A stretch of DNA of 64,000 nt from assembly GCA_010909165.1 (NCBI GenBank), contig MU008164.1, positions 1,550,001 through 1,614,000 on the forward strand. The letters run 5' to 3'. A program made the translations under genes and the position numbers. The notes below the pieces were generated by a model that saw only the letters and a list, made by a program, of their open reading frames with translations, had not been told where the DNA came from and did no database searches. The stretch comes from Anthoceros angustus (Eukaryota > Plantae > Anthocerotophyta). This document shows, piece by piece, positions 1 to 64,000 of the stretch. How positions within the stretch are numbered: position 1 is the first letter of the stretch; each line of letters opens with the position of its first letter.

Positions 1-400
1 TGCCTGCTCCATTCTGTGCTGTGCAGAGGCAGATCCCAGGATTAGGGAGGGCAAGCGTCCGCTGCGGTTTAATGCTCCGCTCTTCTTGAGCGGCATGTCG
101 ATCAAGGGCTCGGGCTCTGCGCGCTTCCGGCACAGAGCGCCTCCTGGCTTGGCTCTCCTGGAATTGGGAAGCAGGTGGAATTGGTGCGCGCGCCGCAGGA
201 GTGATTGTACGAAAAAGCCACAGCGTTGAGCTCAGGGTTGCGGCCTTCCCCGCGGCGCAACAAGAAGGTGCAGGGTCGAGGCTAGGGCCACGGCCGTGCT
301 GGAATGCGTGTGGAAAGGAGCGGGAATTTGAGCAGGTCGGGGCTTTCTTGTTGCTGGAATTCTGGATTGCGGTGGTGCGGGAGTTCTTGCGAATTTGGTG

Positions 401-2143
401 ATGGTGCCGTCGCCGGGGGTGTCGGGAGGGGAGGAGTCAGGGATGAAGGCGAACGGCCTTCTGGTGGCCGCCGGGGCTGAGAGCACCAGCAGCAAGAGGC
501 AGAGGAGGCCGAGCGTGAGGCTGGGAGAGCCCTCGGACCACCCCGCGTCCAATATTCTGCAAAACCCTCCCAAGAGGAGGAGAGTGCAGGAGGAGGAAGA
601 GGAGGGGGACGAGGACGAGGAGGAGCGGGAGCGGGAGAAGGAGGAGGAGAAGGAGAAGGAGAAGGGGGAGGAGGAGCAGGAGCGGGAGGAGGAGGAGGAG
701 CAGGAGAAAGAGGAGGAGAAGGGGGAGGAGGAGCAGGAGCGGGAGGAGGAGGAGGAGCGGGAGAAAGAGGAGGAGAAGGAGCGGGAGGAGCTGGAGCTGG
801 AGCAGGATGAGGAGCAGGCGAGGAAGATGGAGTGGGAAGGGGTTCCGGATCAGGAGCGGGAGGAGAGGGAGCGATACCGGGATGGATACCACGACGTGCC
901 TGTGCAGGGGGATTTCCCGTTTTCCGGCAAGGTGATGCACGCCAAGCCAAGGACCCGGACTCTGGAGCACGTTGCCAGCACGGCCAGCCAGTCTCAGCGG
1001 CAGAGGGATGCGGCGGTTCTGGCGGCTGGAAGCGGCGAGCCGGGGCTTTCTTCCAAGGAGAGCGATGGCGAGGGCCCGGGCGCGGCTGTGGAGCAGCAGC
1101 AGCAGGCTAACGGGGAGCAGGCCTCCGAGCAGGGGCTGGCTTTGGCTTTGGTTGTTGCGGCGGAGAAGCCTGTTACGGGCCGCCGGCAGCAGGTTAGCAA
1201 CGGGCCGGCCAAGCGCGGGAAGGCGACCAGGAGAGGAGGCAGGCGAGGCGGCTCCAGCGCCTCCTACAAGTCGATTGGAGGAATGCTGCAGACATCCAAG
1301 AAAGGGCAGGAGGAGAAGGTGAGCAAGGCGGGGAAGGCGGGGAGGCAGGGTAGGGCAGGGAAGGCGGGGAAGGAGAAGGAGAAGGAAGCGAAGCAGGGTA
1401 AGGAACGGCGGGAAGGTAGGGAAGGGAAGGAAGGGAAGGAGGATAAGGACTCCAAGGTTTCAGAAACAGAGAGCGTGAAGAATCCGTCTGTGGAGGAGAG
1501 GCAGAGCAGGGAGGCTCTCCCGCTGCCTCTGCCGCTTGCTCTTCCTCTGAGTCTGTTCCCGCCTCCTCCCGTGCCGCTTGCTATTCTTCCTCCGCCTGCT
1601 GCATCCGACAAGGAGCGGGAGAGCTCGGATCGGGGGCCTCTCAGCTCCGACGCGACGCAAAGCTCCTTCAACGAGCAGGGGAATGGGGAGGAGGCGGCTC
1701 CGAACGGGGGGCAGCAGCAGCAGCATGGGGATCTGCAGCAGGAGAAGATGAAGATGCCGTTGCCTCTGCCCTTGGCTGCACGGTCTCCCGCATTCCCTCC
1801 ACCGGAGACCAACGGCGGCAAGAGAGACGGCCGGGTGAAGAGCACGGATGCTGGCACAGCTGTTAGGCAGGAGGGGCCCCGAGCTGAGCAGCCGGAGCTC
1901 ACTGTGGGGGAGCTGAGCATCAAGTATCTGCACAGGGCAGCAGGTGCCTACACTTCAGGGGTCAGACCCTGGCTTTCGGCCCTCGGCTTGGGACACCATG
2001 CCGAGGTCTTTGAACAGAACGAGGTGGACGACGAGGTTCTGCCCTTGCTTACCATGGAGGATTTGACAGAAATGCGCATCCCCATTGGCCCCAAGCGGAA
2101 GATGTTCAATGCCATTCAGGTTCTTCGAGACTCTGTTCTTTGA
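401..2143 (+). CDS. SAM (sterile alpha motif) domain protein with long acidic/low-complexity N-terminal region
   Basis: Intronless ORF (first ATG 401). N-terminal KRQRRPSVRLG motif typical of plant SAM proteins. C-terminal SAM: VRPWLSALGLGHHAEVFEQNEVDDEVLPLLTMEDLTEMRIPIGPKRKMFNAI. Confidence 0.88.
   Translation: MVPSPGVSGGEESGMKANGLLVAAGAESTSSKRQRRPSVRLGEPSDHPASNILQNPPKRRRVQEEEEEGDEDEEEREREKEEEKEKEKGEEEQEREEEEEQEKEEEKGEEEQEREEEEEREKEEEKEREELELEQDEEQARKMEWEGVPDQEREERERYRDGYHDVPVQGDFPFSGKVMHAKPRTRTLEHVASTASQSQRQRDAAVLAAGSGEPGLSSKESDGEGPGAAVEQQQQANGEQASEQGLALALVVAAEKPVTGRRQQVSNGPAKRGKATRRGGRRGGSSASYKSIGGMLQTSKKGQEEKVSKAGKAGRQGRAGKAGKEKEKEAKQGKERREGREGKEGKEDKDSKVSETESVKNPSVEERQSREALPLPLPLALPLSLFPPPPVPLAILPPPAASDKERESSDRGPLSSDATQSSFNEQGNGEEAAPNGGQQQQHGDLQQEKMKMPLPLPLAARSPAFPPPETNGGKRDGRVKSTDAGTAVRQEGPRAEQPELTVGELSIKYLHRAAGAYTSGVRPWLSALGLGHHAEVFEQNEVDDEVLPLLTMEDLTEMRIPIGPKRKMFNAIQVLRDSVL
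588..872 (+). repeat. GAG/AAG-rich coding low-complexity tract (poly-Glu, E/K/R)
   Basis: Repeated gaggag/gagaag/gagcgg codons with an internal duplication of GEEEQEREEEEE. Confidence 0.9.
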
Positions 2144-2579
2144 TCCCTGCACATTTCTTGTGTACTATATTATGGCATCTAAGACGTCTTCTTCAAGTCA
2201 AGACTAATTGCTGGAGGATAGGTGAGCATTGTAATTATCAGTGGGTCAGGTGGATGGAGCGGCTAGACTACACTCCTGTCTGTTGCTTTGATTGCCATTG
2301 GAAACTTTGATTGCACTGCACATATTGGTTTGCTGTCTCGAAAGTGCAAGCCTTGAATTTCCAACTATCAGACTCTGGATCCGGTGAATTGAACATGTTG
2401 CTATACTTGCCATCTGGCTCTCGGTAGAGAGGAGGGAGAGGTAAAGCTCTGGCCCTTGTTGCAGACTCTCCCCACTGCAGCAGTGCAGAAGCAGGTGGGT
2501 GTGTCCTGGTTGTAGATGTAGAAGAAAAATTGTCCGCCGTGACGCACCCGTGGTCATTTGATACTCGAGCAGTCTGGTG

Positions 2580-2646
2580 ATGTTTCGTGGTTTGGTGGAG
2601 AATGTTTCATGGTTTGGTGGAGAATGTTTCATGGTTTGGTGGAGAA
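2580..2646. repeat. 3 x 22-bp tandem repeat
   Basis: atgtttc(a/g)tggtttggtggaga repeated three times. Confidence 0.95.
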
Positions 2647-2929
2647 ACCTTAATATTGCCTACCGTGGAGAAAAACCCGGCCATGGTTTCCCAGGCCCCT
2701 CTTCTTCTGGTCAGGATAACCTTCCCACAGCCAACTCTGGGAGGGAATAAGTGACACGGTCTTTACAGAACAAGAAGGGCCAAGAAGTGTCGCTGTTTAC
2801 CCGCCTTCTGCAGGCATGTAACGGCCTTTGGGCTTCCTTAGGGGATGCCCATGAAGTCATCAACATATGAAGGACAGGGGGACTTGGATGCCGGGAATGG
2901 CATGCATGTATACTTCGAGAATGCTCGAA

Positions 2930-3315
2930 GAGTTTTTGACAACCTGCCAGCCATGGCTGTGCTGGTATGGACAGCCATGCTGGGCATATGGTGAACATCT
3001 TGTTCGCCATGGTGAACTTGTCAGAAATGCGTTTCCCCTTTGGCCCCATCCGTAAGCTGTTCACATTTCATTCAGGTACTTGGAGACTCTGCACTTCGAT
3101 CACTGGCACCCTTTTTATGTACTATATTATGTCATCTGAGACGTCTTCAATACTGTTTGCTGAGCAACAGGCTATTGTATTGGACAGCGTTCCAGTGATC
3201 AGTTGTTGAGCGGGCTGGACGACGGATGACTTAGTTGGAGCCGTCAAGGTCTGGTGTCTTTAAATCACACTGGCTGGGTGAGGGAACTGGCTCCATGTAG
3301 GTGCAGAAGCAGGGC
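2930..3315 (+). pseudogene. Decayed duplicate of the SAM gene 3' end and 3' UTR
   Basis: cagaaatgcgtttcccctttggccccatccgtaagctgttc...gtactatattatgtcatctgagacgtctt aligns with 2068-2190 (cagaaatgcgcatccccattggccccaagcggaagatgttc...gtactatattatggcatctaagacgtctt). Translates LSEMRFPFGPIRKLF vs LTEMRIPIGPKRKMF. Confidence 0.8.
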
Positions 3316-3989
3316 CCTAGACCGGGGCATCACTGGAGGGAAACGGCCCATGTGTTCCCGTTAGGGTTAGGTCACATGTGTGCTGCCAATCGCGGTTCCG
3401 TTTTTCTGAGGCCTGCAAGTAGGCAGGGGTAATAACAAACAAACGAACAATTTTTTTTGGAAGTCCGCTGAGGACGGATATGCCACCATGGGACTCGGTT
3501 CTCCGGGCTACTTGCTCCATGGAGTAAACTAGGCTACAAGCACCAGAGGAACCCCATCCGACAACGTCGCAGGCAGTCAAGCAAGGAAAGCCAAGCTTTC
3601 GTCCCTGGGGCAAAGTTTTGGCGCAGACAGAAGTAAAAAGGCCGCCTCGCAGGTGACGAGAGCGGATGATTCTCCTGCAAAATTACATGTTATAAGATTG
3701 ATCGATTATCCATGAAGCCACCTGACTTGCCTGGAGTGAAGCTTCACCAATATTTGTGCGAGATCGAAACGTCTGTCTCTGTTCCAGTCGAACGTGTAGA
3801 AGCATGCGCAAGAATACCCGAAGGGAATCAATGCTGGCTCGTGCGATAGGAAGGCCAGGTCATCATCCGTAGGTAAAGCCTGAGGCTATTTTGCCTTACA
3901 AACTCATCAATGGGGACGCCCCCACTAAGCAGTGGAGCCCACCAGCCGGAATCGCCCGACACGTGTCCGTATCATACGGGCTCGTCCAC

Positions 3990-4170
3990 AATAAGAAAAG
4001 AATATACTATAGTCCACTTGGACTTTGTTATGGGACTTGGTACTTATGTACCATGGTGTATCTAGGTTACTTGCATCAAGGGCATCCATTCCTTCATGGA
4101 CCCCATCTAAGTACCCACATCTAAGTATCGACCTAAGTGCAAGATGTTTAATATCGAGGTTCGATCTAAG
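3990..4170 (-). repeat. Diverged copy of a ~190-bp dispersed repeat (probable non-LTR retroelement 3' end)
   Basis: tgggacttggtactta...caagggcatcca...accccatctaagtac is shared with copies at ~34.9, 39.2 and 61.3 kb. Confidence 0.7.
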
Positions 4171-4175
4171 TCCCT

Positions 4176-4410
4176 CCTTCACCACGTTGAGCTTTAGTGT
4201 CATTGATTAAACTCATTCCTTCACCACGTTGAGCTTTAGTGTCATTGAGTTTGTCGTTGCTTGCAGGTCGAATTGATAATTTTTACTTGGAGGAGGATGT
4301 GGTAATTTTTACTTGCAGGTGGATATGGTAATTTTAGCTTGCAGGTGGATGTGGTAATTTTGGCTTTTAGAGATGTGATTATTTTTGGTTGCAGGTGGAT
4401 GTGATAATTT
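4176..4410. repeat. Tandem repeats: 2 x ~31 bp followed by a degenerate ~25-35-bp array
   Basis: ccttcaccacgttgagctttagtgtcattga twice, then repeated ttgcaggtggatgtggtaatttt units. Confidence 0.85.
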
Positions 4411-5373
4411 GGCGCGCCTTTCGATTTGAAAGGGATCCACTAAGGATGGATGACCATCGATAGTTTGACGAATCCCATCAAACAAAACCAACCAACATAA
4501 CGATTAACTTGTCCAAATCAAGGGATGAATATATAAAACAAAACCTAGAGACTTCATTGAAGAAAAAGAGATGCAAAATCTCATCTACCCTGAGACAAAG
4601 AGGAACAACCCATAAAATAATGTATAAAACACCATCTTAACCCACAAATAAATAAAAAATAATTTTATTTTTCTAATCATTTTAATTATTAAATATATAA
4701 TTTATAAATAATTAAAATTTATAATCTAATAAAAATATTGAATTAACATCTTGGATTAATGTATGAATAGTTCTTTGAATGGTTAATTACATCTTGCAGT
4801 TCTCGCTTGATGGAAATGGAGTTGTGCTAAGACATTGGTTTCTCTACCCAAAAGAAACACAATTGTGAAACAGAAAAACTACTACAAGTCTATTTGTTAT
4901 CGATCGATCTATTTGACGACATGAAAGAGAAAATTGTAGTCCATAATTGAGGTAGGAGGCGGGCCTGTCATTTACAATGTGAGTATATGCTTTAGTGGTA
5001 ATTGTGGGCATTTGGTCTAATTTGATCATTTGTGTGCTATCATTCTAGCTTCGGGTGTGAGAGATTGTGAGTTCAATTCGGCATGTAGTCTAATGGTATA
5101 ATTTTAGCATTGGGTGCGATTTGGCATGTGTTCAAATGGTATGATTCTAGCATTGGGTGCGAAAAGTTATGAATTCGATTTGAATCTCGCAATGTCCCTA
5201 TCAGACAATTCAAATAATCCAATACTCTTAAACCACTACAAAAAAACAAGAAGATTATCATTTTTATTAGCATATGTATGTATATGTATCATAAACATAC
5301 TTTTATACATAATATGATAATATGCTAAATTTTATTAGTTAGGTCTCATAAAAATATAATGAAAAGATCATCG

Positions 5374-5615
5374 AAGGTAGGGTTTATGTCTAGTCTATTA
5401 CCAAGGATCCTTGGTAATAGACATACTCATAAACCCTACCTTGAATAGCCATGTCTTACATGGACATACACACTTACTACTTGATATTTGGAAATTAACT
5501 AATTTTTTGGTAACTAGTAAACCACTCAGTCATATTGAGTTAAGATGATTGAGTGGTTTAATATAAACTTCTATTGGAAACAAGACATCATAAGTCCTCG
5601 CATTGTTTCCAATGT
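5374..5615. repeat. Stacked inverted repeats / hairpins
   Basis: Perfect 30-bp palindrome 5393-5422 inside arms aaggtagggtttatg/cataaaccctacctt. Two further imperfect hairpins at ~5520-5558 and ~5573-5613. Confidence 0.85.
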
Positions 5616-5681
5616 AGATGGATAAGGATATAATATTCTATATGTGGTTTAAAGTAAGTCTTCAACTGAAGCAATATATAA

Positions 5682-5781
5682 AATGTTAACTCACCAAAAT
5701 AATAATTTAACTTCATAACATTGGATTTAATGTTAGCTCACCAAAATAATAACTCAACTTTATAACATTGGATTGAAATGC
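5682..5781. repeat. 2 x ~47-bp tandem repeat
   Basis: aatgtta(a/g)ctcaccaaaataataa...ataacattggatt twice. Confidence 0.85.
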
Positions 5782-6939
5782 CACGACATAAAACATGTTG
5801 TACAATTCAAGATAGCCATAGAATAACCAGCCTTCGCACTGGATTAAAGTGGATTAAAAGGAACAACATGACTTTTTTTCACTTCTTAATTGAGTTTTTT
5901 TTGTTTTAGTCAAATTCGGAGCTACTCTGTAATTTGTGTCGTCAATGTAGTGTACGTAGCATTGCTAACTTGTTTCGTAAGTAAGGCCGTGGATACAAAT
6001 GTCACAATTATACACACAATTCACCGATTCATTATGGATTGTTCAATGATGTCATTGGATCTCTACCCATGAGTATTTAGGAAATTCATTGGTTGGAGAT
6101 CCAACACTATTGTCTCATTAACCAGGCGGCAATGGACCATGACTTTGGAATTCACCGACCGAGTTTTCTTCCATGGATTTAGAGAGTATGAAATTTCAGG
6201 GAAACTTATGTTCTATGAGTTTAGGGAGTTTGAAATCCCATGAACATTAGCTAGCAACATATTTGCAAGTACACAATGCGGAGGTAGTATGAGAAATATC
6301 ATAAGAATAGAGAAAGGCTCAAGGAAGGCCCGCTGCCCATTGACAAAGGAGGGGAGCGAGGGGTCGGACGTGCACGACCCAGTCTACACTCGCAAATCTT
6401 TTGGAAGCGATAAAATTTGAGCGAGAGAATGCCACGTTAGAGCTGGGTGTAAATACTTTGTAGATAGCGGAAGGTATGATAAAGAAAGGAATAAATGAAG
6501 GTGGGTTCAGTGAAGTCCCGATTCCCAATGGCGGTCCTGGACCTGGTCTTTGTCCTAGATAGCGGGGGCAATGCCGTGAAGAATGCTTCTCTTTGTGTGG
6601 ATTGTCTTTCTAAGGCGCAGTTATGATAGTTGGGGTGAATTTTGGGAACTATAAGAAGATTTGTTTTTGATATCGGGTCAATGCCTTGCAAAATGCTTCT
6701 TGTGTGGATTGTCTTTCTAATGCACACCAAGTTGTTACGATATTTGGGGCTAATTTGGAGGACTATAAGAGGATTTTTTTATTGATGGACAACGGAAGAA
6801 AATCCGTAAGTATATTGCGAAAAATGATGCAAGAGAACTTGGTCACCGAAGGATTGAGAAATGAAATTTTCTTCTAGACAATTGTGGAAAAAGCAACAAA
6901 TCTAAACAGCCTCAAGCCATAAGCCGAACTTGGACCATT

Positions 6940-7170
6940 CGTTATTGAATCCTTAGTTGTTGTTAGTTTCTTTTGTTGGACCCTTGGCTCATTCCCTGCT
7001 AAATTCTTAGCTTTTTGCTGAACCCTTGACTCGTTCCTTGTTAAATTCTTAGCTCTTGTGAGCTTTTTTTGCTGGTCCATTAATTGGTGTATGATTCCTT
7101 GTTGAATCCCTAGCTATTGTGAGTGCTGGACCCTTGGCTATTAAATCCTTAGTTGTTGTGAGTTTTTTTT
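6940..7170. repeat. Degenerate tandem array (ccttggct/cttagct units); related array at ~9120-9360
   Basis: Repeated tttttgctggacccttggctc...aaattcttagct units. Confidence 0.7.
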
Positions 7171-10100
7171 ACGTAAAAAAAATTAGATAAATCATGAGGT
7201 GGCCTAGGGAACCCTCTGGCAGATAAATCATGAGATGGTACAGAGTTTATGGCCTAGTCAACCCCATGGCAAAGATATTAGCTTCCGTAAGCTAGAGCAA
7301 AAATAAAAACTACTCAAAGAGGGCATGTCTACTGGAGAAGTAGACCATTCATTCTAGCTCATGGAATCGCGGAAGACAATGGCTAGGTCAATAGAGACTC
7401 CATGACCGCTAAGGGCGCAAAGAGTGTATCGAGACCAACCATATCTTGAATTTGCATCAGTAGCCCGGAGATGTCTTGCAGCTTCAGAGTCTCATCCACC
7501 TGAAACATCAGAATAGGGGGTAAAGAAATGGCTTGCTCTCTAAAGTGGATCATCGCTGTGCGCACAATTGCCAAAAGGATGCAGGTTGCATCTAGTTCGC
7601 AAGCTGAGTTGGGAGAACAGTCGAGAAGGCTCCGCAACTTTATGGTGAAGGAGGTAAGGCTCCACGCCACAAGCCCTGTCTCGCAAGCACCCAATCCCAG
7701 GAAGCCAGAGCTTTGACCTCAACCATGATCACAAAATTTGAGCTTAGCCCTCCTAGAGTCCCTGACCTGAGTGAGGCCATGAATTGCAGGATCTCGATTT
7801 GCACTCACCAAAGTCCGACCCTCCAGCTCTTCAACGAACAGAAACATCTCTTACAGAGATGTGCAGGAGCTCACAAATGTAGTGCCCTGTGCAACAATAG
7901 CCTCCACAAAGGCTTGTAAGTCACCTTTCTGGTTTGCGAAAGTGTGGAGGGTAGCCTCCATATCAACGCCAATTACAGGTTGTTCTTCTATCATCATCGT
8001 AGCACGGATAGGATCTTTCAGCCCATGGGCAGGAGGTGCTAGGGGTTGGGTGTACGTCCACATCCACAAGCTCAGGAAAATCATCATCACTGTTGTCACT
8101 TGAGGAGCCATCACCATCAGATCTGCCCACAGCCGAGGCCGCAGCAACTTTAGCAGCCTTGAGTACCATCAAAGTGCCCTTCCTTTCCACACACAATGGT
8201 ACTAGGCCCGCTAGGATCAACCTCTCATCCCACTCTTATTTTTTGTGAATCTTCCTGTGGAGCTCCTTCACAAGATCTGCCAGCCGTCTATGCTAAAGAT
8301 GGAAGGTAATCTCCTGCAAGTGCAAAGATCCTGCTCCACCTTTGCACGCAAGGACAACGCAAGCTTGGAAGCTAGGGCACCTAGGCAGTTATTGTTTGGA
8401 ATGTGGCAACCGACTCGAGTTCCATCCAGATCCGTGCGGAGCATGAGCACAAATTCGTTTCTATATGAGAATGCTAAGGTGGGGTGACGAACCAGCACTG
8501 GCTTGTAGTGGGAGGGTTGGGTACTAGCGAAAGAGTTCGGGGAGATACAAGATTCAAGGACCATGCTGCTCTGTGTAAGCATCGCTGAGTCTCTGCATGC
8601 ATCTTCTCCTCAAGGACAGCCTTGTCCAACTTTCCACTTGGCCTTGCATAAGGAGGCAAGAAAGTTTTTCAGGGACACATCCTTGCATCTATTAATATTG
8701 AGGAGGGAGTTCCTCAATAACAGATCTTAACAGGGCAGCCTGATGGACTTATCAAGGAAACGGCTGAGGAGGGCCTTGCTGAGGACAGGTGCCAAGGCGG
8801 AGGTCCATGATGTCAACTATGGCCGAGTCATAGTCATCCGGTAGAGCAAGGGTGAGTGTGAGTAGAGGGGATAGTGACGACAAGGTCATCACCAAAGTAG
8901 CAGACATGAACTGCTGCAGGAAGGGAGTTGAAATGGGGAGCCAAGGGAGAGGCGACACCTAGAGCAACATTGGCCAGGTCGGGATACAAATTGTGAGGAG
9001 GGGGACCAATGGCACGGTTGACTTGGGGGAGGCCATCGCTCTTCTTCCCCTAGGTGCTGGTAGCACGATGCAAAGGGACTCTTTGCTTGACTCTTGGCTC
9101 GTGTATGCTTCTATGCTGAATCTTTAGGTCTTGTAAGCCTCCCTTGTTGGACACATGGCTGTTCTAAAGTTCCCTTGCTTCATGGTTCAGACTTGGTTGT
9201 TGAATGCTTAGGTGTTGTGAGGGTTGTGAGGTTGCTGGATCCTTGGCTGTATAAGGTTCCGTCACTGGATCTTTGGCTCTTTATTTCTTAGCTGCAATGA
9301 GGCTCCCTTGCTAAATCCTTGGCTGTTGTAAGGTTCCTTTGCTACATCTTTGGCTCTTGTTATCCGTACTAGTAAGACCATTATGGCTCTTTAAATTAAT
9401 GAATTCTCGATATTCTACTAAACAATATTATGTAATAGTGGGACATTCCTATGGAATACCGAAGTCATCATGGAGCCACCAAGGGTTTTTATCGAGGGTG
9501 ACATAAGAAGTTTTCTCGCCGCATACGGTGGGAAAACTTCTTATGTGACACAGTTGACGACATCGGCTGGGGATACCAGCCTCCCATGTGCCAATGTCAT
9601 CAGAAGGTTTGTCAAGATTCCTTTTAGGATGCGATATACATGGATGCGATATACATTACTTCATGCACAGCTTGAACGTCTTACATGTGCACATTCGGGA
9701 CCTTCGCGCAACATGTCCGACATATATGTCCATGTGTGGTCCAGGTGAACCCTAAATGGGGTAGGATTAAAACTAGATGACGACATCGGAACTCCAGAGC
9801 GCAAGTTGCGAGACAAAAAGATTTCCGCCTACGGCCCGTTGTGGCCTGTATATGGTGAAGGAATCTTGAAGATGCCGAGGCATCTAAATGTAGAATACTG
9901 GACAAAAAAACCTGTGACACACAACCTGCCCAGTGACGACTTTAATATTCCATACATTCCACTAAACAACAGTATGTAATAGTTCCGACGGATAGAAACT
10001 ATATTAAGTAGTTATATAGCTTATGCAGTTCTCAAACTAAGGAATGTTCCTCCTTGTATCTACATATAGGAATCCAAGCGACGACATGTACAATCCAAGA

Positions 10101-10429
10101 CCGAATTTCCTTGCTTAGGCATATCTTTAATATTCTAGGTTCGGTTCATAAGGTCATTCGTGTGACGAGGGGGAGGTTGTATGTACTATAGAAAGGTAGA
10201 AAGTAGTTTTAGGATTGTACCTCTCTCGGACTCTACTCCGGCACAATGTGCGCGGAGCCGCACACAGGGTGGCAGGCGAGTGTGAGGCCGAAGAACCACA
10301 TATATTGGGTGGGCTGGGTGGTAGTCTTAGAAGTGGGCTTGCGAGATGGATGTGTGTTGAATCCTCAGCAATGCTGCTAAGGGAAAACCCTACGTCTGTT
10401 CGCTTGCACAATGTATTAAAAAAAGTGGT

Positions 10430-11290
10430 ATGGACTGGATTGGAAGGGATCTGCATGCACAGATTCAGAAGATGGCAGTGGACTCAGCTTGGTTTGTTGC
10501 CAACTGCCGGATAGATGGGCATGGAAAATGTGGAACTCTAAACCCTATGGCCAGAGAGTGTGTTGACACATTGCCGTTATGCCGTGGAGAACCCTGGTGC
10601 ATGCACAGCGGGATCTGGTCGAGAAGCACCTTATCTTCATGGAACAGGAATGGACAACAGCAGCTTTGCTTATCTTCTTCCTGCAGGCATGTAACAGCCT
10701 TGGGAGTTTTTTAGGGAAAGCATATAATGCACAGATTGCAGGCAAGGTGGAGATGATTTTATAGTGCTTGACCATTTGCCCACACCAGAGCACATTGTAA
10801 AGCACTGTAAAATAGTCCTCCGCCCTCCCTGTAATCGTGCTCCCAGAGGCTGAGCTTTGGTTCAGGGGAATCAGGACAGAGCATTGGAGTCGGTTGTGGT
10901 GGATACTCTGGGTGACATGTCTGTGCAATGTGGGAGGATCTGAATATGTGACGACATGGAATGGCATTTGGATAGGTATGCCCATGTTGATACAGTATGG
11001 CTCTGCCTGCAGCAGACTGTGATGCCTAACGGTGCTACGTACTCTTATGGTGGAATGCAGTCATGAATGCTGATGAACGAAATCCTGAAGTATTTCAGGA
11101 TGAAGGAGGAACCTGGCGTTCTGCCCACTGCTCATCATTATTGCTGGTATGGGCGATCTCCTTTCACTGTCATTTAGACGAGGCAGAGAATGTGCTGCAG
11201 ATTATGCCACCTGAAGAATGTCCTTGCTCATATGGGGTCGTTGGCAATCCCTGTGTAAATGCTGGTGGGTGGGGGACATGGATGGACTAG
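10430..11290 (+). pseudogene. Degenerate PLS-class PPR gene
   Basis: Frameshifted fragments GRDLHAQIQKMAVDSAWFVANCRIDGHGKCG (L/S motifs), FFLQAC, VTTWNG and HLDEAENVLQIMP (S2-like). Confidence 0.7.
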
Positions 11291-11974
11291 AAAGCTTGAT
11301 AATGTGGCACAAGATGCACACGCACACAAGTTTCACGAGTTAGGTACACAAGAGCAAGGTCCACGAGTTTGCAGTGGAAAAGGTCGAGGACTCTCATCTC
11401 ATCAAAGTTGGGAAACATAATTCAATACCTAGTGATGAACTGAGACCATGTCCCTCAACCTGGCGCAGTGTCTTCTCAACACCTCAGGTAGGCGTCTCTT
11501 GTGGTTCCTAGCAATAAGAATCTTCAACAACGAATTTCAGAAGGAAGGCCACAGCGACACAAAATCGTGTCATGTCTTGGGAAACGAGAAATCATCGGTA
11601 AAGATGCACGATGCACACCGTGTGCACAACTCATCTCGTGGATAGCGCGTTTATGATTGAGACAGCTGGGTGCCACATTCCTTCACCACAACCAGCCAAA
11701 ACTCTGTGCGGACAAGCACCAAACTTTAGTTTCGAAGGAGGACACAGATCCGAAGCCACCTGAGATGACAGAAACTACGTCGTCATCCCAGACATTCATG
11801 AAGGCTGTTTTTCGGCACTGGCGATCTAGAGGATTTCGTAAGGAAAGCGAGTCATGCCTTCTGCTTTTTTTTCAGTTTTGCCTCCCCATATGTTCCTGCG
11901 AATAATAGTAGGTGGTCTAAAACCAGCGGAAGATTTCAACACTACAGCCATTTCCGTCCCCCGGCCTAACAGAC

Positions 11975-13272
11975 ATGTCGTGCAGCAACGAGGCTCTCGG
12001 CTGCCGCGATGACCATGCGGCCTTGAAGCTGAAAGGCGTGGCCATTGTGGTGATATTCGTCGGGAGCGCCTTCGGGGTCCTGCTCCCCATCCTCGGCAGG
12101 AGATCGAAGCAACTGAGGCCTGACAGCGATGTCTTCTTCGTCACCAAGCTGTTCGCGGCGGGAGTCATCTTGGCCACCGGATTTGTGCATGTTTTGCCCG
12201 AGGGACACGAATTTCTCACACATCCCTGCCTGGATCCTCACCCCTGGCGGGATTTTCCGTTCCCAGGCTTCATGGCAATGTGCGCCACATTTTTCACTCT
12301 GGCGGTGCATTTCGCCGCTACGCAGTACTATGAGAACAAGCATGTGCCTGCCTTCCCTGCCATCGCCCCGGATCTGGAGGCTGGAGATGGCCAGCAACAG
12401 AGCGCGCATGATCCGAGTTACGGTCAGGGAACTTCTATGAATTTGCGTTCTCCGAGTGAAGAAAAGGCAGCTCATATCCGGAAGATTGTCGTCTCCCAGG
12501 TGATCGAGCTCGGAGCTATCAAGCAATCCAGGACCAGCAGATTAGGCTCAAGCTCGGTCTATCTTGTCTAATTCCTTGTGCAGTCTTTGCAGTTTGTGTC
12601 TTTGAAAAGCCACTGATGGATCTTGTTGTGGATTATGCAACGGTGACCATCAATTGATACATACTCGCAGGTTTTGGAGCTGGGAGTCGTGACGCACTCC
12701 ATCGTCATCGGAGTGGGAATGGGAGTGTCTACCAGCCCTTGCTCCTTGCGGCCCTTGATTGCAGTGCTCGCCTTCCACCAGCTTTTCGAAGGCTTTGCCT
12801 TGGGAGGTTGCATGACTACGGTACCTAAGCCTGCATTCTTGTCATCGGACACCTTCAAGCGCATGCGTATGAGTTTCAAGATGCAGAGTTGCAGATTACA
12901 CATACGTGAAGAAAGCTTGCACTGATTAACTGAACTTGGAGCTGCAAAATTATCGCAATTGTGCAGGCAGGAGTGAAGACGGTATCGGCAGTGGCAATGG
13001 CTTTGTTCTTTGCCGCCGCCACGCCGGTAGGGATAGCTATCGGTATGGGAGCGCAAACTAGGTACGATGCCAACAGCCAAGTCGCTCTAATCGTGCAAGG
13101 CACGTTCAGTTCGGTGTCTGCTGGAATTCTCATCTACATGGCTCTGGTCGACCTCATCGCTACCGACTTCCTCAGCAGCAAGCTTCGATCCAATGTCAAG
13201 CTGCAGGTGTCCTCTTACATTGCCCTGTTCACGGGCGCAGGCCTTACATCCCTCATGGCCAGGGTTACGTAG
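11975..13272 (+). CDS. ZIP-family zinc/iron transporter (3 exons: 11975-12499, 12671-12820, 12967-13272)
   Basis: [55 protein letters not shown] introns join the exons in frame. Confidence 0.93.
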
Positions 13273-13593
13273 AGCAACAAAATTGTACAAGTACACGTAG
13301 TATGTTACACCTGCTTCTCCCTTGCGTGCTTGCTTCTGATTTGTGAAGTGTGGAATCACTTCCACGCTTTGTACTTCTAGTCTGTTGAGTCATACAGTTA
13401 CGCATGCAGCATTTCATCTTTAAACAGTTGTGTAGCTTGTAATTTATGCTCCATCGCTGTAGCCAAGATTACTACCTACTGGCCTAAATAAGGCTGGTGT
13501 TGTAGGAGTGGGAGGAACTCCGAGCGGAGAGATGTTTGTAAGTACAAGGAGAGGAGATGGTGTCGCTTTGTCACCTAGACTACATGTGTGGCT

Positions 13594-14940
13594 TCATGGC
13601 AACTGAGTGGACCTGCCAAACAAGGTGGTGAGAGCAGCGCCTGCGATGAGGGCAATGTGCGAACACACCTGCAGCTTCACATCGCTGCGCAGCTTCTGGG
13701 ACAGGAAGGCGGTGGCGATGAGGTCCACCAGGGCCATGTAGATGAGAATGCCGGCGGAGATTGAGTTGAATGTGCCTTCCACCACCAGCGCCACGGGGCT
13801 GTCTAAGTTGTAGGTACGCTGCACTCGGAGGCCGATGCCGATACCCACGGGCGTGGTCACGGAGAAGAAGACAGCCATCACCCACGCGGCGGCCGCCCTG
13901 AATCCCGCCTGTTGCACACTTTGAAGAAGAAAAATGTTATACTTGGGAGTCGGAGGAAGGCAACTAGTACCCAGATCATGGATACATTCTGCAATCAGCT
14001 CTATGTGTGTGTAGAATTCCGGTACCTGGGCGATGGAGCCTCCGACGGCTAGGCCCTCAAAGAGCTGGTGCACCACCAGGACAGCCACCAGTGCCCTGAT
14101 GGAGCAGGGGCTGTTGGACACTCCCAAGCCCACGCCTATGATCACCGCGTGCGTGCTCACGATCCCCAGCTCCAGCACCTGCACATGTATGCATACAGGT
14201 GCGCAAATTTTGATTGTGCTCAGATTATGTGATGCGGAGTCTGAATTCCAGGACCTTCGATAGACCTCGAAGCAAGCAGCAATTCTATCTTCAGAGAGGT
14301 GGATCACCTGAGACACCAAGTGAAGCCAAGAAGGCCCTGGGACGTGAACAAGCTTCACTTCCTCCTGCTGCTGCTTCTTCTGCTTCTGCTTTTCGTCCTG
14401 CTTCTCCTGCTGCTGCTTCTGGGGCTTCTGCCCCTGCTCCTCGTGATGCACAATCTGGAGGTGGCAGTCGATCACATGGCATTGGGCGGCATCGTGGCGA
14501 CCAGCGGCGTCGAGTATGGCGGGGACGTCGGTGTCGGTGCCCGCAGGGGCAGGAGGGCAGGCGGCGAGATGCTCCCGGCGGCAGTAGTGGGTGGCAGCGA
14601 AGTGGGCCAGGAGCGTGATGAGCGAGCCGCACATGGCCAAGAAGCCGGCGAAGGGGAAGAGGGACCAGGGGTGCGGGTCCAGGCAGGGATGCGTGAGGAA
14701 TTCCTGCCCCTCGGACAAGACGTCCACGAAGCCGGTGGCTAGGATGACGCCCGCCGCGAACACCTTGGCCACGAACAGGATGCGGCTGTCGGAGCGGAGG
14801 AAGTCCAGGCTCCGGCACCACAGCGGGAGCAGCACACCCAGGGCGCCGCTGACGAGGATGGCAACGATGGCCACGTACTTGAGCTGCTCTGCCTCCACCG
14901 TGCTCCTGCAGCTCGCTCTGCCCTGGCTGCAGGAATTCAT
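13594..14940 (-). CDS. ZIP-family transporter paralog (exons 14940-14308, 14178-14026, 13908-13594)
   Basis: [52 protein letters not shown]. Same intron positions as the neighbouring ZIP. Confidence 0.92.
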   Translation of the reverse strand: MNSCSQGRASCRSTVEAEQLKYVAIVAILVSGALGVLLPLWCRSLDFLRSDSRILFVAKVFAAGVILATGFVDVLSEGQEFLTHPCLDPHPWSLFPFAGFLAMCGSLITLLAHFAATHYCRREHLAACPPAPAGTDTDVPAILDAAGRHDAAQCHVIDCHLQIVHHEEQGQKPQKQQQEKQDEKQKQKKQQQEEVKLVHVPGPSWLHLVSQVIHLSEDRIAACFEVYRRSWNSDSASHNLSTIKICAPVCIHVQVLELGIVSTHAVIIGVGLGVSNSPCSIRALVAVLVVHQLFEGLAVGGSIAQVPEFYTHIELIAECIHDLGTSCLPPTPKYNIFLLQSVQQAGFRAAAAWVMAVFFSVTTPVGIGIGLRVQRTYNLDSPVALVVEGTFNSISAGILIYMALVDLIATAFLSQKLRSDVKLQVCSHIALIAGAALTTLFGRSTQLP

Positions 14941-15525
14941 GCCTGCAGGCCAGTGCAGGCCTGCCTGAATGCTGCTGCTGCCCAGCTCTTACACAGCGAT
15001 GCCCAGGCCCAAGAGAGGAGTCTTGACAGAGCTATGTCCACGCAGCAGCATGCGCTTGGGGCTCGCGCTGCGCAACGTCCTAGACCTCGATTCGGGGCGA
15101 GGAGAATATCACACGTGTTCCAGGGATGGCATCGGGAACTTTCTTCCCCGATCGAGCTTGTCTGAACGGGCTCGGACTCTGAAATTCCTGTCAGGTCGCT
15201 CGGGCTGGGGGCTGGGCTGCACCTTGGAGGGAATTTAGGGAGATGCAGAAGTCTCATTGGGTGCATACAATGCAGGTCAGGTCATGCTGGGCACATGTTG
15301 ATCATTGGCTGCCCCCGAACTTATGATCTACAGGACCTCGTGATATGGCAGTACGACGCAGATGATAGTTCCCGGGGCAGGACCGCCGTCTGCTAAGCTG
15401 GCTACGATAGGAGGAAGGAAAGAAGCATCTAGAGTCGGGGTTAAGAATAACAACAGCTTGTCTGTACACGAGAATTTTTGGACACGAATGTCTAGCGGTC
15501 TCCGGAAGATGGCACAGTCCAAGAT

Positions 15526-18500
15526 CTACTCCATGTGAGATGGGGTGGTGTGCCGGAGTCGGTGGATCTCGGAGGCCGTGCTTGGCCTGGGCTTGGGCGA
15601 GGATAGCCCTGCTGCGTCGTCTGCGAGGTTGGGTTTGTGTGCAGTCGATGGGCCTTCTGCTGCTGGGCTTGCGTTGCTTAGAGCCCTTAAGCTTGCATGA
15701 TGGTCCTTCAGCTGGGCTTGCTGCCTGTACATGTCCAGGTACACCTTGCGGGTTCTGTTGGTGAGGAGGAGCAGAGCGAGGCAGCCCAAGGTGCATATCA
15801 GCGCCATCACCAGAAACGTGGCTCTGAAGCACTGCGGGCCTATGCACTTGTGAGGGCCCTGCAATACAGTGGGATCATCTCTGGTTGCTGACAGGGCTAG
15901 AGCTTGCCTGTCATAGATGTATCCTGCGAGCTTCACTGACAGGAAGTAGGATCCCAGAGGAGCCGATATGCTGCAACAGTTGGGTCAGGAGATTAGATGC
16001 TGGGAGGCAACAATGGATGGAGCTTGTCACTGTTGTGGGAGAGGGATGGCTGTGGACGTACCTGAGGGTGTTGTAAAGGGCACCCAAGTTGCGGAGACCA
16101 AAGAGTTCGGAAGCTGTTGCTACCATGAGAGTCCAGTGTGCCCCGTGGGCGAGCCCCACCAAGACTGATCCTGGATACAGCATTGCAGGAGCTGCAGAAC
16201 CATCCATGTACGTATCTGGTGTCAGCATTCAGATTCAGGAGGCCACCATCTCCTTGCCTTCACAGGTTTGACGTTCGGCTGACCTGCAGTGGCGAAGAGA
16301 AGATGTGATACACCCATGACAGCCTGGACCAAGAGCAGGAAGAGTGGTCTTGGTGTCCCGTACTTCTTCATGTACCACTCTGATACGTATCTGTCGAGGA
16401 ACAGGTCACACGGCAGATACCAGCCAATCTCGGTTGGTAGGAATTTCAAGCAGCAGCAATTGCAGCAGGCAAGGCACTAAGCTATCATCATGACGCGATG
16501 CTTACCCAGATGCCAATCGGCCCAGGAAATTCCACACACTGACGAGAGCAACGAGAGACCCCGTGCTCTGAGAGCCAGCAGACTCTGCCATCTGTGGAGG
16601 TCCATACAGGTCAGCGATGTTACTTTCTATTCTTGACGAGGTCCAGGCTCTCTCAAACACATTGCAGCCATATGATCTAACCTGAGCGAGATTGTTGATG
16701 GCGGTTAGCCCACTGCCAGTGCCACAGCCCATAGCGAAGAACAACAGCCTGCACGCACAACGCTGTGTGAGAGCAGCCTCTACCTGGAAACACCTGTTCG
16801 GTTGAGAACGGGCATTGTACCAATAATCTCGAGACTGTGCAGCCTCCCACAAAGTATGGTCGTGTCCCAATCGAGTCTTCTTGGACGGAGTGTCAGGGAG
16901 GGTCTTCGGTGCGTCCTTGCGCAAATCGACAACCTTGGGACCAACATCAATCGTCGTGCTTCGTCCAAAGTCGTGCTGCACGCTTGCCGCTTTCCGCTCC
17001 CCTTGATGTTTCGAGCTGCGATCGTTGACGACAGCCGGCGCAGGTAGCGGAGGAGCGTCTGTCGGAAGCTGACTGTAGCCTTTCAGCTGAGCATCCCTTT
17101 GCGCCTTCCACTGTTTCAGAGAAGGTGCAGGACATATTTGAGCTTAGAGACAGGCAGACATGTTTGAGCTGGGAGGAAGGCGCATTCATCATGGAGACAT
17201 CAGTGGAAGCTCACTTACAGGTAGAAGTCCTGGAAGTAGTAGAATGATGAGCATAACAACCATGAAGAAGCGACTGACATTCTTGCTGACAGTAAACATG
17301 TCCTGTACGAAAAAAGATTCATGACGTAAGATATTAAGACAAGACTGACGTCGAGACCCAGAGATGTTTTAACAGTATCAGCTAGACGTCACAGAACAGT
17401 GGGCTGCCAAATTTGCATCCGAAATGGATCATAGCAAACAAGTAAGTGCGTTGTTCAACAAGAGCGGGAAGTCTGGAGATACCTGAATGGAGATGACAGT
17501 GAGCAGATACAGCGCCAAAAAGATACCAATGAGCTGCACCCACAAGTTCTTCAGTCTGTAAGTTGATGGTAGAAATGCTAGACTAAATGAAGGTCATTGG
17601 CAAGTTCAACTTACATACAATCTCGAAAAATAAGACTTGTCAGACTCATTCCTTTGCTTGGGGGCTTCCAATGGACGAATAATTGCCATTGATATAATGG
17701 CAATCAAGGGTGGGACAGCTGCGCATAGCAGCAAGAAAGGGCCTGTGTGGGGGGCGTATATCGCGGTATAGACCTGTACAGGATAGGAATAGGTGAGTTA
17801 AGTCACAAGCAATGGAGAGCTGATCACAAAAGTAAGCATGAAAATACACTTTTTACCTGAGAGAAAATGGCACCACTAAGACCAATAAATCCTTTCAGCA
17901 GGCCCACGGTCACACCTCTGTCTGAGGAGAAATTGCGCACACTACACAAGATAACATCCCAAGCTGAGAAACAATGTTGGAGATCAAGCATATGCTAGAG
18001 TACATGACAGGTCTGGCAAGCACGTTCTGGGTGAAATCAGAGAATTGACAGGCCTTAAGAGAATTACCAGGTGACAAGAACAGCAGTGTTGAACCATGTT
18101 GATCCGTTAGTGCCCAGCATCATTATCACACACATCTGCAGCAGCAGCCCCCTTATCAAGACATTTACCATAGCTTTAAAGGTCTGAGAAAACAAGTTGC
18201 TCATATCGTCATACCTGCCAATAAGAAGGCACTATTTGTCCTGTTGCTGCAAGATATAACTGCAAGGAGGGAACAGGGTGGTCAGAATCACAGCGGACCC
18301 AATTATCACGAAGGACCTATAGGCTTCTGAGTCCAGGTGCGCATCTTAGTCAATCTGAGTTCATTCAAAATATGTCGTCCAAAATATAAGGGCATTTGCT
18401 TACGGTCATAGATAAGTTAGGAAAGGGAATCTCTGGTAGGTTCATGCAGATCCAGCCTCACAACATCGTTAGTTTTTTGCCTGAACATTTTCTAAGACAC

Positions 18501-19263
18501 ATAATAAAACAGCACAGTAGGGAGAACAAGAACCTAGACCAGTAGAAAGTCGAGAAAGAAAAAGTACCATGTGCCTTTGGGATTTGACACCGTACAAAAC
18601 TGCAATACTAATCCACCAGCTGCTTCCAATTGAGTTTGGCTCGCCTGTCAAAGCCGAAAATTCATTGCCACTTCTTAGTGGAAGCTGCTTTCAACTTCCT
18701 TAAACCACACAGGAACACAAGAAACAGACCCACACCAGAGAGCAAGATTGCAGACAGACTTGAGAGTGAGACTGAGGCCCAAATGATTCCTAACTCGACT
18801 CGCTGAGAGACGAGGTGGGGATGGCTGTGAGCTCGTGCATTATTGGGGTTACTGGGATGACACGATTGATAAAATTTCAACAGAGCTGTTCTGAGAACTA
18901 TCTACAGCACCAACTCAGATAAGGATGGCGTACCAATGTGAAGAAGAAGAAGTGCAACAGGCCGCCAACAAGGAGCACAAACCAAGCTGAGGTGACATCA
19001 ATGAGAAGACCGGAGATAATGCCAACATTGCCGCCTATGTCCTTGAAAGTTCCTATTCCGTCTATGCCCTCTTGACTGTAGCCCAGCGCTGTCTTCAGAT
19101 CAGCTGAGTAGAGGGAGAAGACATAGGATATGCCCCCACAGGCTTGCAGCCACATTCCCAAGCAAAGTCCCAACCACCTGTCTTTGCAGAGATTTCTCAG
19201 CCATGACGCCATGCCTCTGCCTGAACCTTCCTGCATCTCAGTTCTGCTCAGTCTGGATGACAT
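15526..19263 (-). CDS. Nodulin-like / NFD4-like major facilitator superfamily protein (multi-exon)
   Basis: Exon peptides RWLGLCLGMWLQACGGISYVFSLYS..KDIGGNVG, FFAMGCGTGSGLTAINNLAQ, SLVALVSVWNFLGRLASG, SELFGLRNLGALYN, LAGYIYD..C.GPQCFR. Internal exon boundaries not all resolved. Confidence 0.9.
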
Positions 19264-19727
19264 CTGCAGCCCAGAATGCCATCACCCTGGGGAACCAAAC
19301 CATTGTCACCGTGCAGCCGATATACTACGTGACCAAGAAGTGTGAAATCGGTCAAAGAGTGAACGAAGCTTGGGCACACGCTTTATTGGACCTGCGAGAC
19401 CGAAATGCGGGCACTCTCTCGATCAAACTCACAGTCGACCGCTCCAGAAGCTAATGCCTCAAAGTGAAAGAGCTTGTAAGCGGGCAAGGGGACCAGCTAT
19501 ATCAATCCGAGGCGATCAGAATTCGAAGACTGTTGGGGCTGACAGCGGGGCACAAGCTTCCGTACGTGGCGAGTGGTACAGCTGCGGAAGCTGACGGGAA
19601 AATTCTCGGCTGAGATCGCTCTTTTAAATTGCAGCATACCGAATGGGATTGGAAGATGTCAAGGACACAAATTGGGCGAGGAGAGTTCTGACACAGAAAG
19701 CCAGGAAAGGTGCACAGCACCTGCTTG

Positions 19728-22700
19728 TTACTGGCGGTCTCCACATGAACAAAACCCATCGACGAAATGGTGAACACGGTGTGCATCTCGCACTATGATC
19801 TCTCGCTTTTCGATCCTGGACATGAGCTTCGTGCCACTGTGGCAGTCATTGCACATTCTGAGATTCTTAGTGACCAGCAAAGTTGTGCCAGCAGGGGTGT
19901 TCAGGAGACCGTGAGCCAAAGCCAATTTCTCCGCATGCCCACACAATCCATCTTCCAGATCTCCATCGGGTGATGCCTTCTGCAGTAACTCCGAGTGTTG
20001 GGTATCGTTTCTCTCGCCTTTTGCCTGCAAATTTACACTCCTTAGCTTTGTAGAAATGTCGTCCCTTTCTTCCCCTACTACGAAAGTGTGGATTTTGCTG
20101 CTTACTTCAATCCAGGCCCTTGCAGGCTTCTTGCAAACACCTGCGGCCCTTCTCAGGCTTTCTAGGTTTTCTACATCCCTCCACCTACCAGCATTTTCGT
20201 AAATGCTTGACAAGAGAGCATACGCAGACGAATTTTGAGGGTCCACTTTCATGATGCGCTCAAAGCATCGTCTGCCACGGTCTATGTCACCATCGCTTCT
20301 GCAGGCAGTCAGCAAAGATGTCCAGCCCACAATGTCGCTTTCATATGGCATCGTTTGCAGCATATTTTCGGCCTCCTCTAGCCGGCCTGATCGCCCAAGA
20401 ACATCAACCACTGACGTGTAATGGTGGACACTGGGTATAATGCCGTGGTTGTCCACCATCATCTTGAAGACTTGCTGTGCCTCATCCACCAGACCTTCAT
20501 GACTACATGCTGCGAGTAAAGAGACAAAAGTGGTGTCGTCAGGCTCGACTCCATGTTGCTGCATCTCTTGGAAACACTTGACTGCCGATTTGCTCATGTT
20601 GTGTTGGCCGTATCCATTCAACAAGGTATTCCATGTCACCACATTTCTCGTGGGCAATCTGTAGAACAGGCTGCGAGCATCATCCAAGCTCCCGCATTTG
20701 AAGTACATGTCCAACAGGCTGGTGCCGACAACCACATCAGCTTCCAGCCCTCTTTCCCGAATTTGGGAATGAAGCTGCTTTCCCTGAAGCAGGGCTCCAA
20801 TACTGGCACAAGCCTTTAATAGCGACACGAATGTAACATTGTTGGCTGGAATGAGACCCTCCTGTTGCATTCTTGCATAGAGGTTGAGGGCCTCATCGCC
20901 AAGTCCTTGGTCAGCATAACCTGAGATCATGGTATTCCATGTCACCACATCTTTTGCAGCTAATCTCTCAAAAAGACGGACGGCGTCTTCTAGGCTCCCG
21001 CATTTTGCATACATGTCCAACAGGCTGTTGCCAACAACCAATTCAGCTTCAAACCCTCTCTCCTTAATTTGGCAATGAAGCCCCTTGCCCTCTTGAAGAG
21101 CTCCTGCAGTTGCACATGCTTTCAGCAGGCACACAAATGTAACGACGTTGGGTACAGCAAGACCCTCCTCTTGCATCCTTGCATAGAGACTGAGAGCTTC
21201 TCGACCGCGCCCATGCTGAGCATATCCTGCAATCATAGCAGTCCACGTCACAACATCTTTGGTGGGCAACTCATCAAATGCTCTGCAAGCATCCTCCAGA
21301 CTCCCACTTTTGGCATACATATCCACCAGGCAGTTGCCCAGAACCAAACTTGCTCTCAGTCCTCTTTCCTGAATTTGTGAATGAAGCTGCTTGCCTTCAT
21401 GCAAAGCTCCCATGCTTGCACATGCTTTCAAAAGACACATGAATGTCACTTCATTCGCAGGAATGAGGCCTTCCTGTTGCATCTTTGCATAAACAGCCAG
21501 AGCTTCTGCACCATGCTCATGCTCGGCATAACCTGCAATCATAGCATTCCATGTCACCACATCCTTCATGGGTAATCTGTCAAAGACACCGCGGGCATGT
21601 TCTAAGCTGCCACATTTAGCATACATGTCTATTAGGCTGTTCCCAATGACCAGATCCATCTCAAGTCCTCGCTCCCGAATGTGGCCATGAAGCTCCCTCC
21701 CTTCATGCAAGGCTCCAACACTGGCACACGCTTTGAGGAGGCATACAAAGGTAACCTGATTGGCTACAATTTCACCTTCCTGTTGCATATTTGCATACAG
21801 AGAGAGAGCATCGTGGCCGAGCCCATGGTGGGCATATCCACCAATCATGGCAGTCCACGTTACCACATTTTTTGAGGGCAACCTGTCAAACACTCTGCGA
21901 GCATCCGCTAAGCTTCCCCATTTGGCATACATGTCGACCAGGCTGCTGCCAACAACTACATCAGCTTCAAGCCCTCTTTCTCGAATGGCAGCATGCAGAG
22001 ACTTCCCCTCAGGTACAGCTCCAGTCATGGCACATGCTTTTAGTAGGCACACATATGTCACGTCATTGGCTGGAGAGGTGCCGTCCTTCTGCATCCTAGC
22101 ATAGATACCAAGAGCTTCTTGAGGCAGCCCATGGTGCACATACCCTGCAATCATGGCATTCCATGTCACTGCATCTTTGGTTGGCAAGCTCTCAAATACT
22201 CTCTGAGCATCCTGTAAGCTCCCACATTTTGCATACATGTCAACTAAGCTGTTACCCACAAATCTATCAGGCTCAATAGCACTCTCCAGAAGGTCAGCAT
22301 GGACCTGCTTCCCAGACGCCAAGTCTGCCACACTTGCACAGGCATTCAGCACAGCCACAAAAACATGATTGTTGGGCTTCACCGTCGACTGCTGCATCAA
22401 TTGGTAAAGTTGCATAGCTTGCACAGGCTGCCGTTGAGCATGTGCAAGGATTATGGAGAACCACATGAACGTGTTCGGCGAACCCATCCTGGTGAACACC
22501 TGCATTGCCTCCTGCAACTTCCCATGACCAGCATACATGCGTATGATGTGGTTGGCCAGAAATTTGTCAGACTCGAACCCAGACTTACAAGCAAGGACAT
22601 GGACACGCCTTCCAACACCCAAATTCTTCTGTTCAATGCAGCTCTTGAGGAGAGAGTATATGAGAGATTGCGGAACCCGATATCCTTGCTGAACCAGTGA

Positions 22701-22847
22701 GTCCAAAGCTTCTACGCGCTCTCTCAGCCTCCCCTCTTCACATAGTTTGGTGCAGATTCCAACCTCTGAAGCCGTATCATAGCTCGCAACCCTGCCAGGC
22801 CGAGGGCACTGTGAAGACGAGAAATCTTCAGGTAACCATCCCAACAT
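19728..22847 (-). CDS. PLS-class PPR protein with E1-E2 and DYW:KP-type deaminase domain (DRQ end); candidate organellar RNA-editing factor
   Basis: Uninterrupted ORF (open from 22952, first ATG 22847) with ~22 P/L/S motifs, KKPARAWIEV (KP box), GHAEKLA, CNDCH, ending CSCGDRQ. True start or an extra 5' exon is uncertain. Confidence 0.93.
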   Translation of the reverse strand: MLGWLPEDFSSSQCPRPGRVASYDTASEVGICTKLCEEGRLRERVEALDSLVQQGYRVPQSLIYSLLKSCIEQKNLGVGRRVHVLACKSGFESDKFLANHIIRMYAGHGKLQEAMQVFTRMGSPNTFMWFSIILAHAQRQPVQAMQLYQLMQQSTVKPNNHVFVAVLNACASVADLASGKQVHADLLESAIEPDRFVGNSLVDMYAKCGSLQDAQRVFESLPTKDAVTWNAMIAGYVHHGLPQEALGIYARMQKDGTSPANDVTYVCLLKACAMTGAVPEGKSLHAAIRERGLEADVVVGSSLVDMYAKWGSLADARRVFDRLPSKNVVTWTAMIGGYAHHGLGHDALSLYANMQQEGEIVANQVTFVCLLKACASVGALHEGRELHGHIRERGLEMDLVIGNSLIDMYAKCGSLEHARGVFDRLPMKDVVTWNAMIAGYAEHEHGAEALAVYAKMQQEGLIPANEVTFMCLLKACASMGALHEGKQLHSQIQERGLRASLVLGNCLVDMYAKSGSLEDACRAFDELPTKDVVTWTAMIAGYAQHGRGREALSLYARMQEEGLAVPNVVTFVCLLKACATAGALQEGKGLHCQIKERGFEAELVVGNSLLDMYAKCGSLEDAVRLFERLAAKDVVTWNTMISGYADQGLGDEALNLYARMQQEGLIPANNVTFVSLLKACASIGALLQGKQLHSQIRERGLEADVVVGTSLLDMYFKCGSLDDARSLFYRLPTRNVVTWNTLLNGYGQHNMSKSAVKCFQEMQQHGVEPDDTTFVSLLAACSHEGLVDEAQQVFKMMVDNHGIIPSVHHYTSVVDVLGRSGRLEEAENMLQTMPYESDIVGWTSLLTACRSDGDIDRGRRCFERIMKVDPQNSSAYALLSSIYENAGRWRDVENLESLRRAAGVCKKPARAWIEVSSKIHTFVVGEERDDISTKLRSVNLQAKGERNDTQHSELLQKASPDGDLEDGLCGHAEKLALAHGLLNTPAGTTLLVTKNLRMCNDCHSGTKLMSRIEKREIIVRDAHRVHHFVDGFCSCGDRQ

Positions 22848-23666
22848 AATAGGTACAAGAATTTTGCATCCTGAGGCAAGCAAGAGAACCGAAAGAAGCT
22901 TGACCTCCCAAGCTCTACACCATCCTCCTCTCCCAGCCTTGCCTCTACACACGCAGGTTGTAACAAGACCTTCCCCCTCGGTGCGCCATTCAAGTTCATC
23001 GGATCACTTTGGTCCCTCTGTACAGCAAACATCAAATCAGCGCCCACTATCCCCAAGCCATCACAGATGGCAACCACTGGGCGGTGACGGAAAACTTACC
23101 TTAGTAGGATACCCCGGAAACCTTTCCTGAAAAGCCTGTGGACCTCCTGGCTCCAGTGCAAAAGTACCCACCCCATACATGAGAATCTACGACCATCTCA
23201 CCCGCAACCCAGCAAAGCTAAGCTGATGAACTACTCACCGGATTTGCGATGCTCTGCTACGCCCCACAGGACGGAGAAAAATCTACACCATTCCTCACAA
23301 GGGCCGTGTTTGCTTCTTTTGATGAGGCTGCAGAAAGGGCCGATGACTCCACCACCCTTCCTCATCTCGTGGGTGCTAACGGATTTACAAACATCTGCCG
23401 CTTCTAGATTCCGGGCAGCCTAGAATGGGCGCCCCAGTTAGAAATCTCATACTGTGTATCAGCGTACATGCTATGCAAAAGGCGGCTCCATTTTTTGTGT
23501 GACGGGACTTAGATTTTGCCGTGCCCATACAGGATATGATGCTCACGAGTCACGAGCAGCTCATGTCACACCTACTTGATTTGGGGAACGGAGCTCGAGC
23601 AGTCACCAACTTGACCGACGCTATTTAGGGCTGCAACAGAGCAGTCGGGGAGGAAAGCTTGCAACG

Positions 23667-24750
23667 ATGGCAGCCTCGGACGGCACCAGCACGTCGCCAG
23701 CATCTTCGGCGAGCAAGAAGACCGGCAACTTGAGTGATCCCTACTCCCTCAAGCGCATCCTGGACGAAACTGCAAATGAGGTATCTGTAGCTGCGGCTTC
23801 TACCCAGGGCCCAGGCAGGGCTGGCTGGGATGCAGTTCTCCGGAATTGTGATGCGGTCGGGATATGCGCAGCAGGATAACGGAGCTTTGCAAGCCTTGTC
23901 AAGGTTATGTTGAATTTGGAGTGTGTTGGGATTGGCATGGCAGTTAATTCTGGGACGTGGGTACACGGAGGATCACACGCTCAGCAATTGGAAGATGATC
24001 ATCGGTTTGGCGGCATGTGCTGTAGCTGCTGCTGCGCAGTTCTATCCAAAGAAGTTTCCGGAGAATAAGCTGGTTCTCATAGCCTGCATCGTGTTATATC
24101 CAACCAGGATGAGCTGAGGAATGACTCTCTTTGCTTGATCAGGTGATAGTTGACTGGTGTGGAGGTCATGTGTGGTTGTTGCGTGTGTGATATCTTGCAT
24201 GGTCGATTTTTCTGTTGGAGTAGGTCCTAAGCTGTTACAAATATTGCCTCCTTGACTCTGGCAAGTACTTGATTTTGAACGTGGTCCTGCAACTTCTTAT
24301 GATGGTCAAGGAGAAGAATCATATCCTTTTCACACATCCGTTTTATGTAAGCTGTTCTTTCCTGGATGCTCGTTGTTGAACTCTGTGAATGAAGTATGTT
24401 CTGCTCGCTGACAGAAGGACTTGCAGGGATCATTTAGCAGCACAGGATTGGCTGTATCAGCTAAGCTTCCAAGATACTCAGATATGTATTCATTACGAAT
24501 AGCGAGCGGTGACCCTGGGTCCATTGCGGCACATGCCCCAGTCGAGCTGACGAAGAGCTTGACGAAGTGGTAGGCTGATCAGCTCGGATGTAGATTTTGG
24601 GGTCAGGACCAACTCCCTTCAGTGGCTGACGATCAATTGCGTTGCGATTGCAGGTTTACAAGAGACGGCGTTCTTGCGGAAGGAATTTTTCAAGATGACG
24701 TAGAAAGCCTTCTAGATGAGTTTGAGAAGGAACCCAAGAAATCGAAATAG
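23667..24750 (+). CDS. SPCS2: Signal peptidase complex subunit 2 (exons 23667-23780, 23944-24095, 24265-24346, 24427-24569, 24654-24750)
   Basis: NLSDPYSLKRILDE, GYTEDHTLSNWKM, AQFYPKKFPENK, KEKNHILFT, GLAVSAKLPRYSDMY, KWFTRDGVL. Confidence 0.9.
24096..24264 (+). other. Probable U12-type (minor spliceosome) intron with AT-AA termini
   Basis: 5' ATATCCAA, branch site TCCTTGAC at 24249-24256. With this donor only the AA end at 24264 restores CIVL-YLILN in frame. Confidence 0.65.
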
Positions 24751-25083
24751 CCATGACAGATGCATCCTCAATTCTGGGGGGCCTTTTTCACAGTTTGTTG
24801 TGGCGTATCGGCGCTGGCCATAACTTGTGTTGAACCTTCATAGGAATAGCAGCACAGTGGAGACAGAAGCGTACTCAAAGTAACTGAACATCGTTTTCCT
24901 GTACAACGGTGAGACATTGCCTCAACCAAGCAGTTCGAAGTGCACAAAGGCTGCGTTTCGTCAGCAGGAACTGCTAAGATAGTTCGAGACTTAAACTCCA
25001 GGATTTCCCACCCAACCAGCAAAGCGAGGCCCATCCGCTCCCCAAGAAGCATACAGGCAGCAGGGATTCCTGTTCGTCAGCTG

Positions 25084-25929
25084 CTAATTGGACTTGGAGG
25101 AGGAGATCCGGGCCGACTCTTCCCGCGTAGACGGGAAGAGTTCGACATACCTTCTGCCAATAGTCATCTTGTCCTTACACATGGCTGCCTTGGAGTCAGC
25201 GGGATCAGCAAACTCCACATACGCTTCCCCTGTAGCCCGGCCATCCGAATGAGTAAGGATGTGCACATTCTCATCCGAGAGGTTAAACTCCCGAAAGAAC
25301 TCTAGAATGTCCCGCTTGGAGGTGGAGAAGGGCAGCCCCCGCAGCTTGAGCACGCCCGTGTGCTCCATGTTCTCCTTGTCAGTAGAGGGCTTGCTAGCCT
25401 GGGCCCCTGCACCAGCAGCAGCAGTAGCAGGAGGCGTAGCAGCTGCTGCTGCTGACGCTGGGGTTGCAGGAGGAGCATAATCCTCCCTGGGCTCTGCTAC
25501 CTCCGCTGCCACAGCCATGTAATAGTCCTGCTTCTTGCTGCGGAAAACCTCAATGTAGCGGCGGCCCATGTTCTGCCGGTTCCTCTGCAGAGCAAAGTCG
25601 ACCTGCATTGGGGCCCCGAACACCACAAAAGCCTCCCCGGAGAAGCGGCCGCCCTTGTGCTGCAGCAGCACATCCACTACATCCAGGCCTGCAAAAAACT
25701 CAAATACATCGCTCTCTATGCAGTTAAAGGGCAGGCCCCGAAGGCGAACCACCGGGAACGGCCGAGGCTGCCCCAGCAGCACGGATGCAATCGAGGGGGC
25801 CCCGTATGCAAGCCCGGCCACCTGAAGGGAGGCCGGCGAGCTTGCAAAGTAGGAGCCCGCATCCATCAACCGCTGCCGTTTGGACCCGACCATGTCGTAT
25901 CCACCTGCACCTTCCCCGCTGCCCAACAT
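25084..25929 (-). CDS. hnRNP F/H-like RNA-binding protein with two quasi-RRMs
   Basis: FPVVRLRGLPFNC..GEAFVVF..MGRRYIEVF and GVLKLRGLPFS..GEAYVEF..IGRRYVELF, plus N-terminal GSKRQR. Additional 5' exon(s) upstream are possible. Confidence 0.92.
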   Translation of the reverse strand: MLGSGEGAGGYDMVGSKRQRLMDAGSYFASSPASLQVAGLAYGAPSIASVLLGQPRPFPVVRLRGLPFNCIESDVFEFFAGLDVVDVLLQHKGGRFSGEAFVVFGAPMQVDFALQRNRQNMGRRYIEVFRSKKQDYYMAVAAEVAEPREDYAPPATPASAAAAATPPATAAAGAGAQASKPSTDKENMEHTGVLKLRGLPFSTSKRDILEFFREFNLSDENVHILTHSDGRATGEAYVEFADPADSKAAMCKDKMTIGRRYVELFPSTREESARISSSKSN

Positions 25930-28916
25930 ATTCCTTCATCCCAGCCCGCCCCCCACAACTCACCCGTCAATACATGCCAACCCAACCCTCCCGCAAGGCA
26001 GATCACTGCTGCTCTCTCTTTCCCCCTCCCTTTCCCCCAGCAGCTATTCACACCCACACGGCACTGCACTGCTCTGCTGGACAATACGCAAACCCAACAA
26101 GCCCACCACAAGCTGAAAGGGGACTGACTGAATGAATGACTGACTGACCGGCTGAAGCATCAAGCATCAAGCATTATGTTACCCCGATGCATGGCAACCA
26201 AAGAACCAATACCATAAAGCGGAAGCAGAAGCATCAAAAGCCATAGAGCCGGGGCTCAGCATGGCGGCTCCTCAGTGTAGGCTGTGCACACCTGAAACAA
26301 GGAAGGAAGCAGGTACTTCAACAGGGATGCTAGTATTCTAGCCTTTCACCCTTACCCTCTTGCGAACATCGCTCGTTCTGACACCCTTGCTCCACCACCA
26401 CCACCCCTCCCTCCTCCCGGTCCCTGTGCTGTGATGCGGGATCAAGCACCACCCTTTACTCCCAAGCCATGCAGATGGGTGCATTCGTAACCCCACTCAC
26501 CCCGGATCTCCGACAAGCCTCAAGTTCCACACCAACGAATCCTACACCACAGAGCGGATCCACTTTACATTGCGAGAGCTATCACATCGCGCTTCCCATG
26601 CTGCCAGGTCGTCCCTCACCGAGACAGTCTCACCTTCACCTTCTCCTTGCAAGCTCGACCGCATGCAGCCCGGAACATGCTTATTTCCTCAAACCCTATG
26701 TTGCTTCTCCAACTAATTAACACCGTGACAGACAAAATGACGAAAATGACAACGTGAACTTGTGAAGGGCCCGCAGCCTGCTGGTGCTGCTCATCCCTCC
26801 CCTTTTCCGCTCCGTAGAGATTCTGCCAAATCAAAACATCTGCTGCTCTTCAGGAGATCCTCATGGTATCGTGAGCTTGTCAGTCTGCTGCCAAGATCCG
26901 GGGACAAATGTTATCCTGATCTTCTCAGAATTTTGCCTTGCCGTCCGTTCGTTCGTTCGTCCCTCAGCTTCTTCTGCAAGACTAACGGATTTTATTTGGT
27001 GTCGGATGTGTTCAGGCTAACACATTGAGACCGTACCTCACATGCATTCGCAACACACTCACAGCTGCAATGTGCCTGCAGGTTGCCTTCCATAATTAGG
27101 CTTGCTGATCTCAGTTCCCAATGACTATGCTGAGGGTGCATGGCCTCAGATTAATGTGTCGTGTTTCTGCAGAGATCTTGGTGTAGGGTGGTGTGTAGAC
27201 GGCTTACTCCCACTCATCTGGTGTGTATTGGAAGAATTTTCCATGCCAGGAGGTTGCGAGGCCGAACAAGCCTGAAGTTGAATTCAAGCGAGTCACTAGC
27301 TTTGCGTCTGCGTTGTGACAGATGGTAAGACTCAAGGTGTCTCTCCATGCAGCTTCTTTTGCCATTCACTGGTAGCTGTTTCGGTTGCAGGACATGTCCA
27401 GAACTGCTCCTCAACCCTGTACACTCCTTGCCTGAGATATTGCTGTCCACATGGAGACGTTAGTCTTCACTCTTCCATCCAATCATGAACGAGCAGTATA
27501 CGCCTTCTTCTTAATTTCCGCTCCATAACCTAACCCGGACGGTGTGTAGGTCCTAATATGCAGGAATGAAACCGGGAAGTGTTTAATTGAGAGCTCGATC
27601 AATTCTTTGCGAAAAAGTAAAAGGCATGTGGTTCCAAATGTCTGTTTTCTTTGTTTGCAAGGAGGGAGCTAGGGATGCCAGTCTTGAGGTACGTTTGTGC
27701 TGTGTAATGGGCTTCAGATTAAACAGGCAGACGACCTGGAGAACATCCTTGCCAGGAAGTTTTTGCGCTTCTTATCAATGAGAGCTGAGTCATTTCAGGT
27801 TCTCCGGATGAATCCTGTCCAGGTAGTGAACGCAGCATCAACCTCTTCTTTGAACTTGCTCGGTTCTGTGGATCAGTAATACTCGTCCCACTATCACTCT
27901 CCATATTGGCATTTTGATGCGATGCTTCATCGTTTTCCAGGGTTATGACATCAGCTTTTTATCACAAACCAACATGTTTAGAGATGGTACAAGCACAAGT
28001 TGATAGACTTCATTGTCCTTAAGTGCAAAATAGCAGCGTGCCGCCAAGAGTCTTCATTCCCTGCCTTCTTAGGTGTGTCAATTCCGCAAGGAAGCTAAGG
28101 CTAACTATTGGATTCTCTGTGCATGTGGCCAGGACATTGGTAAAGAGATCAGCAGTGGAAACTGTCTGTTGACACTAGAGGGCGATTGGTGGCTGCTGAA
28201 TTTCTCTTACAGTTCAGATAGTTCGAGACTTAAACTCCAGGATTTCCCACCCAACCAGCAAAGCGAGGCCCATCCGCTCCCAAGAAGCATACAGGCAGGG
28301 ATTCCTGTTCGTCAGCTGCTAATTGGACTTGGAGGAGGAGATGGCCGACTCTTCCCGCGTAGACGGGAAGAGTTCATACCTTCTGCCAATAGTCATCTTG
28401 TCCTTAAGTGCAAAATAGCAGCGTGCCGCCAAGAGTCTTCATTCCCTGCCTTCTTAGAGGTGTGTCAATTCCGCAAGGAAGCTAAGGCTAACTATTGGAT
28501 TCTCTGTGCATGTGGCCAGGACATTGGTAAAGAGATCAGCGAGTGGAAACTGTCTGTTGACACTAGAGGGCGATTGGTGGCTGCTGAATTTCTCTTACAG
28601 TTCAGATAGTTCCCGTCTGCACCGGCAACCTAGGCCACTTGTTGGCACTCTTTTAGAATGTGCCCCGGGTGGCACCCCATCCAAGTATTATAATATTGGC
28701 ACAGTACTATTCTAGTTTATAGGTTCTGAGTGGTAGGTTTCTAGTTAAATCTGTGGTTTAGGCACGTAGTACTACTTTAGGATCTAGGTTCCGAAGATAG
28801 TAGGTTCCCTCGTGTGGGTTGCAGTACTTCCCTATAAAGGCCTCTAAGAATAAGTTCTTTGTGTGTGATTTTTGCAAACTCGCTTTTGTTAAAGCGCTCG
28901 TTTATATAAGAAGCTT

Positions 28917-29486
28917 GTGCCTACGGTGTGCCTACGGAGTAAGAAGCTTGTGCGGTGTGCCTACGGAATAAGAAGCTTGTGCCTACCGGACAGGAGGAAT
29001 AATATGGGAAGGCTGTACATAAATGATAGTAACACTACGTACCGTCACTACATACATGATAGTAACACTATGTCCCATCATTGGGAAAAGTGGGTGCAAC
29101 TTACTCTTAAGAATCCAAAACCTGGTCACGAAACTCTTGGCCGTTTGCTCAAACTATCTCGGAAGTATACGTTCAATATCAAGAAACAGCATACACAAGA
29201 ATTCTACACAACCCTAGAAGCACGACTACAATTGAAGCAGGATGGGACCAAATGGACTAAGGAAGAAGAACTAGCTCTTAATATTATAGGACTTATAATG
29301 GCTCATCTTACCGATCCTGAGTGTGAAAATGAAATGGCCTTTTATAGCGATAGGGTTATTAGTCGGGCTTACGATTCATTGGTTCAAGGCTTAGCACCAC
29401 ATATAGTTATTTTACTTTTAAATATTCAGTTGAGAATGTCGGACGAGGGATCCTGGTTAAGGATCATCGCAGTGGGCACTATGTGA
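28917..29486 (+). other. Unassigned ORF in AT-rich TE-like block, preceded by aagaagcttgtgc tandem units (second copy 32590-33021)
   Basis: 189-aa ORF (first ATG at MGRLY), TATA-like cctataaa at ~28831, no recognisable domain. Confidence 0.3.
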
Positions 29487-29732
29487 GCCAACCTTTGCAT
29501 GGACTTTGCAATTGAAAATTTGGTTTTATTCTTGGATACATGTATGTCTTTAAAGTTAGTAGTGATGAGAGTGGGTCGAGATTTTAAGCGCACTGAAAAA
29601 GGGGGTATAAAAGAAACCTTTTCTAATACAAAAATAACTTGGGAGTGATAGATGGAGGGGCTCAAAGAGATATTTGTGCCAACGGCATCGGGAGATGCAG
29701 CTTCTTTGACGCCGGTGATAAGTAGGCCTTTT

Positions 29733-29980
29733 CACATCCACTACATCCAGGCCTGCAAAAACTCAAATACATCGCTCTCTATGCAGTTAAAGGGCAGGCC
29801 CCGAAGGCGAACCACCCGAACGGCCGAGGCTGCCCCAGCAGCACGGATGCAATCGAGGGGCCCCATATGCAAGCCACCTGAAGGGAGGCCGGCGAGCTTG
29901 CAAAGTAAGCCTGCATCCATCAACCGCTGCCGTTTGGACCCGACCATGTCGTATCCACCTGCACCTTCGCTGCCTCCAAC
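29733..29980 (-). pseudogene. Frameshifted 5' fragment of the qRRM gene within the duplication
   Basis: GAGGYDMVGSKRQRLMD..VVRLRGLPFNCIESDVFEF, truncated at the 29733 junction. Confidence 0.8.
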
Positions 29981-32900
29981 ATATTCCTTCATCCCAGCCC
30001 GCCCCCACAACTCACCCGTCAATACATGCCAACCCAACCCTCCCGCAAGGCAGATCACTGCTGCTCTCTTTCCCCTCCCTTTCCCCAGCAGCTATTCACA
30101 CCCACACGGCACTGCACTGCTCTGCTGGACAATACGCAAACCCAACAAGCCCACCACAAGCTGAAAGGGACTGACTGAATGAATGACTGACTGACCGGCT
30201 GAAGCATCAAGCATCAAGCATTATTACCCCGATGCATGGCAAACCAAAGAACCAATACCATAAAGCGGAAGCAGAAGCATCAAAAGCCATAGAGCCAGGG
30301 CTCAGCATGGCTCCTCAGTGTAGGCTGTGCACACCTGAAACAAGGAAGGAAGCAGGTACTTCAACAGGGATGCTAGTATTCTAGCCTTTCACTCCCTTAC
30401 CCTCTTGCAGACATCGCTCGTTCTGACACCCTTGCTCCACCACCACCACCCCTCCCTCCTCCCGGTCCCTGTGCTGTGATGCGGGATCAAGCACCACCCT
30501 TTACTCCCAAGCCATGCAGATGGGTGCATTCGTAACCCCACTCACCCCGGATCTCCGACAAGCCTCAAGTTCCACACCAACGAATCCTACACCACAGAGC
30601 GGATCCACTTTACATTGCGAGAGCTATCACATCGCGCTTCCCATGCTGCCAGGTCGTCCCTCACCGAGACAGTCTCACCTTCACCTTCTCCTTGCAAGCT
30701 CGACCGCATGCAGCCCGGAACATGCTTATTTCCTCAAACCCTATGTTGCTTCTCCAACTAATTAACACCGTGACAGACAAAATGACGAAAATGACAACGT
30801 GAACTTGTGAAGGGCCCGCAGCCTGCTGGTGCTGCTCATCCCTCCCTTTTCCGCTCCGTAGAGATTCTGCCAAATCAAAACATCTGCTGCTCTTCAGGAG
30901 ATCCTCATGGTATCGTGAGCTTGTCAGTCTGCTGCCAAGATCCGGGGACAAATGTTATCCTGATCTTCTCAGAATTTTGCCTTGCCGTCCGTTCGTTCGT
31001 TCGTCCCTCAGCTTCTTCTGCAAGACTAACGGATTTTATTTGGTGTCGGATGTGTTCAGGCTAACACATTGAGACCGTACCTCACATGCATTCGCAACAC
31101 ACTCACAGCTGCAATGTGCCTGCAGGTTGCCTTCCATAATTAGGCTTGCTGATCTCAGTTCCCAATGACTATGCTGAGGGTGCATGGCCTCAGATTAATG
31201 TGTCGTGTTTCTGCAGAGATCTTGGTGTAGGGTGGTGTGTAGACGGCTTACTCCCACTCATCTGGTGTGTATTGGAAGAATTTTCCATGCCAGGAGGTTG
31301 CGAGGCCGAACAAGCCTGAAGTTGAATTCAAGCGAGTCACTAGCTTTGCGTCTGCGTTGTGACAGATGGTAAGACTCAAGGTGTCTCTCCATGCAGCTTC
31401 TTTTGCCATTCACTGGTAGCTGTTTCGGTTGCAGGACATGTCCAGAACTGCTCCTCAACCCTGTACACTCCTTGCCTGAGATATTGCTGTCCACATGGAG
31501 ACGTTAGTCTTCACTCTTCCATCCAATCATGAACGAGCAGTATACGCCTTCTTCTTAATTTCCGCTCCATAACCTAACCCGGACGGTGTGTAGGTCCTAA
31601 TATGCAGGAATGAAACCGGGAAGTGTTTAATTGAGAGCTCGATCAATTCTTTGCGAAAAAAGTAAAAAGGCATGTGGTTCCAAATGTCTGTTTTCTTTGT
31701 TTGCAAGGAGGGAGCTAGGGATGCCAGTCTTGAGGTACGTTTGTGCTGTGTAATGGGCTTCAGATTAAACAGGCAGACGACCTGGAGAACATCCTTGCCA
31801 GGAAGTTTTTGCGCTTCTTATCAATGAGAGCTGAGTCATTTCAGGTTCTCCGGATGAATCCTGTCCAGGTAGTGAACGCAGCATCAACCTCTTCTTTGAA
31901 CTTGCTCGGTTCTGTGGATCAGTAATACTCGTCCCACACTATCACTCTCCATATTGGCATTTTGATGCGATGCTTCATCGTTTTCCAGGGTTATGACATC
32001 AGCTTTTTTATCACAAACCAACATGTTTAGAGATGGTACAAGCACAAGTTGATAGACTTCATTGTCCTTAAGTGCAAAATAGCAGCGTGCCGCCAAGAGT
32101 CTTCATTCCCTGCCTTCTTAGAGGTGTGTCAATTCCGCAAGGAAGCTAAGGCTAACTATTGGATTCTCTGTGCATGTGGCCAGGACATTGGTAAAGAGAT
32201 CAGCGAGTGGAAACTGTCTGTTGACACTAGAGGGCGATTGGTGGCTGCTGAATTTCTCTTACAGTTCAGATAGTTCCCGTCTGCACCGGCAACCTAGGCC
32301 ACTTGTTGGCACTCTTTTAGAATGTGCCCCCGGGTGGCACCCCATCCAAGTATTATAATATTGGCACACAGTACTATTCTAGTTTATAGGTTCTGAGAGT
32401 GGTAGGTTTCTAGTTAAATCTGTGGTTTAGGCACGTAGTACTACTTTAGGATCTAGGTTCCGAAGATAGTAGGTTCCCTCGTGTGGGTTGCGGTACTTCC
32501 CTATATAAAGGCCTCTAAGAATAAGTTCTTTGTGTGTGATTTTTTGCAAACTCGCTTTTTGTTAAAGCGCTCGTTTATATAAGAAGCTTGTGCCTACGGT
32601 GTGCCTACGGAGTAAGAAGCTTGTGCGGTGTGCCTACGGAATAAGAAGCTTGTGCCTACCGGACAGGAGGAATAATATGGGAAGGCTGTACATAAATGAT
32701 AGTAACACTACGTACCGTCACTACATACATGATAGTAACACTATGTCCCATCATTGGGAAAAGTGGGTGCAACTTACTCTTAAGAATCCAAAACCTGGTC
32801 ACGAAACTCTTGGCCGTTTGCTCAAACTATCTCGGAAGTATACGTTCAATATCAAGAAACAGCATACACAAGAATTCTACACAACCCTAGAAGCACGACT

Positions 32901-33832
32901 ACAATTGAAGCAGGATGGGACCAAATGGACTAAGGAAGAAGAACTAGCTCTTAATATTATAGGACTTATAATGGCTCATCTTACCGATCCTGAGTGTGAA
33001 AATGAAATGGCCTTTTTATAGCAGATAGGGTTATTAGTCCGGCCGGGGCTTAGCACGATTCATTGGTTCAAGGCTTAGCACCACATATAGTTATTTTACT
33101 TTTAAATATTCAGCTGAGAATGTCGGACGAGGGATCCTGGTTAAGGATCATCGCAGTGGGCACTATGTGAGCCAACCTTTGCATGGACTTTGCAATTGAA
33201 AATTTGGTTTTATTCTTGGATACATGTATGTCTTTAAAGTTAGTAGTGATGAGAGTGGGTCGAGATTTTAAGCGCACTGAAAAAGGGGGTAAAAAAGAAA
33301 CCTTTTCTAATACAAAAATAACTTGGGAGTGATAGATGGAGGGGCTCAAAGAGATATTTGTGCCAACGGCATCGCGGGAGATGCAGCTTCTTTGACGCCG
33401 GTGATAAGTAGGCCTTTTCACATCCCTGTCCATGAAGGTCTAGTTTTGAAATGTGTGATGGTGGGGGCTAGTCCCTCTGGCATGGTGCCCTTCATTGGGT
33501 TTTTCCTCCTTTGTTTTTGGGGTGGATGGGTTTTTTCCATCTCTTTTTTATAATAAAGTCTTCATTTTCTCCAATGGCATCCAATGTGTAATAATTTTTG
33601 AATTAATATTTAAAAGATTCATGTAACATAAGGGTGTAAGCATGCTTTGGTGTTATATAATAGCACCAGAGAGTCTAGAATACTTTGTTTCTTTCTACAC
33701 TACTATGACATCTCTAGCCCTTTAAGCTCCTTAGTTGTTGTGCTCGTTCCTCCGCTCTGATGGTAGTTGCACAAACTCCTTCCATCTTGCACCCAATAAG
33801 AAGCATGCTCAAGGCAAAGCATGGTGAACCCA

Positions 33833-33945
33833 CAGCCGCAATGAGAGCTTGTTTGATGCACAGCCGCAATGAGAGCTTGTTCGACGCATATCCGCAATGA
33901 GAGCTTGTTTGACGCATAGCCGCAATGAGAAGCGAGCTCGATGTA
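33833..33945. repeat. 4 x ~28-bp tandem repeat
   Basis: ccgcaatgagagcttgtttga units; degraded copy at ~38120-38220. Confidence 0.85.
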
Positions 33946-34894
33946 TAACCACAAGAAGAAGCTTGCTCAATGCACAACCGCGATAGATTGCCCTATGAGC
34001 CTGATATAACAGACTTAATTAGCTAATTATCGTCAGGGGTAGCAAAGACCCATATTGTGGCATCTTCAATGTAATTGTAGCAGCTTAGTGGCGGGAACAT
34101 AGGGCGGCTAGAAACAAGCGAATTAGTGGTGACATTTTGGAACTACATTTCACTATAGACAACGTAAGTGTGAAGCTAATATTTGTCATGGTTTATATCG
34201 TATACGCCTCTCGCATAGCTCAATTTTAACTTCATGTGTGGTTTTAATAAAAACCCTAGGAGGGCTTGTTAATATATGCCTTCTTGCCCATGCCAGCCAG
34301 ATGAAGTGTGGGATATAGTGGTCCAGGTTATTTTTGGAATGTTTGAGCTCCACATGTCGAAGCATTGATTCAAATATCATTGTTGCTCTTGATTTCTTCT
34401 ATGAAGAAGAAAGCAACAAGGAAGCCTACCAAGAAATGAAAGTTTGCTTGGATAGTACAACGACATTAAGGATATCATGACCAACAATCTATGGTGTCAT
34501 GTTTTGATAAAATGTTTCGGCAACGTCTTCGGGTTTGTTGAAGTATATTTCTGTACATATACGGTGAAGTAGGTCCACTGCTTTTCATTTCTGATACTTG
34601 ATTTTGCAAAGTTGTTCTTGTTGAGGTGAAAGTTGCCATGGCCCTTTGTCGCCTGGCTTCTGGACATAAGCTTCAAACTATTGGTGATATCTTTGGATGC
34701 AGTACTTCTATCGTTGGTTTGACAAAACATGCTTTTTTGTGATGTTCTTGTCACTAAAGTGCATGCATTGTATGTTTCTTGGCGAGGAGAAGACAAGTTG
34801 TTGAAATACTCTCAAGAATTTGAGGTGCTATAGGGCATTCCGTATGTGGTTGGAACTAGTGGATGGCTCCCACATCCCTATTTTGGGACCCTCT

Positions 34895-35090
34895 GAAGAA
34901 GAAGAAGAAGAAGAATTTTATTTAAGTGCACTAAGGACGAATTTCCATCATGGGACTTGGTACTTAACAACTTGCACCATGGTGTGCCTAAGCTACTTGC
35001 ACCAAGGGCATCCACTCCCTTTAGGCACCCCATCTAAGTACCGATCTAAGCTCAGGATGCTTAATCACTACGTTCTTATAAATGTGTGTC
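34895..35090 (-). mobile_element. Dispersed ~190-bp repeat ending (minus strand) in AATAAAA-(TTC)n; probable SINE/LINE 3' end
   Basis: (gaa)n-ttttattt-cactaaggacg...atgcttaatcac; copies at 39175-39360, 61280-61468 and a diverged one at ~4.0 kb. Confidence 0.6.
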
Positions 35091-35379
35091 CATTTGGCCT
35101 AAGCCATTTGAAGCCAAGGCAGATTATTACAATCGCAAAGGATTCTACTCACAACTGCTCCAAGTTACGGTAACAGCAAATTGCTTAATATAGGATTACG
35201 ATTTTGGTTGGACAGGTAGCCTTAATGACTGGAACTTGTTCTAGAGAACAAAGCTTGGCCAAAACTGTGCGAGTGGCAAGCTTGGACATTATTATGTGGG
35301 AGATGCAAGATATTGGCCAAGGGTATACATGTTGATACCATACCGATGGTCATGTGACGTTTGTTAGCTATGCAATCGT

Positions 35380-35615
35380 CTTGGACTTATGTGCGTAACA
35401 CTCGTATGGTAGAGGAGGCAGATATCGCAACCTTGCTCCATATGTCATTGCGGCCATTGCGGCAAGAATTGGAGCAAGGTTCACGCATTGGCAAGAATTG
35501 GAGCAAGGTTCATGCATTGGCAAGAATTAACATTGCGGCCATATGCCACGATTTCGACAAATCCTCAAAAGCATGCAGGCAAAAGTGGAAGACCATTTAT
35601 AACAATTACAAAGTG
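35380..35615 (+). pseudogene. Myb/SANT-like (trihelix) DNA-binding fragment, possibly a PIF/Harbinger ORF1 relic
   Basis: NWSKV...DKSSKACRQKWKTIYNNYK resembles trihelix helix 3, interrupted by a 29-bp tandem duplication. Copy at ~39650-39890. Confidence 0.5.
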
Positions 35616-36651
35616 GAATTCACATATGGAGCAAGGTTGCATGCCTTCCATATGTCTTTGCAGCTGCGAGATTGTGGCCTATCCGTGCCTTTGCAGCTGC
35701 CAAATTGTGCCTGCTTGTTGCCTAGCAGCTGCCCGATTGGTGTCTACGTGCTCCCTTGCAGCTGTCCGATTGGTGTCTACGTGCTCCCTTGCAGCTGTCA
35801 ATGTGATGTTTGCTATAGCATTCACCTTGATGGTCTCCACCACTTCATACACAATACCATCCCCGCTCCTACCAACATCGCTGTCGCAACTCACAGAACA
35901 CAAAGTGCCTACCCTTCTGGTAATGCATGTTTATCACCGTTGACTACAGTTTTGCATGGCTTTTTATTATTGGTACAATCGGTGCCTGGCAGTGCATGTC
36001 AAACACCACTGGCCCTCGAGGGTAGGTGGTGCTCTGACACCACTGCCACATCCACATTGGCGCCACGGTGGTGCAACCATCCCAGAACCACCGGCGAGTG
36101 TTAAATACCTACGAAGGTGTGTGCCAATAAGAAAGCGCCATGTTGCCACCGGCCAGGATGTAAAACCACCCTCACTCCGCCATGCTTGCGATCAACTTTG
36201 GCATAATTTGTTGGGCGTTGATGAGGCTATGAGCTTGAGAAAGCCAATCCCCAACTTATGCTGCGAAAGAGAAACAACGGACCTCATGGAAGAAAGGGCT
36301 CCAACTTCGTTCTCCACCAAAGTCCCTACTCCAATCCCAATATGTTCCAGTAATTTATTCAATAAATATAAATAGCCTAGTGTATAAAATGCTCGTAAAG
36401 TAGGTACTTATTTATTGAACTTACGTGGACCAGCGGTTCATGACGGCGGGGAGCTTTATAATTTTTGTAACATAGGATTTGACATCGTCAAAGTGACCTT
36501 TTTTATCTACCTGATGACTGGGCAGTGTCAAAGTTTTTTGACGGCGGAAGAAGGAAGTCGATTGCCATGGGTAAAAGGAAGAGTGACATATAAGATACAT
36601 GTCTCTCGTGTCTACAGCTCCACGTCGAGAGCACACAGACTGCGGGAAAAA

Positions 36652-37395
36652 TCACCACCGACGCCATAAAATGGAGGGTCCGAGAGAGAGTCCAAAATTA
36701 CAGGTAGCCAAGCGCTGATAGAGGAGACAAGATACCCGCGTATCCAGCTTCTCCACACACACCAGAAATCCCCATGTACAGCACGGCACAAAGAATTGAG
36801 ATTGCAAAAGGTTTGCTTCTTTTCTTTGAAGATATGCTTGTGCTCGTACAGCTTGACAGTTGCTGTTGCCCCAATCTGCCAAATAGGAGAACCAGTACAG
36901 TATGTGAGGATGCGATCGAGGGCACAAATTGAGCCGGAGGACTTATCAGGAGCAGATAGTCTAGTCATTCCTGGAGTACGTACTAAGGTAGAACACAGCA
37001 CATCATCATGTGACAACCTTACCAAGCCATACGCTATACAAGACGCTGCTGCAGCATCCCGCTGAAGAAGTGCACACTTTAAAGCTACAGCAGCTCCTTC
37101 ATCTCGTGAGAGGATTTTCTTCTCCTCAGCTGCATCCATGTGCTTGTCATAGACCACCTCTGTTCACCATTCTGAAGAGAGCCCTTGAACTCGGTGAATA
37201 ATTTTGGCCGGCCTTGCTGCTGGAGCCTTTGAACTCGAGAAGCGCAATGTCATGCAGTAGCTGCATTCTTGTGCGATCTGCAGGACTGGACCCGCTTCCT
37301 GGTCTTATCTGTGCTAGGCTCATACTAGGGACTTGAAGAGAATCTGCCTGCAAGTTTGCCGCTGTCATGCACAATCTGCTGCATTCAACAGCCTA
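36652..37395 (-). pseudogene. Duplicated 3' portion of the LptF/G-like gene
   Basis: Near-identical to 40900-41650 but has no 5' exons. Confidence 0.8.
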
Positions 37396-40300
37396 CATAT
37401 AGTTATTTTACTTTTAAATATTCAGAGAATGTCGGACGAGGATCTGGTTGGATCATCGAAACTATGAGCCAACCTTTGCATGGACTTTGCAATTGAAAAT
37501 TTGGTTTTATTCTTGGATACATGTATGTCTTTAAAGTTAGTAGTGATGAGAGTGGTCGAGATTTTAGCCGAAAAAGGGGTAAAAGAAACCTTTTCTAATA
37601 CAAAAATAACTTGGGAGTGATAGATGGAGGGGCTCAAAGAGATATTTGTGCCAACATCGGGAGATCTTGACTTCTTTGACGCCGTGATAAGTAGGTTTTT
37701 CACATCCACATCCCATGAAGGTCTAGTTTTGAAATGTGTGATGGTGGGGGCTAGTCCCTCTGGCATGGTGCCCTTCATTGGGTTTTTCCTCCTTTGTTTT
37801 TGGGGTGGATGGGTTTTTTCCATCTCTTTTTTATAATAAAGTCTTCATTTTCTCCAATGGCATCCAATGTGTAATAATTTTTGAATTAATATTTAAAAGA
37901 TTCATGTAACATAAGGGTGTAAGCATGCTTTGGTGTTATATAATAGCACCAGAGAGTCTAGAATACTTTGTTTCTTTCACAGCGCCCCCACTATGACATC
38001 TCTAGCCCTTTAAGCTCCTTAGTTGTTGTGCTCGTTCCTCCGCTCTGATGGTAGTTGCACAAACTCCTTCCATCTTGCACCCAATAAGAAGCATGCTCAA
38101 GGCAAAGCATGGTGAACCCACAGCCGCAATGAGAGCTTTGATGCACCGCAATGAGAGCTTGTTCGGCGCATCCGCAATGAGAGCTTGTTTGACGATAGCG
38201 CGTAATGAGAAGCGAGCTCGATGTATAACCACAAGAAGAAGCTTGCTCAATGCACAACCGCGATAGATTGCCCTATGAGCCTGATATAACAGACTTAATT
38301 AGCTAATTATCGTCAGGGGTAGCAAAGACCCATATTGTGGCATCTTCAATGTAATTGTAGCAGCTTAGTGGCGGGAACATAGGGGCGGCCTGCTAGAAAC
38401 AACTGAATTAGTGGTGACATTTTGGAACTACATTTCACTATAGACAACGTAAGTGTGAAGCTAATATTTGTCATGGTTTATATCGTATCTGCCTCTACTG
38501 CATAGCTCAATTTTAACTTCATGTGTGGCTGGTTTTAATAAAAACCCTAGGAGGGCTTGTTAATATATGCCTTCTTGCCCATGCCAGCCAGATGAAGTGT
38601 GGGATATAGTGGTCACAGGGTTATTTTTTTGGAATGTTTGAGCTCCACATGTCAGCAAGCATTGATTCAAATATCATTGTTGCTCTTGATTTCTTCTATG
38701 AAGAAGAAAGCAACAAGGAAGCCTACCAAGAAATGAAAGTTTGCTTGGATAGTACAACGACATTAAGGATATCATGACCAACAATCTATGGTGTCATGTT
38801 TTGATAAAATGTTTTAACGCCTCTGGTTTGTTGAAGTATATTTGATATACGGTGAAGTAGGTCCACGCTTTTCATTTCGATACTTGATTTTGCAAAGTTG
38901 TTCTTGTTGAGGTGAAAGTTGCCATGGCCCTTTGTCATCACACGGACATAAGCTTCAAACTATTGGTGATATCTTTGGATGCGTGTATTTATCGTTGGTT
39001 TGACAAAACATGCTTTTTTGTGATGTTCTTGTCACTAAAGTGCATGCATTGTATGTTTCTTGGCGAGGAGAAGACAAGTTGTTGAAATACTCTCAAGAAT
39101 TTGAGGTGCTATAGGGCATTCCGTATGTGGTTGGAACTAGTGGATGGCTCCACATCCCTATTTTGGGACCCTCAAGAAGAAGAAGAAGAAGAATTTTATT
39201 TAAGTGCACTAAGGACAATTTCCATCATGGGACTTGGTACTTAACAACTTGCACCATGGTGTGCCTAAGCTACTTGCACCAAGGGCATCCACTCCTTTAG
39301 GCACCCCATCTAAGTACCGATCTAAGCTCAGATGCTTAATCACTCGTTCTTATAAATGTGTGTCCATTTGGCTAAGCCATTTGAAGCCAAGGCGATTATT
39401 ACAATCGCAAAGGATTCTACTCACAACCGCTCCAAGTTACAATGAAATTGCTTAATATAGGATTACGATTTTGGTTGGACAGGTAGCCTTAATGACTGGA
39501 ACTTGTTCTAGAGAACAAAGCTTGGCCAAAACTGTGCGAGTGGCAAGCTTGGACATTATTGCATTGTGGGAGATGCAAGATATTGGCCAAGGGTATACAT
39601 GTTGATACCATACCGATGGTCATGTGACGGTTTGTTAGCTATGCAATCGTACTGGACTTATGTGCACAGTAACACTCGTATGGTAGAGGAGCGTGCATAT
39701 GCTGCAACCTTGCTCCATATGTCATTGCGGCCATTGCGGCAAGAATTGGAGCAAGGTTCACGCATTGGCAAGAATTGGAGCAAGGTTCATGCATTGGCAA
39801 GAATTAACATTGCGGCCATATGCCACGATTTCGACAAATCCTCAAAAGCATGCAGGCAAAAGTGGAAGACCATTTATAACAATTACAAAGTGGAATTCAC
39901 ATATGGAGCAAGGTTGCATGCCTTCCATATGTCTTTTTGCACGCGATTGTGGCCTATCAGTGCTCTTTTGCCAAATTGTTCACTTGTTGCCAGCATTTGC
40001 CCGATGTCTCGTGCTCCCTTGGTACCGTTGATTGTCTACGTTCTCGTCCGCCAATGTGATGTTTGCTATAGCATTCACCTTGATGGTCTCCACCACTTCA
40101 TACACAATACCATCCCCGCTCCTACCAACATCGCTGTCGCAACTCACAGAACACAAAGTGCCTACCCTTCTCGTAATGCATGTTTATCATGACTGCTTTG
40201 CATGGCTTTTATTATTGGTACGGTTCGGCAAAGGTCAAACACCACTGGCCCTCGAGGGTAGGTGGTGCTCTGACACCACTGCCACATCCACATTGGCGCC

Positions 40301-40899
40301 ACGGTGGTGCAACCATCCCAGAACCACCGGCGAGTGTTAAATACCTACGAAGGTGTGTGCCAATAAGAAAGCGCCATGTTGCCACCGGCGTTGTGATGTA
40401 AAACCACCCTCACTCCGCTCATGCTTGCGCGATCAACTTTGGCATAATTTGTTGGGCGTTGATGAGGCTATGAGCTTGAGAAAGCCAATCCCCAACTTAT
40501 GCTGCGAAAGAGAAACAACGGACCTCATGGAAGAAAGGGCTCCAACTTCGTTCTCCACCAAAGTCCCTACTCCAATCCCAATATGTTCCAGTAATTTATT
40601 CAATAAATATAAATAGCCTAGTGTATAAAATGCTCGTAAAGTAGGTACTTATTTATTGAACTTACGTGGACCAGCGGTTCATGACGGCGGGGAGCTTTAT
40701 AATTTTTGTAACATAGGATTTGACATCGTCAAAGTGACCTTTTTTATCTACCTGATGACTGGGCAGTGTCAAAGTTTTTTGACGGCGGAAGAAGGAAGTC
40801 GATTGCCATGGGTAAAAGGAAGAGTGACATATAAGACAGCATACATGTCTCTCGTGTCTACAGCTCCACGTCGAGAGCACACAGACTGCGGGGAAAAAA

Positions 40900-43087
40900 T
40901 CACCACCGACGCCATAAAATGGAGGGTCCGAGAGAGAGTCCAAAAATTACAGGTAGCCAAGCGCTGATAGAGGGAGACAAGATACCCGCGTATCCAGCTT
41001 CTCCACACACACCAGAAATCCCCATGTACAGCACGGCACAAAGAATTGAGATTGCAAAAGGTTTGCTTCTTTTCTTTGAAGATATGCTTGTGCTCGTACA
41101 GCTTGACAGCGTTGCTGTTGCCCCAATCTGCCAAATAGGAGAACCAGTACAGTATGTGAGGATGCGATCGAGGGCACAAATTGAGCCGGAGGACTTATCA
41201 GGAGCAGATAGTCTAGTCATTCCTGGAGTACGTACTAAGGTAGAACACAGCACATCATCATGTGACAACCTTACCAAGCCATACGCTATACAAGACGCTG
41301 CTGCAGCATCCCGCTGAAGAAGTGCACACTTTAAAGCTACAGCAGCTCCTTCATCTCGTGAGAGGATTTTCTTCTCCCTCAGCTGCATCCATGTGCTTGT
41401 CATAGACCACCTCTGTTCACCATTCTGAAGAGAGCCCCTTGAACTCGGTGAATAATTTTGGCCGGCCTTGCTGCTGGAGCCTTTGAACTCGAGAAGCGCA
41501 ATGTCATGCAGTAGCTGCATTCTTGTGCGATCTGCAGGACTGGACCCGCTTCCTGGTCTTATCTGTGCTAGGCTCATACTAGGGACTTGAAGAGAATCTG
41601 CCTGCAAGTTTGCCGCTGTCATGCACAATCTGCTGCATTCAACAGCCTACACTAAACTGGATGAGATGCTTTACCTGCAGAATGGGGCAAGTGGAAGGAT
41701 GTTGAGATAATTCGAGAACTGCAGCCTTGCGGAGTTCAAACGCACCCTCATGTGGTTTCCATTCACAGTCCTCAGCAAGAACCACCTACAGCAGGGAAAG
41801 TAGCATTTGTGACTCATGAAGAGTAAGGGCTTGGCAAAGATGAGAATCAAACCGCTAGCACATGGAAATTCTGACAACATACATGCTCAACTTGGCCGCT
41901 AGATGACAGATCTAAAAGCATAAGGCCCGACATATGGGCTCCTTCCATCTTCTGGGCATACCAGATCTGCTGCAAAACTCTCTTACTCGTCAATCTGGCA
42001 GGCTCATGCTCCCTGCTTTCAATCACAACTGCCGTGCCTGCACAGGGTCACATATTGTCCGTAGCAGACGAGGACACCATAACCAAGTACAAAAAATGAA
42101 CAACTCCTTGACTGACGCAGACCATAACGAGGATAAATAATGTCTTCATTTTGCCGTAGGCTCTGTATGTGCGTTGTGAGAGCCACTTCGACCATCTTGC
42201 GAGCACTGGATGAAGCATGGTCACCATTCAGACACCAGAGCACCTTGCTAAATGTTGCTCAAACCGGAGTCCAAGGCACACAGCAACTTACTGGGAGCTA
42301 CACAATGGCACAAGGAAGTCATTGCAGGCAAGCTTCAGCAAAACAGCTGCCCCACAAAGACAGGCAGGAGCTATCAGCATCCGCCACATCGGAACCCCTG
42401 CAGCTAACAGCGCGACGATTTCGTTGTCAGCCTGCCACACCAAAGTCCGTCATCCATCAACCTCTGCCAACGCCACCCACCGACAGGATGGATGTATTCA
42501 GACGGACATTTGTCACCACCTTCAAACGCCCGAGCCCAAACAGGGTTGCAGCCATGCAAGCCATGGGCATCATCTGAGACGCGAAAAACGGGAGCTGCAG
42601 CGTTGCAGCACCCAGTGCCACACCCAATGGCAAACCTGCTACCACCATGGCCATCTCAGCAATCCACTAGAAAATCAGTAGCAAGATGAGTGCAAAGCTT
42701 AACACACCAAACCACACCTGATGCCACAACCTCCCTCACAAGGCCTACAAGAGCTCCCAGTGACAGCCCCAAAGTCGTCCCCACACCCAACGCAATAACA
42801 AATGGCGGCACCATCTCCCTGAACAAGTAGCCATCTAGCAGAGGCAATCTCCCTCCGCCCTTGAATCCACCCCATCTTCCACTAGACGCCACAAGCCCAG
42901 TGCCTGGCCGGCCCCTTCCCATGCAAAGCGACAAGTGTGAACTCCATGTGGCAGGTACAGGACGCCACTCTACACCACCCGGTCTCCCAATGCTACACCC
43001 TTTTCCCCAGCTGGAAACCTGCTTCGCAAGCACAGCAAGATGCTGGGGCTGCGAACACACAAGGTGCAGACTCATCCCGCCCCTCAT
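40900..43087 (-). CDS. LptF/LptG (YjgP/YjgQ)-family permease-like protein with N-terminal extension; multi-exon
   Basis: Spliced peptides LLDGYLFREMVPPFVIALG, GLPLGVALGAATLQLPFF..MPMACMAATLFGLGRLK/ADNEIVALLAAGVPMWRM, IIYPRY, QIWYAQKMEGAHMSGLMLLD and the C-terminal ILSP..AWLP. GT-AG introns (e.g. 42717-42636). Confidence 0.8.
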
Positions 43088-43567
43088 CCATCTGCCAACT
43101 CGTCACACACTACGAGGCTACGTGGGAGGGCTTTGAAAGGGAGGACAAGGTCCTCTGTCTTGCCCAATTCTGGTACAACATGGTGCGTTCGCAACATCCT
43201 TAACCAAAACGTGACTTGTGCAACGCCTCTGTATTTTTCCCCTCTGGGTGTCCTGGTGTTTCTGCTCGCTCCAATCTTGGGGTTCTGCGTGAGATGCTTG
43301 GTGGACGGGATTTAATTCAGAGCTGAGGACATGGTGCAGGAGATGCTGCTAAAAGGCGTTGGGACATTCACCACTTTGATCAGCTGCGGTCATGAAAGGG
43401 ACGCATGGCTGAATTCAAGGCCGGGGAATTGCCGACTCATTCTTCTTTGCATTCGAGCCCTCCGGGTTTGGGCTCATGGGAGCCAGCTTGTATGCTGTTG
43501 TCACAGTACCTGGGCGTCCTGGCATAGTCTGTTGTTAGACTCGTCTTCCGACAGCGGTCCCTGAACG

Positions 43568-46411
43568 ATGGCCACAGTATGGCAACCGGACCCGTTACAA
43601 ATTGGTGTGTGTACAGGGATCCTACCAGGAGCTCCCGCTTTCCTCACTGTGGGGAGTGAACCCCTGGCAAACAAAGTCTCCAGGCGCAGCAGTGTGAGGA
43701 GCCTAGCGATGGGTGGGAACGGGTTTTCCTACGATGATGGTCGCCAGAGGCAGGAGCACTTGTGGCAACAAGTTTTTCCGGACCCTACCATGTGGTGGGA
43801 CAGCAGACGAGGAAAGAGGAGCTCCCGTTCGCCTGACTTCCGGCGTAAGGAGTCCGGCGAGGTGTTGTGTGTAGACAACATGTTTAAGCCAGCTTGGGTT
43901 GATGACCAGCTCATTTCCTTGGATGTGCAGATGGGTCATGGTGCCTCTCCTTCCAAGTGGAGATCTCCGGATAAGGCTGAACCTGACAGGCGTGAAGGAT
44001 GGGGAATGGACGTCGTAACGGCTGGAACCGTGAGCACGTTATGTCAGCAGGGGAAGCTTTCTGAGGCCGTTGGAGCCCTGGAATCTCTGGCGCAGACAGA
44101 CTCTGCTATTTCTCAGTCTCTGTTTTACACCGTGCTGAAATTGTGTACAGCTAAGAAGGATTTGGTTGTGGGGCGACGAGTTCACGATCTCACTGTTAAA
44201 CTTGGGTACGATTCAAATGCATTCTTGGGGAACCATATCTTGCGCATGTATGCATGTGGAGGTAGGCTAGAAGAGGCCATGGATGTGTTCACCAAGGTGG
44301 GCAAACCAAATGCCTTCATTTGGGTTTCCATAATCTCTGCACATGCTAAGCATGGGAGACCTAATGAGGCCATACAACTGTACCATGAGATGCGTAGGTC
44401 AGGACTGGAGGTGGATGCTCATGTGTTTGTAGCTGCCCTTCAAGCTTGTGCATTTGCTGCCGACTTGGAATCTGGCAGAAAAGTGCACTGTGATGTTGCA
44501 CAGTGGCATTCTAACTTGTTTGTTGGCACTGCCTGGTGGACATGTATGCAAAATGTGGAACTGAAAGATGCACGCCAGGTTTTTGACAGCATGGCCACAA
44601 AGGATGTGGTGACATGGAATGCCCTGATTGCTGGGTATGCACAGGGTTCAGCCAAGACGCGCTTGTTCTGTATGGACAAATGGAGCAGGAGGGCTGATTT
44701 TGGCTGACCATGTTTTTGCTTGCCTTCTGAAGGCCTGTGCACTGGTGCCTTACAGAAGGGCAGGCAGCTGCACTCACAGATTGGAAAGAGGACTGCTGGA
44801 TGACATGTTGGGCAACTGCCTGGTGGACATGTATGCAAAATGTGGTGAACTGAAGATGCACGCCAGGTTTTTGACAGCTTGGCCAAAGGATGTGGTGACA
44901 TGGAATGCCCTGATTGCTGGGTATGCACAGCAAGGACTCGCCAAGAGGCACTTGTTGTATACGGACAAATGGAGCAGGAGGGCCTGATTTTGGCTAACCA
45001 TATTACTTTTGCTTGCCTTCTGAAGGCCTGTGCAAGCACTGGTGCCTTACAGAAGGGCAGGCAGCTGCACTCATTGTTGAAAGAGGACTGCTGGATGACG
45101 TAGTGGGGCACCTGCCTGGTGGACATGTATGCAAAATGTGGTGAACTGGAAGATGCACGCCAGGTTTTTGACAGCTTGGCCACAAAGGATGTGGTGACAT
45201 GGACGGCACTGATTGCTGGGTACGCACAGCAAGGACTTGGCCATGAGGCGCTTGTGCTGTATGGACAAATGGAGGAGGAGGGCCTCATTTTGGCTGACGA
45301 TGTTACATTTGCTTGCCTTCTAAACGCCTGTGCAAGCACTGGTGCTTTACAAAAGGGCAGGCAGCTGCACTCGCAGATTGTCAAAAGAGGACTGCTGGAT
45401 CACGTAGTGGTGGGCACCTGCCTGGTGGACATGTATGCAAAATGTGGAGAACTTGAAGATGCACGCCGGGTCTTTGACAGCTTGGCCACAAAGAATCTGG
45501 TGACATGGAATGCCCTGATATCTGGGTATGGTACTTGTGATGATGGTCACAGAGCACTAGCTTGTTTTGAGGAGATGTTAGTTGCCGGTATTCAACCCAA
45601 TTGTGTTACTTTTACTTGCATTCTAGTAGCGTGCAGTCATGCGGGACTGGTTCAGGAGGGTCGCAAGCACTTTGATTCCATGGCTGAACAACATGCCGTC
45701 AAACCCACTATTGAGCATTACGTTTGCATGATTGATCTTCTTGGGCGTGCAGGCCATTTAGATGAGGCAGAGAAGATGCTATTATCATGTGAGGGCCAAA
45801 GTAATGTTGTGGGCTTGACATCTTTCTTAAATGCCTGCAAAAGTCACGGGGATTTAGAGAGGGCGACGTGGTGTTTTGAAAGGATTGTTAGGCTGGACCC
45901 TCAGGGGGCATCAGCGTATGTGCTCATGGCCAATGCCTATGCAGATGCAGGTAGGTGGATCGATGTAGACAGGATTGAAACACTGAGAATGTTAGCAGGA
46001 GCTAACAAGAAGCCTGCAGTGGCGACCATTGAGGTGAATAAGCAGGTACACAGATTTCTGGTGGGAGAAAGGAGAGAGGATATTGCTCTTAAGGTAGAGA
46101 GCACGAATGCACGTATGAAGCAGGAAGGAGGCCACGTGCCTCAAACAAAGCTGGTATTGAAGCCAGTCTGTGAGAAGGAAAAGGAAGATGCGCTTTGTGG
46201 GCATGCTGAGAAGCTAGCTCTGGCGTTTGGTCTCTTGCACACTCCAAGTGGGACACCTCTAGTAGTAACGAAGAATCTGCGCATGTGCAGTGACTGCCAC
46301 AGTTCCACCGAGATCATGTCAAGGCTTGAACACAGAGTCATTGTTGTAAGGGATGGGTACCGTGTGCATCGATTCGCAGCTGGTTGTTGCAGTTGTAAGG
46401 GTCGACCCTAA
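43568..46411 (+). CDS. PDF-motif + PLS-PPR + E + DYW:KP(GRP) protein, copy A (frameshifts at ~44.5-45.1 kb)
   Basis: QEHLWQQVFPDPTMWWDSRRGKRSSRSPDFRRKESGEVL then PLS repeats, KKPAVATIEV, GHAEKLA, CSDCH, CSCKGRP. Indels in the middle may be sequencing errors. Confidence 0.8.
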
Positions 46412-46719
46412 GGCTGAGAATAATGAACTATCTAGCCAGTGCGATCTTGCTGGGTTACGGAGTCGGAATGACACCCGGAATGACCAGGGAGGAACATGTC
46501 CTTAGAAACAAACGGGAATCCTTTTTTCTTTTCTTTTGTAAAATTTTGGGTCACTCTAAATGTTGAAAACAGAAAAAATGGCACCATTCCTGTTGTCATC
46601 GAACAACTGTGTTTCCAGACTGTGGTCTGTCGGACAACAATGAGTATCCTTTTTTCACTTGTCAGCAATCCGCTGGGTACATAATCCTGAGGAAATTTCT
46701 TTTGCCTCACATGTTTCCA

Positions 46720-48243
46720 AGTGGAGGTAGGCTAGAGGCCATGGATGTGTTCACCAGATGGGCAAACCAGATGCCTTCATGTGGTCTTCCATAATCTCAC
46801 ATGCTAAGCATGGGAAACCTAATGAGGCCATACAACTGTACCATGAGATGCGTAGGTCAGGAGTGAGGCGGATGCTCACGTCTTTGTAGCTGCCCTTCAA
46901 GCTTGTGCTGCCGACTTGGAATCTGGCAGAAAAGTGCACTGTGATGTGTTGCAGAGTGGCATTCCTACTAACTTGTTTGTTGGCACCTGCCTGGTGGACA
47001 TGTATGCAAAATGTGGCAGAACTGAAAGATGCACGCCAGGTTTTTGACAGCATGGCCACAAAATGTGGTGACATGGAATGCCCTGATTGCTGGGTATGCA
47101 CAGCAAGGACTTCCAAGAGGCGCTTGTGTATGGACAAATGGAGGAGGGCCTCATTTTGGCTGACGATGTTACTTTGCTTGCCTTCTAAGGCCTGTGCAAG
47201 CACTGGTGCCTTACAGAAGGGCAGGCAGCTGCACTCAGATTGTCAAGAGGACTGCTGGATAACGTAGTGGTGGGCACCTGGTGGACATGTATGCAAAATG
47301 GGCAAGATGCACGCCAGGTTTTTGACAGCATGGCCACAAAGGATGTGGTGACATGGAATGCCCTGATATCTGGGTATGGTACTTGTGATGATGGTCACAG
47401 GCACTAGCTTGTTTTGAGGAGATGTTAGTTGCCGGTATTCAGCCTAATGATGCTACTTTTACTTGCCTTCTAGTAGCATGCAGTCATGCGGGACTGGTTC
47501 AGGAGGGTCGCAAGCACTTTGATTCCATGGCTGAACAACATGCCGTCAAACCCACTATTGAGCATTACGTTTGCATGATTGATCTTCTTGGGCGTGCAGG
47601 CCATTTAGATGAGGCTGAGAACTTGCTCTTATCATGTGAGGGCCAAAGTAATGTTGTGGGCTTGACATCTTTCTTAAATGCCTGCAAAAGTCACGGGGAT
47701 TTAGAGAGGGCGACGTGGTGTTTTGAAAGGATTGTTAGGCTGGACCCTCAGGGGCATCTGCGTATGTGCTCATGGCCAATGCCTGCAGATGCAGGTAGGT
47801 GGACCGATGTAGACAGGATTGAAACACAGAATGGTAGGAGCTAACAAGAAACCTGCAGTGGCGACCATTGAGGTGAATAAGCAGGTACATAGATTCTGGT
47901 GGGAGAAAGAGAGGATATTGCGCTTAAGGTAGAGAGCACGAATGCACGTCTGAAGCAGGAAGGAGGCCACGTACCTCACACAAAGTTGGTGTTGAAGCCA
48001 CTGTCTGAGAAGGAAAAGGAAGATGCGCTTTGCGGGCATGCCGAGAAGTTAGCTCTGGCTTTTGGTCTCTTGAACACTCCGAGTGGGACACCTCTGGTGG
48101 TAACGAAGAATCTACGCATGTGCAGTGACTGCCACAGTTCCACGGAGATCATGTCAAGGCTTGAACAGAGAGACATTGTTGTAAGGGATGGGTACCGTGT
48201 GCATCGATTCGCAGCTGGTTGTTGCAGTTGTGGTCGACCGTGA
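46720..48243 (+). pseudogene. PPR-DYW:KP(GRP) copy B, 5'-truncated and frameshifted
   Basis: Begins inside the first S motif; ends CSCGRP. Confidence 0.75.
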
Positions 48244-48649
48244 GAATGAACTATCTAGCCAGTGCGATCTTGCTGGGTTACGGAGTCGGAATGACACCCG
48301 GAATGACCAGGGAGGAACATGTCCTTAGAAACAAACGGGAATTTTTCTTTTGTAAAAGGTCACCTAAATGTTGAAAACAGATGGCTCCATTCTGTGTCAT
48401 CGAACAACTGTGTTTCCAAGACTGTGTCTCTCGGATGAATCGGAATCCTGCTCTTGGGATCGTTGGCTTGGAACCGCTGGGTGAGCATGAGATCCTGCTT
48501 CAAACTGTGGAACCAGTTCTACGATGTTTGCCAGTGGTGCAGCCGTGATCCGCCTCACGCACAATTTCAGCGTGTATGTGACCGGCTCAATTTGGCGCTG
48601 ACGATAGTTGAGCTCATTCGCTCCCTGGCAGCTCCGGGGGAACGTCTAC

Positions 48650-49818
48650 AACAACCTGCAAGGCTCACCTGTGCCGTCAGCAGTGTGAGCCCAGCACTTC
48701 CGAGAAATGTGTGGTGGGGGACGGGTTTCGATGGTCGTCGCCAGGAGCAGGAGCACTTGTGGCAACAATTTTTCTGGACCCTACCATGTGGTGGGACAAC
48801 AGACGAGATAAAAGAGCTCCCGTTCGCCTGACTTCCGGCGTAAGGGGTCCGGCGAGGTCTGTGGTTAAACAGCATGTTAAGCCAGCTTGGGTTGATGAGC
48901 AGCTCGTCTTGGATCTGGAGATGGCGTGCAGGATCGGAAATGGGCGTTAACGGCTGGAACCGTGAGCATGTTATGTCAGCAGGGAAGCTTTCTGAGGCCG
49001 TTGGAGCCCTGGAATCTCTGGCGCAGACAGACTCTGCTATTTCAGTCTCTGTTTTGCTGTGCTGAAACTGTGTACAGCTAAGAAGGATTTGGTTGTGGGG
49101 CGACGAGTTCATGATCTCACTGTCAAACTTGGGTACGAGTCGAGTGCATACTTGGGGAACCATATCTTGCGCATGTATGCATGTGGAGGTAGGCTAGAGG
49201 AGGCAGAGAAGATGCTATCATGTGAGGGCCAAAGTAATGTTGTGGGCTTGACATCTTTGTTGAATGCCTGCAAAAGTCACGGGGATAGAGAGAGGGCGTG
49301 GTGTTTTGAAAGCATTGTTAGGCTGGACCCTCAGGCATCGCGCATGTGCTCATGGCCAATGCCTATGCAGATGCAGGTAGGTGGACCGATGTAGACAGGA
49401 TTGAAACACAGAGGGGCAGGAGCTAACAAGAAACCTGCAGTGGCGACCATTGAGGTGAATAAGCAGGTACATAGATTTCTGGGAGAGAAAGGAGAGAGGA
49501 TATTGTTTAAGGTAGAGAGCACGAATGCACGTCTGAAGCAGGAAGGAGGCCACCTCAAACAGTTGGTGTTGAAGCCACTGTGTGAAGGAAAAGGAAGATG
49601 CGCTTTGTGGGCATGCTGAGAAGCTAGCTCGTTTTGGTCTCTTGAACACTCCGAGTGGGACACCTCTGGTGGTAACGAAGAATCTACGCATGTGCAGTGA
49701 CTGCCACAGTTCCACGGAGATCATGTCAAGGCTTGAACACAGAGACATTGTTGTAAGGGATGGGTACCGTGTGCATCGATTCGCAGCTGGTTGTTGCAGT
49801 TGTAAGGGTCGACCGTGA
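48650..49818 (+). pseudogene. Copy C: PDF motif + first PPRs fused directly to S2/E/DYW:KP (internal deletion)
   Basis: YACGGRLEEA/EKMLSCEGQSN junction at ~49200; ends CKGRP; many indels. Confidence 0.7.
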
Positions 49819-50196
49819 GAATGAACATCTAGCCAGTGATCTTGCTAAGTTACGGAGTGGAATGACAGAAATGACAGAGGAACATGTCCTTAGAAACAAC
49901 GGGAATCTTTTCTTTCTTTTGTAAAATTTTGGTCACTCTAATGTTGAAAACAGAAAAATGGCACCATTCTGTCATCGAACAACTGTGTCCAAGACTGGTC
50001 TGTCGGACAATTGAAGAGTATCCTGCTCAGATCGTTGCTTCCACAAGTGAGCATGAGGGTCCCAGAAACTTCGAAGCTGTGGAACCAGTTCTGCTCAATG
50101 GCTGCGAGTGGCAGCAGCCGATCCACCTGCACAATTTCAGCGCAAGGCTGCCCACCGCCAGCAATTTATGCTGACTTGGGAATAGGTTGAGCTCAT

Positions 50197-52448
50197 TTGG
50201 GCCCTGGCATCTTCAGGCAACGTCACGCCCTGCAGGACACCTGCCTGCTCACGCCTCTGTGCAGCAGTGTAGCCCAGCACTTCCACTTCCGGAGAAATGT
50301 GTGTGGGGACGGGCGATGGTCGTGCCAGGAGCAGGAGCACTTGTGGCAACAATTTTTTTTGGACCCTTCCATGTGGTGGGACAACAGACGAGATAAGAAA
50401 AGCTCCCGTTCGCCTGACTTCCGCCATAGGGGGTCCGGCGAGGTGCTGTGGTTAAACAGCTTGTCTAAGCCAGCTTGGGTTGATGAGCAGCTCGTCTCCT
50501 TGGATCTGGAGATGGGTGCAGGATCGGAAATGGGCGTTGCAACGGCTGGAACCGTGAGCATGTTATGTCAGCAGGGGAAGCTTTCTGAGGCCGTTGGAGC
50601 TCTTGAAACTCTGGCGCAGGCAGACTGTGCTATTTCTCAGTCCCTGTTTTACAGTGTACTGAAACTGTGTACAGCTAAGAAGGATTTGGTTATGGGGCGA
50701 CGAGTTCATGATCTCACTGCCAAGCTTCGGTACGAGTGGAGTGCATTCTTGGGGAACCATATCTTGCGCATGTATGCATGTGGAGGTAGCCTAGAGGAGG
50801 CCATGGATGTGTTCACCAGGGTGGCAAACCAGATGTCTTCATGTGGTTTTCCATAATCTCTGCACATGCTAAGCATGGGAAACCTAATGAGGCCATACAA
50901 CTGTACCATGAGATGCGTAGGTCAGGAGTGAAGGCGGATGCTCACGTCTTTGTAGCTGCCTTCAAGCTTGTGCATTTGCTGCCGACTTGGAATCTGGCAG
51001 AAAAGTGCATTGCGATGTGGTGCGGAGTGGCATTCCTACTAACTTGTTTGTTGGCAACTGCCTGGTGGACATGTATGCCAAATGTGGCGAACTGAAAGAT
51101 GCACGCCAGGTTTTTGACAGCTTGACCACAAAGGATGTGGTGACATGGACATCACTGATTGCTGGGTATGCACAATGTGGTGAACTGAAAGAAGCACGCC
51201 GGATTTTTGACAGCTTGAACACAAAGAATGTGGTGACATGGACTGCCCTGATAGCTGGGTATGCCCAGCAAGGGCTCGGGCAAGAGGCGCTTGTTCTGTA
51301 TGGACAAATGGAGGAGGAGGGCCTCATTTTGGCGGACGACGTCACATTTGCTTGCCTTCTAAACGCCTGTGCAAGTACTGGTGCTCTACAGAAGGGCAGG
51401 CAGCTGCACTCAAAGATAGTTGAAAGAGGACAGCTGGATCACATAGGGGTGGGCAACTCCCTGGTGGACATGTATGCAAAATGTGGTCAACTGGAAGATG
51501 CACGCCGGGTTTTTGACAGCATGAGCACAAAAGATGTGGTGACATGGAATGCGCTGATATCTGGGTATGGTACTTGTGATGAAGGTCAAAGGCACTAGCT
51601 TGTTTTGAGGAGATGTTAGTTGCTGTATTCAGCCTGATGGTGCTACTTTCACTTGCCTTCTAGCAGCATGCAGTCATGAGGGACTGGTTCACGAGGGTCG
51701 CAAGCACTTTGATTCCATGGCTGAGCAACATGGCCTCAAACCTACAATTGAGCATTACAATTGCATGATTGATCTTCTTGGGCGTGCAGGCCATTTAGAT
51801 GAGGCTGAGAACATGCTCTTATCATGCGAGACCCAAAATAATGTTGTGGGCTTGACGTCTTTGTTGAATGCCTGCAAAAGTCACGGGGATTTAGAGAGGG
51901 CGATGTGGTGTTTTGAAAGCATTATTAGGCTGGACCCTCAGTGGGCGTCTGCGTACGTGCTCATGGCCAATGCCTACGCAGATGCAGGTAGGTGGACCGA
52001 TGTAGACAGGATTGAAACACAGAGAATGGTAGCGGGAGCTAACAAGAAACCTGCAGTGGCAACCATTGAGGTGAACAAGCAGGTACATCGATTTCTGGTG
52101 GGAGAAAGGAGAGAGGATATAGCTCTTAAGGTAGAGAGCACGAATTCACGTGTGAAGCAGGAAGGAGGGCACGTGCCTCACAGAAAGTTGGTGTTGAAGC
52201 CAGTGTGTGAGAAGGAAAAGGAAGATGCGCTTTGTGGGCATGCTGAGAAGCTAGCTCTGGCGTTTGGTCTCTTGAACACTCCGAGTGGGACACCTCTGGT
52301 GGTAACTAAGAATCTGCGCATGTGCAGTGACTGCCACAGTTCGACGGAAATCATGTCAAGGCTTGAACAGAGAGACATTGTTGTAAGGGATGGATACCGT
52401 GTGCATCGATTCGCAGCTGGTTGTTGCAGTTGTAAGGGTCGTCCTTGA
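50197..52448 (+). CDS. PDF-motif + PLS-PPR + E + DYW:KP(GRP) protein, copy D (few frameshifts)
   Basis: QEHLWQQFFLDPSMWWDNRRDKKSSRSPDFRHRGSGEVLWL..PAWVDEQL, PLS repeats, KKPAVA, HAEKLA, CKGRP. Start codon uncertain. Confidence 0.78.
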
Positions 52449-53378
52449 CACTAATGAAGAAATAGCCAGTGCGATCTGCTTGGGTCACGGAGTCGAGTCG
52501 ACCATATGAGGCTGGTGTGATGGGGCAGCTGCGAGAACTACTATGAGATAGTATTGATAACACCGTGGATAATACGGAGAGTTTTACACTAAAAAAAACA
52601 TATACTATGAGGTAAAATGGCTTGTGATTGTGAGCTTTTATTCACTCGTGGATGCCTTGCTCATGCTTGAAGGCACTTTGTATTTCTTCGCTCATCTTCG
52701 AAGAGGTAGAGCATGTTTCGGTCAGGCCAGGAAGTTATGTTTAACATTCCAACTTAGCACCCAGTCCTTAGGTTTGATAGTCTTCTTGTATTGCTTATTG
52801 CTAGTTGCTTGTAATAGACCTCTTAGTTCCATATTATTGGACTGCTTGCAGACAGTTTCTAGGCTTGAGAGGTTTGAGAGGATCTTATCTCTAATGTGTG
52901 GTGGTGAGATAGATGTAAATGCGTTAAATGCCGTTGTAAATTCCCTAATCATGGTGTGTTTGCTGTTTGCTCTTGTGTGAATAGGAATGATATTTGGATA
53001 TAACCCCAATCAAAGTCTTAGGGATCTACGAATCCACGTAGTGTGAGCTGCTCTCCTATCAACAGCAAAACGGAGCAAGTTCTGATCCAGGCATATGCCC
53101 ACAAGTCCTCATTTCATTTGCGCCTTGAGTTAGAATGCTCTCTGTAATTTCTTTCCCATTCACACTCTTGGGCGAGCCTTTCAGCACGTCTTTGCAGACG
53201 CTGGCGATGTCTGAACCTACAGCAGCGCGCGGCAGGCAGGGAAGGATGTGCCGACTGTTGTAGAGGAAGTTTTGGTGACCTTGGGTCAGTTGTGGGGGCT
53301 TATTATCGTCTGCTGAAAATGTTGGGTGTCCCCAGCTGGTGTCTGCTGACCCCCCATTTTTCGACAGCAACATCCTCC

Positions 53379-53620
53379 CATGTCTACATGTCCCACTCGG
53401 GGTGTTCAAGAGGGACATGTAGACATGTTGAAAAGCTTGGGGTCATGGGAAAACTTGAAAAGCTTGGGCAACCAAGTCCCAAAGATGTTTGCCAAGTGCT
53501 GAGCTGCGGCGGGTTCAAGAGGGACATGTAGACATGTTGAAAAGCTTGGGGTCATGGGAAAACTTGAAAAGCTTGGGCAACCAAGTCCCAAATATGTTTG
53601 CCAAGTGCTGAGCTGCGGCG
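53379..53620. repeat. 16-bp perfect inverted repeat followed by a 2 x 109-bp tandem repeat
   Basis: catgtctacatgtccc / gggacatgtagacatg (53379-53427); unit starts at 53404 and 53513. Confidence 0.88.
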
Positions 53621-53697
53621 GCTGTGATCCGGCGCTATGCGGCCCACCAGCAACGGGCTCGTCTTGGGCAGTAGGTTGAGCTCATCGCTGCCTGGCC

Positions 53698-54460
53698 ATG
53701 GCTTCGGCAGCGACGCCTATCCTCCTGCTACGCCTTGCGCCTGCTGACTGCTCATCCTCTGCCTCTGCTGCCGTCCGGAGCAGTGTTAGGAGCCCAGCAC
53801 TTCCCTTCGAGAAAATGTGTGGTGGTGACGGGTTTCCCAGCCAGGATCCGGAGCAGGAGCACTTGTGGCAACAATTTTTCTGGACCCTACCATGTGGTGG
53901 GACAACAGACGAGATAAGACGAGCTCTTATTCGCCTGACTTCCGTGTAAGGGGTCCGGCGAGATGCTGTGGTTAAACAACATGTCTAAGCCAGCTTGGGT
54001 TGATGCGCAGCTCGTCTCCTTGGATATGCGGATGGGTGCGGATCGGAAATGGGCGTCGTAACGGCTGGAATGGTCAGAATGTCATTTCATTAAGGGAAGC
54101 TTTGAGGCCGTTGGAGCCCAGGAATCTTTGGCGCAGACAGACTCAATCTCTGTTTTACAGTGTGCTAAAACTGTGTACAGCTAAGAAGGATTTGGTTGTG
54201 GGGCGAGTTCATTATCTCACTGCCAAACTTGGGTATGAGTCCATTGCATACTTGGGGAACCATATCTTGCGCATGTATGCATGTGGAGGTAGCCTAGAGG
54301 AGGCAATGGACGTGTTCACCAGGGTGGGCAAACCAAATGTCTTCGTGTGGTTTTCCATAATCTCTGCACATGCTAAGGGAGACCTAAGGAGGCCATACAA
54401 CTGTACCATGAGGCGCAGGTCAGGAGTGAAGCCGAATGCTCTCTTTGTAGCTTTCCTTCA
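53698..54460 (+). pseudogene. Copy E: transit peptide + PDF + first PPRs, truncated
   Basis: Same sequence as copy F, cut at the 54457 junction. Confidence 0.75.
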
Positions 54461-55509
54461 CTCGTGGATGCCTTGCTCATGCTTGAAGGCACTTTGTATT
54501 TCTTCGCTCATCTTCGAAGAGGTAGAGCATGTTTCAGTCAGGCCAGGAAGTTATGTTTAACATTCCAACTTAGCACCCAGTCCTTAGGTTTGATAGTCTT
54601 CTTGTATTGCTTATTGCTAGTTGCTTGTAATAGACCTCTTAGTTCCATATTATTGGACTGCTTGCAGACAGTTTCTAGGCTTGAGAGGTTTGAGAGGATC
54701 TTATCTCTAATGTGTGGTGGTGAGATAGATGTAAATGCGTTAAATGCCGTTGTAAATTCCCTAATCATGGTGTGTTTGCTGTTTGCTCTTGTGTGAATAG
54801 GAATGATATTTGGATATAACCCCAATCAAAGTCTTAGGGATCTACGAATCCACGTAGTGTGAGCTGCTCTCCTATCAACAGCAAAACGGAGCAAGTTCTG
54901 ATCCAGGCATATGCCCACAAGTCCTCATTTCATTTGCGCCTTGAGTTAGAATGCTCTCTGTAATTTCTTTCCCATTCACACTCTTGGGCGAGCCTTTCAG
55001 CACGTCTTTGCAGACGCTGGCGATGTCTGAACCTACGCGCAGCGCGGCGGCAGGCAGGGAAGGATGTGCCGACTGTTGTAGAGGAAGTTTTGGTGACCTT
55101 GGGTCAGTTGTGGGGGCTTATTATCGTCTGCTGAAAATGTTGGGTGTCCCCAGCTGGTGTCTGCTGACCCCCCATTTTTCGACAGCAACATCCTCCCATG
55201 TCTACATGTCCCACTCGGGGTGTTCAAGAGGGACATGTAGACATGTTAACTTGGGTCATGGGAAAACTTGAAAGCTTGGGCAACCAAGTCCCAAAGATGT
55301 TTTAAGTGCTGAGCTGCAGGTTCAAGAGGACATGTAGACATGTTGAAAAGCTTGGGGTCATGGGAAAACTTGAAAGCTTGGGCAACCAAGTCCCAAATAT
55401 GTTTGCCAAGTGCTGAGCTGCGGCGGCTGTGATCCGGCGCTATGCGGCCCACCGGCTAGCAATTTGGCGCTCGTCTTGGGCAGTAGGTTGAGCTCATCGC
55501 TGCCTGGCC

Positions 55510-56835
55510 ATGGCTTCGGCAGCGCGACGCCTATCCTCCCTGCTACGCCTTGCGCCTGCTGACTGCTCATCCTCTGCCTCTGCTGCCGTCCGGAGCAGTG
55601 TTAGGAGCCCAGCACTTCCCCTTCCGAGAAAATGTGTGGGTGGTGACGGGTTTCCCAGCCAGGATCCGGAGCAGGAGCACTTGTGGCAACAATTTTTTCT
55701 GGACCCTACCATGTGGTGGGACAACAGACGAGATAAGACGAGCTCTTATTCGCCTGACTTCCGGTGTAAGGGGTCCGGCGAGATGCTGTGGTTAAACAAC
55801 ATGTCTAAGCCAGCTTGGGTTGATGCGCAGCTCGTCTCCTTGGATATGCGGATGGGTGCGGGATCGGAAATGGGCGTCGTAACGGCTGGAATGGTCAGAA
55901 TGTCATTTCATTAAGGGAAGCTTTCGGAGGCCGTTGGAGCCCAGGAATCTTTGGCGCAGACAGACTCAATCTCTGTTTTACAGTGTGCTAAAACTGTGTA
56001 CAGCTAAGAAGGATTTGGTTGTGGGGCGCCGAGTTCATTATCTCACTGCCAAACTTGGGTATGAGTCCATTGCATACTTGGGGAACCATATCTTGCGCAT
56101 GTATGCATGTGGAGGTAGCCTAGAGGAGGCAATGGACGTGTTCACCAGGGTGGGCAAACCAAATGTCTTCGTGTGGTTTTCCATAATCTCTGCACATGCT
56201 AAGCACGGGAGACCTAAGGAGGCCATACAACTGTACCATGAGGCGCAGGTCAGGAGTGAAGCCGAATGCTCACGTCTTTGTAGCTTTCCTTCAGGCTTGT
56301 GCATTTGCCACCGACTTGGAATCTGGCAGAAAAGTGCATTGCGATGTGGTGGAGAGTGGCATTCCTACTAACTTGTTTGTTGGCAACTGTCTGGTGGACA
56401 TGTATGCCAAATGTGGCGAACTGAAAGATGCACGCCAGGTTTTTGACGGCATAGCCACAAAGGATGTGGTAACATGGACGGTGCGGATTGCTGGGTATGC
56501 TAAATGCGGTGAATTGAAAGATGCACGCCAGGACTTTGACAGCCTGAACACAAAGAATGTGGTGACATGGACTGCCCTGATAGCTGGGTATGCCCAGCAA
56601 GGGCTCGGCAAGAGGCGCTTGTCCTGTATGAACGAATGGAGCTAGAGGGCTGATTCTGGCTAACCGTATTACTTTTGCGTGCCTTCTGAAGGCCTCTGCA
56701 AGCACTGGTTCCTTACAGAAGGGCAGGCAGCTTCACTCTGATTGTGGGAAGAGGAGTGCTGGAGGATGTAATGTTGGGAAACTCCTGGTGGACATGTATG
56801 GAAAATGTGGTGCACTGGAAGATGCACGCCAGGCT
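55510..56835 (+). pseudogene. Copy F: transit peptide + PDF motif ORF (134 aa, stop 55912-55914), then interrupted PPR repeats; no DYW
   Basis: MASAARRLSSLLRLA... then QEHLWQQFFLDPTMWWDNRRDKTSSYSPDFRCKGSGEMLWL; TAA replaces the CAG seen in copies A and D. Confidence 0.75.
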
Positions 56836-58290
56836 TGAGCTTGTAGCTGTGGCAGGGAGTGCCTGAGGTCTTGATGGTGGGGGCACAGCCTGATTCACTG
56901 TCCTCCAATAGTTTGCAGCTGCAATATTCGGGGTCACGTCAGTGGGGCCAGCCGTGGGTGGCTGGTGACAGCATTTGCTCGTATCGAGGCTGCAATGCCT
57001 CGTTGACTTTGGTCCGCAGTTGCTGTCGCCCAATGGTGCCTCTTCCCGGAAGCTCATTTCCAGCTCAATGTTGGGCCCCATGGGCAAAGCGTTTGTGGGT
57101 ACACTGGCTAATGTTGATGCTTGGAGCATCTCTCTACTGTGGTCTGCTGTTTTGATTCGCGGCAGCTGCGAGAACTACTATGAGATAGTATTGATAACAC
57201 CGTGGATAATACGGAGAGTTTTACACTAAAAAACATATACTATGAGGTAAAATGGCTTGTGATTGTGAGCTTTTATTCACTCGTGGATGCCTTGCTCATG
57301 CTTGAAGGCACTTTGTATTTCTTCGCTCATCTTCGAAGAGGTAGAGCATGTTTCGGCCAGGAAAGTGTTTAACATTCCAACTTAGCACCCAGTCCTTAGG
57401 TTTGATAGTCTTCTTGTATTGCTTATTGCTAGTTGCTTGTAATAGACCTCTTAGTTCCATATTATTGGACTGCTTGCAGACAGTTTCTAGGCTTGAGAGG
57501 TTTGAGAGGATCTTATCTCTAATGTGTGGTGGAGATAGATGTAAATGCGTTAAATGCCGTTGTAAATTCCTAATCATGGTGTGTTTTGCTGTTTGCTCTT
57601 GTGTGAATAGGAATGATATTTGGATATAACCCCAATCAAAGTCTTAGGGATCTACGAATCCACGTAGTGTGAGCTGCCTCCTATCAACAGCAAAACGGAG
57701 CAAGTTCTGATCCAGGCATATGCCCACAAGTCCTCATTTCATTTGCGCCTTGAGTTAGAATGCTCTGTAATTTCTTTCCCATTCACACTCTTGGGCGAGC
57801 CTTTCAGCACGTCTTTGCAGACGCTGGCGATGTCTGAACCTACGCGCGCGCGGCGGCAGGGGGAAGGATGTGCCGACTGTTGTAGAGGAAGACCTTGGTG
57901 ACCTTGTGGGGCTTATTATCGTCTGCTGTTGGGTGTCCCCAGCTGGTGTCTGCTGACCCCCATTTTCGACAGCAACATCCTCCCATGTCTACATGTCCCA
58001 CTGGGGTGTTCAAGAGGACATGTAGACTTGGGGTCATGGGAAAACTTGAAAGCTTGGGCAACCAAGTCCCAAAGATGTTTGCCAAGTGCTGAGCGGCGGG
58101 TTCAAGAGGACATGTAGACATGTTGAAAAGCTTGGGGTCATGGGAAAACTTGAAAAGCTTGGGCAACCAAGTCCCAAATATGTTTGCCAAGTGCTGAGCT
58201 GCGGCGGCTGTGATCCGGCGCTATGCGGCCCACCGGCTAGCAATTTGGCGCTCGTCTTGGGCAGTAGGTTGAGCTCATCGCTGCCTGGCC

Positions 58291-59595
58291 ATGGCTTCGG
58301 CAGCGCGACGCCTATCCTCCCTGCTACGCCTTGCGCCTGCTGACTGCTCATCCTCTGCCTCTGCTGTCCGGAGCAGTGTTAGGAGCCCAGCACTTCCCTT
58401 CCGAGAAAATGTGTGGTGACGGGCCCAGCCAGGATCCGGAGCAGGAGCACTTGTGGCAACAATTTTTCTGGACCCTACCATGTGGTGGGACAACAGACGA
58501 GATAAGACGAGCTCTTATTCGCCTGACTTCCGGTGTAAGGGTCCGGCGAGATGCTGTGGTTAAACAACATGTCTAAGCCAGCTTGATGATGCAGCTCGTC
58601 TCCTTGGATATGCGGATGGGTGCGGATCGGAAATGGGCGTCGTAACGGCTGGAATGGTCAGAATGTCATTTCATTAAGGGAAGCTGGAGGCCGTTGGAGC
58701 CCAGGAATCTTTGGCGCAGACAGACTCAATCTCTGTTTTACAGTGTGCTAAAACTGTGTACAGCTAAGAAGGATTTGGTTGTGGGGCGCCGAGTTCATTA
58801 TCTCACTGCCAAACTTGGGTATGAGTCCATTGCATACTTGGGGAACCATATCTTGCGCATGTATGCATGTGGAGGTAGCCTAGAGGAGGCAATGGACGTG
58901 TTCACCAGGGTGGGCAAACCAAATGTCTTCGTGTGGTTTTCCATAATCTCTGCACATGCTAAGCACGGAGACCTAAGGAGGCCATACAACTGTACCATGA
59001 GGCGCAGGTCAGGAGTGAAGCCGAATGCTCACGTCTTTGTAGCTTTCTTCAGGCTTGCATTTGCCACCGACTTGGAATCTGGCAGAAAAGTGCATTGCGA
59101 TGTGGTGGAGAGTGGCATTCCTACTAACTTGTTTGTTGGCAACTGTCTGGTGGACATGTATGCCAAATGTGGCGAACTGAAAGATGCACGCCAGGTTTTT
59201 GACGGCATAGCCACAAAGGATGTGGTAACATGGACGGTGCGGATTGCTGGGTATGCTAAATGCGGTGAATTGAAAGATGCACGCCAGGACTTTGACAGCC
59301 TGAACACAAAGAATGTGGTGACATGGACTGCCCTGATAGCTGGGTATGCCCAGCAAGGGCTCGGGCAAGAGGCGCTTGTCCTGTATGAACGAATGGAGCT
59401 AGAGGGCTGATTCTGGCTAACCGTATTACTTTTGCGTGCCTTCTGAAGGCCTCTGCAAGCACTGGTTCCTTACAGAAGGGCAGGCAGCTTCACTCACAGA
59501 TTGTGGGAAGAGGAGTGCTGGAGGATGTAATGTTGGGAAACTCCCTGGTGGACATGTATGGAAAATGTGGTGCACTGGAAGATGCACGCCAGGCT
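58291..59595 (+). pseudogene. Copy G: as copy F, no DYW domain
   Basis: Near-identical to 55510-56835, with the same TAA. Confidence 0.75.
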
Positions 59596-60699
59596 TGAGC
59601 TTGTAGCTGTGGCAGGGAGTGCCCGAGGTCTTGATGGTGGGGGCACAGCCTGATTCACTGTCCTCCAATAGTTTGCAGCTGCAATATTCGGGGTCACGTC
59701 AGTGGGGCCAGCCGTGGGTGGCTGGTGACAGCATTTGCTCGTATCGAGGCTGCAATGCCTCGTTGACTTTGGTCCGCAAGTTGCTGTCGCCCAATGGTGC
59801 CTCTTCCCCGGAAGCTCATTTCCAGCTCAATGTTGGGCCCCATGGGCAAAGCGTTTGTGGGTACACTGGCTAATGTTGATGCTTGGAGCATCTCTCTACT
59901 GTGGTCTGCTGTTTTGATTCGCGGCAGCTGGTTCTGAGCATTCTTTCTGGAACGCAGTTGATCACCTGAGAAAAGACGTGGAGGATGATTTCTCTTTGGT
60001 GGCCGGCCCTCTGATTACAGTGGCAGCTCTTACATTTAGCCTGCTCAAGCCAGGTCTAACTCAGCCTTGCTTAGGCTAAGTGAACTATGGCAGGTGTCAG
60101 GGCCAGGTCTAACATCCAGCCTTGCTCAGGCCAAGTGAACTGTGAACGTTCGGTTTGCACCGATGGTTTGTGACACGTATCAAGGACAAGTAACAAGAGT
60201 CACGCACGATCACTTCGTGAAGAAATGGTGCAAACGGGATTCCATCCTCGGCAGCGATCTCCCAGAGGACCATGCCCATTGCAGTAAGCCATGGATGGTT
60301 TATGGAGGACCTTTGGGGCCCTTCTCTTCTTCCAGTTAACAGGAATAAAGACGTAAAGACAGTGTAGTCCAGGAGTTGCAGTTCTCATACAACCGTTGGT
60401 GGGAAGCTGAGGGGGACTTTGTACAGCGTACTCCAGCTGCGATGTATATTTTTCAAGAACACACACGGATTGCGTACATCTGAAAACGAAATTGTTCTCC
60501 ACAATCACGAAACCATCCAGACACTGCTACTACTGGGATAAATGTTTCTTTTTCCAAGAGAGGCTACGCTTCAGCAGAGTTGCCGCCAAGCATAAAATAT
60601 CGACCTGGTTACACGACCTGGTCAAACACCCTCAGGATTTGTCAACCAATTTTGGCATGGGGAACCTGGTTAACTTAGATGTGCTGGATTGCTGATGCA

Positions 60700-60990
60700 T
60701 ACATCCAAGCTTGCTCTATCTCAAATGTTTCGGATAAGGTGGCACCTTTTGACCAGCTGTAGATTACATCCATCAGACTTGAACCAAGTGACTCGGCATT
60801 CTGCTCCACATCTATGCTTAATATGATACATGAGCTCATTTTTCACACGGGCTTGCCCACTTGATTTCTCCAAAGGTGCGTGCCAAGATAGGACTCCACA
60901 TCCTTCTCAGGCTTGTATAGCGAAAGAGCCACCAGCTTCTCTTCTTCAGCCAAAATCGTGAACTAGCTCCTGGAAGTTTTCGTCATCATG
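60700..60990 (-). pseudogene. Fragment of HEN2/MTR4-type Ski2-like RNA helicase C-terminal (DSHCT) domain
   Basis: Minus-strand translation of 60821-60721: LSIDVEQNAESLGSSLMDVIYSWSKGATLSETFE. LMDVIYSWSKGA is characteristic of the family; flanked by stops. Confidence 0.7.
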
Positions 60991-61279
60991 TACGCCCCAG
61001 ACCATCTGGGATTTGTCTTTCTATCTCCTTAGCCTTCAGCACACTCTTCCGCCTGGGGGCCTCAGATCCCAAGGGACAGGCTGCAGCAACTCTCAAAGAA
61101 CTGAATTCACATAAGATAATTCATCTGAACGTGTACGCATGCATCTCTCCTCTCTCCCGGCGCCCTTTAAACGTCTGAAGAGCCTTAATAATAACGTCCA
61201 TTAACTTGTGTTCGAAACGCTTTGAGATTTAGTTAAATTTTAACTCTGTAACTTTAGATCTTAAAAATAGAACTAATTT

Positions 61280-61468
61280 AAAGAAGAAGTTGAAGAATTT
61301 TATTTAACTCCACTAAGGACGGATTTCCGTCATGGGACTTGGTACTTAATAACTTGTACCATGATGTACCTAAGCTAATTGCACCAAGGGCATCCACTCC
61401 CTTTAGGCACCCCATCTGAGTACCGATCTAAGCTCAGGATGCTTAATCACGGTGTTCTTATAAATGTG
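61280..61468 (-). mobile_element. Dispersed repeat copy (probable SINE/LINE 3' end)
   Basis: Highly similar to 34900-35090. Confidence 0.65.
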
Positions 61469-61608
61469 AACTTGATATTCAGGTTAAAATAGATTATCTC
61501 TGCTGGTAAAGTAAATAGTAGTTGTATTGAATCTTCCATAAATAACAATAATAAGTCTCACTATGTGTAGTTAAGCGTAAGATCCTCAGTTCAAACATAC
61601 ATACAACC

Positions 61609-61738
61609 TTCTAGAAAGTGATGGAGATTCCCCAGTGACCGCGCTTCTCGCACCTTCCCGACACGTTGCGAACACTGGGGAGGTTCTGGAGATTTCCATG
61701 GAGTCGCTTCTCGTGCAATTTCATAGGGCCCTATAAAT
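61609..61738 (+). promoter_or_regulatory. Heat-shock-element-like motifs and TATA box of the BAG gene
   Basis: TTCtaGAA 61609-61616, TTCtgGAGatTTC 61684-61696, TATAAAT 61732-61738. Confidence 0.65.
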
Positions 61739-61918
61739 TGGCACATCACGCACTCCAACTGCTATTCTGACAACAGCTTGTGAGCTAACTTGAAGGTTGT
61801 GTTTCTTTCTGCGGTCTGCATTCCCCTCGGCTGCTTAGCGTCTTGGTCTTCGGTGTGGTTTGGAGCTGGTAGCCTCGTGAGTGCGGCAAAGCTGGCGGGA
61901 CTTTTTGGAGGCAGAGGC

Positions 61919-63481
61919 ATGGGCGGGGGGTTTATGGATGATATGCCTTATTACACTTACAAGCCTTCGAGGCGGTACCCCCCGGGCTCGCCCTGGGGAT
62001 CCAGGAATGTTGTGCGAAGTCCTTACTTCCCCGAGCCGGAGGCGACCGATACTGCCGAGCCCTACTACAATGGAGGTGTGAATGGATACCATCGGGTACC
62101 TGCTGTTGCGGAGAGGCATGGCAGGGGTCAGAAGCCGCCCGTGGAGACTGCAAGGGTGCCAGTGCGGAAGATAGTTGTAACGGACGGGAAGGATGCCCGG
62201 AAGGAGACCCCGAAGGAGACCCGGAAGGAGACTTCACGTGTGAGTGAGGAAGCCAAGAAGCCTCCGAAGAAGTGGTTTGATAATGCGGATGAAGCGGCGA
62301 GGTATGTGCAATGCAGGTATCGAGGATATGTGGTGCGGAAGACGCAGCCGTTGAAGCATCTGCGGATTATCAAGGAGGTTGGGGAGAAGTTAAAGCATTT
62401 TCAGACGCAAGCGTGTGACCCGGAGTATCTGGAAAAGCTCCGAGAGAACAACATGGAGCGACTGAAGTTCAACGAGATGATTATGCATCAGCTGCTGAAG
62501 TTGGACAGTCTTCAAGGAGTGCATCCGGTGGTGCGGGATATGCGGAAGGCAGTTACTCGGGAGTTGGTCAGGCTGCAGGATGTCACCGAGGCCGCCCTTG
62601 CTTCCGGCAGGACACCTACTGCTGGTGATCTGAAATTCGTCGAAACTCCAATTAACAGTGCGGATGAAGATGATGCTGCACAAAGTTGTGAAACGGAAGA
62701 TGAGATGGCCGTGCAAGAAAACAACGTGGAAGAGGACAGTCTGCCCTTGACTGCGGAGGACGAGGAGGCGGCAGCTGCTGCAGTTGAGAAGATGGAGATT
62801 GATGATGAGAAGGGAGGGTTGACAGACCTCACTACCCCTGAGTCCCACGCTCCTGCAGACATTGTTGAAGAACAGCCCATGTTGGAAGTTGCCACTCCGG
62901 CTCTCGCTGGTGAAAGATCTGATGCTCTTGCCAATGACGAAGCGGAGAATAGGGCAGGTGCTTTCTCGCATGACGAGAATGAGGAGGATCGGACGTCAGA
63001 TCGAGGGCAACCAGCCAGCGGCCACGAGTTTCTAGGTACTGATGTTGATGCTGAAATGGAGTTGCCTGGTGTGCATAACAGTAGTGCAGAGACTGTCTCC
63101 ACATCCGCAGAGGGGGATGAGGTCCTTGTAGATGCGGAGACGACAGAAGCTTGCACGCTGAGTACGAACCCGAGCTCTGAAGATGTAGAGCCTGATGGTA
63201 GGAAGACAACTCGGGGAGAGTGTGATAGGAAAAGAAAGTTAGAAGATTCTGATGAAGGAGAGGGCAGCACCATTGATATACTTCGGCAGTTGAAGAGGGA
63301 GAACGAGCAGCTGAAGCAGATGTTTGAGCAAATGATGCATCAGCAAGCCACCTCCATCTGCCACTTGAGTGAGAGGTTAGAAAGGCTAGAGGATCATGTC
63401 CGGAGAGGCAAGAAAAAGCCTGCCAGTGGTCGAAAAGTAAATAGCATCCGAAAGTCAAGGACACAGATGGATGAGGACTGA
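61919..63481 (+). CDS. IQ-motif + BAG-domain co-chaperone (BAG5/6/7-like) with acidic tail and C-terminal coiled coil
   Basis: DEAARYVQCRYRGYVVRK (IQ) and LLKLDSLQGVHPVVRDMRKAVTRELVRLQD (BAG). First ATG 61919, downstream of the TATA box. Confidence 0.9.
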   Translation: MGGGFMDDMPYYTYKPSRRYPPGSPWGSRNVVRSPYFPEPEATDTAEPYYNGGVNGYHRVPAVAERHGRGQKPPVETARVPVRKIVVTDGKDARKETPKETRKETSRVSEEAKKPPKKWFDNADEAARYVQCRYRGYVVRKTQPLKHLRIIKEVGEKLKHFQTQACDPEYLEKLRENNMERLKFNEMIMHQLLKLDSLQGVHPVVRDMRKAVTRELVRLQDVTEAALASGRTPTAGDLKFVETPINSADEDDAAQSCETEDEMAVQENNVEEDSLPLTAEDEEAAAAAVEKMEIDDEKGGLTDLTTPESHAPADIVEEQPMLEVATPALAGERSDALANDEAENRAGAFSHDENEEDRTSDRGQPASGHEFLGTDVDAEMELPGVHNSSAETVSTSAEGDEVLVDAETTEACTLSTNPSSEDVEPDGRKTTRGECDRKRKLEDSDEGEGSTIDILRQLKRENEQLKQMFEQMMHQQATSICHLSERLERLEDHVRRGKKKPASGRKVNSIRKSRTQMDED

Positions 63482-64000
63482 TAGATGAGATTCATACAGG
63501 CTTGTTGAGGAATTTTTTCATCACTCCTAATGGAAATCATTTTGTCATATTGTGCACTCTTTGTTGATGCCTGTGTGTGGTCTCTGGCTTCTGTTGTGCA
63601 GAAGGTCTGGGTGCAGGCAGTCGGAAATATCCCTCGCCATCATTGAGCTGTCTTTAAAAAATAATGTTCTACCCAATACTGTTGTAGCGTCCATTGAAGG
63701 GCGCAGGGGAGCCTTCTTTAAGAAAGGGGCTTGTCTTGTTATGTATCCGTGGTAGAAGGGGAGAGCGGGGATCCAGGGTGACAGTGAAGGATCTGAATGA
63801 TATTATCATGTAGGGGTGCTCTGGATTTTCGAAGTCACGTACCTCTGCTGTTGCAACGAGGTCTGTAATAACATGTTCAGAGTGCGTGGTGAAAAAGTGG
63901 CGTGCACTGCCTCGATCCCCGTCAAGTGCCTATTGTAAAGTGAGCCTGCTGTTTCATTTAGAAGTCTCTGAGTGAGAACTAGTCTATAAACTTTTGACAG

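Follow-up and report, generated by a model that had tools for sequence, protein, structure and literature searches.

An OSB-type PDF motif fused to GRP-type DYW:KP PPR proteins in a probably largely decayed hornwort gene cluster

The PPR gene cluster and its PDF modules

In the usual description, a PPR editing factor runs from a presequence through a PLS array and E motifs to a DYW domain. The 64-kb stretch of the Anthoceros angustus genome analyzed here (hereafter, the window) contains a plus-strand cluster of seven PPR gene copies (C1 to C7), in which an additional module follows the presequence and precedes the PLS array. As assembled, none of the seven copies is an uninterrupted gene; the broken copies were searched piece by piece, and no joined or read-through model entered the searches or the folding.

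The most complete copy, C4 (50098..52448), has an in-frame stop (50188-50190) between the module and the sole upstream ATG as well as four 1-bp deletions (at about 50823, 50959, 51588 and 51624), and its piece 51609-52445 shows Pfam matches to DYW_deaminase (E 1.9e-32) and E_motif. C1 (43568..46408) comprises a presequence, the module, a broken PLS-PPR array, the E part and a DYW:KP domain with the GRP end. Its open reading frame 43568-44704 holds the module and the first PPR motifs (Pfam) in one frame, and the piece 45104-46408 matches PPR, E_motif and DYW_deaminase (E 3.8e-32); the array, compared with C4, C6 and C7, is interrupted by a larger gap as well as by deletions of 2, 4, 1 and 2 bp. 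C2 (46711..48240), delineated from a tblastn map and open segments, is 5'-truncated such that it starts within the PPR array and has no module, with the E-DYW:KP part present. In C3 (48646..49815), a frameshifted module and the DYW:KP end are retained, and the PPR array is mostly deleted. The remaining three copies are fragments in which the E and DYW parts are absent and an in-frame TAA together with an 11-bp deletion is common to all: C5 (53680..54395), with a frameshifted module and the first PPR motifs only; C6 (55510..56835), in which a transit-peptide-like start and an in-frame module precede these lesions; and C7 (58290..59592), where the module is again frameshifted.

The window contains exactly six PDF-like modules, as found with a regular expression, six-frame translation and a profile HMM of 70 PDF modules, all on the plus strand and inside the PPR cluster. 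The initial annotation had placed such a module ahead of the PLS array in six of the seven copies, and the HMM search bears this out in both number and position. The modules of C1 (43742-43936), C4 (50323-50517) and C6 (55663-55857) are in frame and match the HMM with E-values of 4e-25 to 2e-29; those of C3 (about 48739-48927; four 1-bp deletions and one 3-bp deletion), C5 (about 53845-54037; two 1-bp deletions) and C7 (about 58433-58621; two 1-bp deletions and one 4-bp deletion) are frameshifted as assembled. Because the six copies are tandem paralogs, the recurrence of the module counts as one observation rather than six; that its presence in the window is not due to chance follows from the matches in proteins encoded elsewhere. 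Introns were considered as the cause of the frame changes and rejected given that the shifts are single bases within conserved codons; no introns were found in the window copies, unlike the Selaginella gene discussed below, which has an intron inside the module.

For comparison, we used another PLS-PPR gene of the window, on the minus strand (19728..22952), an intact 1074-aa ORF with the KP-type box KPARA and a GDRQ end close to the DRH subgroup. The HMM detects no PDF module in this gene.

The C-terminal regions belong to the GRP-type DYW:KP class

Matches to PPR, PPR_1, PPR_2 and PPR_3, followed by E_motif (E 1.4e-13 and 2.4e-12), place the copies in the PLS class, and the DYW_deaminase matches of C1 and C4 given above are to PF14432, the DYW-type deaminase. 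The translations contain the KP signature, namely, KKPAVATIEV, with KPAVA in place of the PG box, HAEKLALAF, CSDCH and the CSCKGRP end. In the GRP subgroup, a KP-type box replaces the PG box, the HxE site contains an alanine and the protein ends in GRP (PMC9478123). By these features, the genes of the cluster are GRP-type DYW:KP PLS-PPR genes with E1-E2 motifs, in agreement with the earlier claim of a DYW:KP domain with a GRP ending. They resemble the hornwort GRP-subgroup DYW:KP proteins (Gerke 2020 and Gutmann 2020, as cited in PMC9478123) in the PLS array, E1-E2, the DYW_deaminase domain, KPAxA, HAE and the C-terminal GRP; the published descriptions consulted make no mention of an N-terminal PDF.

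U-to-C editing is shown only for the designer proteins KP2 and KP3 (PMC9478123). In E. coli, these GRP-type designs perform U-to-C editing, albeit weakly (22-26%), without a PDF, whereas the window genes carry one; thus, the module is not needed for catalysis.

The N-terminal module is homologous to the PDF motifs of OSB proteins

The C4 module served as query both in the homology search and in predicting the fold. An exhaustive phmmer search yielded 684 matches at E<=1e-3, among which the named ones are OSB1 and OSB3 proteins; the aligned regions are their C-terminal repeats, upstream of which these proteins show a weak match to the SSB Pfam family. For the OSB1 protein of Populus, the phmmer E-value is 3.4e-27 over the whole protein, and BLASTP by repeat gives 51% identity (E 9e-22) and 47% identity (E 1e-16). 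Overall, the motif spans roughly 50-60 residues in both OSB proteins and window genes, is 45-51% identical between them, and keeps the conserved W, F, P, D, R and K positions in both. The signature of the PDF motif, Pro-Asp-Phe plus the flanking WWDNR and LWL blocks within about 50 residues, is present in the module; of the 14 conserved positions, C4 and C6 retain every one and C1 retains 13, with W changed to C in the LWL motif. Judging from these alignments, the module of roughly 60 residues is a true PDF domain that shares ancestry with the C-terminal repeats of OSB proteins, and the proposal that it represents the OSB PDF motif, which predicted significant matches to named OSB proteins with the same conserved columns, is upheld.

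A chance resemblance to an unrelated motif, in favor of which one could cite the lack of a Pfam model for the module and two word-index searches, one using the C1 module and one the Selaginella N-terminus, that recovered only the query itself, is refuted by the hundreds of significant phmmer matches, the BLASTP alignments to named OSB proteins and the identical conserved columns, and its probability is negligible.

Both OSB proteins and the window proteins are organelle-targeted. Their architectures differ: in OSB, an SSB-like OB fold is followed by 1-3 or more C-terminal PDF repeats, whereas the window genes have a single N-terminal PDF before the PPR part. No piece of the window copies matches the SSB Pfam family. 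Given the lack of the OB fold and the single N-terminal PDF on a PPR array, the window proteins are not OSB proteins, and only the motif is in common.

Predicted fold and linker

The lone C4 module is predicted with high confidence to form a small alpha-beta domain (pLDDT 91.7); in a model of the 186 N-terminal residues, the linker block has a pLDDT of 62 and the pTM is 0.61. The linker length differs between lineages. On the strength of these models, the PDF is an independently folding alpha-beta mini-domain, connected to the stack of PPR helices through a short linker of variable length that is modeled with low confidence. There is no sequence match to the module in the PDB, no structural match in Foldseek at E<=0.001, and the best Z-score in VIA-align is 3.7; a guess that the fold is dsRBD-like (alpha-beta-beta-beta-alpha) is unsupported by these fold searches. 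Homologs of the module surfaced only through exhaustive search and not through word-index search.

Distribution and age of the PDF-PPR fusion

The co-occurrence of PDF and PPR is not specific to the DYW:KP class. Every PDF-PPR protein recovered is from a moss, a lycophyte, a fern or hornwort-type data; among seed plants, the matches for which names were looked up are OSB proteins or odd chimeric gene models. PDF-PPR proteins without DYW were identified in Selaginella, Diphasiastrum, Adiantum, Ceratopteris, Pteridium and Sphagnum; among these, the proteins from Selaginella (XP_024517303.1, P0121), Adiantum (KAI5076972.1, P0122), Ceratopteris (P0174) and Sphagnum (P0175) end after the E motifs. 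A Logan locus (L004) combines PDF and PLS-PPR with a canonical PG-box DYW domain (DYW:PG); for this locus and L001, no spliced model entered the searches or the folding. The fern transcripts P0136 and P0169 hold both PDF and PPR. The order of parts is the same as in the window, that is, a presequence (in some proteins), PDF, a short linker and the PLS array; however, some PPR proteins (P0005, P0050 and P0169) have two or three PDFs compared to one in the window genes.

In the phylogenetic tree, the modules from the window group with the fern modules, in a clade that consists of the window, Adiantum, Pteridium and three Logan proteins (SH-aLRT 97), and the PPR-linked modules form a clade of their own, with the signature KP[AS]WVD as opposed to PPWV[KN]. 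The idea of a PDF-PPR-DYW:KP speciality is not supported, considering the PDF-PPR proteins without DYW, L004 with DYW:PG, and the DYW:KP gene of the window that has no PDF. We infer that the fusion dates far back among the PLS-PPR proteins of non-seed plants and is not tied to the U-to-C chemistry.

We found no paper on the PDF-PPR fusion in the literature. The helpers of editing PPR proteins, such as MORF, ORRM/RRM-PPR and OZ (PMC13386178), are comparable to the window case in that an additional nucleic-acid-binding or helper domain is found on or with the PPR protein; a term search of that article finds neither 'OSB' nor 'single-stranded'.

Possible functions of the PDF module

PPR arrays bind RNA with the N-terminus toward the 5' end. 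Because of this orientation, the PDF would come to lie on single-stranded sequence immediately upstream of the PPR footprint, where it could contribute sequence-independent single-strand binding, raising the affinity for the target or keeping it unfolded. We tentatively favor such single-strand binding as the likeliest job of the PDF. It is possible, but somewhat doubtful, that the PDF is an ancient and functional helper by which PLS-type editing factors of non-seed plants bind single strands. Within the cluster, dN/dS is about 0.6-1.2 for the module versus 0.20 for the E-DYW part (65 codons; noisy estimates), so that no constraint on the module is seen in these copies.

A different possibility, along the lines of the initial annotation, is that the PDF binds single-stranded organellar DNA, in transcription bubbles, R-loops or replication intermediates, and would thereby tether the protein to the nucleoid for co-transcriptional editing. 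Binding of ssDNA by the PDF motif is reported for OSB1 only, where the motif reportedly suffices for it (PMC6963530), and OSB1 and OSB2 prefer ssDNA to RNA (reviewed in PMC4166229), so that RNA binding by the PDF is not a given; moreover, the conserved positions of the OSB motif are all kept. Nevertheless, the separate clade and distinct signature of the PPR-linked modules indicate that the specificity may have shifted, and the PDF sits where RNA located 5' of the PPR footprint would lie, so we consider the DNA tether unlikely.

The PDF could also mediate protein-protein interactions, recruiting partners or pairing one PPR protein with another or with an OSB-like protein, instead of contacting nucleic acid. 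Such a role would be compatible with the presence of 1 to more than 10 tandem PDF repeats in OSB proteins, the tetrameric state of AtOSB2 (PMC6963530), and the two or three PDFs in some PPR proteins. However, the invariant R, K, D and F along with four W residues look more like a nucleic-acid-binding face, and a role in protein-protein contacts or oligomerization appears quite improbable.

Probable decay of the cluster and assembly noise

Copies C5-C7 are carried by three plus-strand tandem repeat units (52524..59930) of about 1.9-2.7 kb each that are 95-97% alike. Between these units, there are 6-13 substitutions versus 26-43 indel events; short homopolymer indels exceed substitutions four- to sevenfold, the indels are mostly 1-3 bp long, and about 75% of the 1-bp events are in homopolymers. 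This excess points to assembly noise. In addition, C3, C5 and C7, unlike C6, have a shortened version of one T-run, and at least three of the four deletions in C4 fall in short runs. Given the indel pattern in C5-C7, C4 may be less broken than it looks, with some of its lesions being assembly errors.

An extension of this argument, that all frame breaks are assembly errors and the cluster consists of working genes, is very unlikely. The fragments C5-C7 have the TAA and the 11-bp deletion in common and are devoid of E and DYW, C2 lacks the 5' half, C3 lacks the array, and the 2- and 4-bp deletions in C1 lie outside homopolymers. Furthermore, the E-DYW parts of C1 and C4 align over 819 nt with zero indels, and therefore the noise is not everywhere. 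Short-read contigs aligned to C4 (2,601 letters) reveal a family-conserved stretch from the module start to the stop codon and an extra base at 50958 in most paralogs. This alignment is dominated by thousands of paralog contigs of 120-280 nt with a likeness of 90% or more, among which the frameshifts of C4 itself are not separable; contigs lacking the extra base at 50958, 51588 and 51624 are among those of four runs. Thus, C1, C2, C3 and C5-C7 appear to bear real lesions, and the cluster seems to be mostly a graveyard.

Taken as one explanation, a true PDF ahead of a GRP-type DYW:KP PLS-PPR, an old fusion and a mostly decayed cluster best account for the observations, and we consider this explanation probable.

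Implications

For this genome, the indel-rich tandem repeats are a warning that "pseudogene" calls in recent PPR arrays need read-level checks. If the helper role is real, the domain would raise RNA affinity or couple editing to single strands in the nucleoid, perhaps taking over some of the work of the MORF proteins of seed plants. For engineering, the module is a candidate affinity-raising add-on for designer PPR editors. A conserved, independently folding front domain derived from OSB, present on a subset of PPR editing factors in mosses, hornwort-type plants, lycophytes and ferns, would be an additional component of the non-seed-plant editosome and would mark the PDF motif as a mobile module, not one confined to OSB proteins.

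The PPR gene cluster and its neighborhood

Between 43.5 and 59.6 kb, the + strand of the window carries a tandem series of seven paralogous PLS-class PPR genes (C1 to C7). In the complete pieces of these genes, PPR repeats and E motifs are accompanied by a DYW-family deaminase domain (PF14432, E about 1e-32 in the Pfam search) that contains the sequence KKPAVATIEV at the PG-box position of canonical proteins, the active-site motif HAE and the C-terminus GRP. Under the published criteria (PMC9478123), these sequence features assign the cluster genes to the hornwort GRP subgroup within DYW:KP, a class associated with U-to-C editing. A second DYW:KP gene, on the minus strand (19728-22952), is an uninterrupted 1074-aa PLS-PPR open reading frame with a KPARA box and a GDRQ end that is near the DRH subgroup. 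A scan of the window with a profile derived from 70 PDF modules detected no PDF module in this gene, which makes it a useful internal control demonstrating that KP genes without the module exist.

Between the PPR fragments, an open segment of roughly 400 bp recurs (52573-52977, 54377-54793 and 57345-57626) as part of a tandem unit; its translation is hydrophobic and cysteine-rich. An open frame of 565 codons (61784-63478, + strand) encodes a BAG domain (PF02179, E 2.3e-8), has an acidic C-terminal half and looks like an ordinary neighbor gene.

The N-terminal module is a PDF motif

The six-frame regular expression search and the 70-sequence profile identified exactly six PDF modules in the window and recovered all six positions listed in the initial annotation. 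The modules of C1 (43742-43936), C4 (50323-50517) and C6 (55663-55857), all on the + strand, are in frame as assembled, and those of C3, C5 and C7 are frameshifted. In C1, a single open reading frame of 379 codons encompasses the ATG, about 60 presequence residues, the module and the first PPR motifs, so that no intron is needed to join these parts.

Pfam contains no model for the module. When 1.84 billion representative sequences were searched exhaustively with phmmer, using the 65-residue C4 module as the query, 684 matches reached E<=1e-3 and 224 reached E<=1e-10. The majority of the matches contain the motif 1 to 13 times within the C-terminal half, and those with names belong to OSB1 or OSB3 (Populus, Euphorbia, Vigna, Bidens). 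A weak SSB-fold match lies upstream of the motif in the OSB-type matches scanned against Pfam, including Populus OSB1. In BLASTP comparisons, the module is 51% (E 9e-22) and 47% (E 1e-16) identical to the two repeats of Populus OSB1. The 70-sequence alignment shows four invariant residues (R22, K25, D32, F33) and ten other positions with conservation of 90% or more; all 14 are retained in both C4 and C6, and 13 are retained in C1. The resemblance to the OSB motif proposed in the initial annotation is thus borne out, and sequence comparison identifies the cluster module as a PDF motif. PDF repeats were also found in a kinesin model from Coptis (P0040) and an "interactor of constitutive active ROPs" model from Striga (P0034), both most likely merged with an adjoining OSB gene.

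AlphaFold2 modeling of the module from the 70-sequence alignment (pLDDT 91.7) predicted the order helix, short strands, helix. Searches of the PDB with the model (Foldseek) and with the sequence returned no match, and an exhaustive structural search reached a top Z of 3.7, with no solved relative found. When the module and the first PPR helices were modeled together (186 residues, pTM 0.61), both parts were confidently predicted, and pLDDT fell to 62 in the segment around the linker; the linker varies among lineages from about 10 to 35 residues. We read these results as pointing to a flexibly tethered, independent domain.

State of the copies

None of the seven copies is intact as assembled. 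C2 lacks the 5' half and C3 nearly the entire PPR array; the PPR array of C1 contains deletions of 2, 4, 1 and 2 bp; and, directly after the module, an in-frame TAA and an 11-bp deletion are common to C5-C7, which end ahead of the E and DYW parts. These shared or multi-base lesions are real. The three tandem repeat units carrying C5-C7 (52524-59930, + strand) are 95-97% alike and differ by 6-13 substitutions vs 26-43 indel events, such that short indels are four to seven times as numerous as substitutions. The indels are mostly 1-3 bp long, about three quarters of the 1-bp events fall within homopolymers, and shortening of one and the same T-run recurs in C3, C5 and C7 but does not affect C6. 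In natural decay, substitutions far outnumber indels; the indel excess is therefore probably consensus noise in a near-identical repeat beyond the reach of polishing, and base-by-base frame calls within 52524-59930 are unreliable.

In C4, the stretch from the sole upstream ATG to the module is interrupted by one in-frame stop. C4 also contains four single-base deletions, at least three of them in short runs, and may either have become a pseudogene recently or be a functional gene affected by errors. Thousands of paralog contigs from four runs cover this stretch at 90% likeness, and in all four runs the conserved stretch of the family extends from the module start to the stop codon. At positions 50958, 51588 and 51624, both longer and shorter forms occur in the contigs, for which the library type is not on record. 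A 201-nt contig from one run guessed to be RNA (X7) aligns with zero differences to the stop codon of C4 and its 3' flank (52412-52600), and this flank is covered by neither of the two runs guessed to be DNA; this hints that X7 derives from the source species and that the C4 3' end may be transcribed.

Spread of the PDF-PPR fusion among plants

An N-terminal module followed by PPR repeats was identified in Selaginella moellendorffii (XP_024517303.1), Diphasiastrum complanatum (KAJ7231026.1), Adiantum capillus-veneris (KAI5076972.1 and KAI5061374.1), Adiantum nelumboides, Ceratopteris richardii, one Pteridium transcript, Sphagnum compactum and several Logan or EukProt proteins. All these proteins lack a DYW domain; in Selaginella, just 26 bp separate the stop from the start of the following gene, leaving no room for one hidden downstream. 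Two Logan contigs show other arrangements: in L001, a PDF open reading frame is separated by what may be an 88-nt GT-AG intron (or by one frameshift) from a 657-aa PPR-E-DYW part with a KP-like box; in L004, a short GTAATT...CAG intron (~57 nt) probably lies between a PDF open reading frame and a 956-aa PLS-E-DYW part with the canonical PG box KKPGQSWIE. The module thus accompanies E-only, DYW:PG and DYW:KP ends and is missing from some KP genes, and the notion of a PDF-PPR-DYW:KP speciality for U-to-C editing has to be abandoned in view of the DYW-less proteins, the PG-type L004 and the module-free KP gene at 19728-22952.

A tree built from 222 modules places those of the window with Adiantum, Pteridium and three further search hits (P0005, P0081, P0146; SH-aLRT 97), and the position of two lycophyte modules is not resolved; with its 65 columns, this tree faintly suggests a single old fusion. 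The sole intron of the Selaginella PDF-PPR gene (GL377648.1, 3001-5803) lies inside the module, directly after WWDNRRNK; in L001 and L004, a short intron seems to separate the module from the PPR part, and the window copies have none. This Selaginella protein contains the PDF motif although OSB is listed as not detected in this species (PMC4166229). Full-text literature search found no paper tying the PDF motif to PPR proteins, although a prior mention may exist; a term search of a 2026 kingdom-wide survey of editing-factor domain fusions (PMC13386178) returned neither "OSB" nor "single-stranded".

Possible role of the module

On RNA, the N-terminus of a PPR array faces the 5' end; hence the module would be positioned on the strand upstream of the PPR footprint. 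There, as our tentative best guess, it could act as a sequence-independent single-strand clamp that raises affinity. According to reviews, the PDF motif of OSB1 is sufficient to bind ssDNA, and OSB1 and OSB2 prefer ssDNA to RNA (PMC6963530, PMC4166229). A role as an ssDNA or nucleoid tether appears unlikely, and a protein-contact module is a rather improbable reading. Designer GRP proteins without the module edit U to C in E. coli (PMC9478123), and thus it is not needed for catalysis.

The E-DYW parts of C1 and C4 (819 nt, zero indels) show a dN/dS of 0.20. For the modules of C1, C4 and C6, dN/dS is 0.6-1.2, a noisy estimate from 65 codons, so that constraint on the module is not visible inside the cluster; its deep sequence conservation across plant lineages argues for a function.
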